From NCBI GenBank assembly GCA_963796455.1, contig CAWCLO010000002.1, positions 1 to 64,000 of the forward strand: 64,000 nt of DNA, read 5' to 3'. Both the position numbers and the translations under genes were made by a program. Every line of letters starts with the position of its first letter. Positions within the stretch are counted from its first letter, which is position 1. The notes beneath the pieces were generated by a model. That model searched no databases. It saw only the letters and a list, made by a program, of their open reading frames with translations, and was not told the DNA's origin. Source of the stretch: Candidatus Sulfomarinibacteraceae bacterium. GTDB taxonomy: Bacteria; Acidobacteriota; Thermoanaerobaculia; Thermoanaerobaculales; Sulfomarinibacteraceae. Positions 1 to 64,000 of the stretch are shown piece after piece.

Positions 1-2
1 GC

Positions 3-104
3 ACGCTCGAAAAGCTGACCTTGACCATCGACCGCCCGGAGCTTTCGGAAGAAGACATCAAGAAGCTTCAGGCAGCCATGCACGCCAATCCGGCGAGCGA
101 TTAG
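3..104 (+). CDS. 3' end of a gene truncated by the window edge, probably an arylsulfatase
   Basis: Frame 3 reads TLEKLTLTIDRPELSEEDIKKLQAAMHANPASD*. This resembles the C-terminal tail of long-type arylsulfatases and fits the sulfatase neighbourhood. Confidence 0.5.
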   Translation, partial: TLEKLTLTIDRPELSEEDIKKLQAAMHANPASD

Positions 105-149
105 GGGCTGATCGAACGGAGGTGATTTATGTGGGGTGAGCGCGTGAAT

Positions 150-755
150 ATGACGTCATGCCGGTTGCCTCCGATTGATCTGGAGGGCTGGCGGCGTGGT
201 GCCTTGGTGCTGCTCATGTTCCTGGGGGTGGTGTGCGCCGCCGTGCCTCTCGGTGGACGCGACGGAGACCAAACGATCGCGGGCCGACGACGACGTGAGT
301 GCGGAGAAAGCCGGCGAAACCAACCAGAAGGAGGAGAAGGACGAGAAGGCTGACGGCGAGAAAAAGGGCCGCCCTTCATCGCCATTCCGATCTTCATCAC
401 CGAACCGGCAATCGGGTACGGCCTGGGCGGAGCCGTAGGGTACTTCCACAAAAAGAAGCATGCGACCGAATCGGGGAAGGAATCACACCCCCCGGCATTC
501 ACAGCGGAAACCGCCGCCAATGTGGGCAAGCACCAGAAAGTTCCGCCCACCATCACCGGATTTGGCGGCGCGTACACCGAGAATGGGACCTGGGGCGCCG
601 CCCTCGCCCACACGGCATCGTGGAAGAAGGACAAGATCCGATATACCGGTGCGATCGGCTACGCCCACGCGGTTTCCACCGTCTACTTGGGGGATCAGCC
701 CTACGACTTCAAGCTCGACACCGTCCTTTATGTCGTGATGGGACACAAATGGTGA
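150..755 (+). pseudogene. Disrupted BamA/TamA-like outer-membrane beta-barrel gene (frameshifts plus apparent internal deletion)
   Basis: Signal-like segment, then PFIAIPIFITEPAIGYGLGGAVGYF (about 372-446) and PPTITGFGGAYTENGTWG...IRYTG in different frames. It ends early in a beta-signal-like LYVVMGHKW*. Confidence 0.55.
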
Positions 756-797
756 TGCCGGAATTCGAAGATCATGAGTGAAACACGGAGGTAGACG

Positions 798-1518
798 ATG
801 AAACGACCGATCATTCTCGCGTTCGCAGTGACGGTGAGCCTGACTTTTGGCGCGACAGGTGTTTCTGCCCAGCAGCACATCCAGGCCCCGCAGCCGACTG
901 TTCCGGAAATCTATACGCTCGAAGGAGAGTTCACCCGCATCGCCTACAACAACGAGGGGTGGGTGACTCTCGGCTACCGCACGCAACAGCTTTCAGGGCA
1001 AGGACTGGATGCTGCTTGAGACCGGTGTGACGGTGCGGGACAAACATGCCAGTCAGGATCTGACCCGCGACAGCTTCAAGCTCAAGCTGCCCGATGGTTC
1101 GCTGGTGCCGCTCGCCACCCAGACCGAGTTCCAGGAAGCCGGTTATCTGCGGGAGATGAACCGCAACGCCGACAACTCGAAGGACTCGATCAACTACTTC
1201 CCGTCCAAGGCTAACCAGGCTTTCAAGATCCCCCTCTTCTCCTTGCCCGGGCAGCAAATCATGGCGATCGACAAGTTCGAGGTCAACTGGACCCGCGCCG
1301 GTCTCGGCCGGATCTTCTTCAACCTCCCCGAGGGCACCACCGTCCAACCCGGCCAGTACTGGTTGGTGGTGACCTTCAAGGGCGGCCCGGTGGAGGTGCC
1401 CTTCCGGATCCTGACCGAGGACGAGGAGAAGTTCCTCAGCAAAAACTGGAAAGACATCAAGAAGCAGTACGAGGATCATTTGAAGCAGGAGGCCGAGAAA
1501 GCCAAGCAGAAGCAGTGA
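798..1518 (+). CDS. Secreted hypothetical protein (frameshift near 985-1005)
   Basis: RBS GGAGG, then a signal peptide (MKRPIILAFAVTVSLTFGATGVSA). ORFs 798-1019 and 1009-1518 overlap and read as one protein. Confidence 0.65.
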
Positions 1519-1580
1519 GCGCGTAGCTGTTCTCTCTGGACAAGAGAAGACACCGGGTCCGGCCTCGTGCCGGGCCCCTT

Positions 1581-4500
1581 CTATTCTTGCGAGTTCGTTG
1601 CGGGAGTGCTGGCGCCGTGGCCGATCTTCTCGAGCGCCTTTTGGCAGACATCTTTCCCTGCAGTGACGCGGTCCCACATTCCCTTGGCCAAAAGCGAGAT
1701 CCCCATGGTGGCCACCGCGACTCCGGTCGAGGCCACCGCCTGTATGGGTTTGAGTTCGATCGCCGGTTTGCCGAGGGTGCCGCCGAGCTTGATATAGGGG
1801 TTGGTGATCATACTGGCTGAGATGCCGATGCCCTTGCGTGGTTTGGTCACCCACGCGAGATCCAGCTCCTCGGTGCCGAGGTCGACCCTGCCGTCGCCGA
1901 GCATGGTCATCTTGTCGCTCTGCAGGGCCATCGGGTCCAAGGTCACCAGGCCCTGGTCGAATCGGAGGAGAATGACCGCGCACTCGAGTTCGGTCGCGGC
2001 TTCCTCCTTGGAAAAGGGATTGAAGGCCTTGAGCAGGGTGAGCAGGATGTCAGCCGAGATAATGTCGAAGACCCGGTTGTCCATCACTCCCGCCCCGGCG
2101 ATGATCTGAATCGACCCGTTGCTGGAACCGGCGAATTCGTGCGCGGTCGAGCCCTGCGCCTGCAAGCGGATGTCGATATCGATGGGTGGCTTGTCGCCGG
2201 CGGAAACCTCCTCCAGATCCGGCGGATTGAGACGAATTCCGTTGATATCCAGAGCGAGGTCGGTGCGGTAGGCGCCGCCGTTCGGTTCCAGGACAAATGA
2301 ACCGGATCCGTTCCCGCCGCGCGAACCCTTCATTGCGAGGCGGTGGATATCGAGCCGGCCTTCGACCAGGTTCGCATTCAACTCGACATCGCGAAAGCGT
2401 TCGACCGGCATCTGGAGTGTGGCGACCGAGATTTGGACATCGGCGTTCGCCCGGTGCAGCCAAGCAAAATCGATTGGGTCTTTCGAAAACACCAATTGAC
2501 CCTTCGATTTCTCAGACGCAGCAGGCTCGTCTGCTGTCGTGTCTCCTCGTCGCGGAAAACCGGGCACCAACGCCGCAAAATCGAGGTGTTTGGATGAGAT
2601 GCGGGCGGTGATTTCGGGTTTGCCCCGGGTATCCACTTCGAGCGAGCCCTTGATATCGGAATCGCCGAGAGTGATCTCGAGCCCGTCGGCGATGAATTCT
2701 TCCGGAGTGGCCTCGAAGGAGCCTCCGATCTCGAAAGGCTCGTCCGGGAGTTTGTCAAAACCGGTGAGCGCCGCGATGAGAGCGGTCCCGGGCCCCGAGG
2801 CGTGGAGATCCAGATCGGTGCCGATCAGATGCGGTCTCTCGCCGAGGTTGCCGTGGAAATCGACCGCGTGCCCGGCGAGCCGAATCGCCACCCGGTCGAA
2901 TACAAAGGCCGACTCGGTACGTTTGATGGTGCCGCTGACCTTGAAGGGTTCCACCGGAACCTCGACGCCCGTCAGGGCCCTGAAGAGGGAGGCATCGGGG
3001 CCATCGCCCTCGATGGTGAGGTCGGTTCCGATGAGGCCGGGCAGGACGCCGATGCGGCCGTCGATCCTGACTTCCGCCGTGTCGAGGGTGGCGCGCAGAT
3101 CATCGATCTCGTACCCGGACTCGACGATGTGGAGACGGGTGGTCAGCATGAACGGGTGAGACGGCAGGTCAGGCAGCGTCGCGAGGTCTGCGAGGAGCCG
3201 CCCTGTAGATCCGAGATCGGGCGCTGATGTCTCGATCCGGATGTCGGTACCCACCAGACCTTTGACGGGAATCACCGTGCCGTTGACCATGGCGCGGGTT
3301 TGGTCGACTGTGGCGTCCACTTCGCTGAGGTGGTAGGCACCGTCTTCTATTTGCACATTTCCGGCGATCGAGAAGGGTGCCGCCGGCAGCCCGGAGAAGC
3401 TGAAATACGGACCGAGGGATGACAACAGCGGACCGTGGACCGAGAACTGGCCTTTCGTGCCTTCGAGACCGTTGGCTGGAGCGATCAGGCCATTCACCGC
3501 CACCTCGACATCGCCGGCCGTCCCGGTGGTGCTGTCGAGCCGGATTCCCTCGGGCTCGACTCGCAGTCTGCCATCGACGGCTGCGGCCACATCAGGAAAG
3601 CCGGTCACCCCGACAATAGACACCGCATGCGACAGATCGAGGTCCTCGACTTTGATCTGGAGATCGGAACCGACAAGACCACTCGCCGTCGACAGGCGAC
3701 CGTCACCGTGTGTCTCGAGGCTGCCGACCGTGGCCGATACGCCGTCGAGCCGGAGCGCGGACTCGAGAATGGCGAGGCCGCCTTCGACGGACCACGCTTC
3801 GGGAGGCAGGTTGTCGAGTCCTGTCAGGTCTCGAAAAATTGAGGCGTCCGGACCCTGTCCAACGATCTGCAGGGTCGATCCAGAGAGGCCGTTCCCGGTC
3901 TTCAGCGTTCCGTCGACCCGGAGTCCGATCGGACCGATCCGGGCCGTGACGCCGTCGAGTGTCAGAGCCTGCTCACCCGTACCGAGCCGGCCGTCGATCG
4001 TAAACGGCTCTGCGGGGAGCTCGAGCCCGACGAGGTGATCGAAAAGCGCGATGTTCGGGCCCTCGGCGTGGATGCTCAGGGTCGTGCCGGTATGGTCGGG
4101 GGGGTCGCCCACTCTGCCGTTCGCAGAAACGACGGTCCGTCCGATCTTGGTTTCGAGATGATCCACCTCGAGGCCCCCGTCCACACGGACCACACGGCCG
4201 GTGACCGAAAAACGGTCGTGGGGCAGGTCGATTCCCACGAAGGCCCCGATGGTGGAAACATCGGGGCCATCCCCCCGAAGCTGGAAATCGGTTCCCATCA
4301 TGCTCGGCGGCGCCCCGAGCACCCCGTCAACAAAGAGATGATTGTCGCCGACCGTCATCTCGACCTCGGTGAAGGTGACAGGGAAGCCCTCCCAACGGAC
4401 CCCGCCCGCAACCGAGAACTCTTCGTCCGGGAGGTCCGCGACGCCGGTCAGTGCGCTCACCGTGCGGATGTCCGGTCCCGATGCTTTCACCGTGGCGTCG

Positions 4501-5450
4501 AGACTCGTCCATCGGGTCAATGAATCGACGACTCCGGTCATGTGGGCGCTCATGCCGGCCGCTCGGAGGTCGAGATCGATGCTCGAGCCCGACGCCGCCG
4601 GTCGGACGGAGGCGTTGGCGGAAAACGGACCCTCGATGACGGGATCGAGAGCAAAGATGGTGAGGAACTGTCCGGTCTCGGAACCGCTGACCGAAGCGAC
4701 GGTTTCAACTCCGGTCAAGGACGACAGATCGTCGATTGTTCCTTTGAGAGAGAATTCGGTGTCGGCGAGGCGACCATTGAGATCGTGTTCCACTGTATTG
4801 GCGTTGATCAGACCGGTGAAGGTGCCGATTCGGCCGGAGATCTCCAGGGGTTTTTGTTCGAGGGTGCCAATGAGATCCAGATTGAGTATGCCGGTGCCGT
4901 CGTCCGTGAACCCGAGACGATCCAGGTGCGCCTCGAACGCGGCACGGCCGGCCTGGGAGTAGATGAGCACTGCATCCGACAGCTCAGCGTTCTCAATGAC
5001 CATCTCGAACTCGCCATCACCCGGACTGGGGGTCGGGGATGGTTTGCCGTCGCCGAGGTTCCAGTTGAAGCGATGCTCCGAATCCGTCTCGAAGAGGACT
5101 CGGGCGCCGGTGATCTCGATGTCCCGGAGCGTCAAAGGACCGAAGAAGATCGATAGCAGGTCGATCTCGCCGGACAGGCGATCCACAACCACCATGCAGG
5201 GATCCTCGCTCCACTCCGGGTTGGCCAGGGAGAGCTCGGTCGCGTGGACTCGAGTGGAGAAACCGATCTCCGGATTGAAATCACCATCGATCCGCAGCTC
5301 CCGGCCGATGGCGTCGGATGCGATCCGTGCCACCGTGTCTCGCCACCCACTGAGGTCGGCGAAGTTGAGGTAGAGGCATAGGCTTGCCACCAGGAGCAGC
5401 GGCACTCCGAAAATGGCCCCGAGAACGATGAGTCTGCGGCGTTTCTGCAA
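1581..5450 (-). CDS. Large AsmA-family protein
   Basis: N-terminal TM anchor followed by IGRELRIDG...ANPEWSEDP. Repetitive Gly-rich beta segments. AsmA-like C-terminus (TELECAV...MLGDGRVDLGTEELDL...IKLGGTLGKP). Probable TTG start at 5450, just after the mscS stop. Confidence 0.85.
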   Translation of the reverse strand: MQKRRRLIVLGAIFGVPLLLVASLCLYLNFADLSGWRDTVARIASDAIGRELRIDGDFNPEIGFSTRVHATELSLANPEWSEDPCMVVVDRLSGEIDLLSIFFGPLTLRDIEITGARVLFETDSEHRFNWNLGDGKPSPTPSPGDGEFEMVIENAELSDAVLIYSQAGRAAFEAHLDRLGFTDDGTGILNLDLIGTLEQKPLEISGRIGTFTGLINANTVEHDLNGRLADTEFSLKGTIDDLSSLTGVETVASVSGSETGQFLTIFALDPVIEGPFSANASVRPAASGSSIDLDLRAAGMSAHMTGVVDSLTRWTSLDATVKASGPDIRTVSALTGVADLPDEEFSVAGGVRWEGFPVTFTEVEMTVGDNHLFVDGVLGAPPSMMGTDFQLRGDGPDVSTIGAFVGIDLPHDRFSVTGRVVRVDGGLEVDHLETKIGRTVVSANGRVGDPPDHTGTTLSIHAEGPNIALFDHLVGLELPAEPFTIDGRLGTGEQALTLDGVTARIGPIGLRVDGTLKTGNGLSGSTLQIVGQGPDASIFRDLTGLDNLPPEAWSVEGGLAILESALRLDGVSATVGSLETHGDGRLSTASGLVGSDLQIKVEDLDLSHAVSIVGVTGFPDVAAAVDGRLRVEPEGIRLDSTTGTAGDVEVAVNGLIAPANGLEGTKGQFSVHGPLLSSLGPYFSFSGLPAAPFSIAGNVQIEDGAYHLSEVDATVDQTRAMVNGTVIPVKGLVGTDIRIETSAPDLGSTGRLLADLATLPDLPSHPFMLTTRLHIVESGYEIDDLRATLDTAEVRIDGRIGVLPGLIGTDLTIEGDGPDASLFRALTGVEVPVEPFKVSGTIKRTESAFVFDRVAIRLAGHAVDFHGNLGERPHLIGTDLDLHASGPGTALIAALTGFDKLPDEPFEIGGSFEATPEEFIADGLEITLGDSDIKGSLEVDTRGKPEITARISSKHLDFAALVPGFPRRGDTTADEPAASEKSKGQLVFSKDPIDFAWLHRANADVQISVATLQMPVERFRDVELNANLVEGRLDIHRLAMKGSRGGNGSGSFVLEPNGGAYRTDLALDINGIRLNPPDLEEVSAGDKPPIDIDIRLQAQGSTAHEFAGSSNGSIQIIAGAGVMDNRVFDIISADILLTLLKAFNPFSKEEAATELECAVILLRFDQGLVTLDPMALQSDKMTMLGDGRVDLGTEELDLAWVTKPRKGIGISASMITNPYIKLGGTLGKPAIELKPIQAVASTGVAVATMGISLLAKGMWDRVTAGKDVCQKALEKIGHGASTPATNSQE

Positions 5451-5457
5451 ATGTCCC

Positions 5458-7128
5458 TCAGGTCGTCCGGGACGGGTTCGCGGGTTGATCGACCGCATAG
5501 TGGATCTCGGTGGGCAGGGCCAGACGGGTGCCCGCGCGCTCGACGATTCCCATGACCTCGACGAGGATGCCCTCGCGAATTTCGAGAAACTCGGGCCAGT
5601 CACTGGTCATCGCATAGGCGAAGACCTCGATTTCCAGGAAATGGTCTCCGAAGCCGGTGAAACGTACCCGCACCGAGTCGTCGGAGATTTGAGGGTGCCC
5701 GACGAGCAGGGCCCTGAAACCTTCAAGAACCTGTTGGAGTTGGTCACGGGTGGTTTCGTAGCGCAGACACAACTCCTCGCGCAGAAGGACCTGGTCCCTT
5801 TCGGTCAGATTCTCGAGGTGGATCTTGGCGAAATCCGCGTTGGGAATGGTCACGATGGTTCGGTCGAGAGTCCTGATCTTGACCGAACGGAGCCCCACAT
5901 CCTCGACGGTTCCCCGTTGGCCACCGAAGCGGCAAACGTCCCCCACTTTCACCGGTTGATCGGCGTAGAGGATGATGCCGCCTATGAAGTTCTCGAGGGT
6001 GCCCTGGGCCGCGAGGGCGATGGCCAGACCACCGACGCCGAGACCGGCGATGAGGCCCGCCACAGGCACCCCCAGAAGCTGGAGGGCCTTGAGTGTGATC
6101 GCCGTGACGACAATGATCGTAGCGACGCGAAAAACCACCCGAACCAGTTGTTTTTTCAGTGGGCGGGCCCGGCGAAAACCGAAGCGCACAACCAGTTCGC
6201 CGAATCGCGTGACCCCCACCGATGCCAACCAGGCCAGGCCGATGTAGCCGATCATCGAAAAGACGAGCTGCAGGATGAGGGCCGGGGCACCCGGAAGCTG
6301 GAACATCCGCCTCAGAATGACACTGCTGGCGATCGGAATCATGATCAGGGCCAGCGGCGGAAGGAAGGCCCCCAGGCCGCGGCCGAACAGGAGGCTATTC
6401 TCCCAGCGGCGGCCGATCCAAGTGATCGCTGCAACCGCCAGGGTCAGCACAAGCACCATGAATGCGAGACCGAACCACTGCCACACGAACATTCCACCGA
6501 TTTTCGAACGAAACCACGACGGCATCAGCTCGGTGAGTTTGCGCAGCACGATGGCGTCGGTGCCGGAACGAAGCTCTTCGACATGGCCTCCCTGACGGCC
6601 CGGTTTGTAGGGCAGGTGCTTGGTCTTCTGGTAAAAGCTGTCAGCCTCGGCGACGGTCCGGGTCGAAAAAAGCCACTCGCCCTGGAAGTCTCCCTCTTTT
6701 TGCAAAACCAGCGAGATCTCGGTGTGCGGGATCGTCCACTGCGAAATGGATTGTTCGGCAACGGCTGAGGCATCGGGGATCAGCTCCACGGGTGGCAGCT
6801 CGATCCGGTCGAGGATATCCTTCAGCAAGAGGGCGGTCTCGGCCGAGACCTCGTGAAAGACCAGGGGTGGGATCGAGCTGAGATCCAGGCACCCCCTGGC
6901 GTCGAGGAAAGGCTCCTGAAACGACGGGTCTCCGGTGGAGTACAAATCCCACGCCCGATCAACCGAAACCAGAAATGTCTCGATCGTTGCCCGCGGGCTC
7001 GAGCGATCCGGCGGCTCGAGGGGGTGCTCGGACGCAACCAACACGACCGGCATGAGCGTGCCGAAAGTTGCCAACAGAGCGGCCACGATGTTTCGTTTCC
7101 GCAAGATCGAGGTGTGGCATGTGGTCAT
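5458..7128 (-). CDS. Mechanosensitive ion channel, MscS family, with periplasmic N-terminal domain
   Basis: SSPRATIETF; LIAGLGVGGLAIALAAQGTLENFIGG...PVKVGD...GTVEDVGLRSVKIRTLDRTIVTIPNA. RBS AGGAG before ATG 7128. Confidence 0.92.
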   Translation of the reverse strand: MTTCHTSILRKRNIVAALLATFGTLMPVVLVASEHPLEPPDRSSPRATIETFLVSVDRAWDLYSTGDPSFQEPFLDARGCLDLSSIPPLVFHEVSAETALLLKDILDRIELPPVELIPDASAVAEQSISQWTIPHTEISLVLQKEGDFQGEWLFSTRTVAEADSFYQKTKHLPYKPGRQGGHVEELRSGTDAIVLRKLTELMPSWFRSKIGGMFVWQWFGLAFMVLVLTLAVAAITWIGRRWENSLLFGRGLGAFLPPLALIMIPIASSVILRRMFQLPGAPALILQLVFSMIGYIGLAWLASVGVTRFGELVVRFGFRRARPLKKQLVRVVFRVATIIVVTAITLKALQLLGVPVAGLIAGLGVGGLAIALAAQGTLENFIGGIILYADQPVKVGDVCRFGGQRGTVEDVGLRSVKIRTLDRTIVTIPNADFAKIHLENLTERDQVLLREELCLRYETTRDQLQQVLEGFRALLVGHPQISDDSVRVRFTGFGDHFLEIEVFAYAMTSDWPEFLEIREGILVEVMGIVERAGTRLALPTEIHYAVDQPANPSRTT

Positions 7129-7359
7129 TTTTCTCTCCTGAATCAGGCTCATGCTAACAGAGGCATCGGGTGATTGGGTCCCGTGTTGCGCTCAAGTGAC
7201 CCGGTGATCCCCGGGGCCCTGACGCCGCTTTCACTCGCCCTGGTGGCGACCGCTGCAATTTGTCCTATGCGATTCCGATGTGGGGCGTTTTGAGAGTTCG
7301 GAATTCGGAATCAGGAATATTGTTTTGATATGAGAAACCCGAAGACAAAGGAGAGTGAC

Positions 7360-8895
7360 ATGAGATCGAATGGATTGAAGCTCGCCGTCCTGGCTCTGTT
7401 GACGGTGGCCCTTGCGGGCACCGCCGCAGCGCAGGACAAACCCAACATCCTCGTGATCTGGGGAGACGATATTGGCCAGTTCAACGTCTCCGCATACAAC
7501 ATGGGCATGATGGGCTACAAAACGCCAAACATTGATCGTATCGCGAGAGAAGGGGCCTTGTTCACGGACTGGTATGGCCAGCAGAGCTGCACTGCCGGCC
7601 GCGCCGCATTTATCACCGGCCAGTCGCCCATGCGCACCGGTCTGACAAAGGTCGGACTTCCGGGCGCGCCGGAAGGAATGCAGAAGGAGGACCCGACGAT
7701 CGCCGGGCTGCTCAAGGAGCACGGCTACATGACTGGCCAGTTCGGTAAGAACCACCTCGGCGACCGCGACGAGATGTTGCCGACCAACCATGGTTTCGAC
7801 GAGTTCTTCGGCAACCTCTACCATCTGAACGCGGAGCAGGAGCCGGAGCACCCCGACTACCCGAAGGACCCGGCTTTCAAGGAAAAGTTCGGCCCGCGCG
7901 GGGTCATCCACTCCTATGCCGATGGCCGAATCGAGGACACCGGTCCGTTGACCAAGAAGCGGATGGAAACGGTTGACGAGGAAGTCACCGTCGCGGCACT
8001 CGATTTCATGGACAGGGCTACCAAGGCTGAAAAGCCCTTCTTCGTCTGGTGGAATTCGACCCGGATGCACATCTGGACTCACCTCAAGGCGGAGTCCGAG
8101 GGCAAGACCGGTCTCGGTGTCTACGCTGACGGCATGGTCGAACACGACGGGATGGTGGGCCAGTTGCTCGCCAAACTTGACGAACTCGGCATCGCTGACA
8201 ACACCATCGTTATGTACTCCACCGACAACGGCGCAGAGTTCTTCTCGTGGCCTGACGGCGGTACGACGATGTTCCGAAACGAAAAGGCCACCCAATGGGA
8301 GGGCGGCTTCCGCGTGCCGACAGCAATCCGTTGGCCGGGTGTGATCGAACCCGGAACGGTGAACAATGAGGTCGGCGCGCACGAAGACATGCTCACTACG
8401 CTGCTCGCCGCAGCGGGGGATCCTGACGTGAAAGGCGATCTGCTCAAGGGCAAAACGGCCGGAGACATGACTTACAAGGTCCACCTCGACGGCTATAATC
8501 TACTGCCCGCGCTCAAAGGGGAGGCCGAGTGGCCGCGTAAGGAGTTCCTCTATTGGACTGACGACGGCAGCGTTGCGGCCTTGCGCTACAACGATTGGAA
8601 GATCACATTCCTCAGACAGAACGCCCATGGCGTCGACGTTTGGACCAGTCAATTTGAGGTGTTGCGAGCACCGATGCTCGCGAATCTGAGGATGGATCCA
8701 TTCGAGCGGGCTTTCGACGAAAGTATCGGCTACTCCAAATGGTGGGTCGATCACATGTTCGTGTTTGCCCCGGCCGGCGCTTATGTCGGCAGATGGCTGC
8801 AGAGCTTCCGCGAGTTTCCGCCGCGCCAGAAACCCGGCAGCTTCAACCTCGAGAACGTGATGGACGCGATAGCCAAAGGCGCGGGTGACAAGTAA
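7360..8895 (+). CDS. Secreted arylsulfatase (S1, Cys-type formylglycine-dependent)
   Basis: Signal peptide; KPNILVIWGDD; SCTAGRAAFITG (CxxxR motif); GKNHLG; STDNG. RBS AGGAG. Confidence 0.95.
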   Translation: MRSNGLKLAVLALLTVALAGTAAAQDKPNILVIWGDDIGQFNVSAYNMGMMGYKTPNIDRIAREGALFTDWYGQQSCTAGRAAFITGQSPMRTGLTKVGLPGAPEGMQKEDPTIAGLLKEHGYMTGQFGKNHLGDRDEMLPTNHGFDEFFGNLYHLNAEQEPEHPDYPKDPAFKEKFGPRGVIHSYADGRIEDTGPLTKKRMETVDEEVTVAALDFMDRATKAEKPFFVWWNSTRMHIWTHLKAESEGKTGLGVYADGMVEHDGMVGQLLAKLDELGIADNTIVMYSTDNGAEFFSWPDGGTTMFRNEKATQWEGGFRVPTAIRWPGVIEPGTVNNEVGAHEDMLTTLLAAAGDPDVKGDLLKGKTAGDMTYKVHLDGYNLLPALKGEAEWPRKEFLYWTDDGSVAALRYNDWKITFLRQNAHGVDVWTSQFEVLRAPMLANLRMDPFERAFDESIGYSKWWVDHMFVFAPAGAYVGRWLQSFREFPPRQKPGSFNLENVMDAIAKGAGDK

Positions 8896-8909
8896 CGGCC
8901 GAGTTTTTC

Positions 8910-8939
8910 CCGGGGGCCTCGTGGCCCCCGGTTTGTTTT
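8910..8939 (+). terminator. Intrinsic terminator after the sulfatase
   Basis: CCGGGGGCC-tcgt-GGCCCCCGG stem followed by TTTGTTTT. Confidence 0.75.
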
Positions 8940-9195
8940 CAGCCAAATGAGGAAAGAGGAATTCGGAATTCTCTGGTGCGCGACGGTATACCCAAGGATG
9001 AGAAACTCGGTGTTCAGATCGAAGGCTTTGCCGAGCCCCTGGCGGCGCTGGTGACCTTGCCCTTCGCCTTTTTGGGCGAACTGGCCTGGAATCTGGCTTG
9101 GTTGGCCTATATCCCAAGCGCAGCTTTTCTCAGGCGCCGCGATAGATCGGTCGGGAACGATGTATTATGTTGAGTCACAGATCATGAAGGAGAAT

Positions 9196-10063
9196 ATGAT
9201 GTCGAGACAAATTCGTTTTTCGATCGCGGGCGTTGCGCTCGCAGCGGCCGTCCTCATGGCGGCGGCCCCGGCCGAGGCCCAGCGCGAGTTCGAACCGCTC
9301 TTTGACAAGTTCAATTTCAAGGCGGAGTTCAGCTGGGTTGCGTTAAACACCCAGATTCGCCTCGATTCGGAGGTGCTCGGCAGAGGAACCACCCTCAACT
9401 TCGAGGACGACCTCAACCTTGGCAGCAACGAGGCCATTCCGACCCTGGCCTTCGAATGGCAGATCGCCAAGAAGCATCGTCTGGGTGTGCGTTGGCAGGA
9501 CATCTCTCGCGGTTCGTCAACCCAGGCTTTGACCGAAATCCAGTGGGGCGACGAGACCATTCCCATCGATGCCGATATCGGTCTGGGCTTTGACATCAAT
9601 CAGCTTTACCTCGATTACACCTACTACCCCTGGGTCAAGGAGAAATGGGCGGCCGGTTTCGGCATCGGTTTCCGGGTGATGGAGATCCAGGCCACCTTGT
9701 CATGGGCTTCCGACAGTATCGAGGGTATCGATGGCGAGGGCAGCAGCGACGTCAAGGGAACGGCGCCGCTCCCATATCTCTACTTCGACTACCGCCGGCT
9801 CTTTGGTGAGAAATGGCGAATGAACGCCGGGCTCGGGTGGCTCTATGTCGAGCATCGACGACATCTCGGGCGGCCAGTGGATCGGCCGGCTCAGCATGGA
9901 ATACCTTGTCGGACACCGGTGGAGCTTTGGTGCCGCACTCAATCTCTCCAAGATCGACGTCGATTGGGATGCCGTCTCGAACGACGAAATGGGGAACCTG
10001 CTCCACATGGCATTCGACATGGACATCAACGACTTCTCGGTCTTCGCCCGGGTGAGGTTCTAG
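9196..10063 (+). CDS. Outer-membrane beta-barrel protein, paralog 1 (single frameshift near 9850)
   Basis: Signal peptide. Collinear with the paralog at 10193-11053. The C-terminal part is in ORF 9845-10063 and ends in ARVRF (terminal Phe). Confidence 0.75.
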
Positions 10064-10192
10064 GCCGCCGATTCGGAAGCTCGCCGCCAGGTTGAGACCG
10101 TAAGATCTCGTCGACTCCGTGGCGCGCCGTCGGTGCGAGGTGCGCCGGGAAACGATATGATGCGGACGCGCAAAATTCGTCTGGGGGGACGC

Positions 10193-11053
10193 ATGTCCGC
10201 AATCGCGAATCGAAAAGGCCTCGCCATCGGAGCGGTGTGGTGTGCTCTGGTTTTCTCGGCCGTTGGAACCGCCGAAGCGCAACGCGAGTTCGAGCCGCTG
10301 TTCGACAAGTTCAATTTCAAAGCGGAGTTCAGTTGGGTGGGGCTGTCGACGGATATTCGGCTCGACTCGGAGACGCTCGGTCGCGGGACCACACTCAGCT
10401 TCGAGGACGATCTCGATCTGGGCAACCGAGAGGCCATCCCGACGCTCGCCTTCGAATGGCAGATCGCCAAGCGGCACGGCCTCGGTCTGCGCGGGCAGGA
10501 CATCAACCGCAGCTCGTCGTCGCAGGCCTTGATCGAGATCCAGTGGGGCAACGAGATCATTCCGATCAATGCCAATATCTTCCTCGGCTTCGACATTGCC
10601 CAGGTCTTTCTCGACTACACCTATTACCCGTGGGTCAAGGAAGACTGGGCCTTCGGGTTCGGTCTGGGGTTCCGGGTGATGGAGATTCAGGTGGCGTTAT
10701 CGTACGAGGACGAGAACAACGAGATCGAAGAAACCACCGATATCAGAGCCACGGCACCGCTGCCCTATCTCTATGCCGATTATCGCCGGCTCTTTGGTGA
10801 GAACTGGCGCTTCAACGCTGGAATCGGGTGGTTGTACATCAACATCGACGATATCTCCGGAGGTCAGTGGATCGGTCGGCTGAGCATCGAGTACCTGGTC
10901 GGGAAACGGTGGGCCTTCGGTGGCGCCCTCAACCTCTCCCAGATCGACGTCGACTGGGACGCCATCGAGACCGACAACTTGGGGAACCTGCTGCATTTGG
11001 CGCTCGATATGGGTATCAACGACTTCTCGGTCTATGCCCGGGTGAGGTTCTAA
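10193..11053 (+). CDS. Outer-membrane beta-barrel protein, paralog 2
   Basis: Signal peptide, amphipathic beta-strands, DLDLG, APLPY, C-terminal YARVRF. Confidence 0.8.
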   Translation: MSAIANRKGLAIGAVWCALVFSAVGTAEAQREFEPLFDKFNFKAEFSWVGLSTDIRLDSETLGRGTTLSFEDDLDLGNREAIPTLAFEWQIAKRHGLGLRGQDINRSSSSQALIEIQWGNEIIPINANIFLGFDIAQVFLDYTYYPWVKEDWAFGFGLGFRVMEIQVALSYEDENNEIEETTDIRATAPLPYLYADYRRLFGENWRFNAGIGWLYINIDDISGGQWIGRLSIEYLVGKRWAFGGALNLSQIDVDWDAIETDNLGNLLHLALDMGINDFSVYARVRF

Positions 11054-11177
11054 CGCCCATCCGGCCGATATGGAAGCTGGATGCCGGTCCGGATTTCGAT
11101 GTGGTCTTGTCGCCAATAGGTTGGCGTGGGGCGACCACTGAACCCCGGAAGTTGTTTATTCGGAGGGGCTGAACATT

Positions 11178-12040
11178 ATGCGGAGTTTGATGAAAAACCC
11201 GGTCGTCCATATCGTGATTCTCGGCGTGATTGTGGCCGCCGCAGTTCTCCTGGCCAAGGGCCCGCCGACCGCCGATGCATCGCGGCGAGTGGTGGTGACC
11301 GGCGGCGACGTGATGCAGCTGCGGGCGGCCTTTATGCGGACCTGGCAGCGCGAGCCCACCGCCGAGGAGATGCGCAATTCTCTCGAGCAGCACATTCGCC
11401 AAGAAGTTCTTTACCGTGAAGCGCTCGCCCGCGGTTACGACCGCGATGATCAGGTCGTGCGGCGCGCGATGCAACAGAAGATGGAATTCCTGGCAGCCTC
11501 CCAGGCCCTCGATCAACAACCGACCGAGGAAGAAGTCGAGGCCTTTTTCGACCTCCGCCAGGAGCGTTATCGGCTGCCGGCGGTCATCAGCTTTCTCCAG
11601 GTCTACATCAGCAGCGATCGTCACGGTGCGGGGGCGGAACAGGTGGCGATCGACCTGCTCCGGCAACTGCGGACCGAAGACCCCGGCCCCGAATCCCTGG
11701 ACTCCTGGGGTGACCCGATCATGATCGACACCACGCACACAAACGCGAGGGAAAATGAAATCGGTGCGACCTTCGGTGGCGTTTTCGCCGAGGCTGCGGT
11801 GCTGCTCCCGGTGGGTAGCTGGGAGGGTCCGGTGAGCTCGGGCTACGGTCTTCATCTGGTCAAGGTCACCGAACGCGAGGAGTCGCGGATTCCCGATTGG
11901 CGAGAAGTGGCGGTTCGGGTGATCGGCGACATGGAGTTCGAGGCGAAGTCCGCGTCCAAGGACCAGCTCTATCAGGAGATCGCGCAGAACTACGAAGTCG
12001 TTTTTGATTCTGCGGTGGCGGAGCTTTTGGAGTCCACCGA

Positions 12041-12044
<4 letters not shown>
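11178..12044 (+). CDS. Membrane-anchored parvulin-like peptidyl-prolyl isomerase
   Basis: EVLYREALARGYDRDDQVVRR; WEGPVSSGYGLHLV. This type is common beside sulfatases. Confidence 0.85.
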
Positions 12045-14314
<2,270 letters not shown>

Positions 14315-14567
14315 AGACACCACGACGGTTAGTCCACCCGCTCGCCAACCTCGCATGGACGACGCGAAGTTGTATTGAAGCATGATTTTAGGAAAACTTT
14401 GCGTTCTTCGCGTCTTCGCGGTTTCAACCTCGGCGAAGGTGGCTTGAGGGTCGATCGACGATTCTGAGATCAAGCCACGGATCGAATATCTGCGTTCATC
14501 TGCGTGATCAGCGGTTCCTCCGTCTCGTGTCCTTCACGACTTGCAGAGGGTTGGAGGCGCCTTCGGA

Positions 14568-15017
14568 TCAGTTCGTTTTGATCCCGGACTCCACCGCCCG
14601 CGCCAGAGCCTGCATTGCCTGCTCGACACCGTCGCCTTCAGAAAAGGCGAGCACCGAAACGTAGAACTGCCCGCGGTGGAAAGCGATCTGGTAGGAGTCG
14701 TGGGTTGAGGCGTCGCCAAACGCGGTGTCGGTTTCGAGGCCTGCCATGACCTCCGAGAAGATGGTCGCGGCGCCTTCGGCAGAGCCCATGTCGTAGATTT
14801 CGACCTGCACCTCGTCGTCGCCGGATGTGTAGCTCTGGACAATCAAATCGACAAAACCGAGTTCGTGATAACGGTCAGCGCCGCCGTTGATGTGCTCGAA
14901 GAGTGCGCCACCCGAGAAGACCATCGGTTCACCGGAAACGACCCAACCATCAGGGACGCCGTTGCCGGGGAGGAGAGCAGCGGCGGCGGCGAGCAACAAA
15001 GTACAGATGAATTGCAT
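14568..15017 (-). CDS. Secreted DUF6599-like protein
   Basis: Signal peptide, then LFEHINGGADRYHELGF...VEIYDMGSAEGAATIF. Confidence 0.7.
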   Translation of the reverse strand: MQFICTLLLAAAAALLPGNGVPDGWVVSGEPMVFSGGALFEHINGGADRYHELGFVDLIVQSYTSGDDEVQVEIYDMGSAEGAATIFSEVMAGLETDTAFGDASTHDSYQIAFHRGQFYVSVLAFSEGDGVEQAMQALARAVESGIKTN

Positions 15018-15028
15018 CAAGAGAGTCC

Positions 15029-16228
15029 TCAGGTCACCGACGGGCTGCGACGGAAAATGGGTCCGCCAAGGTGAACCCCGAGGCCGAGGTTCTCCGCGCG
15101 GACGAGGAAATCGTGTTGAATAGCGGCCGCCACGGCTTCGGCCTTGGTCTCCACGCCCATCTCGACCCGTTTGGCGGCGATGAGGTTGAACCCGACCGTG
15201 TCGAGGGCCACGGTGTCCGAGGCCACCATGATGGTGTCGGCCGCCCACACGTGCTGCGGCGACGGCCTCGGTCCATTGTCGTACTGGCCACGGAGCCCAT
15301 CCAGGATGGTCAGAACAGCCTTGTCGCGAATCGGCGGAAACGCGCACACATCCGCCGTGTATCGATCGATGAATTTGTGTCCGCGCATGCAGTTGGAGGT
15401 CAGACCAAAGGCCAGGTTCTTGAGCCCGAGGGTCACATAGGACGTCCGGTGATGCTTGAGGGCCGGGATGGAGATGATCTTGTCGATCCTGCGGGTGAGC
15501 ACCTTGGGAAAGTAGGACCGGGTGCCGCCGTTGAGCATCTGTTCGAGGTAATTGTCCTCATCCGGAATCACGAAGTCGCACTCGTAGAATGCCTCCTTGT
15601 CCAGATCGTCGTAGCCTTTCGAGACCTCCCGATTTCCCGATGTCACCGTTCGTTGCAGGAAGACGGCGTCGATGCCCGGATAGCGCTCGCGGTCATAACC
15701 CCATCGAGTGAGGGCGCTTTCGTAGTGCTCAATGAAGAGGATGTTCTTGCGTTTCACTCCGGCGCTTTCGATGGCCGAAATTACCGCCTGGGTGAGAGTG
15801 TGTGTGGTGCCGCACACCGAGCCGCCGACGGGGTTGACCTTGATGGCCACCGTGTCCTCGGGTTTGACGAATGCCAACCACGCCGACTGCGAACTGCCGG
15901 CTCCGGTGAGGCTTTTCATGACCGCCGCCAACATGGCCGCCACCCCGGTGGCATCCGCTCCGTCAGCGGTCCAGACTCCGGGCATCGTGACGTCCGCCAC
16001 GACTCCGCGGTAGCGCCCGGGCATGGAATCCTCGGTTCGTGGGCGGCTGATGGCGTGGGCGATATTGCTCGCCAGCGCGTCGGGATCGGCAACGTCGGGG
16101 ATCGTGGCCGTCGAGTCAACCGCCGGTTCGGCCGAAACTCGCGGGGCCAGGGCGAGACCCACCCCTGCCGTAGCCGCTCCCTGGAGAAACGAACGCCTGT
16201 CGACACCTTTCGGTTTTGTGGTGCTCAT
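15029..16228 (-). CDS. Tat-exported DUF362-domain protein
   Basis: DRRSFLQG twin-arginine signal; VAIKVN; IISIPALKHH...VTLGLKN; SDTVALD. Confidence 0.85.
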   Translation of the reverse strand: MSTTKPKGVDRRSFLQGAATAGVGLALAPRVSAEPAVDSTATIPDVADPDALASNIAHAISRPRTEDSMPGRYRGVVADVTMPGVWTADGADATGVAAMLAAVMKSLTGAGSSQSAWLAFVKPEDTVAIKVNPVGGSVCGTTHTLTQAVISAIESAGVKRKNILFIEHYESALTRWGYDRERYPGIDAVFLQRTVTSGNREVSKGYDDLDKEAFYECDFVIPDEDNYLEQMLNGGTRSYFPKVLTRRIDKIISIPALKHHRTSYVTLGLKNLAFGLTSNCMRGHKFIDRYTADVCAFPPIRDKAVLTILDGLRGQYDNGPRPSPQHVWAADTIMVASDTVALDTVGFNLIAAKRVEMGVETKAEAVAAAIQHDFLVRAENLGLGVHLGGPIFRRSPSVT

Positions 16229-16302
16229 GCTGTTCCTCCCTGGTGAGCCATAAGTCGATACGCGGCACAGCCAAAGGAGTTTATCGCATTCGGCCCCTTG
16301 GT

Positions 16303-16572
16303 CTACGAGAGATCGATTTGATCCACGATGCCCACAACCACGGCGCGTATCGGCGCCTCCGGTGCATCAAGAACCTGGCGAGCGCCGTTGCCCTCATCGA
16401 GCACCAAAACCATTTCGCCGGCCCCGGCCCCGACCGCATCCACGGCGATCAGGTCTTTACCGGTTGCCACACCATCCGGTCCAAGCAGATCCACAAAAAG
16501 AAGCGTCCGGCCTTCGAGACTCGGCGAACAGATGGTCGAGACCACAGTGGCGGCGACCCTTCCGATTTTCAC
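16303..16572 (-). CDS. BMC pentamer (EutN/CcmL family) #3
   Basis: KIGRVAATVVST...AVDAVGAGAGEMVL...IRAVVVGIVD. The GTG start overlaps the upstream TGA. Confidence 0.92.
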   Translation of the reverse strand: MKIGRVAATVVSTICSPSLEGRTLLFVDLLGPDGVATGKDLIAVDAVGAGAGEMVLVLDEGNGARQVLDAPEAPIRAVVVGIVDQIDLS

Positions 16573-16853
16573 CGTCGTGCTCCGTCCCACGCCTCGACCG
16601 AATCAACAATGCCGACGATGGCATGATCCACCGGACCGGGCGGGGGAGGCAGAGCCAGGGACGCTTCCCGGCTCGCCACGACCGCGACCAGATCGTCCGG
16701 TGCCGCCATGTTGACTCCATCGGCTGCCACGACCGCATTGCCTCGAGGCTTCTGGTGCCGATCGAGAGGTTGTACGATCAACAGCCGTAGACCTTCGAGG
16801 CCGTCGTACATCGTGCTCGCGACCACCGTTCCGATGACTCGACCCAACTCCAT
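16569..16853 (-). CDS. BMC pentamer (EutN/CcmL family) #2
   Basis: MELGRVIGTVVAS...LEGLRLLIVQP...VDHAIVGIVD. Confidence 0.92.
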   Translation of the reverse strand: MELGRVIGTVVASTMYDGLEGLRLLIVQPLDRHQKPRGNAVVAADGVNMAAPDDLVAVVASREASLALPPPPGPVDHAIVGIVDSVEAWDGARR

Positions 16854-16854
16854 C

Positions 16855-17460
16855 TCAACCTGCTCCGTGGATTCGATCTGAAAACTCGGGTGCGCCCTCG
16901 AGGTTTTCGAGCATTTCCTGGTGAAAATCTGGAATGACCACCTTGGCGATGAGATTCTCCGGATCGTCGAGGTGGTCCGCCGCCAGATCGACCGCCGCTT
17001 CCACATCGGCGACGGCGCCCGAAAAGACGCAATAGGCCTTGCCGCCGAGACGATCGGCGAGGCGTATTTCCAACAGAGTGACCTCGGCGCCCTTCAAGCC
17101 CCGGTCGGCGGCGCCGACGATCGCGGCCACGGTGCGGGTTTCGACCACGCCCAGGGCCTCCCCACCGGAGTGCCCCCGAGCTCCGCGAAGAATTCTCGCC
17201 ACATCGGGGTGGACCGCCGGGAGAAAGACCTGATCCACCAGCGCTTCGCGCCCGGCCTCGATTCCGGCGGCGTAGGATTCTTCGACGCAGGCCACATCGC
17301 CACCGACCAGCACGAGATATTTGCCGGGGTGAACGGTGCCGGCATAGGTGACCTCCACCGGGGCCCGCTTGACCATGGCGTTGCCTGCCCGGACCCCGAT
17401 TGCGATGGAATCGAACTCGAGCAGGGCGATGGATGGTTGCATTGAGCTGATCTCCGTCAT
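16855..17460 (-). CDS. BMC tandem-domain shell protein, PduT-like (BMC-T)
   Basis: ALLEFDSIAIG...MVK...TVHPGKY...ALGVVET...IRLADRLGGKAY. Two BMC domains. Confidence 0.9.
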   Translation of the reverse strand: MTEISSMQPSIALLEFDSIAIGVRAGNAMVKRAPVEVTYAGTVHPGKYLVLVGGDVACVEESYAAGIEAGREALVDQVFLPAVHPDVARILRGARGHSGGEALGVVETRTVAAIVGAADRGLKGAEVTLLEIRLADRLGGKAYCVFSGAVADVEAAVDLAADHLDDPENLIAKVVIPDFHQEMLENLEGAPEFSDRIHGAG

Positions 17461-18899
17461 ACGATCCGCAGCCCCCCGGCCACGGTCATCCGGCGCTCGC
17501 GTGAAAAGGAGCGGGGTCGGGTCAGCCCCTCCCCGGTGGGGCTCGCGATCGAGAACGAGGTATAACCTTCGCCGCCGTCGCCGAGCCCTGCCAGGTTCGC
17601 AGCGTTGGCAACAAAGATGGAGACATCGATCTCCCGCGCCATGCGGGTGATGGCGTCGACATCGCGAGAATAGATCGATGCGGTGTGACCGCAACCGTGT
17701 TCGGCGCGGACCGCGAGATCGATGGCCCGATCCACATCAGGCACGCGCACGACCGGCATCACCGGCATCATCTGTTCGGTCCACACCAGCGAGTGTTCGG
17801 CGGGAACATCAAGGACCAGCATGCGAAGATCGCCTTCCGCTTGAACGCCGATCTCTTTGAGAATCAAACCGGCATTCTGGCCGATCCACTTCGGGTTGAC
17901 CTTGCCTTTTTTGCCCGGCGCGCCGATCTCTCGGAAGATGACCCGTTCGAGTTTGGTGATCTCGTGCTTCTTTGCCACGTAGGCGCGGTTGGCGGTCATT
18001 GCTCGGAGCAGTTGATCGGCCACCGACTGAACAACAAAAACGACCTTTTCATCGGTGCAGATGAGATTGTTGTCAAAGGACCCACCACGTACGATTTCGC
18101 GGCCGGCGAGCTCGATGTCGGCGGTTTCATCCACCACCACCGGCGGGTTGCCGGGGCCGGCGAGGATCGACCGTTTGCGGGTCTTTCGAGCTTCCTCCAC
18201 CACCCCCGGCCCGCCGGTGATCATAAGGATCCGGGTCAAAGGGTGGTTCATCAACTGTTGGGCGCTTTCGATGGTGGGTTCGGGAACCGCGGTCACGAGA
18301 TTGGCGGGGCCTCCGGCGGAACAGATGGCCTGATTGATGATACGGATGGTCTCGACCGAAACGTTTTTGGCGTTCGGGTGGGCGTTGAAAGCGACCGCGT
18401 TGCCGGCGGAGACGGCAGCGATGGTGTTGTTGATGATGGTGGCGGTCGGATTGGTGGTGGGGGTGATGGCTCCGATCACACCAAAGGGGGCATATTCGAC
18501 GACCGTCAGACCCTGGTCGCCGGACCAGACCGATGGTTCGAGGTCTTCGGGGCCGGGGGTCTTTTCGGTTACCAGTTGGTTTTTGAGGACTTTGTCCTCC
18601 GCACGCCCGAGCCCGGTTTCGCGGTGGGCCATCTCGGCCAGCTCGCGCCCCCTGGAGCGCATGGCGGCGCGCACCGCGTCGATGACGCAACGGCGCTTCT
18701 CGAGCCCCATCGACCGATAGGCCTCGAAGGCGCTGCGCGCCGCTGTCACGGCCTGGTCGACGGTCTCGAAGATACCGTCTCCCACCGCGGCCCCTTTCCT
18801 GACGGCCGGTGCCGGCGTCTCGGAATGGCCGCGCATTTTCAGCCGCACCCGTTCGACGACGGCCTCGATCTCTTTCTGGTCAAATACAGCGTTCCGCAC
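17457..18899 (-). CDS. CoA-acylating aldehyde dehydrogenase (EutE/PduP type) with N-terminal encapsulation peptide
   Basis: PFGVIGAITPTTNPT; GPGNPPVVVDETAD; SFDNNLICTDEK (catalytic Cys); IASPTGEG. RBS GGAGG before GTG 18899. Confidence 0.93.
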   Translation of the reverse strand: MRNAVFDQKEIEAVVERVRLKMRGHSETPAPAVRKGAAVGDGIFETVDQAVTAARSAFEAYRSMGLEKRRCVIDAVRAAMRSRGRELAEMAHRETGLGRAEDKVLKNQLVTEKTPGPEDLEPSVWSGDQGLTVVEYAPFGVIGAITPTTNPTATIINNTIAAVSAGNAVAFNAHPNAKNVSVETIRIINQAICSAGGPANLVTAVPEPTIESAQQLMNHPLTRILMITGGPGVVEEARKTRKRSILAGPGNPPVVVDETADIELAGREIVRGGSFDNNLICTDEKVVFVVQSVADQLLRAMTANRAYVAKKHEITKLERVIFREIGAPGKKGKVNPKWIGQNAGLILKEIGVQAEGDLRMLVLDVPAEHSLVWTEQMMPVMPVVRVPDVDRAIDLAVRAEHGCGHTASIYSRDVDAITRMAREIDVSIFVANAANLAGLGDGGEGYTSFSIASPTGEGLTRPRSFSRERRMTVAGGLRIV

Positions 18900-18966
18900 A
18901 AGTCCTCCGCCGGCCCACCGCGCGGTCAGGGCGCCACGACGCCGCAACCACGATCAGAAAATCAAG

Positions 18967-19281
18967 TCAGCTGGCCCATTCGCCGTCTGCTGGTGTCTTG
19001 CGGTAGATGTCCTTGCCACCGACCTCCCAGCTGTCGACGATCGCCATGATCACCGCGTCGCAGGGCCGGTCGCGGGTCCGCTCGGTCTGCCGGGCGGACG
19101 AACCCGAGGCCCACAACACGACCTCACCAACCCCGGCGCCGACAGAGTCTGCCGCGACAACCTGGCCACCGGTCTCCTTGCCGTCGATCCCGAGTTCGCG
19201 AACCACCAGGAACTTCTGGCCTTCGAGGCCTTCGTCCTTGCGGCTCGCGACCAGGGTTCCGGCCACTCGCCCGAGCAGCAT
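18967..19281 (-). CDS. BMC pentamer (EutN/CcmL family) #1
   Basis: [15 protein letters not shown]...[14 protein letters not shown]...GSSAR...DAVIMAIVD. Confidence 0.95.
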
Positions 19282-19598
19282 CAGCGCTTGCCTTTGCCCT
19301 TGCCCTCGCCGGCAGCCTCGTCGGCGCGGCCGAGGGGCAGCACGAGATCGATGTTGGTGTGGGGGCGTGCGATGACGTGGGTGGAAACCACCTCGCCGAT
19401 GGTCTCGGCGCCGCGGACCCCGGCTTCGACTGCGGCCTTGACCGCAGCCACATCGCCGCGGACGATGGCGGTCACATATCCGCCTCCGGTTTTTTCATAG
19501 GTCACGAGGTCGACCTTGGCCGCCTTGACCATGGCGTCGGCGGCCTCGACAACCGCCGCAAATCCCCGGCACTCGATCATTCCCAAAGCTTCAGCCAT
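19281..19598 (-). CDS. BMC hexamer shell protein (EutM/PduA-like)
   Basis: [26 protein letters not shown]...[19 protein letters not shown]...HVIARPH. Confidence 0.96.
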
Positions 19599-19664
19599 TC
19601 TCTGCTCCTTTCGCGCAACCCGGAGCCAATTCCGAACTCCGAATTCCGAACTCCGAATTCAAAT

Positions 19665-20291
19665 TCATTTTTCTTCTCTTCCATCAACTGCTTCGATGGC
19701 TGCCACTGCGGCCTGCCACCCGACATCGATGTCTTTTTCTTCGCCGCCGAGATAGATCCGCCCCATCGAACCAAAGGCCCGAACCTCGAGGACGTTGATG
19801 TTGGCCGCCTTTTCCGCCTCGTTGGCGGCCAGGGCCGCATAGGCGGCAGGCTCGACCTCCATCACATACATGGTCTGGCCGGGGATGATCATGTTGCCGT
19901 GGCGCATCCGGTTGATGAGCTGGACCTGATGATCATCGAGGTGACGAATCACCTGGCTGGACAAAATTTTGGGCTTTCGGCGGTCGGTCTCTTTGAGCCC
20001 GATTTCGGCCAGGATGGCCTCTCCTGCGGCACGGGTATCGGCCTGTTCCTCGGAGTGGACCTCGAGCAACCCGTAATAGCGCTCGACGATCTGCATTCCT
20101 GGCCGGACGTGGGTCGCCTTGAGCGCCACGTCGGTGAGGCGGTTGATCTCGATACCCGGCGAGATCTCCACATACAGGGATGTGTCGCCCGCCAACGGCA
20201 GAAAGCCTTGCGCCGTCGTACCGAGAAAGGCCGCATACTGTGGCTGAAGAGAGTCGAGAAAGACATACGAGCGGAGGTCAATACGATTCAC
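19665..20291 (-). CDS. BMC tandem-domain shell protein, CcmP-like (double-stacking BMC-T)
   Basis: [13 protein letters not shown]...[11 protein letters not shown]...[11 protein letters not shown]...GRIYLGG. GTG start after RBS AAGGAG. Confidence 0.92.
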
Positions 20292-21108
20292 CTGAGTCTC
20301 CTTCCTCACCCGAGACGATGCGGACGCCGGCAGAGGCCCCGATGCGGGTCGCTCCGGCGGTGATCATCTCGCGCACCTCGGCGGCGGTATGGATCCCACC
20401 GGCCGCTTTGACACCGATTTTTTTGCCGACCACCTCGCGCATCAGGGCGACATCGAAGACGGTGGCGCCGCCGGGTCCGAAGCCGGTCGAAGTCTTGACG
20501 TAGTGGGCCCGGGCCTGGGTTGCGAGACGGCAGGCGATGACCTTTTCTTCGTCGGTCAGATAGGCCGTCTCGATGATGACCTTGTTGAGCGCGCCGACTT
20601 CGCGGCAGGCATCCGAGACACCGGCGATGTCGCGCCGAACGAGGTCGTGTTCGCCGCCTTTGAGGGCACCGACGTTGATGACCATATCGATCTCACGGGC
20701 GCCATCGCGCAGTGCGCGTCGCGCCTCCATCGCTTTGATTTCGGGTGTATTGGCGCCGAGTGGGAAGCCGACAACCGAGGCGATCGTGACCTTTGTGCCC
20801 CGCAACCGGCGGCGCGCCCGAGCGACCCAGACCGGGTTGATGCAGACAGCGGCAAATCCATACTGGGCCGCCTCGTCACACAGAAGATCGATGTCGCTCG
20901 GCATCGCTTGGGGTTTGAGCAGGGTGTGGTCGATGAACTCGGCCAGTCCGCTCGGCACGTCGGCGCCGTTGCCGCAGTAACCCAGGCGAACCGCCCCGGT
21001 TGCGACGACTTCCGGAGCATTTTGAAGCCCCTGGTCGGCAGGGCCCTCCGACAAAGTGGCCAGCACCTGGCGCGTCACCACTTCGATCAGCTCGTCACGA
21101 TTGATCAT
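20278..21108 (-). CDS. deoC: Deoxyribose-phosphate aldolase with N-terminal extension
   Basis: [47 protein letters not shown]. Confidence 0.95.
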
Positions 21109-21647
21109 GATGCTTTCCCCGATCGCAGATACCGCTCCTCGACCTCGGTGATCTTGGCCACCCTCTGGGCGTGGCGATCCGGTCCCCATGGGGTCGCCAG
21201 CCATTCGTCGACGATCTGACGGGCGAGATTCGGACCGACAAGACCGGCTCCAAGGGTGAGGACATTGGCATGGTTGTGCTCGCGGCTGTTTCGAGCAGAG
21301 GACAGGTCGTAACAAAGAGCCGCGCGGACTCCCGGGACCTTGTTGGCAACCATTGCGGAACCGATTCCGGCCCCGTCGATGATGATGCCCCAGCGGCAGA
21401 CGCCGGTTCCCACCAGATTGGCGACCGCGTGGGCGAAGTCGGGATAATCCACCGCATCGGTGGATGTGCAGCCGCAGTCGTGAACCTCGAGATTTTGAGC
21501 GTGAAGGTGTTTCAGCAACTGTTGTTTGAGGCCGTATCCGCCGTGGTCGGAGCCGATGGCGATGGTCTCGGCTCCATGCTCGGTAGCGCCCATCACCTCA
21601 TCGACGACGCGCGTCACGAGGTCGCGGATATCTGATTCAGTCGTCAT
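21105..21647 (-). CDS. rpiB: RpiB/LacAB-family sugar-phosphate isomerase with N-terminal extension
   Basis: IGSDHGG; VDYPDFA; ANKVPGVRAA; SREHNHANVL; RHAQRVAKI. Confidence 0.92.
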   Translation of the reverse strand: MTTESDIRDLVTRVVDEVMGATEHGAETIAIGSDHGGYGLKQQLLKHLHAQNLEVHDCGCTSTDAVDYPDFAHAVANLVGTGVCRWGIIIDGAGIGSAMVANKVPGVRAALCYDLSSARNSREHNHANVLTLGAGLVGPNLARQIVDEWLATPWGPDRHAQRVAKITEVEERYLRSGKAS

Positions 21648-21650
21648 GGA

Positions 21651-22322
21651 TCACCAGGCCTTCCAATCGGCGGGTGGGGACGATTGTTTCGGGAGCGGGC
21701 GTGAGGGACCGGGAAGCGGTTCGGTTGTGTGGTCTCTCTCTTCGAGCAAGAGCAGATAGGATCGAAGCTGGTCGATGGCGGCGTCCAGTGGTGCGACACT
21801 CTGATCGACCCGTGCCTGCAGAACCGCGCCCTCCATGGTGCTCAGGACGGTGCTCGCCAGGGCCGCTCGATCAAGACCCTTTGGCAGGCGTGGCCCCGCT
21901 TCCTCGAGCAGGGCTTCAACCCTGCCGCTCCAGCTTGCAAAGAGCTTGGCGATCCGCAGCCGAACGCGGGGATAGCTGTCGGACATCTCCGCGGCCAAAG
22001 CGCCCATCGGTGACCCGAGGCCGAAATTGCTGTCGCGGAGGTTGCCGCGGTAGATGTCGAGGATCGCGAGCACCTGCTCGATGGGGTCATCCGTGCGCAG
22101 GCGTGCCGGGCCGAAGATCTCGCTCTCAAAGAGCTCTTCGACGTGATCGACCACCGCGAGTACGAGATCTTCTTTGGCCGGAAAGAAGTGATAGAAGGAG
22201 CCGCTGGTGGCCCCAGCCTGTTGGATGATCTCGTTGACTCCGGTCTGAGCGTATCCCTGCCGCCAGAACAATTCGGCGGCGGTGGTGATCAGCCGTTCTC
22301 GAGTCGTCGTTTGACGGGGCAA
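21651..22322 (-). CDS. TetR/AcrR-family regulator (NemR/LmrA-like)
   Basis: RERLITTAAELFWRQGYAQTGVNEI...GSFYHFFPAKEDL. Ends 3 nt before rpiB. Confidence 0.92.
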   Translation of the reverse strand: MPRQTTTRERLITTAAELFWRQGYAQTGVNEIIQQAGATSGSFYHFFPAKEDLVLAVVDHVEELFESEIFGPARLRTDDPIEQVLAILDIYRGNLRDSNFGLGSPMGALAAEMSDSYPRVRLRIAKLFASWSGRVEALLEEAGPRLPKGLDRAALASTVLSTMEGAVLQARVDQSVAPLDAAIDQLRSYLLLLEERDHTTEPLPGPSRPLPKQSSPPADWKAW

Positions 22323-22355
22323 GGGTGATTCTCCTGCGAAATCGAAGCAATTAAC

Positions 22356-22367
22356 TAGAACGTTCTA
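22356..22367. promoter_or_regulatory. Candidate TetR operator
   Basis: Perfect palindrome TAGAACGTTCTA in an AT-rich patch 34 nt upstream of the tetR start. Confidence 0.65.
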
Positions 22368-22425
22368 TCTAGTACAAGATAAAGTGCGAGAGCACAGGTG
22401 TCAAGGGACACTCGAAACCCGGAGA

Positions 22426-22581
22426 AACCGCAGATCACGCAGATGAGCGCCGATGCGATGATCGCTATCGCTATCGCTATCGCTATCGCTATCGCTATCG
22501 CTACTGCTGGCGGTATCGGAAGATCTGGTCGGAGAAGGGGGAAGGGAGAAAGGGAGAAAGGGAGAAAGGGAGAAAGGGAGA
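22426..22581. repeat. Composite intergenic repeats: CGCAGAT motif, (ATCGCT)x7, (GGGAGAAA)x4+
   Basis: Read directly at 22426-22454, 22461-22502 and 22544-22581. Confidence 0.9.
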
Positions 22582-22638
22582 CCAGCAATCTGTAGCGCTC
22601 TCGTGGGGAGGGCCGGTCCTCCCCTTCTCCCTTTCAGA

Positions 22639-23550
22639 TCATGGCAACGGTTTCTCGAAGAGTTCCTGTATGACCTCTGCAGCCCCCGGCTCGTTGCGGA
22701 AGTGGAGATTGTAGGCTGGAACGATTCGAACAAGCGTGTCAATGGTATCGAGACATCCAGCCATCAGCTTCTCATCGAACCAGGGTATGGAGGTCGTGGG
22801 AAAGAGCTGGTGGGCCGCCGCCGCGGCGTCGATCCTTTCGAGCCGGTTCTCGGGGGCCTGGTGGAGGAAGACTATGGCGCTGAAAGAGGCGCTCTGATCG
22901 GCCGCCACCAGGCCTTCACCGGCCCACGGCGTTCCGAAGAGCACGGGTTGACCCTGGACCAATCGGGCGACCAGCCGGTCGTCGCTCAGGCGGACGGTGT
23001 CTTCGTCCGAAGGCATCAAACCCATGAAGGTGGTCTTTCCGGCTCCGGATCGGCCGATGCAGGCCACACCGCGGCCGTCGCGGGCCACCCCAGCGGCGTG
23101 AATGATGCAGCCTTGCTTTCGGCTGAGAATCATCATGGTCAGGATTTGGTCGACGGGATAGCGGAGGGGGTTTGAAATCGAGCGGCCGTCGGCGGTCTGA
23201 TCGAGCAGTTCCGGTGCAAAGATCAAACGGACCGTGTCGGGATCGCCGCCGAGGCGAGCCAGCCACCAATAGCGGTCCTCATCGATCGGTGATCGGAAAG
23301 CGAGGATGGTCTCTTCGCCGTCGCGCAAGGCCTGCCAGGTCTCGCCGCTTTCAAAGAACACCGGCCAAGCGGGATCGAGTTCGGGATCGGCGAATTCGAG
23401 GATGACCGGAATTCGATCGATGCGGGACGACGACCGTGGCTGATCAACAAATTTCCGATAGATGGAGTCGTCCTCGGTGATCAGGACGTCTTCAGCCGTC
23501 GTCACCACGAATTCGAGACCGCCAATATGAAGCGAAAGCGACCGACTCAT
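22639..23550 (-). CDS. HPr-kinase-related P-loop protein (ScmC-like), putative peptide kinase
   Basis: IIHAAGV...IGRSGAGKTT (Walker A)...LSDDR...GTPWAGE. Abuts the PqqD gene. Confidence 0.75.
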   Translation of the reverse strand: MSRSLSLHIGGLEFVVTTAEDVLITEDDSIYRKFVDQPRSSSRIDRIPVILEFADPELDPAWPVFFESGETWQALRDGEETILAFRSPIDEDRYWWLARLGGDPDTVRLIFAPELLDQTADGRSISNPLRYPVDQILTMMILSRKQGCIIHAAGVARDGRGVACIGRSGAGKTTFMGLMPSDEDTVRLSDDRLVARLVQGQPVLFGTPWAGEGLVAADQSASFSAIVFLHQAPENRLERIDAAAAAHQLFPTTSIPWFDEKLMAGCLDTIDTLVRIVPAYNLHFRNEPGAAEVIQELFEKPLP

Positions 23551-23880
23551 TCAGCCATTGTCGGTGGGGACATCTTGAATGACAACCAAGCCGAGCTCTG
23601 CAAGCTCGCTGACGAATTCGAGCAGGTCGCGCGAGGCTGTGCTTTCATCGACTTCGAACTGAGCAACCACCTGTGTCACGATTTCAGCGATCGAGAGCTT
23701 GCCGTCCATGGCGGCCCAGACGAGTTCGCCGACCTCGTCGAGAACGAAGAGCTGTTGCATTTCCGCCAGTTCGCCGCGAACCGGAACCAGAATCATGTCG
23801 CCGGCGATTTTCCGCGGCACGATTTCTTCGGCCCGTGCGGGTATTGCCCCAAGATTGATGGGGTCGTCGGTCTCAGACAT
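23551..23880 (-). CDS. PqqD-family RiPP recognition element (RRE)
   Basis: IVPRKIAGDMILVPV...LFVLDEVGELVWAAMDG...FEVDESTASRDLLEFVSELAELGLV. Confidence 0.92.
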   Translation of the reverse strand: MSETDDPINLGAIPARAEEIVPRKIAGDMILVPVRGELAEMQQLFVLDEVGELVWAAMDGKLSIAEIVTQVVAQFEVDESTASRDLLEFVSELAELGLVVIQDVPTDNG

Positions 23881-23889
23881 CGTCGAGCG

Positions 23890-24054
23890 TCAGGACCCCG
23901 GCTTGGAGCAGGGGATTCCGCGGCAGTTCGCGCCCCTCGGTCCGCTCTGAGTGCCGATCTTGCATCCCGCCGCCAATACCTCGTCGGCAACAAGTCCGAT
24001 GCGTCTCAAAGTCGGCTTCTCATAGGGCCGCTTTTTCTTTTTTTCGTTCTTCAT
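23890..24054 (-). CDS. Putative RiPP precursor peptide, 54 aa (MKNEKKKKRPYEKPTLRRIGLVADEVLAAGCKIGTQSGPRGANCRGIPCSKPGS)
   Basis: The ATG overlaps the radical SAM stop (ATGA) and follows RBS GAGGAAGG. Basic leader with YxxPxL, small-residue core with 3 Cys. Sits between the rSAM and PqqD genes. Confidence 0.85.
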   Translation of the reverse strand: MKNEKKKKRPYEKPTLRRIGLVADEVLAAGCKIGTQSGPRGANCRGIPCSKPGS

Positions 24055-25160
24055 CGCGATCCTTCCTCGAATGCCCGCGCAGCCGCCCGCATTTGCGGGT
24101 CCTGCAGTGCGCGCCAGCGAGCCTTGGCGGTATCGCAAACATAGTCCGACTTCACGTCCTCGGCACCATGTTCCTGATCGTGGAACCCGGGGCAGCTTGC
24201 GCAAGCCCGCTGCAAATCGCACCCGGCACACTCATAGTCCGCCCGCGGTTTTTTGTCGTGCAACTCTCCCATTTTTTCCGACCACAACGTCGCAAAGTCG
24301 GATTCCAGGAGATTGTACTTGTACCGCGTCGTCATCATACACGGATAGAGCGAGCCATAAGGGTCGATATAAAAACCGGTGACGCCCGCACCGCAGACAT
24401 AGAGCTTGTCGGCAGGGGCAGGGGTCGACGGCTTTTCGAGATACTCGAGCCACGACGACACGGCGCGAGGATCGGCGAGTTCGATCTGGACCACGTCTTT
24501 CGCCGGAACCCGGAGATCGAGAGGTCTCTTGTCTGATGTGTGGAGGCAAGGAAAAATGGCCGCGTCGATCCGCATCACGAGATCGAATTCCGAGGCCAGA
24601 TCCCGCATCAGATCGGCTTCGTGCGCGTTGAGGCTCATGAGCACTGTTTTCAGCCGGACCTCGAAGGTGCCGACCTCGACCAGGCGCTTGATGCCTCGCA
24701 TGCATTTTGCAAAGGAACCCGGTATCTGGGTGATTTTTTCGTAGGTTGCAGCGGTCGCTCCATAGACCGAAACCTCGACCGATGTCGGCGGCAGTTCTCG
24801 AAAGAGTTCGATGACCTTCTTCGTCACCAGCACACCGTCGCACATGATGGTCACCAGGAGCCCCGCCTCCTTGGCGTGGCGATAGACCTCCGCGAAATCC
24901 TTGCGCATCATCGGGTCGCCACCGGTGATGGTCAGATAAAGACACCCGGCGGCGGCAATCTGATCGATGATCTCGCAGACCTGCTCGGTGCTCATCTCAC
25001 GGTCGCCGGCAAAGCGTTCTTCGCCCTGGCCGAGATAACAGTGCACGCACTTCAAGTTGCATTTTCGGGTGAGTTCGATCATGCCCGATACCGGTACGCG
25101 GTCGGAAACAACAGTGTTGTTGAAATGATCGATCCAATCGGAATTGATCATAGGTCTCAT
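24051..25160 (-). CDS. Radical SAM/SPASM-domain peptide maturase
   Basis: ELTRKCNLKCVHCY (CxxxCxxC); TGGDP. C-terminal 7-Cys SPASM pattern (CGAG...PC...CAGC...CASC...C). Start at 25160 or 25151. Confidence 0.93.
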   Translation of the reverse strand: MRPMINSDWIDHFNNTVVSDRVPVSGMIELTRKCNLKCVHCYLGQGEERFAGDREMSTEQVCEIIDQIAAAGCLYLTITGGDPMMRKDFAEVYRHAKEAGLLVTIMCDGVLVTKKVIELFRELPPTSVEVSVYGATAATYEKITQIPGSFAKCMRGIKRLVEVGTFEVRLKTVLMSLNAHEADLMRDLASEFDLVMRIDAAIFPCLHTSDKRPLDLRVPAKDVVQIELADPRAVSSWLEYLEKPSTPAPADKLYVCGAGVTGFYIDPYGSLYPCMMTTRYKYNLLESDFATLWSEKMGELHDKKPRADYECAGCDLQRACASCPGFHDQEHGAEDVKSDYVCDTAKARWRALQDPQMRAAARAFEEGSR

Positions 25161-25182
25161 TTTACCCCAGGTATCAATTTCC

Positions 25183-28100
25183 TCACCATTCGACCGTTGT
25201 GGCCGGGTCGCCGAGGAGGATGAACTTGTAGGGCATCGTTGCATTACTTTCTGCGTCCTCGACATAGGCCATCAAGGCCTCGCGGACCGATTGACCAATC
25301 GTCGCCACCTCGCCGTCGTTGATGACCGAAGCGTGGTATCTCCCAAGAACCCGCGAATCGGCATTGAGGGCGTAGGCCGAAGGTGACCATACCGCAATCG
25401 AGCCTCCGTTCGGGTTGAGAAGGAGGGCCTCGGACAAAGTGTCGTAGCCCGGAACATCAAAACGACCAACGATACAACTCAGAGCCGTCAGGAATGGGGT
25501 TCTCTCCGAGTTATTCATCGTCGCGGCGTTTTCGGTAATGATCAAACCCTCGTCGGCAAGACGGTCAAAACCGCCATGACCGAGGAAATTGACCAGAATG
25601 GCTCCCTTGGTCATGGTGTCGAGCGTCAGTTGCCAGGCTTCGTCGATTTCGTAGTCCTCCAGAAACACCCGTTGAATCGAGTATTCGGGAGGCATGGCGC
25701 CGATCAATTCTTCGATGTCATCGGAGAACTCACCACCGAGATCCGAACTGTCCGCGAGCCACAGGGTGTGGCGTTTCCACGAATCCGATGATCCTTCGAA
25801 GACCTCGATCTTGGCCCGATATTCCGCGAGTTCATCTGCAGATTGTGCCGGGAGCCGACCGATGGCCACTTCGGGCACGCCATCGCCCCCGTCCCAGTCC
25901 GCGAACAGATTGTCAGACGGCACCAGCCCGTCATCGGTGACAACCATCAACGAGGGAACAAGATCTTCTTCAACCCCGACACCTTTGTGATCCAGAGAGC
26001 CGTCGCCGGCCAGAAAAACGAATTCCGGCTTCTCCGTCCAGTTCTCCGAAGCGTGTTCGAGGAATCGTCGGATGGCCCACGGGTTTTTGATGCCCCCGTT
26101 GAATTCATCATAGATATCGACGGTTCTGGCGACCACCGAACTCAGACCCTGCTGGGATCGATAGGCCGCCAGCATGGTTGCCTCGGCCTCGAGTCCTTCG
26201 CCCGCCACCACCACATAACGCCCCTGGTTCGAGCTGTCTGCGAGGCTGGAAGCATAATCGGTGACGACCGCCACCGGGTAGAGGGCGGCGGAGGAAGTGG
26301 TGGCCAGGAAGGGGAAGATTCTCGAATCAGTACTGAACTGGACTGCGAAGCTCCCGCTGTCTTCCACCACGTTTGCCAGATCCAGGATCACCGGCCGCCG
26401 TGGGTCGGTGAGGTCGAAGACCGTGATGTCATCAGTTGAAAAACCGGTCACGGTGATTTGAGTCTGTCCGTCGCCGGATGCGAGCAGGCGATCGTCCACG
26501 GCAGTGTAGTCACGGCGATAACGGATGTCGAAGGAGTCGAGGTAGAACTCGTCGAAGTCGAGGCCATCCGCCAGCAGGGCGGTGATCTCGACCGTGTTGT
26601 CGCCGTCGTTGAGTAGTGACTGCGGGAAAGCTACCTGAAGATCATAGGCGTCGTGACCGCCCCACGAAAAGGTTCCCCCGAGCTGCGTATTGTTGAGTCG
26701 AATCTGGACTTGATGATTCAGCGGCACTTCGCTCATGTAGGAACCCTGGAAATTGACCGTCAGCAAGCCCTCTCCGGCGCCGGAAACAGCGCCGGGTGTC
26801 GCAACGGAAAATGTCTTGCTCGCCACCGGTTCGCCCGAGTAGGGGAAGAAGAAATCCCAGAACCAATAGTCGGCTTCGGGATCGGTCATGACCGAGGTCA
26901 GGGGCCACTGGTCCTCTTCGATGTGGAGCATGTTCGTAAAGCTCGACTCCGCAGCCGGTAGCGTCGTGCCCGCTTCCCGCCGGGCCATCGGTTCACCGTG
27001 GCCGAAGCCGATCCAGTAGATATTTTCATCGGTGTAGATGCTGTCGATGGACTCACCGAAGAAGAAGAGACCGGAGTTGTCGACGGCGGCCGTCCAGGTG
27101 ATTCCGAAATAGACCTGCGCCTTTTTGGTCTCGGGCTCCCAGGCCGAGGTGTCGCCGCTTTCGAATCCATCTCCAAAGAGCCCGAATGGAGCAAGGCTTT
27201 CGTCACTCCCGGCAGCGATCCAGAGATTGCCCGCCCCGATCCATTCGGCGATGGTGTTTTGATCAACATTGAAGGCGGTGGCGAGTTGGTCGCCTGACAA
27301 CCAAATCAAACCGTTGTCGCGGACCACGACCTTGACGAGACCGGATGGCTCGCCGGCTGGTACCGCTTTGCTCGCCGTTGGTTTGCGAATCGAACTCGAG
27401 TTGGCGAGTCGTGAGCTGCCGGCGGCCATGGCTTCGGCCGTTTTGTGATTGCCGTCGCGCTTGGTAGCCGTGACCGTGATCGGACCGAGGACCGATCCCG
27501 ATCCCCAGACGTCGAGTTCCCTCACGATATAGGTCAGCTGATCGCCGGTCTTCGCATCCCGATCGATCACGGTATAGGTCCCACCGGGCAGCGAACCCGG
27601 AACGGCCTTGATCAACCCATCGTGGACCCGCGAGAAATGATCTTCGCCCTCTCGCAGCCGGAGCAGCTCATAGCCGATTGTTCCGACCTCGACCGCGGTT
27701 CGCCATTCGACCACAACCGTTGAGTTGACGGCGAATACATCGAAGGAGGCGAAAACGGCCTTGGTTGCCGCCGCCACGAAATTGGTTGCCGTCACGCTGT
27801 CCTGGTCTGTCGAGTTTGTGGAGAGAATTGTCAAAGTGACGGGGTCACGCGCCGATCCCTGGAGCGCATCAACGTCGCGTCGAAGTTCGTAGGCCAGCGC
27901 GCCGCCGGCCGCCAGGTTCACATCGGGCTGGTTGTCGGTGTCGGTGTCGTAGCCGGGGGCGATGCTGTCCCAGGTCCCGTCACCGTCGGTGTCCTCTGCG
28001 ATCTCTTGATCGGGAGTGCCGTCCGAGTCGGTGTCGATCCACAGCTCGGTCGGGTGGTTATAGCTGTCGAAGCCGTAGAACCAGGACGCCGTGATGTCGA

Positions 28101-31100
28101 GATTCATGACATCAGATGAACCGGCGAAGTTGCGGGCGGTGCCAGGAAAGACGGCCGTCCCACCGGCATTCACGTTGCGGGTGCCGCCGCCCGAAAGATC
28201 GAGGACAACCGGCGGTCGCACTGTTGTGGTGTCCGAGGCGGTGTCGAAGTCATTGTCCGGGTCCGACTGCGCTGCGGCCGTCAGATGCACCACATCGACG
28301 GTGTAGTCCGCCGTGCCTCCGGGCACGTCCACTACCAGAAATACGAGCTGCGATGCACCGTCGGCAAGTTGGGCCGTGTTGGTGATCGCGATGTCCACGC
28401 CGTCGGTGTAGACGCCGTCACCGTTCGAGTCCCAGTAGAAGGTCGAAGTAAACGCGCTTGGTGGCCCCTCGCGCGCCGCTTGCAGGTTGAATGTTTCCGG
28501 TGCACCGGTGTTGTTGATGATGACGTGAGAATACACCGCCGATCCACCGGCGGTGGAAACACCGGAGTTGTCGGGCAGGAAGATAATCGGATCGAGACTG
28601 TCGACAGCGATCGTCTCATCGGTTGCAATGCCCGCAAGACCTGCATTTCGGCCGGAGGTTGCGATGAGTCCGGTCGACTCGGTGTCTCCCGAAGATGCAC
28701 CGCTCGGGATCGTGACTCGGAGCTGGTACTCGATCAACCCACCGGGTGCCAGGGTGCCGGTATTGACCGTGACTCCGCCATCCCACATGCCATCGCCGTC
28801 GGCATCGCTGGCGATGACCACACCCGAACCCGGGTCGACCAGGTCGACCGGCCAGCCTTCTTTGCTGGACAGGGTGATCTCGTAGGAGTCATCTCCCTCG
28901 CCGGTGTTGATGATCTCGTGAGCGTAGGTCACGACTGAGCCCACAAGGTCGAAGCCGGCATTGTTGTACTCCACAACCACCCCGGCGCGAACCACGTCGT
29001 CGGTCACCGAAGCGAGCCAAGGACCGGGTTGCTGGACGGTGGTCAGCGTGGCGTTGTTTTGGATCTGGGTGATGCCGCCCGCCAACGGATCATCGACGAC
29101 GACCTGAAAGGTCAGCGTCATGGTCGCGCCTGCGGCCAGGGTGTAGCCTTCGCCGCCGGTGAGCAGATTCGGCGGGCTGCCGGCAGGCGCTGAAACCTGA
29201 GTTGAGATCCTGAGCAGAGCCGCATTGGCTGCCTCGCCGTTGTAGGACTCGGCGGTGCGTTGGCAGGCAGTGGAGGCGCATCCCGTCCCGGCCTGGATCA
29301 TGATGACGATGTTGTTGCCACTGACCCAACCCGGACGATCGACGATCTCCTGGATGATCGACGAGAGATCCGGTGTGATCTGTTTCTGGCTGACCGTTCC
29401 CCACGCGGGTGGGTTCCAGGCGACGGTGGCGGTTGTCGCCGGGCGATTCGAAATATCAGAATTGGTGGTTGTGAAGGTCGCCGCGGTGTCGGAGTCCTGG
29501 CCGAAGATCGAAACATTGGTGGTTCCGCTGTCGGTCTCGTCGACTTCGAACTCGATCTCGGCCGCCGAGATCGTCGTGCCAGGTGCAATAGCGACATTCT
29601 GAAAACGCATCCCGACGATCTGCTGGGTTCCGCCGTCAAAGACGACCTCGAGATCGGTGCTGCCGAGACTCATTCCGCCGGTGCCGGCGTTTTCTTCGGC
29701 GTCGTCGTTTCCGGTCGATACGCGCACCGAGCTCGCGACAATCGGCAGGTTGACCTGACTCGAACCGGCGACATAGGAGGTGCCCGTCGGCACCGCATCG
29801 GTCACCGTGATTCCGGTCTGAGTGGTTCCGGTGTTGTTGGTGATTTCGAGGGTGTATGTGACGGTCTGACCGGGTGAGACCTCGTTGTCCACCGCGTCGG
29901 AGGTTTTGGTGAAGATCAACGCCGGTTGTTGGTAGCCGACCGAGGGAGCGACCACCGTGCCGCCGGGAACGGTTGCGATGGTCTGGGGATCGTTGGCGGT
30001 GGTCAAAAGGGCGCCGGTGGGAAAGTCGGGATCCGTTTCGTCCACGTCGAGAATCGCCGACGCGCCCGCCACGACGGCGGTGTAATTCCCGGCCGCGTCG
30101 GTGGTGACGATCTGGGTCGAGGAAATGGATTCGTTGGTGAGGAAGGACAGGGTCGCCGAATTGAAGGTCCCGACGTCGCCGGGCGCACTGTCGGCGACAC
30201 ATACCGACCACGGACCGACCGGGGTCGTCCCGTTGAAGCCGGCCAGGTTGGGCAGCCCGCCGGCCGTATCGGGGGCCGGAACATAGGAACAGATACCGTC
30301 GACCGAGCAGATGTCGGTTCCGACCGCTCCGAGGGTTTCGGCGGAGGGCCCGCCGCCGCCATCATCAAAAGTGACGGTGGCGCCGGTCCAGTTGGTGCCG
30401 TAGCCATAGGGGGTGTCCTGCCCGGTGTCCGGTGCGGTGGAATTGGGGCGATTCATGGCGGCCAATATCTGGCCGCCGGGGCCGAAGATCTTGATCGTCA
30501 GATCGCCGACCCATGTGTGGGTGAGGGCCATGTCGAGATCAAGGTCGAGGATGCTGGGAGTCGGGCCGAAATCTCCGGCGAGCACGTTGAGGGCGCAACA
30601 GGTCATCGAGGCCTGGGTGCCGTTGTAGCCGTTGTCGGGAATGGCGGCACCCGGGGTGCAGCTGTAATTCTGCCGGGTTACGGAGCTCACCTCCACATCC
30701 ACATTCGGGATGTTCGGTTCACCACCGTCTTGGACCCCGTTGCCGTTGACATCGAGATAGACGTGGCCGTTGATCTGGGCGGTGCCGACGATCGGCACCT
30801 GGACAGCGTTGGTGTCGGTGGACGGTGTTTCGTCGGAAGCGAAGATCGCCTGGTTGAAAACAACCTGGCCCGCCGTTCCCGGATCCACCTGGGCTCTGAA
30901 TCGAAGGGTGACGCTTTGTGATGAGCCCAGGCTGGCCAGCCGGAACTCGAGATCGGTGAGATTGAGGATGCCTTCGGCGCCCGAACCTTCGTCTCCGTCA
31001 TCGGCGTCGGTCAAAGCGGTGAATGGGCCGCTGTTGAGCGACCACTGCATCGATCCGGCCACATAGCTCGTGTTGAGAGGGAACTGGTCGATGATCAGCA

Positions 31101-33826
31101 CATTGTCGGCGGCGGCGGGGCCCGAGTTGGTAAGCACGATGTCAAAGGTCATTGCCTCGTAAGGGTGGACTGCGACCGGGTTGCCCACGATGCTCTTGAC
31201 TGCGGAAAGGATGGGCCCTTCGACCACCGGTTCGACCAGATTCGAGAGAAAGTACGGGGTCTCGGTGCTCTCGTAGCCGGCCTGGTTGGGAATCAGGGTG
31301 CCCGCGACGGCTGTCGGGTTGACCTTGACCTGGAAGGTCAGGGTCGCCGAAGCACCCGCTGCGACGCTTGCCGCGGTCCATTCGATCGTGTTCTGGCCGG
31401 GATCAAATGAACCCGTGGTAAATGGAGAGGTCCCGGTCGGGTTGGAGCAGTTGACGGGATCGATGGTGGCGTCGCAGAAGGTCGTGTCGGGCGGGATCGC
31501 GTCGCTGATGACGACGTTGGTCTCGGCGGTCGTCGTGCTGTTGTTCGACACGGTGAGAGTGAAGGTGAGGACGTCGCCGGGAGCGGCTGCCGCAAGATCG
31601 ACGGTCTTCGATATATCGGCGTCGGTCTGGACAACTGCCTCGTAATCGGTTGGCGCGAAAACGCTGCCGCCGAGGGTTCCGCGCGCGTTGCCCTGGTTGA
31701 GCAGACGGCGTGGAGGACCGCCGGGCAGCGCCGGAATCCGGATCTGATAGCTGACCGTCAAGGTGTTGTTGGTATTGAGTTGGAAACCGACACCGCATGC
31801 TCCATCGATGTCCCAGGTCAGCCGGCTGCACTGGTCGTCAGGCGAGGTCGTGACGCAATCATCAAAGGTGGGATCGGCGGTTCCCTGGGTGAGGTTGGGA
31901 CAGGTGATCAGCGTGGTTCCGGAGACGTAATCGTCTTCCCCGTAGACCGCGATCGGCAAGAGATCGAAGACCTCGATATTGGTCAAGGGTCCGAAATCGT
32001 ACGATTTGACGGTCAGGGTGTAGGTGACGATACGGTCGTCCGGGTCGGCGGGGTCGAGGGGAACGACCGGCGTGTCGGCGACCTTTGTGATCGTCATCGC
32101 CGGGTCGAGGAAACTCTGCTGAACCGGATAGACCGTATAACCCGTATCGAGTCCGAATCCACCGCCGTAGGCCCACTCGGGATTCTGGCCCCAGGAGACG
32201 GCGATCGGTTTGTTGGAGATGATGCGGGTTCCGGTCATATCGAGATCGCCGGTCGGGTCGAGAACCGTGAGGGCCGCCGGGGTGTCGACCACGTAGGTAT
32301 TGTTGGCTTGCGGAGCGGTGTCGGCCGTGCCATCGCCGTCGAGATCAACTTGATCAAAGGTCCCGTCGTTGTCGAGATCGAAGTTGACCAGCGTGTTGTC
32401 GGCGGTGGCGGCGACAAAGACCGGGTTCGCCAGTTGGCTCGAGGTCGTGATGTCGGCGTTCGCCGGGGCGTGTCCGACGGTGTAGGAGAGCGTCAGGAAT
32501 TTTTTGGCCAGCCACGAGTGGCCCCAGTCGCTTCGGGCGGTGTCGTAGTCGTAAGCGGTAACTCCCCAGAAGGTACGATCGGAGGTCATCCGGACCGTCG
32601 AATAGGGTGCGATGTCGCGGCCGGGCGCGAGGTCCTGCATCGAGCGCATCGAATTCGCAGGAATATTGACCGAATACGAGCCCGAACTGTCGGTGATGGC
32701 GACATCGATGGCGGTCAGCTGGTCGGGATTGAGGATGTAGATATTTGCCGGTCGGTCCTGTGGTGCGCCGCCGGTGGTCGGGCCGGCGGTGGGGTCGTCG
32801 CCGGGCGCCGTGGTCACATAATCGGTGGAGTGGAGGATGTCGGGCAGCAGCGCGTAGTTCCGGGTCGCCCAGGTGCCCTCACCACCGGTGAAAATCATCC
32901 CGGTGATCGGCGCGGTCGTCGAAACCTTGGTGCCGGCGTTGATCGTCAGCTGCAAAGTCGGGCTGCGAGGTCGCATCGATAAAGCCCATCGAGCTCCAGT
33001 GCTCACCGCGGGCGAGATCGAAGGAAACTGTGCCGGCTCCGGGGCTTTCGACGGTGATCGAGGTGTCCTCGAAGGCCACCAGATCGAGTTCGACGTACTG
33101 AAACGGTTCGGTCACGGTGTTGAGTGCGTACAGGTCCTCGCCGATCGGCACCGAATAGGATCGTGCCGCCTCGACCGCCTGGCGGGAGAGAATTTCGATG
33201 GCGCCGCCGATGTACTGGCTCAGAGGCCACTGATTGTGAATCAATGAGAGCGGGCCACCGGTGGTGAGCACGAGGTCGCCGCCATCAAAACGCACATGGC
33301 TGGAGTTTCTCGCCAACGGCACCGAGCAATTGAGTGCCCCCGGAATGACGGCTGGGTCGCAGCCACCGGTCAATCCCTGGTCGGAAGCGAAGTTCACATA
33401 GTCGCCGGTGCCGAGTAGATCGGTGCCGCAGGCGATGTTGGAGTTGTACGTGCAGACATCGCCGTTGCTGAGATCACCATCGCCGATGACGATCGTCGAG
33501 GTCTGCAACATGGAGGGATCAACGGTCGGAAAGGTGTCGAGTTCGGAGTCGAGTCCATCTTCCCAGTGGTCGTAGAAAATGACCTGATTGGCCGCCGAGA
33601 CGGTGGCTGTGACAACCGAGTTGGTCCCACTCGGGAACTGCGGCCCGCCTTCGGCATTCTGGACCCGGTCCATCATGTCCCACAGATGCTCTTCCCACCC
33701 GAGCACGAAGTATTCCTGGACGCCGGTCGGCACCATCTGTGCGCCGAGATTGGTTGCGAACAATATCGGACCCAACAGCAGGGCGATGCGCAGTATCGAC
33801 CGTTGGTGTCTATCTGTCGCTTTCAT
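25183..33826 (-). CDS. Giant (~2,880 aa) secreted multidomain protein: IgGFc-binding-like, DUF11 repeats, SdrD-B-like, P-proprotein domain, C-terminal C25 (gingipain-family) peptidase; one frameshift near 32955
   Basis: ORF 32879-33826 (signal peptide) joins ORF 25183-33006, supported by collinearity with the paralog. Motifs: GTRIISNKPIAV; PGDVLTFTLTV/PGQTVTYTLEI; HVYLDVNGNGVQDGGEP; THTWVGDL; DIYDEF, VAIGRLP, NFLGHGG, ALSCIVGRF, LLGDP. Confidence 0.88.
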
Positions 33827-33915
33827 GACTGTCTCCCCGTGTCTCGCCCGACGTTTCCAGCAACCGGCGGTGCTCGAAGGGCACAGATTGCCGGGTTGAT
33901 CTTCCGGTGGATAGG

Positions 33916-33932
33916 TGCAAGTCCGGTGCCAG
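33916..33932 (-). promoter_or_regulatory. Sigma-54 (-24/-12) promoter
   Basis: The minus strand reads CTGGCACCGGACTTGCA, i.e. TGGCAC-N5-TTGCA with exact GG-N10-GC spacing, about 90 nt upstream of ATG 33826. Confidence 0.7.
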
Positions 33933-34077
33933 TTTTCTCTCCACTATTGCGAGCGATTCTCGAATTATACGTTCTGAAACGGTACATGTCTGAGGCATGT
34001 AAACATTGTACCCTTAGAGCTTATCTAAACCCACGCTGCCAACACAGATCGGCCGGTGGTGGATAAGTCACCTCGAT

Positions 34078-37000
34078 TCAGGCCCCCGAGGTGGAGATTC
34101 TCAGGTCGCCGGCGCGTCGTCTGCGACCTGGGCCCGACCAACCGATCCTGACTGCGGGGTCTCCTGAGAAGGGCGAAAATCGGACCAAGGACGAATCGAC
34201 GTTTTCATCGGCGGCATAGGACTCCAGGGCGGCACGAATCGAGGCGCCGATGGTCTGCGCTCGACGACTGGCGATGGCCGTCATATGGTGAAACCCAAGT
34301 TGACTGGCGTCTTGGTTCATCGAGAAGGCCGCGGGCGCCCAGACTCCGACCGATCCTCCATTGGGGTTGATCAACAGCGTTTCGGACAGGATGTCGTAGT
34401 CGGGAATGTCGAATCGGCCGACCATGCAGGTCAGCGCCGCCAGGAATCGAGACTGTTTGCCGCTGTTCATCCCTGCCGCATCCTCATTGGTCAGTAGGCT
34501 GTCGTTTGACAGGAAGTCGAGCGCACCGTGACCGAGAAAGTGAACCAGGACGGCGCCCTCATCCCAGCGCTCAAGGGTTGTTCCCGGGCCCTGGTGCCCC
34601 CCAGTCGATCGGCGAGGATCCTCTCGCGGAGGTATCCCGGTGGTGTCTTGTCGACCATCACCTGGATGTCGATTGGAAACTCACCGCCCTCGTCGGGTTC
34701 ATCGGCGAGCCACAGGGTCCTGGTTCCCACTCTCCGTCATCGGACTCGAAGGCCGCGACTTTTTCCCGATATGCCTGCAATTCGGCCGGGCCGTGTGCCG
34801 GCAGCCGACCAATCGCTATTTCCGGCACACCGTCTTCTCCGGTCCAATCGGCCAGGAGATTGTCGCTTGGGACCAGACCGTCACCGGTCACCGTCATCGG
34901 CGCGGGGATGACGCTATTGCCGGCGCCCCAGATATTGCGGTAGTCGAGGGTGCCGTCCCCGGCGAGAAATACGTGTTGAGGCGCTTCGGCCCAATTCAGT
35001 GCCGCGTAGTGCAGGAAGTCGCGAATTGCCCACGGGCTCACGACACCGCCAGAAAACTCGTCGTAGAAGGCATCAACGGTGCGACGACCGAGCTTGATCC
35101 CTGCGTCTCGCGGTAATCTGCATAGACCTCTGCCTCAGCTTCGAGACCAGGCCCGGCGATGATGATGAATGAACCGCGGCGAGTCCGGTCGATCAGACCC
35201 GCGGCTGTTCCGGCGACAACCAATTCAGGTTCGATCGTCGCAGCCGATGTGGTGGCCACAAATGGGAAGGACTGCCGGCGGTCGAGAATCCGACCGTGTA
35301 CGACCCGCCATCGGAATAGATACGGACCGGGTCGAGCCCCACCGGGTGCAGCGGATCCGAGAGATCGAAGACCGAGATGTCCGATGACGAAAATCCGGAA
35401 ACGAAGACCTCTGGTTGGCCGTGGCTGGACGCCACGAGGCGGTCATCGAGGGCCCGGTAGGAGCGATCGTATTGAAGCTCGAAAGAGTCAAGGTAGTACT
35501 CGTCAAAGTCGAGGCCATCGATCAGCAGCGCGGTGATTTTGATCGTGTTGTCACCATCTGCGAGCAACGCCTCCGGGATATCGAGCGCGAGGCGGTGCGC
35601 GTCGTGGCCGTTCCACGTCTGGCTGCCACCGAGCAAGATGTTGTTGAGCCGCACCTCGGCCACATGGTTGGGTGAGATCTCGCCGATGAATGATCCCTGG
35701 AGATTGACGATCAGGTGTGAGCTGCTGGTTCCGGTCGCAGCGGGAGCGGCAACCGTGAAGCTCTTGCTGACCGACGGTTCGCCGTCGTAGGGGAAGAAGT
35801 AGTCCCACATCCAGAAGTCCGCTTCGGGATCGCTCATGACAGCTGTCAAGGGCCACTGATCTTCTTCGACGACGAGCGCCCTGAAAACTGCCCTCGGTCG
35901 GCGATGCTTCGGTCCACGCCGCCCGGGTGGCCATCAACTGACCGCTTCCGTGGCGGATCCAATAGACGTTGTCATCGGTGTAGATGCTGTCGATGCCCTC
36001 GCCCCAGAACAGAATCCCGTTGTTGTCGATCAAAGGCTGCCAGGCTATACCCTGTGGCGTGTCGGATCCTTCGGCCGAGGGAAGCCATTTCACCGTGTCA
36101 CCGGTCTCGAAATCGTCAAAAAAGATATCGAGGGCTTTGGGTCCCGCGTCGACGCCGGTCTCGATCACCAGGCTGCTGTCGGCAATCCAACTGGAGACCG
36201 TCGCCATCGGTGCCCAATGCCGTCGCCAAGGCCTGGTTCGAGACGGACACCAGACCGGTTTCCCGGACCTTGACCTTGGCCAGACCCGATGGCGCCGGGC
36301 TCGTTTTGATCTGCGGGGCTGATGGGGTGCGGACCGAACTCCGGTTGGGGCTTCGCGATAAACCGGTAGCCGGGACAAAGGCCGCCTTCTCCGCCGAAGC
36401 GTGCTCGCGAATCGTCAGATCGAAGGGGCCGAAGGTGCTGCCGGTGCCCACACGTCCCACTCGTGGAGGATGTACACGACCCGCTCGCCCACCGTGACCT
36501 CTGGGTCCACCAGGCGGTACGTGCCGCCCTGGAGGTGGTGACGCAGACCTGGGATGAGGTTTTCTGTGACATTTTTGTAGTTCTCATCACTTTCCCTCCA
36601 CCGCCACAGGTCGAAACCGATTGTTCCCACCTCGGCTGCGGTCCGCCATTCGACGATCACCTGAGAGCCGACGGCATAAGCATCGAAGTCCGCGAGGACT
36701 GCAGCGGTGGCTGCCGCCACCAGGACGGTTGCGGTGATGCTGTCCTGGTCGCTGGTCGCCTGGGAGACCGCCGTCAAGGTCACCGGGTCGCGAGAGGAAC
36801 CCTGCAGCAGATCGACCGGCCGCTGGAGTTCGTAGGCGATCTCTGAGTCGGCCGCAACAAACACATCGGGTCGGTTGTCGGTATCCGTGTCAAACCCCGG
36901 GGCAATCGTGTCCCAGATCCCGTCACCCTGCGAATCCTCGGCGATCTGGGTGTCGGGGACGCCGTCGGCATCGGTGTCGATGACCAGGAGCGTCGGGTGG

Positions 37001-40000
37001 TCGAGTCCGTCCTGTCCCCAGAACCACGCCTCCGAGATCGAGAAATCGTATATCGATCGCCGCTGTCCTGGAGGCTCTTCAGCGTTCCAGGATAAACCGC
37101 CACAGCACCCGGATCCGCCGGTTGGGTACCGCCGCCGGAGAGATCGAGTTCGACTGGAGGCGAGATGGTGGTGGTATCGGTGGCGCTGGCGTAGATGTAG
37201 ACAGTGCATTCTTCGGTGACCGGGTCACAGACATTGTTGCGCGACACCGCACCGATGTGGAGCACATCCTCGCTGTCGGGGGCGGCAACGGGGAACATCG
37301 ACCACGGCGAAAAAACGTTGCGAGCGCCATCGGCGAGTTGCAGGGTGTTCGTGATCTCGACATCGATCCCAGGGCATAGACGCCGTCGTCGTTGGCGTCC
37401 CAGTAGAAGGCGAAGTCCCACCCGCTCTCGCTCCAACCGTTGAGATCGAAGGTGTCTGTGACGCCGGTGTTGTTGATGATCGTGTGGCTGTAGACCTCGG
37501 TGCCGCCGGCCGAGGCGACGCCGCTGTTGTCGGAAGAACTGCCATGCCGTCGAGATCACCCTGACCCACTACGAAAGTTTCGTCGGTCGCGATTTCGGAA
37601 ACGGTGGCGGTGTGATCGAAACAGCGGTCAGTGTCGTGCTCTCCTGGGCTCCACCGAGTTCCGGCCGGGACCGTCACCCGAATCTCGTACTCGATCAAAG
37701 CGCCCGGTGCCAGCGAGCCGGTGTTGACGGTGATACCACCGTCCCATGTGCCGTCTGTGAAATCGGTATCGGTGGCGATCGTCGCTCCGGAATCCGGATC
37801 GATCAACTCGACCACCCACCCGGCGGCCGGATTGGCAAAACCGAGTTCGCTGAAAGCCGTGACCTGGTAGGAGTCATTCACCAGACCGGAATTGATGACC
37901 TCATGGGCGTAGGTCACCGTCGACGCTGACACGGCGTCGAATTCGACAAAGCCGGCGTTGTTGTACTCGACCACGACGCCGAGCCGGATCACATCGTCGG
38001 TCACCGACGCATCGAGGGGGCCTTCCTGGTCGGTGGTGATCGTGGCTGTGTTTTGAATCTGGGTGATTGCCGGAGCCAGATCGGGGTCGAGGACGACGTC
38101 GAAGGTGACCACGATCGAACCGGTGGGCACGAGCGTCACGCCGTCGCCGGCGTCCACCAGCGCCGTCGGATCGCCGCCTGTGAAGATCGTGGAGGCGGCG
38201 ATGCCCGAAAAATCGATGCCCTGCACCAAGGCTGAAAATCGGCACCCGACCTGCGACGTTCGAGCCGGAATCAGTCGAGGGGTTAAATAGCGCGCCGAAG
38301 AAATCGGGCGGCGGACAATTGTCCGAGGGTGCCATCGGCCTGGCCGTTGGTCGACCAGCGCCATCCGCTGGTGAAATCCGCTCGCCGGCGGATCGACCGT
38401 GAGATTTGCCGCGTCTCCGTCGGCTTTGAAAAGATGTTCCGCCGCCAGCGAGGGGTGAGTCATGGTCCAGACCTCGAAATCGACGGCGGTGCCCGAATTT
38501 CGGTGCCGACCGCGACCAGGGTCTCATTGACTTTCGAGCGGCTCCGTTGCCGAGAGCCATCGATGACGCCTTCTGCCTGGTTGCCGATGCCGTTTCCGTT
38601 GGCGTGGCCGGTGCCCCACACCCAGGTGTTGTCGCGTACAACGGATGAGATGGCTGCGGTGTTGTATTCGCCGGCGGCGTTGAGCCCGTTGCCGCCGTTG
38701 GTGCCCTGGGACCCGGGTTCGCTGTACCGTCCACTCCGATCCCCATTCGACGACCATCACCGGTGCGGTGGCCGCCGTGAGGTTGACGGCGGCGTTGGAG
38801 CCGTCGCGGGTCCAGTTGATCTGGTCCGAACCCGATCGGAAGAGTCGAGCGTGGCAGACGGGATGATCCCGGTCGGTGGTTTCATCCGAAAAGCACCCGG
38901 CGCCGTTGAAGCCTCCCATCAGAAGAACCTGGTTGATGTCACTCCAGGCTGTCGCGGCGGTGTCGTTGCCGCTCTCGGTGGCACCGCCGTGGACGACATC
39001 CTCGACGTCAGCAACTCGAATCCGGCGGTGGTGCAGTCGGCGATGCACTCGACAACCGTGACCACCCCGACCCAGTCATCGGCGCCATCGCTGCGCTGGA
39101 TGCGAAGAACATCGGAGCCCGACGACGCCCCAAGATCGCCGGTGCCAAAGGGGTCCTGAGTCAGCCGGGCATAGTCCGCTTCGGGGTCGCGGTCACCGTT
39201 GGTGCCGCCGTTGCCCGCCGAGCCCTGAACGATGGCGAAATAGTTGGCAGTGAGATTCTGGTCGAAAGTGAGGTCATAGACCGTGCCGCCAAAGACTCCA
39301 GGCGCGATGTAGTACTCGCTGACCCGGAAGACGGGGTTGTTGACCGTGACCTGGGTCGATCCCGCGACGATCGAGGTGCCGGTGGGGAGGGGATCGTCGA
39401 GCAGCGACGGTGGTCTGGTCGATACCGGTGTAATTGGTGGCTTCGATGGTGTAGGTGATGGCGTCCCCGGGGAAGACCTCGCCGCCGGCGCTCGAGGACT
39501 TGAAGAAGGAGAACGGCAGCGGTGTGTAGCCGACTGGGGCCGTCGCCACCGTGCCGCCCGAGATCGCAACCGCGGGTTGCGGATCGTTCGCGGTGCTGAG
39601 AAGCGCTCCATCGGGGAAATCGACATCGTTTTCGTCGACGTCGGCGGTCGCCGCTCCGGCTTCGACGGTCACCGACCAATCGCCGTTGCTGTCGGTGCTG
39701 ACGATCTGTGGGTTGCCCATTGAAATCGACAACCACGACATCGATGTTGGCGAGTCGGGTTCGCCGGCGTCCTGCGTTCCGTTCCCATCGGTGTCGCTGA
39801 AAACGTGACCGGTGAGGACGGCGTCGCCGACGATCGGGACCTGGACCAGATTGGTGTCGCGCGGCGGTGTCTCATCCGAGGTCACGGTCGCCTGGTTGTT
39901 GACGACCAGGCCCTCCGTGCCTGGGTTGACCGTAAGTAAAACCGGAAGGTGATGTCCTGTCCTGCACCGAGGACCGGGATACTCTAATTCGAGCCGGTCG

Positions 40001-42806
40001 ACAAAGGCCGTTCCTTCGTCGGCGTCGGCGGCATCAGTCACCGGGTTGAAGGTACCGACGTTGAGGCCGCCACTCCATCGATTCGGCAAGATAGATGACG
40101 TTGGCCGGGAAGGGGTCGATGATGAGCAGGTTGTTGGCGTCACCGACGCCCGTGTTGCGGACGAGGATTTCAAAGCTCGCGATTTCGTTTGGATGGAGAA
40201 TCGACGGCCCGGTTTTCAACAACTCGAGCCGGGGGCCGTTGACCACCGTCTCGACCTCGTTGGATGTGATGAGGGGTGTCTGGTTGCTTTCGTAATTCGC
40301 GCTGTTGGTGATCGCCGTGCCCGCCGCCGCCCCGGGGTTGACCAGCACCTGAAAAGTCAGAATCACCGGCCCGCCGACCGCGAGGTTCCCTACATTCCAG
40401 ACCACGGCGTTCTGGCCGGGGTCGTAGGCGCCGGGCCCAGGTCCGGTGGGATTGACGCAGGTACCGAGGGCAGGGTGGTTGCATCGCAAAAGATCGTGTC
40501 CGCAGGAATGACATCGGTGATGGTGGCACGGTTTCGGCGGCCACGCCGTTGTTATTCAGTTGAATGGTGTACGTCAGCACGTCTCCCGGGTCGGGCGGTC
40601 GCGAGGTCGACCGACTTGCCGATGGTGATGTCAGTCTGGGTGATATCGGCGGTGTCGAGCGGAGAAAAGACACTGGATCCATAATTGGCTTGGGCATGGG
40701 CCTCGTTGGTCAGGACCCGAGGGGTTCCGCCCGGAGCTGCGGGGATGTTGACCTGGTAACTGATAGTCAATATTTGGTTGGTATCGATCGAGTCAGGGCT
40801 CAGTGCCCAATCGAGACGGCCTGGCGACAGTGCGGGGTCAGTGGTGTCCTGAGCCAGATTGGGATAGGTGATGAGGGTGGAACCAGGCACATAGGCGGTC
40901 TCCGGGACGCCCAACGGCAACAGATCGAAGACCTGGAGGTTGGTCAGAGGCCCGAAATCGAAGGCCGTTACCGTGATGGTATAGGTGACCACGCCACCGG
41001 CGGTCGGGACGACGGAGGTGTCGACTTCCTTGTCGACCACCAGCACCGGATCGAGGAAGAGTTGGTTGGTCGGGTAGACGGTGAAGCCGGTGTCGAGTGC
41101 GACATCGCCGTAGCCGGTGAGATCGGTGTCCTGCCCCCACGCCACCGCCACCGGTTTGTTGGCGATGATCCGGGTGCCGGTGTTGTCGTAATCATTGGGG
41201 TCGAAGACGCGGAGCGAGGCCAGAGAATTGATCGGTGTAGACGTAGTTCGGCGTCGCCATCGCACAAAGGATCGGCGGCCCCGGGTTGATGAGACCATCT
41301 CCGTTGGTGTCGACCGCGTCGAAATCACCGTCGTTGTCGAGGTCGAGCCGGACCAGCGTGTTGTTCTCGGTCGCGGCCATAAACACTCCGTTGAAGATTG
41401 ATCGGGCTGGTTGACGGTGTCTGAGGTTCCCCGGTGCATGAGAAACGGTATAGTCGAGGGTGAGAAATTTTTAGGCCAGCCAGGAGTGCCCCCAATCATT
41501 GGACGTTGGCTGCCGTAGTCGTAGCCGAGACTCCCCAGAAATTGTGGTCCGAGGTGATCCTCACGGTGGAACCCGAGGCGATGTCGCGGGCCGTCGGTAG
41601 ATCCGCATCGAGGCCATCGAGTTGGGCCGGACATTGACGATTCGGTGGCCCGACGCTGTCGGTGGCCGTGATATTGACCGCCGACAGTGGATCAGGGTTG
41701 AATAGATAGATGTTGAGCGGCCTGTTGGCCCCGCTCGGCGGCGGGGTTGTCGCCGGGAGCCGTGATGACGTAGTCGGTGCTGTGGAGGATGTCAGGCAGC
41801 AGGGCGTAGTGACGGGTCGCCCAGGTTCCCTCGCCACCGGTGAAGATCATGCCCGCGATGGTGGAGGTGGTGGAGACCTTGGTGCCCGCGTTGATGGTGA
41901 GGGCCAGGGTTGGTTCGGCGGTCTCGTCGATGGCGCCCATGGAGCTCCAGTGTTCGCCGCGCGACAGATTGAAGCTGACGCTGCCTGCGCCGGGGCTCTC
42001 GACAGTGATGCCGGTGTCTTCGAAGGCAACCAGTTCGAGTTCGACGTATTGAAAAGGCTCTGTAACGGTGCCGTTGATGAAAAGATCCTCACCGATGGGC
42101 ACCGAGTACGAGCGCGCCGCCTCCACCGCCTGTCGCGGCAGGATCTCCGTGGCCCCGCCGATATACTGGGTCATGGGCCACTGGTTGTGAATCAGCGACA
42201 AAGGACCGCCGGTGGTCTTGACCAGGTCACCGCCGTCGTAACGTATTTCGGTGACTGTGCACGGGTCCGCGGCACACCGGCTGTTGAGCGGGACCGAGCA
42301 TTTGTCGGGCTCTCAGGCAAGGAGGCGCAACCAGCTCCGAGGCCCTGGTCGGAGTTGAAGTTCACATAGTCGCCAACCGCCAGGAGATCGGTTCCGCAGG
42401 CGATATTGGCGTTGTAGGTACAAACATCGCCGTTGCCGGGCACACCGTCACCGAGGACCCGGGTCGTGGCCTGGAGCACACCGATGGTGTCGGGAAAATC
42501 GACGAGACCCGTATCGATCCCGTCCTCCCAGTGGTCGTAGTAGAGAACCTGTCCGGTGGCGGATGCGGTTGCCGTCACGACCGAGTTCATACCCGATTGC
42601 AGGGGGCCCGAGCCCTCGGCGTCGACCACGCGATCCATCATGTCCCACATGTGCTGTTCCCAGCCGAGGACGAAATACTCCTGCACACCGGTCGGAACCG
42701 TCTGGGCGGTTGTGAAACCGGCCAGTGCGATGACGACGCAGAGGGCAGCGAAGACCCTGCGCAGGGATACGGGAAATTCAGAGTCGAGAGTCGGTCTTGC
42801 TTGCAT
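34078..42806 (-). pseudogene. Second giant DUF11/C25-peptidase paralog, broken by many frameshifts (pseudogene or sequencing error)
   Basis: Fragments are collinear with 25183-33826 throughout: VPTGVQEYFVLGWE, RQAVEAARSYSVPIGED, GTRIIANKPVAV, VIVEWRTAAEVGTIGF, DYFFPY, IAIGRLP, HFLGHG, LTCMVGRFD, GDP. Confidence 0.8.
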
Positions 42807-43177
42807 CACCACTTCGCCTTTTTGCTGTCTCGTAGACCCATCGCGGTTGTCCGCCCTTCGCCAACAGAAATCGGTTTCCAGGAAAGGGCAACTCGGCCGA
42901 AAAGAGCTGAAGACATCAACGGTTTGTTTCAGGGTGTTCTTTCGAGAGACACCCTCTCCTCTCCATCATAAACGGCAAATCGACCGAATAGCCCGGAAAC
43001 ACAACTATTTGTGCGAACAATTCGATTGTTTTGACATAGCTTTCACCCGTGGAGTCAGAAATGTCCTGAATCGGAAGATCCCGATTCTTGTCAACCCGAT
43101 CGTCCTCTCCGCGTCTGAACGGCGTGCACCAGAGTGATCACTCAGACAGACAACCAGTTTGGAAAGGAGAGAGTCGA

Positions 43178-43669
43178 ATGAAGAGACTTCTGATCGCTGT
43201 TTTCGTGCTTGCGGCCGTCGTGCCGGCCTTCGCCCAACAGGGCCCCGGAGGACCGCCGCCGCGGGGACAGGAACTATCGGACGGACCGCCACCGATCGCC
43301 GAGGCGGCCCACAATGCAGTCGTAAGGTTTCTCCAACTGAGCGAAGAACAGGTGATGGCGTGGGACGAGATCTACTGGATCCACCGCGACGCGGAACAGC
43401 CACTCAAGGAGGAGATCGCCGCCCTCCAGGCCGAGATCGACGCCCTCTTCGAAGCGGGAGATCCCGACCCGACCGAACTCGGGGTGTTGATGATCGAGCG
43501 CCGAGAGCTTGCTGAGGCCTTGATCGATGTTCACGTGGTCTACCACGAGGCATTTGTGGCGCTGCTTGATGACGAGCAGTTGGGCCGCCTCGGGTTCATT
43601 GCCCGGGCCGACCGGGTCGAGAAGATCATTCCCGCCTTCAAGCTCTTCGAGCTGATTCGTAGGCGTTAG
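43178..43669 (+). CDS. Periplasmic Spy/CpxP/ZraP-like helical protein
   Basis: RBS AAGGAG, signal peptide, GPGGPPP linker, LQLSEEQ and LLDDEQ (LTxxQ-like) motifs. Confidence 0.75.
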   Translation: MKRLLIAVFVLAAVVPAFAQQGPGGPPPRGQELSDGPPPIAEAAHNAVVRFLQLSEEQVMAWDEIYWIHRDAEQPLKEEIAALQAEIDALFEAGDPDPTELGVLMIERRELAEALIDVHVVYHEAFVALLDDEQLGRLGFIARADRVEKIIPAFKLFELIRRR

Positions 43670-43698
43670 TCGACCTCCCGCCCTCCTGGGGTGTCGTC

Positions 43699-43724
43699 AG
43701 CGGGGCTTCGGCCCCGCTTTTTTT
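43699..43724 (+). terminator. Intrinsic terminator
   Basis: AGCGGGGC-ttcg-GCCCCGCT followed by a T-run. Confidence 0.9.
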
Positions 43725-43793
43725 CAAACGAGCGGGTCTGAATTGGGAAACGGAAAATTGGGTTTTGGATTTTCGACCACCCGTCAAATGAGA

Positions 43794-43823
43794 AACCGCA
43801 GATCATCGCAGATGAACGCAGAT
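43794..43823 (+). repeat. Copy of the CGCAGAT-family dispersed repeat
   Basis: AACCGCAGATCATCGCAGATGAACGCAGAT. Confidence 0.8.
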
Positions 43824-44012
43824 AGAGAAACGCAATCGGAATCGGTATCGAAAAGCGAACACGCCGCGTTCCCTTCGATAGTGATGACTCCGTGGGAGCT
43901 GGGAGTTCCCATCCTCGTTTCGCTGCAACGCTTCCGGTACGGTTCTCCCTTTCTCCCCTGCTCCCTTTCTCCCTTTCACCTCATCGGGAACGGAAACGGG
44001 ACGGTCGTTCAA

Positions 44013-44135
44013 GATGTCATCCTGAGCGAAGCGCCTTTGGCGCGAAGTCGAAGGATCTGCGGTTCGCGGATCTTCCGGTCCATCTCATAGATCCTTCGAC
44101 TACGCTCCCGGCGGAGCTCCGCTCAGGATGACATC
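44013..44135. repeat. Structured inverted-repeat element (GTCATCCTGAGCG...CGCTCAGGATGAC type)
   Basis: 16-bp perfect terminal IR (44013-44028 with 44120-44135) and 13-bp internal IR (44046-44058 with 44089-44101). Confidence 0.85.
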
Positions 44136-44398
44136 GGGAGGCGACATTCGCTTGAGTGCGAAATCAGTGGGGTGGCTCTCCTTTTTCGCTTGCCCCCTTC
44201 AGGAACGGCAACGGGCTCGGGCTCGGGACCGAAATAGGCATCGACGTCTCGATCCAGCATCCAGCATCACTCTTGTCCAAGACAGAGTCTCGGATTGCGT
44301 TCAGGGGCAGCGGCAGCGAACAGTCACCAGCGGCAGTGTTCAGTCATCAGCGTCGGCGGTCAGTGGCCGGTACTCATTTCTTCGGGACTCCGCCCTTG

Positions 44399-44449
44399 GT
44401 GGTGCGGCCGTCTCGGCCGCACGTTGGGCAGGCGAGACGCCGACACCAC
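44399..44449. repeat. REP-like doublet (REPIN-like)
   Basis: GTGGTGCGGCCGTCTCGGCCGC followed by an inverted related copy, GCAGGCGAGACGCCGACACCAC. Confidence 0.6.
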
Positions 44450-44624
44450 AACGCCTGTTCCCTCTATTGAACGACCCGGAGGTGGTTCCGCCGTCACTGC
44501 ACCTGATTGCTGCCCCTGATCTCTGCCTCTGATCGCTGATCCCTGTCGCTGCCCCTGGACACTGTCGCTGCCGCTGCTGCTGTCCAGGACAAGAATGATC
44601 TTGCATCGAGGATTGAGTGTCGGA

Positions 44625-45374
44625 TCACGCCGAGGCCTTTGAGCGCACCGAGGCCAGACCCCCATCGATTCCGATGACCTGGCCGGTGACCCAGGTGCTC
44701 TCGTCGGATAAAAGCCACGCGATGATCGACGCGACCTCGTCGGGACGGCCGATTCGGCCCAGGGGGTGCATCGACTCCGAAGCCTTGAGCATCATCGGGT
44801 TTCCGGTGATCCCCGAGGCGAGCGGCGTGTCGACAAGGCCGGGGGCCACGATGTTGACCCGGATTCCTTTGGGGGCGTAGGTCGCTGCCGCCGAACGGCC
44901 GAGTCCGATGACTCCGGCCTTGGCGGCGGCGATGGCCTCGTGGCTGGGGAGACCGACGCAGGCCGCCGCCGTCGCGATAAGCACGATTGAGCCGCCGCTC
45001 TGTCGCATCGTTTTGGCGCCGGCTCGAACCGTAGCAAAGGCCGTGTCGAGGTTTGCCGAGATGGTGTGCCTCCACTCCTCATCCGACGTCTGATGGGCCG
45101 CCTTCAGGATGATCGAGCCGACACAGTTGACGATTCCATCGACCGAGCCCGTGCGATCGGAGATGCCCTTGACAAATGCCTCGACCGCCGAGGTGTCGGT
45201 TGCGTCGATTGATTCGAAGTGAGCCCCGCCAAGCTCGGCTGAAAGTTCCTGGAGGCGTTCGCTCCCGCGGGCGGCGAGAGCGACCTCTGCGCCCGATGCC
45301 TTGAGGCGGCGGCTGAGAGCGGAGCCGATCCCGCCGGTGGCGCCGAGGATGACATAATTCGGTGTGCGTTCCAT
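44625..45374 (-). CDS. Short-chain dehydrogenase/reductase (atypical, photolyase-linked type)
   Basis: GATGGIG; VNCVGS; HEAIAAAK; IRVNIVAPGLVDT; HPLGRIG; VTGQVIGIDGG. Confidence 0.9.
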   Translation of the reverse strand: MERTPNYVILGATGGIGSALSRRLKASGAEVALAARGSERLQELSAELGGAHFESIDATDTSAVEAFVKGISDRTGSVDGIVNCVGSIILKAAHQTSDEEWRHTISANLDTAFATVRAGAKTMRQSGGSIVLIATAAACVGLPSHEAIAAAKAGVIGLGRSAAATYAPKGIRVNIVAPGLVDTPLASGITGNPMMLKASESMHPLGRIGRPDEVASIIAWLLSDESTWVTGQVIGIDGGLASVRSKASA

Positions 45375-45473
45375 TTTGGTCTCCACGAGTTTTTTATTGC
45401 CAGGTGGCGATGGGGCTAAGTAGGCGCCGCCGCCGACATATTCCTTTCAGACACCACCGGAGGACGAATCGAG

Positions 45474-47156
45474 ATGAGTTTGTTCACATCCGCGCTTGCC
45501 GAGCGGCAGCCCGATCCAGCCGACCGGCGGTGGATATACGTCCCCTACGACCAGATCTCGGCGGATATCGGCCCGCTGTCTCGGGTGGACCCTGCCGACA
45601 TCGGTATCGTGCTGGTCGAGAACCCATGGAAGGCCTCTCGCCGCCCCTATCACCGGCAGAAGCTGGCGTTGATTCTCGCCAACGGCCGCCACTTCGCCCT
45701 TGAACAAGCCGAGCGTGGGGTTGCCGTCCGGCTGGAGGTCGCCCGAGGCCCGTATCGGGACAAACTCGCGGAAGTGGTTTCTCAGCTCGGTCGACTCGAG
45801 GTCATGCGCCCCGCGGAGTACGAGCTGCGATTGGATCTCGAGCCGCTGTTTGCCTCCGAGGCATTGGTCGAAATTCCCCACGAGGGCTGGTTGTCGGATA
45901 GCAGCGACTTTGATGCCAGCCAGAAGGAACAGCCCCCGTGGCGAATGGACGCGTTCTACCGTCAGGTGCGCCGGCGTTCGGGAATCCTGATGGACGGCGG
46001 CAAGCCGTTTGGCGGGAAGTACAGCTTTGATGCCGACAACCGTCGGCCCTGGAAGGGTGAGCCGCCGGCACCTTCACCACCGGTCTTCGAACCCGACGAG
46101 ATAACGCTCGAGGTTGGTGAACTGATCGAACGCCGATTTTCGCAGCATCCGGGTACGTGCGACCTGACGGCTCTTCCGGCAACCCACGACGACGCCGAGC
46201 GGCTGTGGCGGTGGGCATTGGAGGCATGCCTTCCGACATTCGGACCGTATGAGGATGCGATGTCGATCCGTAGTCGGGGACTCTTTCATACCCGGATCTC
46301 GGGCCTTCTCAATATCCACCGGTTGGTGCCGAAACGGGTGGTCGACGATGTCGCCGCGATGGATATCGAGCTCGCCAGTCAGGAAGGCTTTATTCGTCAG
46401 GTTCTGGGGTGGCGGGAGTTCGTGCGCCACGTGCACGAACGCACGATGGGTTTCCGCGACCTCGGCGGCGCCCGGCAGACGATCGAGGAGTCTCCCGGCG
46501 ATGGTGGATGGTCGCGTTGGAGCGGACAGGTCTGGCCCGCAAATGAAATCGGCGACGATGTGCACGCCGGCGCCAGCCCGACATACCTCGCAGTCGATCG
46601 TCCGTTGCCTCTTGGTTATTGGCCGGATCAACCGACTGGGCTCGAGTGCCTCGATCGGGTGGTGGACGACGTCTGGTCGGATGCGTGGACCCACCACATC
46701 CCGCGTCTGATGGTCCTCGCCAACCTTGCCACGCTCCTCGATGTGTCGCCACGAGAGCTGACCGACTGGTTCTGGGTCGCCTATCTCGACGCCTTTGATT
46801 GGGTCGTTGAGCCCAATGTGCTCGCCATGGGCACCTTCGGCGTGGGGCCGCTGATGACCACCAAACCCTATGTTTCGGGTGCCGCTTATATCAACAGAAT
46901 GAGCGATTTCTGTGCGGGCTGTGCCTTCGATCCAAAGAAGGACTGCCCGATCACGAACCTGTACTGGGCCTTCCTCGCCCGGCATCGCGATCGCCTGGCT
47001 GACAATCCGCGAATGCGTTTGATCTTCAGTTCTCTCAGCAAACGAAGTGAGAAACTGCAGGAGATCGATCGCCAGGTCTTCGACTGGGTTTCTCAGACGC
47101 TCTCATCGGGTGGGTGCCTCCGGCCCGGTTTCCTTGAGGAGGATCGCGATGAATGA
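45474..47156 (+). CDS. Cryptochrome/photolyase of the FeS-BCP (PhrB/CryB-like) class
   Basis: YHRQKL; RMDAFYR; GGKYSFDADNR; FGPYEDAM; EGFIRQVLGWREF; HHIPRLM; DAFDWV; TKPY; MSDFCAGC...CP. Confidence 0.92.
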   Translation: MSLFTSALAERQPDPADRRWIYVPYDQISADIGPLSRVDPADIGIVLVENPWKASRRPYHRQKLALILANGRHFALEQAERGVAVRLEVARGPYRDKLAEVVSQLGRLEVMRPAEYELRLDLEPLFASEALVEIPHEGWLSDSSDFDASQKEQPPWRMDAFYRQVRRRSGILMDGGKPFGGKYSFDADNRRPWKGEPPAPSPPVFEPDEITLEVGELIERRFSQHPGTCDLTALPATHDDAERLWRWALEACLPTFGPYEDAMSIRSRGLFHTRISGLLNIHRLVPKRVVDDVAAMDIELASQEGFIRQVLGWREFVRHVHERTMGFRDLGGARQTIEESPGDGGWSRWSGQVWPANEIGDDVHAGASPTYLAVDRPLPLGYWPDQPTGLECLDRVVDDVWSDAWTHHIPRLMVLANLATLLDVSPRELTDWFWVAYLDAFDWVVEPNVLAMGTFGVGPLMTTKPYVSGAAYINRMSDFCAGCAFDPKKDCPITNLYWAFLARHRDRLADNPRMRLIFSSLSKRSEKLQEIDRQVFDWVSQTLSSGGCLRPGFLEEDRDE

Positions 47157-47448
47157 TCCGCTGCGAATCGAAAACGTCGCCGCCGCCGGCGATCTTGATT
47201 TTGCCGCTGCCAAGGCTTTGGCCGACGAGGTTGCAGCCGGGGCTCTTGACGAACCAATCTGTATGTCGTGGTACGACCGAGCCGCCGACCGCGAGTCGCC
47301 GGCGCACGCCAGCGAGTGTCATGGAGACTGTGAGATGCCGGGTTACGTCGAGTACGCTCTTACCCGTGGAGCGGAACTCCAGGTGGTGGTTGGCGAAGGC
47401 GCCTTTGTCTTCTGCTACCGGCCGCTCGGGGAGTTCGCGAGCTCGTAA
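47149..47448 (+). CDS. Small AF1514/DUF5619-like protein
   Basis: LDFAAAKALA...MSWYDR...ESP...EC...PGYVEYA...GA.L.V.V. Overlaps the photolyase stop. Confidence 0.65.
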   Translation: MNDPLRIENVAAAGDLDFAAAKALADEVAAGALDEPICMSWYDRAADRESPAHASECHGDCEMPGYVEYALTRGAELQVVVGEGAFVFCYRPLGEFASS

Positions 47449-47480
47449 GGGAAGCCTTTTCAGATGGTGGATGTTCGCAA

Positions 47481-48152
47481 ATGGTGATGAAGCAAGTTGT
47501 TGATCTCGATCGTGTGAGCCGCAACTACCGCCGCGGCGATGAAGAGGTGCGGGCCCTGGTCGAGCTGTCCCTGCAACTCGAAGCGGGTGAGATGGTGGCG
47601 TTGGTCGGGCCGTCGGGTTGCGGAAAGTCGACGGCCCTCAATCTGGTGGCGGCGGTGGATCGCCCCGATGGCGGGACGGTGAGAGTTTGCGGAGTCGATC
47701 TCACTTCGGCCACCGAGAAAGATCTCGTCGATCTCCGCCGGCGCCGGATCGGAATGGTCTTCCAGGCCTTTCATCTCGTTCCCCACCTGACCGTCGAAGA
47801 GAACGTCGCCCTGCCGTTGGCCCTCGATCATCGCCGCGATCCACAGCGAGTCGGGGATCTGATCGAGCGGGTCGGATTGGCGCATCGTCGCCAACACTAC
47901 CCGTCCGAGTTGTCGGGCGGAGAGCAACAGCGCACGGCGGTCGCTCGCGCCCTCGTCCACCGTCCACGCATCCTCGTGGCCGACGAACCGACCGGCAATC
48001 TCGACTCGCGCACCGGGGCGGCCGTCATGGAGCTTTTGGCCGAACTGCGCAGGGCCGAAGGGGCCGCGCTCCTGCTGGCGACCCACGACCACGAGGTGGC
48101 CTCCTCGTCGGACCGCGTCTGCGAACTCGCCGACGGCCGGCTGGTTGGTTGA
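47481..48152 (+). CDS. ABC transporter ATP-binding protein (LolD/AttE-like)
   Basis: GPSGCGKST; LSGGEQQR; ADEPTGNLD. Confidence 0.95.
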   Translation: MVMKQVVDLDRVSRNYRRGDEEVRALVELSLQLEAGEMVALVGPSGCGKSTALNLVAAVDRPDGGTVRVCGVDLTSATEKDLVDLRRRRIGMVFQAFHLVPHLTVEENVALPLALDHRRDPQRVGDLIERVGLAHRRQHYPSELSGGEQQRTAVARALVHRPRILVADEPTGNLDSRTGAAVMELLAELRRAEGAALLLATHDHEVASSSDRVCELADGRLVG

Positions 48153-48163
48153 GGACTGCCGGG

Positions 48164-50701
48164 GTGATTCTCCGCGCTCTCTTTCTGAGGCCCTTGCGAC
48201 GACGCCCTCTGCGTTTTGCGGTGACGATCCTCGGTGTGGCCGCCGGGGTGGCTGCTGTGATTTCGACCATCTCGGCGAGCCGTGCGGCGATCGCCTCCTT
48301 TGCCGAAGGCGTGGAGGAAGTGGCCGGTGCCGCCCGTCTCGAGATCACTCGCCCCGGAGGTCTGCCGGAGGGCCTTCTCGCCGACCTGAAACCGTTGGCG
48401 GGCGACGCCCTGGTGGTTCCGGTGGTGGAAGAGAGTTTGCTTCTGATCGAGCTCGATGACGGCGTACGCTTGTTCGGAACCGACCTCCTCCTCGACGCCA
48501 AGATTCGACCGGTGCTCTCGGAGGATCGGCGGCTCCCGGATCTCGAATCGACGCTGCTCGGCTTCGGCGTTCTGGTCTCGCGGCCGCTGGCGTCCCAGCT
48601 CGGGTTGGGGGTCGGGGATGAACTGACGATTTCAGCGGAAGGTCGTCCGCGATCGATCGAGATCGCGGCCGTCTTCGAGGTCGAAGGTCTGTCCGTCATC
48701 TGGGAACGAGTCCTCGTCATGGACGTGGCTCCGGCTCAAGAGCTGCTCGGACGGGTCGGTCGCCTGGACCGTATCGAGCTCGTACCTCGGCCCGGGGTCG
48801 ATCTTTCTGATCTGGAACAAAGGGCCACCGCCCTGATGCCGGCGGACGTCCGGATCGGAGAACCCTCCGAGCGGCGCCGATTTGCCGAACAGATGCTCGC
48901 CTCGTTGCGATTCAATCTGATTGCATTGTCCGCAATCTCGGTTCTCGTGGGTGGTGTTTTGGTGGCCACGACCCTGGCGACATCGGTCGTGCAGAGGCGG
49001 TATGTCGTGTCGCTCCTGAGATCGTTGGGCGCTTCGAGACGGCGGGTCGCTGCCGTGGTTTTGATCGAGGCGGCGGCGATCGGTGTGATCGGTGGCGCCC
49101 TGGGGGTCGGGACCGGGTTTTTTGGCGCCCGGTTGGCTCTCGACAGCGTGCGATTTACGGTTGCTTCGGTGGTGCGCGGGATCCCGGCGTCGGAGATCGT
49201 CTTCGATCCCACGCTGGCTTTCTTTGGAATCCTGATCGCGGTGGCGACCGCGCTTGCCGCAGCGGTTCTCCCGGTACTCGAGGTGACAGCTACGCCGCCG
49301 CTGCAGGGTCTGAGTGCGACGCCTCCCCGCCGGTTGGGGGTCCGCACCTGGTGCTACCTGACGGCTACCCTTCTTGTGATGGCAGCGATCGCCGCTGCAT
49401 TGACCCAGGCGCCGCCGTTGTGGGATCTGCCGGTCGCGGCTCTGGTCGCGGCATTGATCGTCATGTCGGCTCTGTTGGTGGGATCCGGCGCGCTCCTGGA
49501 TGTTCTGGCTCGCCTCGGTCGCCGCCCCCTTTCTCTGCTGGGGGCTGTCGCCCTCCGTCTTGCTTCGGCGGCCCTTTCCGCCGGGCGGCGCCGGGCGGCC
49601 TGGGCGGCGGGTTCGGCGGCCGTCGCGGTGGCCTTGGCAGTGGCGATCGCAACGATGGTGACTTCATTCAGGGCCACGGTCGAAGACTGGACCGAAGCGG
49701 GAATGCGGGCTGATGTCTGGGTCCGTCCGTTGGCTGCGTCCACCGGCGTGTGGGTCGGGCGCCTCAACCCCGAGGTCGTGACCATCGCCGAAGACCTCTT
49801 CGGGGCGGAGGCAGTGGATCCGTTCTATTCCGTAACGGTGTCGTACGAAGACCGTCCGGTGAGCTTTGCCGGGGCGGCCTTCGATGTGGTCCAGCATTTT
49901 GGGAGCGTGCCGTTTCCCGGGCGGGACTCGGCGGCCGTATTTCGGGAGGCATACCGACGGGGTGGCGCGGTGGTCAACGAACCATTTGCCACCCGGTTTT
50001 CGGTTGCTGAAGGAGACACCATTCGGATGGACCTCCCGGGGGGAAGCCTGGAGCGCGAGGTCATTGGTGTCTTTCGCGATTACTCCCGATCGCATGGCCT
50101 GGTGGTGGTGGACCGGGTTGATTTTCTGCGTTTTTTTCCGGACCGGGGCCCCGAGGATATGGCGCTCTTTCTCCCGGGATTGGATCCGTCTTCGGCACGT
50201 GAGCAGATGCTCGAGGCAGTTCGGGGACGGTTCCTGGTCGAGGCGCTCGTCAACCGAGAGCTGCGATCCGCGGTGCTCGACGCCTTCGAGCGAACCTTCG
50301 CGATCACGACGGCGATGTATTTGGTTGCGGCCGTGGTGTCAGTCGTCGCGATCATCACGGTGCTCTTCACTCTGGTGGCGGAGCGGCGGCGCGAGTTGGC
50401 TACGGTGCGGGCCCTCGGTGGCTCAAGATTCCAGCTGATGTCAATGGTGATTGCCGAAGCGGGTCTTCTCGGGCTGGCGGCAGCAGCGGCCGGGAGCGTT
50501 GCGGGGTTGGTGGTCGGCGTCATTCTGGTCAAGGTCGTCAATCTCCAGTCCTTTGGATGGTCGCTCGAGCTGGTCCTGCCGTGGGCTTCCCTCGCTCAAA
50601 TGGCCGGTTGGGTGATGGCGGCCTGCCTGCTTGCGGGACTCCCCCCGGCCTTGGCTGCGGCGCGGATTCAACCGGCCGTTGTCCTGCGGGAGGAGACGTA
50701 G
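48164..50701 (+). CDS. ABC permease with two FtsX domains (AttF/G-like)
   Basis: Two MacB/FtsX repeats (SLLRSLGAS; ATVRALGGS; VNLQSFGW). Probable GTG start at 48164. Confidence 0.88.
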   Translation: MILRALFLRPLRRRPLRFAVTILGVAAGVAAVISTISASRAAIASFAEGVEEVAGAARLEITRPGGLPEGLLADLKPLAGDALVVPVVEESLLLIELDDGVRLFGTDLLLDAKIRPVLSEDRRLPDLESTLLGFGVLVSRPLASQLGLGVGDELTISAEGRPRSIEIAAVFEVEGLSVIWERVLVMDVAPAQELLGRVGRLDRIELVPRPGVDLSDLEQRATALMPADVRIGEPSERRRFAEQMLASLRFNLIALSAISVLVGGVLVATTLATSVVQRRYVVSLLRSLGASRRRVAAVVLIEAAAIGVIGGALGVGTGFFGARLALDSVRFTVASVVRGIPASEIVFDPTLAFFGILIAVATALAAAVLPVLEVTATPPLQGLSATPPRRLGVRTWCYLTATLLVMAAIAAALTQAPPLWDLPVAALVAALIVMSALLVGSGALLDVLARLGRRPLSLLGAVALRLASAALSAGRRRAAWAAGSAAVAVALAVAIATMVTSFRATVEDWTEAGMRADVWVRPLAASTGVWVGRLNPEVVTIAEDLFGAEAVDPFYSVTVSYEDRPVSFAGAAFDVVQHFGSVPFPGRDSAAVFREAYRRGGAVVNEPFATRFSVAEGDTIRMDLPGGSLEREVIGVFRDYSRSHGLVVVDRVDFLRFFPDRGPEDMALFLPGLDPSSAREQMLEAVRGRFLVEALVNRELRSAVLDAFERTFAITTAMYLVAAVVSVVAIITVLFTLVAERRRELATVRALGGSRFQLMSMVIAEAGLLGLAAAAAGSVAGLVVGVILVKVVNLQSFGWSLELVLPWASLAQMAGWVMAACLLAGLPPALAAARIQPAVVLREET

Positions 50702-51805
50702 ATGAAGAGAAGTCGCATCTTCTGTCCGCTGATCCTCTTTCTCGGCGCGTTTTTGCTGGGTGCTGAGGAGCCGAAACCGCAGTGGCGACGCGTGACGGGA
50801 CCGCCGGTCCTGGACTTTCCACGCGATCACGGGGCCCACCCCGACTACCGCACCGAATGGTGGTACCTGACCGGAATGCTGACCGACGAGCAGGAGCGCC
50901 GATTCGGGTTTCAGGTGACCTTTTTTCGCCACGGTCTCGCACCGGGTGAGTCGGGACCGGAAAGCTCGCAGCTGCGGGCGCGTCAGATTGTGGCCGCCCA
51001 CCTTGCAGTGGCGGATCTTTCAGCGGGGAGATTCCGGCACGCGGAAAGGATTCGCAGAACGGGTGGGGGGCTGGCCGGGTTTTCGGCCACGGATCTCGAG
51101 GTGTGGCTCGATGACTGGCAGATGAGACGACGGAACGATGAAACCATCTTTGTTTCCGCGCGGGATCCGGAGACCGGAATCGGTCTCGAACTCGATGTTC
51201 GCCCGACCCGGGCCATCGTTGCCCATGGCGACGGGGGGTATTCGAAGAAAGGAGCGGAGGACGGGAACGCATCGGTCTATTTGAGTTGGACTCGGTTGGA
51301 AGTCGCCGGAAAAATCGAAGTGGATGGTGAGCCCAGAACGGTCGGGGGTGTGGCGTGGTTTGACCACGAGTGGGGCACCTCGACCCTCGGCGCGGGCGTT
51401 GTCGGGTGGGATTGGTTCAGCCTCAGGCTTGGAGATGGTCGAGATCTCATGGCCTACCGTCTTCGACGGCCGGATGGCTCCGCTGACCCTCGATCATCGG
51501 GAACCCTGGTGGAGGCGACCGGAGAGGTGGCTCACCTGACGCGGGATGAGGTCGAAGTCGAGGTTCTCGAGCACTGGCAAAGCCCCGAAACCGGAGCCCG
51601 ATATCCGACAAGGTGGAAGGTTCGGGTCCCGTCGGTTTCGATCGATCTCGAAGTTCGAGCTCTCATTTCCTCATCCGAACTCGACGGAACCGCGACAACC
51701 GGGGTGGTCTACTGGGAAGGACCGGTTGAAGCTCAGGGCTCCACCACCGGCGAAGGCTACGTCGAGATGACTGGCTACGCCGGCACCCTCGAGGGCAGGT
51801 TTTGA
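50702..51805 (+). CDS. AttH-like / CrtC-lipocalin-domain secreted protein
   Basis: FPRDHGAHPDYRTEWWYLTG; FGFQVTFFR; WFDHEW; GWDWF; YWEG; GYVEMTGY. Confidence 0.9.
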   Translation: MKRSRIFCPLILFLGAFLLGAEEPKPQWRRVTGPPVLDFPRDHGAHPDYRTEWWYLTGMLTDEQERRFGFQVTFFRHGLAPGESGPESSQLRARQIVAAHLAVADLSAGRFRHAERIRRTGGGLAGFSATDLEVWLDDWQMRRRNDETIFVSARDPETGIGLELDVRPTRAIVAHGDGGYSKKGAEDGNASVYLSWTRLEVAGKIEVDGEPRTVGGVAWFDHEWGTSTLGAGVVGWDWFSLRLGDGRDLMAYRLRRPDGSADPRSSGTLVEATGEVAHLTRDEVEVEVLEHWQSPETGARYPTRWKVRVPSVSIDLEVRALISSSELDGTATTGVVYWEGPVEAQGSTTGEGYVEMTGYAGTLEGRF

Positions 51806-51902
51806 GTGTGGGCGAGGCGGCAATCCGATAATCGTCACCAACCAAAACGCAAAATCTTGACCCGCGCGTGGCGAGAGGTCATAGTTCGACCGGGTGGCTC
51901 CG

Positions 51903-52730
51903 ATGAAGAATCTCTCCGTTGATGGACAGGAACCCCGGTTCGGGAATGGGATCGCCTCGAAGGATGGCGCGGATCTCCGCCGACCGGTGTCGCTGGTCGT
52001 GGCCCACCCGGGTCATGAATTGCTGGCCTATGGGTGGCTGCTCGAGCACTCACCGTCAGTGCACATCGTGAGCGACGGCTCCGGTCGTGACTCCGATGCC
52101 AGGATCGAAGCCTCGGCGCATCTGTTGCGGAATGACCTGGGGACTCCCGGATCCGTTTTTGGACGGTGGACGGATCTCGAGCTCTACGAAGCGCTGTTTG
52201 CGGGCCGTTTTGAAGCCTTTCTCACTCTTCGCGATGAGCTCGTCGACGCCTGGTGCGCAGAGGGTGTGCAGACGGTGATCTGCGATGCCTATGAGCGCAA
52301 GATTCTGATGCACGACGTCGTGCAACTTGTTGCATCTGCGGCCGTCGATACAGCCGAAAAAAATGGGCTCGTTATAGAACTGCTGGAACTCCCGAACCAT
52401 ATTGCAGCCGATGAAGAGCGACCAGGAGCCCCGCAACGTCTGGCCGCACTGAATCTTTCTGACGAGTTCTTGAAAAAGAAGATCGAAGCTGCCCGCGGCT
52501 ATCAGTCGGAGGTGATTCAACACGAGGTCGAGGAGTTTCTCCGCCTGCGTGGCGAGGAGAGTTTCCGCGAGGAAGTCCTCTTCCGTGCTCACCGTAAATC
52601 AATCAGTGATCTGGAAAATGAGCCGCGTCCCGCATGGGAGGATCATGGTGAAATCCTGATGCAACAGGGTGTGTACGATCATGTGATCCGGCTTCGAGAA
52701 CACGTCATACCGCTGGTTGAGTCATTGTGA
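51903..52730 (+). CDS. Hypothetical protein with PIG-L/LmbE-like N-terminal motif
   Basis: LVVAHPGHEL...SDGSG...HDV. The stop overlaps the glycosyltransferase start. Confidence 0.6.
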   Translation: MKNLSVDGQEPRFGNGIASKDGADLRRPVSLVVAHPGHELLAYGWLLEHSPSVHIVSDGSGRDSDARIEASAHLLRNDLGTPGSVFGRWTDLELYEALFAGRFEAFLTLRDELVDAWCAEGVQTVICDAYERKILMHDVVQLVASAAVDTAEKNGLVIELLELPNHIAADEERPGAPQRLAALNLSDEFLKKKIEAARGYQSEVIQHEVEEFLRLRGEESFREEVLFRAHRKSISDLENEPRPAWEDHGEILMQQGVYDHVIRLREHVIPLVESL

Positions 52731-53908
52731 GAATTCTCATCACCAACAACACGCTCGACGTCCGGGCAGGATCGGAGCTCTATGTTCGGGATCTGGCGAT
52801 TGCGCTCATCGGTCGCGGCCACCATCCCATCGCATACAGCCAGAGTCTCGGCGAGGTAGCCGATGAGTTGCGCGCGGCGACCGTGTCGGTGGTGGACGAT
52901 CTGAACAAGGTTTCCGAAGCGCCGCACCTCATTCACGGTCAGCACCATCTCGAGACCATGACCGCGCTGCTCCATTTTCAAGGGGTGCCCGCGGTCTTTT
53001 TCTGTCACGGGTGGATGCCCTGGCAGGAAGCGCCGCCCCTGCACCCGCGGATTGTCCGTTATGTCGCCGTCGATGATGTGTGCCGGCAGCGTCTGGTCGA
53101 CGAGGGCGGGGTTCCTCCGGACATGACCGAGGTTCTCCTGAACTTCGTGGATCTGGAACGGTTTCGACCGCGGCCCTCCCTGCCGAAGGTGCTCCAAAAG
53201 GCCTTGTTCTATTCGAACAACGGTGGAACGGATGGTGGGGTCGCAGCACTGAGACGTGTTTGTTCCGAGCGCGGGATGGAGCTCGATATCGTCGGTCAGG
53301 CGTCGGGGAATCCTACGGCCTCACCGGAATTCCTGCTCCCGGAATACGACCTCGTTTTTGCCCGGGGTCGGGCCGCCCTGGAAGCCATGGCCGTCGGGTG
53401 TGCCGTCATTCTGTGCGATGCCAAAAGGGTGGGGCCGCTGGTGGATTCTTCGAATTTTGACACACTGCGTCCGCTCAATTTTGGTCTTCGGGCGCTGCGG
53501 TCGCCGGTGAGCGCCAAGTCTCTCGGCGCACAGTTGGATTGCTTCGATCGAGACGATGCGGCCTCCGTCAGCGCCCGGGTGCGCCGCGAGGCCGGACTCT
53601 CCGACGTGGTGGATCGTTTGTTGGTTCTGTATCAAGAGTCCGTCAAAACGGTGGAAAGCTCGGCTGCCGCGGAGGGGCGGGCGACGGCCGACTATTTGCG
53701 CGGTCTGGCGCCGAGGATCAAAGAAAACGAGCAGCTCCAGCTGCAATTGACCAACGCCGTTGATGCGGCGCTTCACTGGCAGCAGGGGGCCGAGTCCATA
53801 GCCGGGGCCAACGATTGGCTCGAGCAGGAAAAACGGCGGGCCGAACAGATTGCGGCAGCCCTGGAGGAAGAAAACGCCCGGCTGCGCGGAGAACTCGATG
53901 GTGGCTGA
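52727..53908 (+). CDS. Glycosyltransferase (GT4-like) with C-terminal coiled coil
   Basis: MRILITN...GSELYVRDLA...GH; GRAALEAMAVGCAVI. Confidence 0.85.
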   Translation: MRILITNNTLDVRAGSELYVRDLAIALIGRGHHPIAYSQSLGEVADELRAATVSVVDDLNKVSEAPHLIHGQHHLETMTALLHFQGVPAVFFCHGWMPWQEAPPLHPRIVRYVAVDDVCRQRLVDEGGVPPDMTEVLLNFVDLERFRPRPSLPKVLQKALFYSNNGGTDGGVAALRRVCSERGMELDIVGQASGNPTASPEFLLPEYDLVFARGRAALEAMAVGCAVILCDAKRVGPLVDSSNFDTLRPLNFGLRALRSPVSAKSLGAQLDCFDRDDAASVSARVRREAGLSDVVDRLLVLYQESVKTVESSAAAEGRATADYLRGLAPRIKENEQLQLQLTNAVDAALHWQQGAESIAGANDWLEQEKRRAEQIAAALEEENARLRGELDGG

Positions 53909-53943
53909 TCAGTCCTCCGTTATTTCCCGGCGGGATACGAGAC

Positions 53944-54939
53944 TCACACACGATTGCGCAGCATGAGTTCTCGAGGGTGCGGCTCGAGGTAGAGCTGTCC
54001 CTGCAGATACCCGATGCCGTGCTTGGCCACGTGGTGTCTCAGGAGCGTGACCGGGACAATCAGCGGCACCATGTCGTTGCGGTAGTCCTCGATCAACGAC
54101 ACCAGTTCATTTCGTTCGAAGGAGTCGAGGTCCCGCTTGAGGTATCCGAGGGCGTGATACAGCACATTGGCGTGGCGTTTGCGGGTGGCGCGGTTTGAGA
54201 GGACCTTGTTGAACTCCTCTTCGTATGCCCGGTAGAGCTCGGCGTCGGGAACGCTTCCCGCCGAGGCGACGATGCGACCGAGGCGCCGGTAACCCGCCTC
54301 GTTATGGGCGCGCAGCAACAGTTTGTGGGCGGTGTGGAACTCCACCAGCCGGCGGCGCGAAAAACCTCGCCGCTCCAGCGAGCGCCAGCGGTGGCGGCAG
54401 AAGACGTGTTCGATAAAGCGCGCGCGAAGCATCGGATCATTCAATCGGCCCTCTTCTTCCACCGGCAGATTGGGCCACTTTTCCATCAGGATACGGGCAA
54501 AGACACCGGCCCCCGCTTTCAACGGCATCCCGGCCTCGGTGTAGACCTTGACCCGCTCCATTCCGCAGCTCGGAGAGGCGCGTTTGAGGAGATAGCCGTC
54601 AAGGCCCGAGGCCATAAGCGCGTCGACCTTTTTCTCCGAGTAGATCTCCATCTTTCCGGTCAGGTCCTCGCCGGACTTGGGCTCGATGAGACGCGGGTTG
54701 TCCCCTCCTTCGACGAGCCGGATCGTTGGCCTCGGGATCCCGAGGCCAATATCGAGCTCTGGGCAGACCGGCACCCAGTCGAACCACTCGCCGAGGACAT
54801 CAGTCAGATAGCGGTCGCGTTTGTGGCCGCCGTCGAATCGGACCTTGGCGCCGAGTAGACAGGACGAGACGCCGAGTCGAATGGGTTCGTCGTCGTGCCA
54901 CGGACGCCACGAAGGTTGGGGTTTTTCAGCTTGATTCAT
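53944..54939 (-). CDS. DUF523 + DUF1722 protein (YbgA-like; 2-thiouracil desulfurase family domain)
   Basis: GVSSCLLGAKVRFDGGHK; VCPE; SPSCG; PVEEEGRL; FHTAHK; YLEPHPREL. Confidence 0.92.
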   Translation of the reverse strand: MNQAEKPQPSWRPWHDDEPIRLGVSSCLLGAKVRFDGGHKRDRYLTDVLGEWFDWVPVCPELDIGLGIPRPTIRLVEGGDNPRLIEPKSGEDLTGKMEIYSEKKVDALMASGLDGYLLKRASPSCGMERVKVYTEAGMPLKAGAGVFARILMEKWPNLPVEEEGRLNDPMLRARFIEHVFCRHRWRSLERRGFSRRRLVEFHTAHKLLLRAHNEAGYRRLGRIVASAGSVPDAELYRAYEEEFNKVLSNRATRKRHANVLYHALGYLKRDLDSFERNELVSLIEDYRNDMVPLIVPVTLLRHHVAKHGIGYLQGQLYLEPHPRELMLRNRV

Positions 54940-55004
54940 GGCCTCATCATGACACGGATCGCACCGGCCCGGGGTTCGGTTAGCATGAGCCCGAGGGGGC
55001 TCAT

Positions 55005-56300
55005 ATGATCGAGCACGACCGACGCGAGTTCATGGGACGCATGCTGACAGGAGTTGCCGGGTCGATGATGGCGTTTTCCTCCGGATCAAGGGAAGCCACG
55101 GCTGGGGAGTTGGCCGCCGCCCACCCGGAGGATTCCGGATACTGGAAGCTCGTCCAGCGCCAGTTCCGATTCGAACCCGGACTGCTGTATTTCAACAACG
55201 CCTCACTGGGGCCGTCGCCCGCCCTGGTGGCTGACGCGACCGAGGCCTTTCGGCGCAAGCTCGACGCTTTTCCGTCACGATATATGTGGGGTGGTTGGAC
55301 CGACGAGAAAGAGGCGGTGCGTTCGAAGGCTGCCGCGCTGCTCGGTGCCTCAGCAGAAGAAATTGCGCTCATCCACAACACCACCGAAGGCATGAATGTG
55401 GTCGCTGCGTCGATGGATCTTGAGGCCGGCGACGAGGTCATCATTGCGGACCATGAGCACTGGTCGGGAACGATCCCCTGGCAGTACTGGCAGGAGCCGA
55501 AGGGCGTGCGCCTAGTCAGGCCGACCCTGCCGATTCTCCCGTCATCACCGGAGGAGATCGTCGATGTCTACCGACGGGCGATCACCGAAAAGACCAGGGT
55601 CATCTCGATGTGCCACGTCGTCAATACCAACGGCATGATCCTGCCAGTCAAGGCGGTGTCGGAGATGGCTCGGAAACGAGGCATCCTGGTCGCCGTTGAC
55701 GGCGCTCAGGCTCCGGGCATGATCGACGTCGACCTCAACGACCTGGGGTGCGATTTCTACGCCGCCTCGTCGCACAAGTGGCTGTTTTCACCAAAGGGTG
55801 TCGGTGTTTTTTATGTCCGGCAGGCGTCGCAGCCGCTGCTCCGGCCGCTGATTGTCGCCCATGGCTGGGACGATCCTTCGATCCGTCGCTTCGAAAACTA
55901 CAACACCCGCAATCTGCCCGAGGTGCTCGGCCTCGGCGCGGCCTTCGATTTTCAGAATCTGATCGGCCCGGACCGAAGAGCTGGACGGATCCTCGAGCTC
56001 AAGAAATACTTCAGGGACCGCATCGAGGAAAAACCCTCGTTTCGGATCAAGACCCCGTCGAACGACGATCTCTCGGCCGGCATCACGACGGTGGAGGTGG
56101 TGGGGCGGGACGTCAAGGCCGTGGCCGAGGCCCTCTTCGATGGCCATCGCATCGACTGCCGGCCCATGAGCACCCACAGTCTCAACGGGGTGCGGATCTC
56201 GCTCTCGGTCTTCAATACCGAAGACCAGATCGACGTGCTGATCGGCGCTCTTCGGGAGATCGCCAGCGAACCGCGGCCGAAGGGCGTGCCCCTCGAGTGA
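55005..56300 (+). CDS. Class V PLP-dependent enzyme (cysteine desulfurase / isopenicillin-N epimerase-like) with Tat-like signal
   Basis: DRREFMG; YFNNASLGP; NTTEG; VDGAQ; SSHKW (PLP Lys). Confidence 0.88.
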   Translation: MIEHDRREFMGRMLTGVAGSMMAFSSGSREATAGELAAAHPEDSGYWKLVQRQFRFEPGLLYFNNASLGPSPALVADATEAFRRKLDAFPSRYMWGGWTDEKEAVRSKAAALLGASAEEIALIHNTTEGMNVVAASMDLEAGDEVIIADHEHWSGTIPWQYWQEPKGVRLVRPTLPILPSSPEEIVDVYRRAITEKTRVISMCHVVNTNGMILPVKAVSEMARKRGILVAVDGAQAPGMIDVDLNDLGCDFYAASSHKWLFSPKGVGVFYVRQASQPLLRPLIVAHGWDDPSIRRFENYNTRNLPEVLGLGAAFDFQNLIGPDRRAGRILELKKYFRDRIEEKPSFRIKTPSNDDLSAGITTVEVVGRDVKAVAEALFDGHRIDCRPMSTHSLNGVRISLSVFNTEDQIDVLIGALREIASEPRPKGVPLE

Positions 56301-56387
56301 GATTTCCTCCGCTCAGGAGGACCGAAAGCTTGGCGTCTTTCCCGGTGAGGGTCCGTCGAATGGGTGATCTGTTGATACCCTGGTTGC

Positions 56388-56801
56388 ATGGAGAAACCCG
56401 TCAAAGGATTCCGTGAGGTGGAGCACACCGCCGATTGGGAACTCGAGGTGTGGGCGGAGGATCTGGCCGGTCTACTCGAGGAGGCGGCTCGCGGGATGTA
56501 CGAGTTGATGGGGGTCGGTGTCTCAGAAGACGATCGCTGCCACCGCCGGCTCGAGCTCGCCGCCGCCGACCACGAAGGGCTGTTGGTTTCCTTTCTCGGT
56601 GAGTTGCTCCATCTCCTCGACTCCGAGGGGATCGCCTTTGATGGTTTCCTGGTATCGGCTCATGGGGACCGGTTGGATGCGCGGCTCGAGGGCGGCACGG
56701 TGACCGAGCGCGGCAAGGAGATCAAGGCGGTGACCTTTCACCGCCTGACCGTCCGGGACACCGGCTACGGCTTCGAGACCAGAGTGGTCTTCGATGTCTG
56801 A
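56388..56801 (+). CDS. Archease
   Basis: EHTADW; IKAVTFH; VVFDV C-terminus. Overlaps rtcB. Confidence 0.93.
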
Positions 56802-58251
56802 GATCCACCTGCGGGATCTCAAAAGGCTGTCGAAATACGAATGGGAGATCCCGCAATCCCTTCGATCCGATATGAGGGTGCCGGTGCGGCTCTTTGCATC
56901 GGCCGAGTTGATAAAGGCCATCGGCGGCGATGCCTCGTTGGAACAAGCGATCAACGCCGCCACCCTGCCTGGAGTGGTGGGCGAGGTGCTGGTGATGCCC
57001 GATGTGCACCAGGGTTATGGATTCCCCATCGGTGGGGTGGCCGCGACCGAGCTTCCCTCCGGTGTCATCTCACCCGGCGCCATCGGCTATGACATCAACT
57101 GTGGCGTTCGATTGCTGGCGTCGCGGGTGGAGTTGGGTGAGGCGCAGCCGGTGATGAATGATCTGGCGTCGGCCCTCGACGCTGCCTGCCCGAGTGGCGT
57201 CGGCAAGGGCGGCATACTGCGACTGGACGATCGCGATCTCGAACGCGCCTGTCGCGAAGGCGGGGTCTGGGCGCACCGCGAAGGCTATGGCACCGAGTCG
57301 GACACCGCGAGGACCGAGGAGGGCGGCTTCATCGAAGGCGCCGATTTCTCAGCGGTGAGTCAGCGGGCTCGGCAGCGCGGCAAACCCCAGATGGGAACCC
57401 TTGGCGCTGGCAACCACTTCATCGAGGTGGAGGTGGTGGACGAGGTCTTTGACTCCGAGGCGGCTCGAGTCATGGGTCTGACCGAGGGCTGTCTCACGGT
57501 GATGATCCACTGCGGTTCGCGTGGTTTCGGCCACCAGGTCTGTACCGACTATGTGAGATCTTTCCAGGGCGCGGTCAAGAAGTACGGAATTCGATTGCCT
57601 GACCGCGAGCTGGTCTGTGCGCCTCTCGACTCCCCGGAGGGTATGGCTTACGAGGGCGCCATGAAGGCCGCTGCCAACTATGCCTTTGGTAACCGCCAGG
57701 TGTTGGCTCACTTTGCCAGGGAGGCCTTTACCGAAGTTCTCCGCGGGCGATCGGCGAACCCGTACCTCCATCAGGTCTACGACATCGCCCACAACATGGG
57801 CAAGACCGAGGAACATGTCATCGACGGTAAAAAACGCCGGGTGTGCGTGCACCGGAAAGGCGCCACCCGCGCTTTCGGTCCGGGCTTCGAGGACCTGCCG
57901 CCAGAGTATCGAGCGATCGGTCAACCGGTGCTGGTCCCGGGGTCGATGGGCACCGCCTCGTGGGTCCTCGTTGGCACGGAGCAGGGCGCCGGGAGTGCGC
58001 TCGCCAGTTGCTGCCACGGCGCAGGGCGAACCATGAGTCGCCGCCAGGCCAAGCGGTCGATCCGCGGTTCCGAACTCCGGCAGGAGCTCGAGGAGCGGGG
58101 CATCACCGTTCGTTCTGGCTCCCTGCCCGGTCTGGCCGAAGAGGCGCCTCGGGCCTACAAAGATGTGGATGCCGTTGTGGATGTCGTCGCCGGAGCCGGC
58201 ATCGCCAGAAAGGTCGCTCGCCTCGTTCCGGTGGCGGTGATCAAGGGCTGA
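56794..58251 (+). CDS. rtcB: RNA ligase RtcB
   Basis: [58 protein letters not shown]. Confidence 0.96.
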
Positions 58252-58361
58252 GCACCGATTCCGGTCCGGGAAGGGATCTCCGGCTTCTTCCCGACTCCAC
58301 CGCGATCCGAATCGACCGGGCATCAGACCCGGTCGCGCCTGGCGCGGGTTTCGTTGATTGT

Positions 58362-58377
58362 TTGAATGGTTGTTCAA
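58362..58377. promoter_or_regulatory. Candidate ArsR/SmtB-family metal-sensor operator
   Basis: TTGAA-TGGTTG-TTCAA (TGAA-N6-TTCA core) in an AT-rich patch upstream of the heavy-metal RND operon. Confidence 0.6.
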
Positions 58378-58450
58378 TCATCGTCTTAAGCTATTTTTTT
58401 ATGATGACTTAGGCATGGCATACTGAGCGCCGGTGAAGGGAAGGTGACGC

Positions 58451-59737
58451 GTGGTCAAATGCATGACGATCGCCGTTTCGGTGTTTTTCCTCTGTGCGGG
58501 TGTCGCAGCCGGCCAGGAGCCCACCGGCGTGGAGCAACGGGTTGAGTCCGTCCAGCTGGCGGCGGTTGCCTCGTCGCCGGCCCTCCGGGCCCGGCTCCAC
58601 GCAGCAGCCTTCAGAGGGGCGGAGGCGAGGTCGGAGGCGGCAGCCATCAACCCCTACGTGGAATGGCAGAGTGAGGGCCTGGGATCGGATCGCACGCTCA
58701 ACGCCCAGGACGCACTCCGCATCGGCACCCCGTTCAACTTTTTCGGCCAGATGGGCCCGGCCCGCGAGCTCGCCAGGAAGGGTGAAGAGAGCGTGGCGGT
58801 GATCCAGCGAACTGCCGTCCGTGCCACTGCCGTCGAGGCGGTGGATCGTTGGCTCGATCTCGCGGCCGCGGTGAAGCGGCTCGAAGTCAGGAAGGCACGG
58901 TTGGAGCGTCTCGATACCGCGCTCGCGCTCCTTGAGGCCCGCCACCAACTGGGAGAGGTCGCCGGCACCGAAGTCGCCCAACTCGACCTCGAGCACACCA
59001 ATGCCTCGTTGCTGGTTGCGATGACGGCAGCCGAGGTCGAGGTGCTGCGGCAGGCGGTTGCTGAATTGTGTGGTCCCTCTTTCCCGGCCCCCCGGCCGGG
59101 CGATCTCGAGGCGCTTGCTGCGCTTTCGCGCACGCCCGGTGCGAGCGATATCCACGAACAGGCGTTGGCGGTCGGAGTGCCGATGCAAAACGCCGAAACC
59201 GAGGCTGAGATCGAGCAGGCGAGGGCCCGGATGGCGGCGGCCGCGGCGTGGGGGCGGCCGACAATCGAGGCAGAGTGGGAACACTTCCCCGACATCGGCC
59301 CGGTACCCGGATATGACGCCTGGGGATTCCGCTTTTCGGTTCCTTTGCCGCTGGGGAGCGTGGGTGCCCGAAACCGGGCTGCCGCGCGGGAACGGGCGGC
59401 GGAAGCGAATGCTTCGAGACAGGCTGCGGCCCGCGGAACCTTGCGTCGCGCCGAAGCTGCGTTGGCGGTGGCCGAGGGGGCCGAGTCACGTCTCACGACC
59501 CTGGCCTCGTCGGTCGAATCGCTGCCCCGCATCGAAGAGTCGCTCTTTGCTCAGTTTCGTTTGGGGGTGCTCACCCATCTGGAGTACATCTACGGCACGG
59601 TCCGGCACGACGAGTTGTTGTTGACCGCGATCGATGCCCACAATGACCTCCTCTCGGCCCGGTTGCACCTGAGCTATCTGCTGGACGACCCGTCGATCTT
59701 CCCCACCGCGGCGTCTGAAATGGAGGATGAATCATGA
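58451..59737 (+). CDS. Outer-membrane efflux factor (CzcC/TolC family)
   Basis: Signal peptide, two helical OEP repeats (ARHQLGEV; FSVPLPL; QFRLG). First gene of the RND operon. Confidence 0.8.
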   Translation: MVKCMTIAVSVFFLCAGVAAGQEPTGVEQRVESVQLAAVASSPALRARLHAAAFRGAEARSEAAAINPYVEWQSEGLGSDRTLNAQDALRIGTPFNFFGQMGPARELARKGEESVAVIQRTAVRATAVEAVDRWLDLAAAVKRLEVRKARLERLDTALALLEARHQLGEVAGTEVAQLDLEHTNASLLVAMTAAEVEVLRQAVAELCGPSFPAPRPGDLEALAALSRTPGASDIHEQALAVGVPMQNAETEAEIEQARARMAAAAAWGRPTIEAEWEHFPDIGPVPGYDAWGFRFSVPLPLGSVGARNRAAARERAAEANASRQAAARGTLRRAEAALAVAEGAESRLTTLASSVESLPRIEESLFAQFRLGVLTHLEYIYGTVRHDELLLTAIDAHNDLLSARLHLSYLLDDPSIFPTAASEMEDES

Positions 59738-60846
59738 TTCGTTTGCTGGGAACCTGCGTGCTCGCGCTGGCTGCACCCGTGGCCGACGCCACCGATGTTG
59801 TGCAACTGACCGCCGAACAGCGGAGCCGGGCCGGGGTCGAGGTGGCTGCCGTCAGCACCGAGGATTTCGGAAGTCGCCTGCGGGCTGTGGGTATGGTCGT
59901 GAGGTCTCCGGGTTCGACCCTGGTCCTCAAGACGATCGCCGGGGGTCGCGTGGAGTCGCTCGAGGTGGCGCCCGGCGAACGGGTTGAGCGCGGCGACCCG
60001 GTGGCGACTCTGCACTCCCATGAGATGTTGACGATGCAGAGCGAGCTGCTGCTGTCCTTCGACAGGACCAGGCTATCCGAACAGCGCCTCGAGGCCGCCC
60101 GTGAGTTGCTTGCGATCGAGGGTATCAGCCGGATCGAGCTCGAGCGGCGGGAGCAGGAGCTGCTGTCGGCAAAGCTCCGTTACAACACGCTGCGCGAGGA
60201 GCTTCTCGACCACGGCCTTCCGGTAGGCAGCCTCGAACGGGTTCTCGAGACCCAGAGCCTCGATCCCCACCTCCCGGTGAACTCGCCGATCGACGGCGTG
60301 GTGCTCGAGGTCTCGGTGCAGGAACAAGAGTGGGTCCAACCTTACGAACCGTTGATGGTGGTGGGCGACCCGGCCCGAATCGAGCTCGAGCTGCAGCTCG
60401 CCCCAGAGCAGGCTGAGTCGGTCGCGGTCGGCGACCCGGTGGAGTTTGCACCGGTTGGCAGGGCTTCGGAAACGCGGCGTGCGACGGTCATCACCCGGGT
60501 GCCGCAGATTGATCCGGCAACGCGGACCGTCCGCATCAGGGCCAGCATCGAAGAAGGTGCCTGGTCCTTTTTCCCGGGCACCTTTGTCGATGCGACGGTC
60601 AGTCATGGCGCGGCCAGAAAATCGCTTGCGGTGCCGAAATCGGCGGTGATCAGCCTGGGCGGCGGTGACGTGGTGTTCGTGGTTTCCGGCCCCGACGAGT
60701 TTACCGCTCGGTCCGTCGAATTGGGTCAAGGCGACGGCCGGCGTTACGAGGTTGTGAGGGGGCTGGTCGCCGGGGAGGAAATCGCCGTGGCGGGTGTTTT
60801 TCTGTTGAAATCCGCACTGGTCAACTCCGAGGGCGGGGAGAGCTGA
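59734..60846 (+). CDS. RND periplasmic adaptor (CzcB-like)
   Basis: GGRVESLEVAPGERVERG; SPIDGVV; IDPATRT; VPKSAV; G.FLLKS. Confidence 0.92.
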   Translation: MIRLLGTCVLALAAPVADATDVVQLTAEQRSRAGVEVAAVSTEDFGSRLRAVGMVVRSPGSTLVLKTIAGGRVESLEVAPGERVERGDPVATLHSHEMLTMQSELLLSFDRTRLSEQRLEAARELLAIEGISRIELERREQELLSAKLRYNTLREELLDHGLPVGSLERVLETQSLDPHLPVNSPIDGVVLEVSVQEQEWVQPYEPLMVVGDPARIELELQLAPEQAESVAVGDPVEFAPVGRASETRRATVITRVPQIDPATRTVRIRASIEEGAWSFFPGTFVDATVSHGAARKSLAVPKSAVISLGGGDVVFVVSGPDEFTARSVELGQGDGRRYEVVRGLVAGEEIAVAGVFLLKSALVNSEGGES

Positions 60847-60847
60847 G

Positions 60848-63800
60848 ATGCGCAATCTTGTCGAGCTCTCACTGAACCACCGTCTGGTGGTGGTTCTGTT
60901 GGCGGTGCTTCTGATCGCGGCAGGGTGGGTGTCGTTCCGTGCGCTGCCAATCGATGCCTTTCCCGACGTAACCAACATCCAGGTGACGGTGATCTCGCAG
61001 GCGGCCACCCTTTCGCCCCTGGAGATCGAACAGCTCGTGACCTACCCCATCGAGCAGGCGTGCACCGGTTTGCCGCACTCGACCGAGGTGCGCTCCCTCT
61101 CCAAGTTCGGCCTCTCCATGGTTACCATCGTATTCGAGGACGGTACCGACATCTACTTCGCCCGCCAGCTGGTTCTGGAGCGGATTTTTTCGGTCCAGGG
61201 CGATCTTCCCGAGGGCGCCAGCAGCGGTCTCGGGCCGATCTCCACCGGTCTCGGTGAGGTCTTCCAGTACACCCTCGAGAGCCCCGATCGCGATCTCATG
61301 GAGCTGCGGTCGTTCCAGGATTGGGTCCTGCGACCGATCCTCCGCACCGTACCGGGAGTCGCTGGTGTCGATAGTTTCGGTGGCTATGTCCGGCAGTTTC
61401 ACGTAGTGGCAGAACCCACGGCTCTGCGCCAGTACGGGCTCGCGCTCGAGGAACTCGCGGCAGCCGTCGCCGCCAACAACGACGTTGCGGGCGGGGCCTT
61501 CGTTGAACGCGGCGGCGAACAGTTCGTGGTCCGGGGTGATGGTTGGGCGCGGGATGGTGAAGACCTCGAAAACACCGTGGTTGCCTATCGCGACAAAGTC
61601 CCGGTCCTGCTCCGCCATGTGGCCGCCGTGGAACTCGCGCCCGAGATCCGGCAGGGGGCCATCAGCCGCGACGGGCGCGGAGAAACCGTCGCCGGGATCG
61701 TGCTCATGCTGCGTGGCGGGTCGGGTCGTGACGTGGTCGCCGGGGTTCGCGAGAAACTCGAACTGGCTCGGCAGTCGCTACCGCCCGATATCGAGATCGT
61801 GCCCTTTTACGACCGCAACGAATTGGTGACGACCGCCCTCGGGACGGTGCGCGGGGCGCTTGTCCAGGGCGCTGTCCTGGTGCTGTTGGTGTTGCTCTTC
61901 TTCATGGGCCATCTGAGGTCGGCCGTTCTGGTGGCACTGCAGCTGCCGATGGCGGCCCTCGCCACCTTCCTCGTGATGGGCTTCTTCGACATGTCGCTCA
62001 ACCTGATGACGCTCTCCGGTCTGGCCATCGCCATCGGTATGCTCGGAGACGGGGCGATCGTCCTGGTGGAAAACGCGGTCCGTTTGTTGGCCCGCCCGCA
62101 GGCTGCTGAAAGCCCGCGGTGCGGTTTGATGTGCCAGGCGGCCACCGAGGTCGCGCGGCCGGTGACCTTCGGAGTGTCGGTGATCATCGTGGTGTTCATC
62201 CCCATCGCGGCGCTGCAGGGGATCGAGGGCAAGATGTTCGCGCCTTTGGCCTACACCATCGGCATCGCCCTCGGTTGTTCGCTGCTGCTCACCATGACCG
62301 TCATCCCGGTGCTGGCGTCGTTGATTCTCAAACCGGTGCCGGTCTTTGGCGGGGGCAGGATCCCGCACCCCGCGGATGTGGTGCGGAAGATGTACCGGCC
62401 CCACCTTCGGTGGGCGCTCACCCACCCCTGGGCCGTGCTCGGAGCTGCCGCCGGGCTGCTGGCGGTCGCGGCGGCACTTGTGCCGACACTGGGAACCGAA
62501 TTTCTGCCGACCATGGACGAGGGCTCGATCGTCGTCCAACCCTTCCAGATTCCCTCGGTCTCCCTCGAACAGTCGCTGCAGACGGTGGCCCTGATCGAGG
62601 CGACCATCATGGAGCTGCCTGAGGTCCGCCATGTCGTCAGCCGTACCGGCCGCTCCGACATTTCCACCGATCCCATGGGCGTCGGCGAGAGCGACACCTA
62701 CGTGCTGTTGGCGCCGCGGTCCGAGTGGACGACCGCCCGTACCAAGGATGGTCTGGTGGCCGCCATCCGGGAACGGCTCGCCACGATCCCGGGAGTCGAG
62801 TTCGGCTACACCCAACCCATCCAGATGCGAGTGGATGAGCTGCTGTCGGGGGTCAAGTCCCAGATCGCGGTCAAGATTTTCGGCGACGAGCTCCATGAGC
62901 TGGCGCGGGTGGGCGAGGAAGCCGCGGCGATTCTTTCCGGCATTCGTGGTGCCGCGGACATCAAGGTTGAAGCCATCGAGGGGCTGGGCTATCTGCAGAT
63001 CGATATGGATCGGCGGCGGATGGCGAGAATGGGGGTAAGCGTCTCCCAGGTGCGGGATTTGATCGAAACCGCCATCGGCGGCCGGGTCGTCACCACCATG
63101 CCGGAGGGAGACCGGCGGACCGACGTCGTGGTGAGGTTGCCGCGGTCCTTCACCGCCGAGGTGAAAAACCTGCACGAGCTGCCCCTTTCGACGCCGACCG
63201 GTGAACGCGTGACCCTTCGTGAAGTGGCCGACATCGGGGTCGTCGAGGGACCGGCACAGATCTCACGCGAAGACGGCAAGCGGCGCGTGGTGGTGGAACT
63301 CAACGTGATCGATCGCGACATCGGCGGTTTTGTCGAGGAGGCGCAGCAAAAATTGTTGGAAGAGCTGCGCCTACCCACCGGCTATTTCGTCACCTGGGGC
63401 GGCCAGTTCGAGCAACAGCAACGGGCGATGGCTCGTCTGCGGCTGATGGTGCCGGTGGTCCTGGTGCTGATCTTCATTCTGCTCTACCTCAATTTCAGAG
63501 ACACGCGGCCGGTCTTCCTGATTCTGGTCAACATCCCCTTGGCGCTGGTCGGTGGGGTCTTCGGGCTCAAGATCTTCGGTCTGTATCTGTCGGTGTCGGC
63601 GTCGGTCGGCTTCATCGCACTCTTCGGGATCGCGGTTCTCAACGGTTTGGTGATGGTGGAGTTTTTCCGCAATCTCGAAGCGGAGGGCCGGCCGCGGCTC
63701 GACGCGGTGCTCGAAGGCGCAGAGCTCAGACTGCGTCCGGTGTTGATGACGGCCGCGACGACCGCACTCGGGCTGGTGCCCATGGTCTGGGCGAGCGGGG

Positions 63801-63928
63801 TCGGTTCGGAGGTTCAGCGGCCCTTGGCCGTGGTGGTCGTGTTCGGGGTCATGACCTCGACCATGTTGACACTGATGGTTTTGCCGGTGCTGTATTTGAA
63901 GTTCGGTGGGGGTGCCGACGCCACCTGA
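60848..63928 (+). CDS. Heavy-metal efflux RND transporter (CzcA/CusA family)
   Basis: LPIDAFPDVTNIQV; DIYFARQ; GPISTGLGE; DGAIVLVEN; GIEGKMFAPLA; RLRPVLMTA; GSEVQRPLA. Confidence 0.96.
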   Translation: MRNLVELSLNHRLVVVLLAVLLIAAGWVSFRALPIDAFPDVTNIQVTVISQAATLSPLEIEQLVTYPIEQACTGLPHSTEVRSLSKFGLSMVTIVFEDGTDIYFARQLVLERIFSVQGDLPEGASSGLGPISTGLGEVFQYTLESPDRDLMELRSFQDWVLRPILRTVPGVAGVDSFGGYVRQFHVVAEPTALRQYGLALEELAAAVAANNDVAGGAFVERGGEQFVVRGDGWARDGEDLENTVVAYRDKVPVLLRHVAAVELAPEIRQGAISRDGRGETVAGIVLMLRGGSGRDVVAGVREKLELARQSLPPDIEIVPFYDRNELVTTALGTVRGALVQGAVLVLLVLLFFMGHLRSAVLVALQLPMAALATFLVMGFFDMSLNLMTLSGLAIAIGMLGDGAIVLVENAVRLLARPQAAESPRCGLMCQAATEVARPVTFGVSVIIVVFIPIAALQGIEGKMFAPLAYTIGIALGCSLLLTMTVIPVLASLILKPVPVFGGGRIPHPADVVRKMYRPHLRWALTHPWAVLGAAAGLLAVAAALVPTLGTEFLPTMDEGSIVVQPFQIPSVSLEQSLQTVALIEATIMELPEVRHVVSRTGRSDISTDPMGVGESDTYVLLAPRSEWTTARTKDGLVAAIRERLATIPGVEFGYTQPIQMRVDELLSGVKSQIAVKIFGDELHELARVGEEAAAILSGIRGAADIKVEAIEGLGYLQIDMDRRRMARMGVSVSQVRDLIETAIGGRVVTTMPEGDRRTDVVVRLPRSFTAEVKNLHELPLSTPTGERVTLREVADIGVVEGPAQISREDGKRRVVVELNVIDRDIGGFVEEAQQKLLEELRLPTGYFVTWGGQFEQQQRAMARLRLMVPVVLVLIFILLYLNFRDTRPVFLILVNIPLALVGGVFGLKIFGLYLSVSASVGFIALFGIAVLNGLVMVEFFRNLEAEGRPRLDAVLEGAELRLRPVLMTAATTALGLVPMVWASGVGSEVQRPLAVVVVFGVMTSTMLTLMVLPVLYLKFGGGADAT

Positions 63929-63949
63929 CAACGGTGGCGGAACCCGAAG

Positions 63950-63978
63950 ATCTGCCTTCATCTGCGTGATCTGCGGTT
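63950..63978 (-). repeat. Copy of the CGCAGAT-family dispersed repeat
   Basis: ATCTGCCTTCATCTGCGTGATCTGCGGTT, just downstream of the czcA-like stop. Confidence 0.8.
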
Positions 63979-64000
63979 TTTCCGGATGGGCTAGACCGTA

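Follow-up and report, generated by a model that had tools for sequence, protein, structure and literature searches.

Gene content of the locus

The window analysed here, a 64,000-nucleotide stretch of the genome of a Candidatus Sulfomarinibacteraceae bacterium, carries four tightly packed minus-strand genes for a radical SAM/SPASM enzyme (rSAM), a small precursor peptide, a PqqD-family RiPP recognition element (RRE) and an HPr-kinase-like protein (Table 1). We re-derived the coordinates, strand and spacing given in a preliminary description of the locus and obtained the same values: the rSAM and precursor genes overlap by ATGA, 9 nt separate the precursor from the PqqD gene, and 0 nt separate the PqqD gene from the kinase-like gene. 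The extent assigned there, 22639..25160, comprises genuine cassette genes but is too narrow, omitting a giant C25-protease gene that terminates 22 nt upstream of where the rSAM gene begins. A promoter and terminator scan of the locus returned 2 and 5 sites compared to 0.9 and 2.3 expected, none of them usable.

Table 1. Features of the locus, with positions numbered along the window.
Feature	Position	Strand	Basis or remark
rSAM/SPASM enzyme, 369 aa	24051..25160	-	Pfam/NCBIfam scans, alignments, layout compared with CteB/PapB/Tte1186
Precursor peptide, 54 aa: basic leader, YxxPxL, ExLxxxC, three-Cys core ending Gly-Ser	23890..24054	-	
YxxPxL putative RRE-binding motif (Tyr11-Leu16)	24007..24024	-	alignment of 70 precursors
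Predicted core, Cys31-Ser54	23893..23964	-	start may be Gly30
Stand-alone PqqD-family RRE, 109 aa	23551..23880	-	PF05402, E 6e-15
HPr-kinase-like protein, 303 aa	22639..23550	-	H151, G166-x2-G169-x-G171-K172-T173, D190-D191; alignment of 26
Giant protein, main frame, 2607 aa: DUF11 repeats, PorU-like region, C-terminal Peptidase_C25	25183..33006	-	
N-terminal piece of same giant gene, other frame, signal-peptide-like start	32879..33826	-	
Second tandem paralogue of giant C25 gene, in many frame pieces	34138..42767	-	

The precursor and its family

The precursor had been described as hidden within a longer spurious reading frame, and it does form the C-terminal portion of a same-frame ORF of 113 aa whose start lies within the rSAM gene. 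A purine-rich stretch that resembles a ribosome-binding site is found 5 nt ahead of the precursor's ATG. The sequence likewise bears out the basic leader with PYEKPTL and the core cysteines Cys31, Cys44 and Cys49, and the peptide ends in Gly-Ser. Across Tyr11-Ser54 (44 codons), codon differences totalled over nine genus-mates were 206 synonymous and 30 non-synonymous, and the precursor is under purifying selection. With a profile built on the leader only, a precursor was recovered next to 92 of the 93 distinct full-length rSAMs of the family that had sufficient flanking sequence. The synonymous excess and this linkage together argue that the precursor is more than a chance ORF. The PqqD gene adjoined 86 and the kinase gene 88 of the 93 distinct family enzymes, and precursor and RRE accompany the rSAM through several gene orders. 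Thus, the four genes form a real, conserved RiPP-type cassette.

Sampling of 301 Acidobacteriota genomes gave 31 with a family match (E 1e-90 or better), and other relatives are labelled Kiritimatiellae, Lentisphaerae, Gemmatimonadales and Bdellovibrionales, among others. A gene for an NTP transferase (NTase) accompanies 10 of 42 well-flanked loci. The 45 commonest neighbour clusters, judged from representatives that were inspected by eye and partly scanned, yielded no recurrent exporter gene. As the preliminary description had supposed, literature searches, with supplementary tables outside their scope, returned no characterised product, and the family is widespread yet apparently unstudied.

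An alignment of 70 precursors gave the leader consensus YxKPxLxxxxLRPEEAVLGxCK, in which Pro is invariant, Tyr is present in at least 90% of sequences and Leu is also conserved, in keeping with the RRE-type YxxP leader assigned earlier. The first cysteine is invariant and keeps a constant spacing to the leader motif, the second and third are each present in at least 90% of the sequences, Cys-Cys spacing is variable, and no acceptor residue is invariant. Three cysteines, an odd number, occur in 95 of 118 cores, and Lys directly follows Cys1 in 90%. Every one of the 118 distinct complete precursors has a C-terminal Ser (115) or Thr (3), residues that make up 11.6% (Ser) and 7.6% (Thr) of the remaining core positions; the search profile covered only the leader and first Cys and left this terminal position outside. 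Conservation of the terminal Gly-Ser matches that of the cysteines. In the peptide studied here, Cys31-Ser54 holds no Asp, Glu or aromatic residue, and Gly38 (Cys31+7) and Gly53 are the most conserved candidate acceptors. When the 70 precursors were compared with known families, the sole match was a weak one to StsA (E 0.001). In the ESM Atlas, neighbours of the precursor (0.92-0.93) are unnamed hypothetical clusters, and those of the rSAM are generic.

The maturation enzymes

The rSAM exceeds the Pfam cut-offs for both the Radical_SAM and SPASM domains, and its CX3CX2C cysteines are C34, C38 and C41. Its auxiliary-cluster cysteines fall into a first set of three (C256, C274, C323) and a second of four (C311, C314, C320, C342), as in CteB, PapB and Tte1186, although a 3+4 layout is not diagnostic of thioether chemistry. 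The counterparts in CteB are C344, C362, C413 and C400, C403, C409, C432, and this layout is given as necessary for thioether-forming rSAM maturases (PMC10177961); it is not sufficient. Among solved structures, SkfB was the best match to the rSAM profile (E 2.5e-28). The enzyme exceeded no NCBIfam cut-off, including those of the AhbC/AhbD/NirJ, MftC and PqqE equivalogs; the highest scores were for heme b synthase AhbD (117 of 500 bits) and mycofactocin MftC (116 of 265), compared to 73 of 381 for PqqE and 63 of 340 for PapB. Neither AhbD nor MftC forms thioethers. Thioether formation on the core cysteines is plausible from the seven-Cys SPASM layout and the SkfB match.

One clade of nine family enzymes lacks the second auxiliary cluster motif, scored by pattern; the adjoining cores lack the distal Cys and keep the terminal xS. 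The data do not show co-evolution of this cluster with the third Cys, as they amount to one change and one independent pair (p 1); four other cores without the distal Cys adjoin enzymes with an intact second cluster.

The PqqD protein scored 55.8 bits compared to a Pfam cut-off of 23.4. The kinase-like protein matched HprK_rel_B weakly (E 1e-6) and its profile matched L. casei-type HPrK chains at E 8e-6, its fold being assigned from sequence. Its conserved residues (Table 1) correspond to the BsfK catalytic motif, H148-G163-G166-G168-K169-S170-D186-D187 (PMC10368454). PsmK and PadeK phosphorylate a C-terminal Ser (PMC6993621), and BsfK (PMC10368454) and LppK (PMC13381572) phosphorylate the internal Ser3, not the terminus. 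Because every one of the 118 precursors ends in Ser or Thr and the kinase keeps the motif of lasso-precursor kinases, terminal phosphorylation is likely. The preliminary description was right to place this gene in the cassette but gave it no role; more broadly, it recognised the cassette and precursor and missed the giant C25 gene, the invariant Ser/Thr terminus and the peptidase loss described below.

The giant DUF11/C25 genes

Including its N-terminal piece, the giant protein is ~2900 aa long. Relatives at two loci (L057, L205) read through the frame break in a single frame, which makes an assembly error its probable cause. Copy 2 is 42-73% identical to copy 1. The Peptidase_C25 domain scored 232 bits compared to a Pfam cut-off of 23, with nothing C-terminal beyond it, and its His/Cys dyad aligns with those of gingipain R and PorU and is invariant in 48 of 48 aligned domains. 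PorU was the best solved-structure match (E 6e-14); two NCBIfam PorU models remained under their cut-offs (212 of 420 and 157 of 450 bits). Of the 42 loci flanked on each side by 4.5 kb or more, 25 had a C25 domain in view and nine more had a giant ORF running off the end; S26-hydrophobic segment-C25 fusions occur at two loci. C25 genes also occur without a family rSAM (G003, G042, G027), and some family loci have no visible C25 (L188, L199). Among 20 C25 neighbourhoods from relatives, several had no cassette gene in view, some held a kinase or PqqD gene only, and some included a precursor. Searches of mostly open literature, without supplements, found no paper that connects a C25 protease with a RiPP cassette, or a kinase of the lasso-precursor type with an rSAM maturase.

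The giant protein also carries internally a motif, FxDGFESG-x4-W, that ends 32 long open frames of this genome and none in reversed decoys; nothing relevant to it appeared among the matches listed in a literature search. We rejected the idea that the cassette serves these tail-motif proteins, as it does not track them: one genome (G015, 96% complete) has 24 tail matches and neither C25 nor a family rSAM, and four (G053, G056, G031, G028) have the cassette and zero tail matches.

Apparent loss of the leader peptidase in this lineage

An S26 peptidase gene is present at 27 of 42 well-flanked family loci. An alignment-based search, which matched in 5 of 5 control genomes, found no S24/S26-type peptidase in this genome or its nine genus-mates (10 of 10 lineage genomes; genus-mates 83-97% complete), and a local 57-sequence profile gave only a weak S24 match here. 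With no S26 gene found in these genomes, the leader would be cut by another protease or retained. A B2-like peptidase is encoded elsewhere in all 10 lineage genomes, with a PqqD neighbour seen in this one; its action in trans is possible but unspecific, since 21 of 24 genus-mates encode it too, regardless of their cassette content.

This form of the cassette is present in 10 of 25 genomes of the genus, with gene order kept in all 10. Core conservation is 0.89 in the lineage compared to 0.49 elsewhere, with synonymous change saturated, whereas at equal rSAM distance PqqD (0.47 here, 0.66 in other pairs) and the kinase (0.50 and 0.67) diverge faster, all of these values being pairwise and not independent. 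The core has thus barely changed, in contrast to the drifting PqqD and kinase.

Comparison with known systems

The closest known system is LPP (lppA-K-B-S-D-N; Popov et al. 2026, PMC13381572), which shares the YxxP leader with a separate RRE, a kinase of the HprK-like type with the catalytic motif and the absence of a lasso cyclase and, with many family loci, an archaeal-type signal-peptidase-like leader peptidase and an NTP transferase. LPP differs in phosphorylation at core Ser3, a transporter, restriction to Bacillota and the leader consensus YxxPxVLxHQxIxFETxxS, whereas the cassette here combines an rSAM and a giant C25 gene with a three-Cys core that ends in Ser. The cluster here contains no SpI-like (S26) leader peptidase, NTP transferase or transporter, the PF14907 matches of this genome lying on other contigs. 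A term search of the LPP main text found no mention of radical SAM, SPASM, C25 or gingipain. The phosphorylated lasso peptides (paeninodin, PadeK; pseudomycoidin, PsmK/PsmN; BsfK; PMC6993621, PMC10368454) share the YxxPxL leader, discrete RRE, kinase catalytic residues and, in PadeA and PsmA, the C-terminal Ser. They differ in having cyclase and B2 genes, which the cassette lacks, and a core Asp/Glu at positions 7-9 for the macrolactam, and the cassette adds an rSAM; 70 of 111 family cores have no Asp or Glu, and the Asn_synthase matches of this genome lie on other contigs or >80 kb away.

SkfB (sactipeptide) and CteB, PapB and Tte1186 (ranthipeptides) share the 3+4 auxiliary cysteines, Cys-containing core and RRE dependence (PMC10177961), but here the RRE is a separate gene, the precursor has three cysteines rather than six and neither a CX3D motif nor an acidic acceptor, and all thioether-maturase family models score far under cut-off. 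A kinase or C25 partner is absent from the description in that paper's available portion. Membership of the SynChlorMet or HPr-rel cassettes, a likeness drawn in the preliminary description, is not supported: bit scores relative to cut-offs were 64/400 (ScmE), 75/400 (ScmF), 28/100 (ScmD), 15/125 (ScmC), 18/200 (HprK_rel_A) and 28/200 (HprK_rel_B). Judged by model names, SynChlorMet, HPr-rel-A/B and GeoRSP share rSAM/SPASM, PqqD and kinase-like gene sets, but each falls far short of cut-off here, and SynChlorMet has two rSAMs compared to the one in this cassette. Our literature search found no paper on these three systems. PorU, proposed to be sortase-like in type IX secretion, shares the C25 domain with its dyad and the PorU-like region ahead of it (PMC4560394); the giant protein differs in its size, DUF11 repeats, end directly after C25, sub-threshold PorU score and linkage to a peptide cassette.

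Proposed pathway and alternatives

From sequence, the cassette most likely cross-links and phosphorylates a small three-Cys peptide. By analogy with lasso and LPP systems, PqqD would bind the YxxPxL leader. The rSAM would join at least one core Cys to backbone or side-chain carbons as thioethers, a step we somewhat favour, and the HPr-kinase-like enzyme quite probably phosphorylates Ser54, perhaps several times. A small S24/S26-type peptidase would remove the leader in most of the family; in this lineage another protease would do so, or the leader would be kept. Gene linkage suggests that the product is not a free antibiotic but works at the cell surface alongside the giant secreted DUF11/C25 protein. 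For this scheme as a whole, we consider the chances evenly balanced.

The main challenge to thioether formation, which we consider unlikely but a serious contender, is that the cysteines are used for a disulfide or for metal binding, with the rSAM acting elsewhere, for example by MftC-like oxidative chemistry at the Gly-Ser terminus or by epimerisation. The second-best NCBIfam score of MftC (residues 23-322), a Gly-Ser as conserved as the cysteines, variable Cys spacing and the nine-enzyme clade that keeps xS without the second cluster motif are consistent with it; the invariant Cys1 at its fixed distance from the leader, the odd cysteine number and the SkfB match argue for thioethers instead. 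That the rSAM is a non-peptide enzyme of heme or cofactor synthesis beside an incidental ORF is highly improbable: AhbD, NirJ2 and AhbC are among the top NCBIfam scores, but at under a quarter of their cut-offs and as barrel matches only, and the persistence of precursor and RRE through several gene orders argues against it. Scarcely more credible is a cassette decaying after peptidase loss with no mature product. The missing S26, the faster divergence of PqqD and kinase and the patchy distribution in the genus would fit decay, but the frozen core, intact catalytic motifs and constant gene order run counter to it.

We regard it as rather unlikely that the C25 domain is itself a pathway enzyme that cuts the leader or, as a PorU-like transpeptidase, joins the modified peptide to the giant protein or another acceptor; in this lineage it would be the locus's only protease. 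Tight, widespread linkage, the S26-C25 fusions, the invariant dyad, the PorU match and its proposed sortase-like role (PMC4560394), and the failure to find S26 in the 10 lineage genomes point to such a role. Against it, the C25 protein has a signal-peptide-like start, a feature absent from the precursor and RRE, and there is no linked exporter; C25 genes are also found where the cassette is missing; the PorU score is half its cut-off; and the B2-like peptidase could cut the leader. Gingipains cut after basic residues, and the Lys that follows Cys1 in most cores would suit such an enzyme. A more specific and still less probable version makes the cross-linked, C-terminally phosphorylated peptide a RiPP linker instead of a diffusible product: C25 would transpeptidate it onto the DUF11-containing giant surface protein, and its phosphoserine terminus would tie it to an envelope glycan or lipid.

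A giant secreted DUF11/C25 (PorU/gingipain-like) protease thus widely accompanies this RiPP cassette family. If the linker version were true, it would be a RiPP-based protein-anchoring system outside Bacteroidota, and the loss of S26 would have left C25 as the sole cutting enzyme in this lineage and the core sequence frozen. As a naturally peptidase-less member of the family, the lineage could reveal whether leader removal occurs at all and whether C25 has a part in it.

Conservation of the cassette and its precursor

Re-checking the sequence confirmed the coordinates and spacing of the four minus-strand genes in the preliminary description, and its identification of an rSAM/SPASM enzyme and a PqqD was borne out by Radical_SAM and SPASM domains in the first gene and a PqqD in the third. 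The fourth gene, called HPr-kinase-like, does match HprK-related models, but only weakly. The nearest relatives, with rSAM identities of 78–81%, are labelled Ca. Sulfomarinibacteraceae or Thermoanaerobaculia, so the window most likely derives from this part of the Acidobacteriota. The proposed 54-aa precursor is a real gene, because nine genus-mates keep it with mostly synonymous change (206 synonymous and 30 non-synonymous differences in total over 44 codons, compared with the window); the window's genome (G000) holds a single copy.

We collected 129 distinct full-length rSAMs of the family, 93 of which had at least 0.5 kb of upstream and 1.4 kb of downstream sequence. Because related loci are not independent, the following counts describe linkage rather than test it. 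The expected precursor was in view at 92 of the 93 flanked loci, PqqD at 86, and the kinase at 88. The 42 loci flanked by 4.5 kb or more on each side include 27 with an S24/S26-type peptidase in view, 25 with a gingipain/PorU-type C25 domain and 10 with a nucleotidyltransferase. Of the 17 well-flanked loci where no C25 is in view, nine show a giant ORF running past the locus end. Gene order in the cassette differs among loci, which argues for function over inertia. At two loci, L187 (3084 aa) and L141, an S26 domain, a hydrophobic segment and a C25 domain share one frame. Fusions of peptidase, hydrophobic segment and giant protein, cut at the locus end, also occur at L126, L136–L138, L140, L148, L150, L152, L154 and L155, and L193 encodes S26 and nucleotidyltransferase in a single frame.

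Coordinates of the cassette and associated features
Feature	Location	Strand	Remark
rSAM/SPASM	window 25160–24051	-	
Precursor, 54 aa	window 24054–23890	-	
PqqD	window 23880–23551	-	
Kinase-like	window 23550–22639	-	
Giant DUF11/C25 protein	window 25183–33006		
Second giant DUF11/C25 gene	window 34138–42767	-	tandem, upstream of first copy; broken into many frames
TetR regulator, RpiB/LacA-like, deoxyribose-phosphate-aldolase-like, aldehyde-dehydrogenase-like and shell-protein-like genes	window 15029–22322	-	
S24/S26-type peptidase fused before hydrophobic segment and giant protein, C25 in same frame	L187:6547–15798	+	
S24/S26-type peptidase fused before hydrophobic segment and giant protein, C25 in same frame	L141:2839–5299	+	
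B2-like transglutaminase-fold peptidase with own PqqD	G000:C4:1241100–1241750		L055, L056

The downstream genes beginning with the TetR regulator directly follow the cassette and hold the same place in genus-mates; we assigned them by eye to a bacterial microcompartment operon, the domain scan having covered TetR alone.

We assembled 186 loci, to which a metagenome scan contributed the best 80 of 560, and surveyed them for precursors with a profile limited to the leader and first Cys. Ten matches were excluded (four cut at a contig end, two containing N, one false, and three scoring <15.5, of which two were genuine-looking and Ser-terminated), and the remainder gave 118 distinct peptides, some near-identical and a few associated with more divergent rSAM subfamilies. 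These end in Ser (115) or Thr (3), with a preceding Gly in 89, and contain three (95), two (17) or four (6) Cys; the residue after the first Cys is Lys in 90%, and Cys1+7 is Gly in 64%. The consensus is YxKPxLxxxxLRPEEAVLGxCK-x5-GP-x4-C-x5-C-x3-GS. Among 70 aligned precursors, none matched a Pfam family at E <0.01, and one matched StsA weakly. Loci L040, L041, L046, L049, L068, L071, L214 and L215 represent a subfamily further removed, in which the rSAM is ~30% identical and the kinase gene comes first; its leaders are shorter, its cores are likewise Ser/Thr-terminated, and C25 is often adjacent. L019 and L020 carry two or three family rSAMs each, and the three precursors of L019 stand in tandem, with a variant WTDF leader and a core starting CC. 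In G014 (L075/L206; 96% complete), a frame break near residue 190 splits the rSAM gene, the precursor being intact; the break is either an error or a real loss.

Predicted cross-linking and phosphorylation

The core of the window's precursor contains no Asp, Glu or aromatic residue, excluding PapB-type, lasso and cyclophane chemistry. No NCBIfam model exceeded its cut-off for the rSAM (AhbD and MftC scored highest), and among solved structures its profile matched SkfB first and PqqE next. C-terminal Cys 256, 274, 323 and 311, 314, 320, 342 follow the 3+4 scheme of CteB, PapB and Tte1186, whose first auxiliary cluster binds the substrate chalcogen (PMC10177961). The SkfB match, these cysteines and the core composition make thioether formation our best guess, which we rate slightly better than even; in the rival reading the enzyme would instead carry out C-terminal oxidation or epimerisation. 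Of 113 family enzymes, 104 have the second auxiliary-cluster motif, and the remaining nine make up a single clade (L009, L010, L012, L014, L015, L016, L018, L099, L112) whose precursor cores are shorter and lack the distal Cys. As a single event in one clade, this proves nothing about a link between the second cluster and that Cys. The C25 protein of this clade carries an extra C-terminal extension where it is seen to end.

Across 26 aligned kinases there is little or no variation at H151, G166, G169, G171, K172, T173 (Ser or Thr), D190 and D191, and these residues map one-for-one onto the BsfK motif given in PMC10368454. The kinase profile matched HPrK chains across the P-loop and DD region (E 8e-6); ABC transporters also matched, by the P-loop alone. 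PsmK and PadeK each phosphorylate their precursor at its terminal Ser, after which PsmN adds a hexose (PMC6993621). With hydroxylated termini in 118 of 118 peptides, this precedent makes Ser54 the likely phosphorylation site. Against terminal phosphorylation, BsfK (PMC10368454) and LppK (PMC13381572) act at internal Ser3.

Leader cutting and the giant C25 protein

A search for the S26-type peptidase of the family gave no match in G000 or in nine genus-mates sharing its cassette form (83–97% complete), while all five control genomes matched (E ≤5e-23); a second run on 61 genomes, in which fewer candidates were scored, gave the same result. L077, L083 and L196, sister loci that share the gene order, encode S26 immediately beyond the kinase on the other strand, so loss in the window's lineage is the simplest reading. 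S26 was also not in view at L057, L105, L108 and L111, nor matched in G017, G018 and G022, which carry a more distant subfamily. At rSAM identities of 0.77–0.85, lineage pairs (n = 14) showed identities of 0.89 for the core, 0.47 for PqqD and 0.50 for the kinase, versus 0.49, 0.66 (n = 83) and 0.67 (n = 20) for other pairs (n = 89); as pairs overlap and one soil clade dominates the outside set, the apparent combination of conserved core and divergent PqqD and kinase is a lead. In this lineage the leader may stay uncut, or may be cut by C25 or by the B2-like peptidase encoded elsewhere in these genomes, which matched in 21 of 24 genus-mates; no cyclase or precursor was seen beside the G000 copy.

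The giant protein, whose 2607-aa frame stops 22 nt before the rSAM start, carries DUF11 repeats and, at its C-terminus, a C25 domain that best matches PorU and gingipain R among solved structures; the catalytic dyad is invariant in 48 of 48 aligned domains. The first 300 residues, which open with a signal-peptide-like segment, lie in another frame, and this break is probably an assembly indel, since two relatives read through unbroken. The second copy is either an assembly error or a pseudogene; two neighbouring C25 matches also occur in G001, G008, G021 and G024, and C25 genes were also found without the cassette. The sequence F-x-D-G-F-E-S-G-x4-W-x3-P forms the C-terminal tail of many large proteins; in G000 it closes 32 open frames (≥190 aa; e.g. 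L227–L246) spread over seven contigs, and it occurs internally in the giant protein, ~656 aa before its end. Matches per genome reach 130 in the window's family, where 32 of 36 genomes have the tail, versus two of 24 in the sister family. This tail, of which we found no description in the literature searched, resembles a tag for sorting or binding. Its distribution does not follow that of the peptide cassette, and we rejected it as cassette-linked.

Relation to known systems

By membership tests, the cassette belongs neither to the linear polyphosphorylated peptides (LPP) nor to lasso peptides, and the resemblance to SynChlorMet and HPr-rel cassettes noted earlier did not extend to membership of either. 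The LPP paper (PMC13381572) mentions neither radical SAM nor C25 in its main text. We found no description of the cassette in the literature searched, which covered few subscription journals and excluded supplements. The cassette is a RiPP type, and by analogy it would function as the tailoring genes of LPP or phosphorylated lasso peptides do, except that an rSAM takes the cyclase's place. In a further reading, which we consider improbable, C25 would join the cross-linked phosphopeptide to the giant surface protein, and the terminal phosphoserine would be tied to the envelope.
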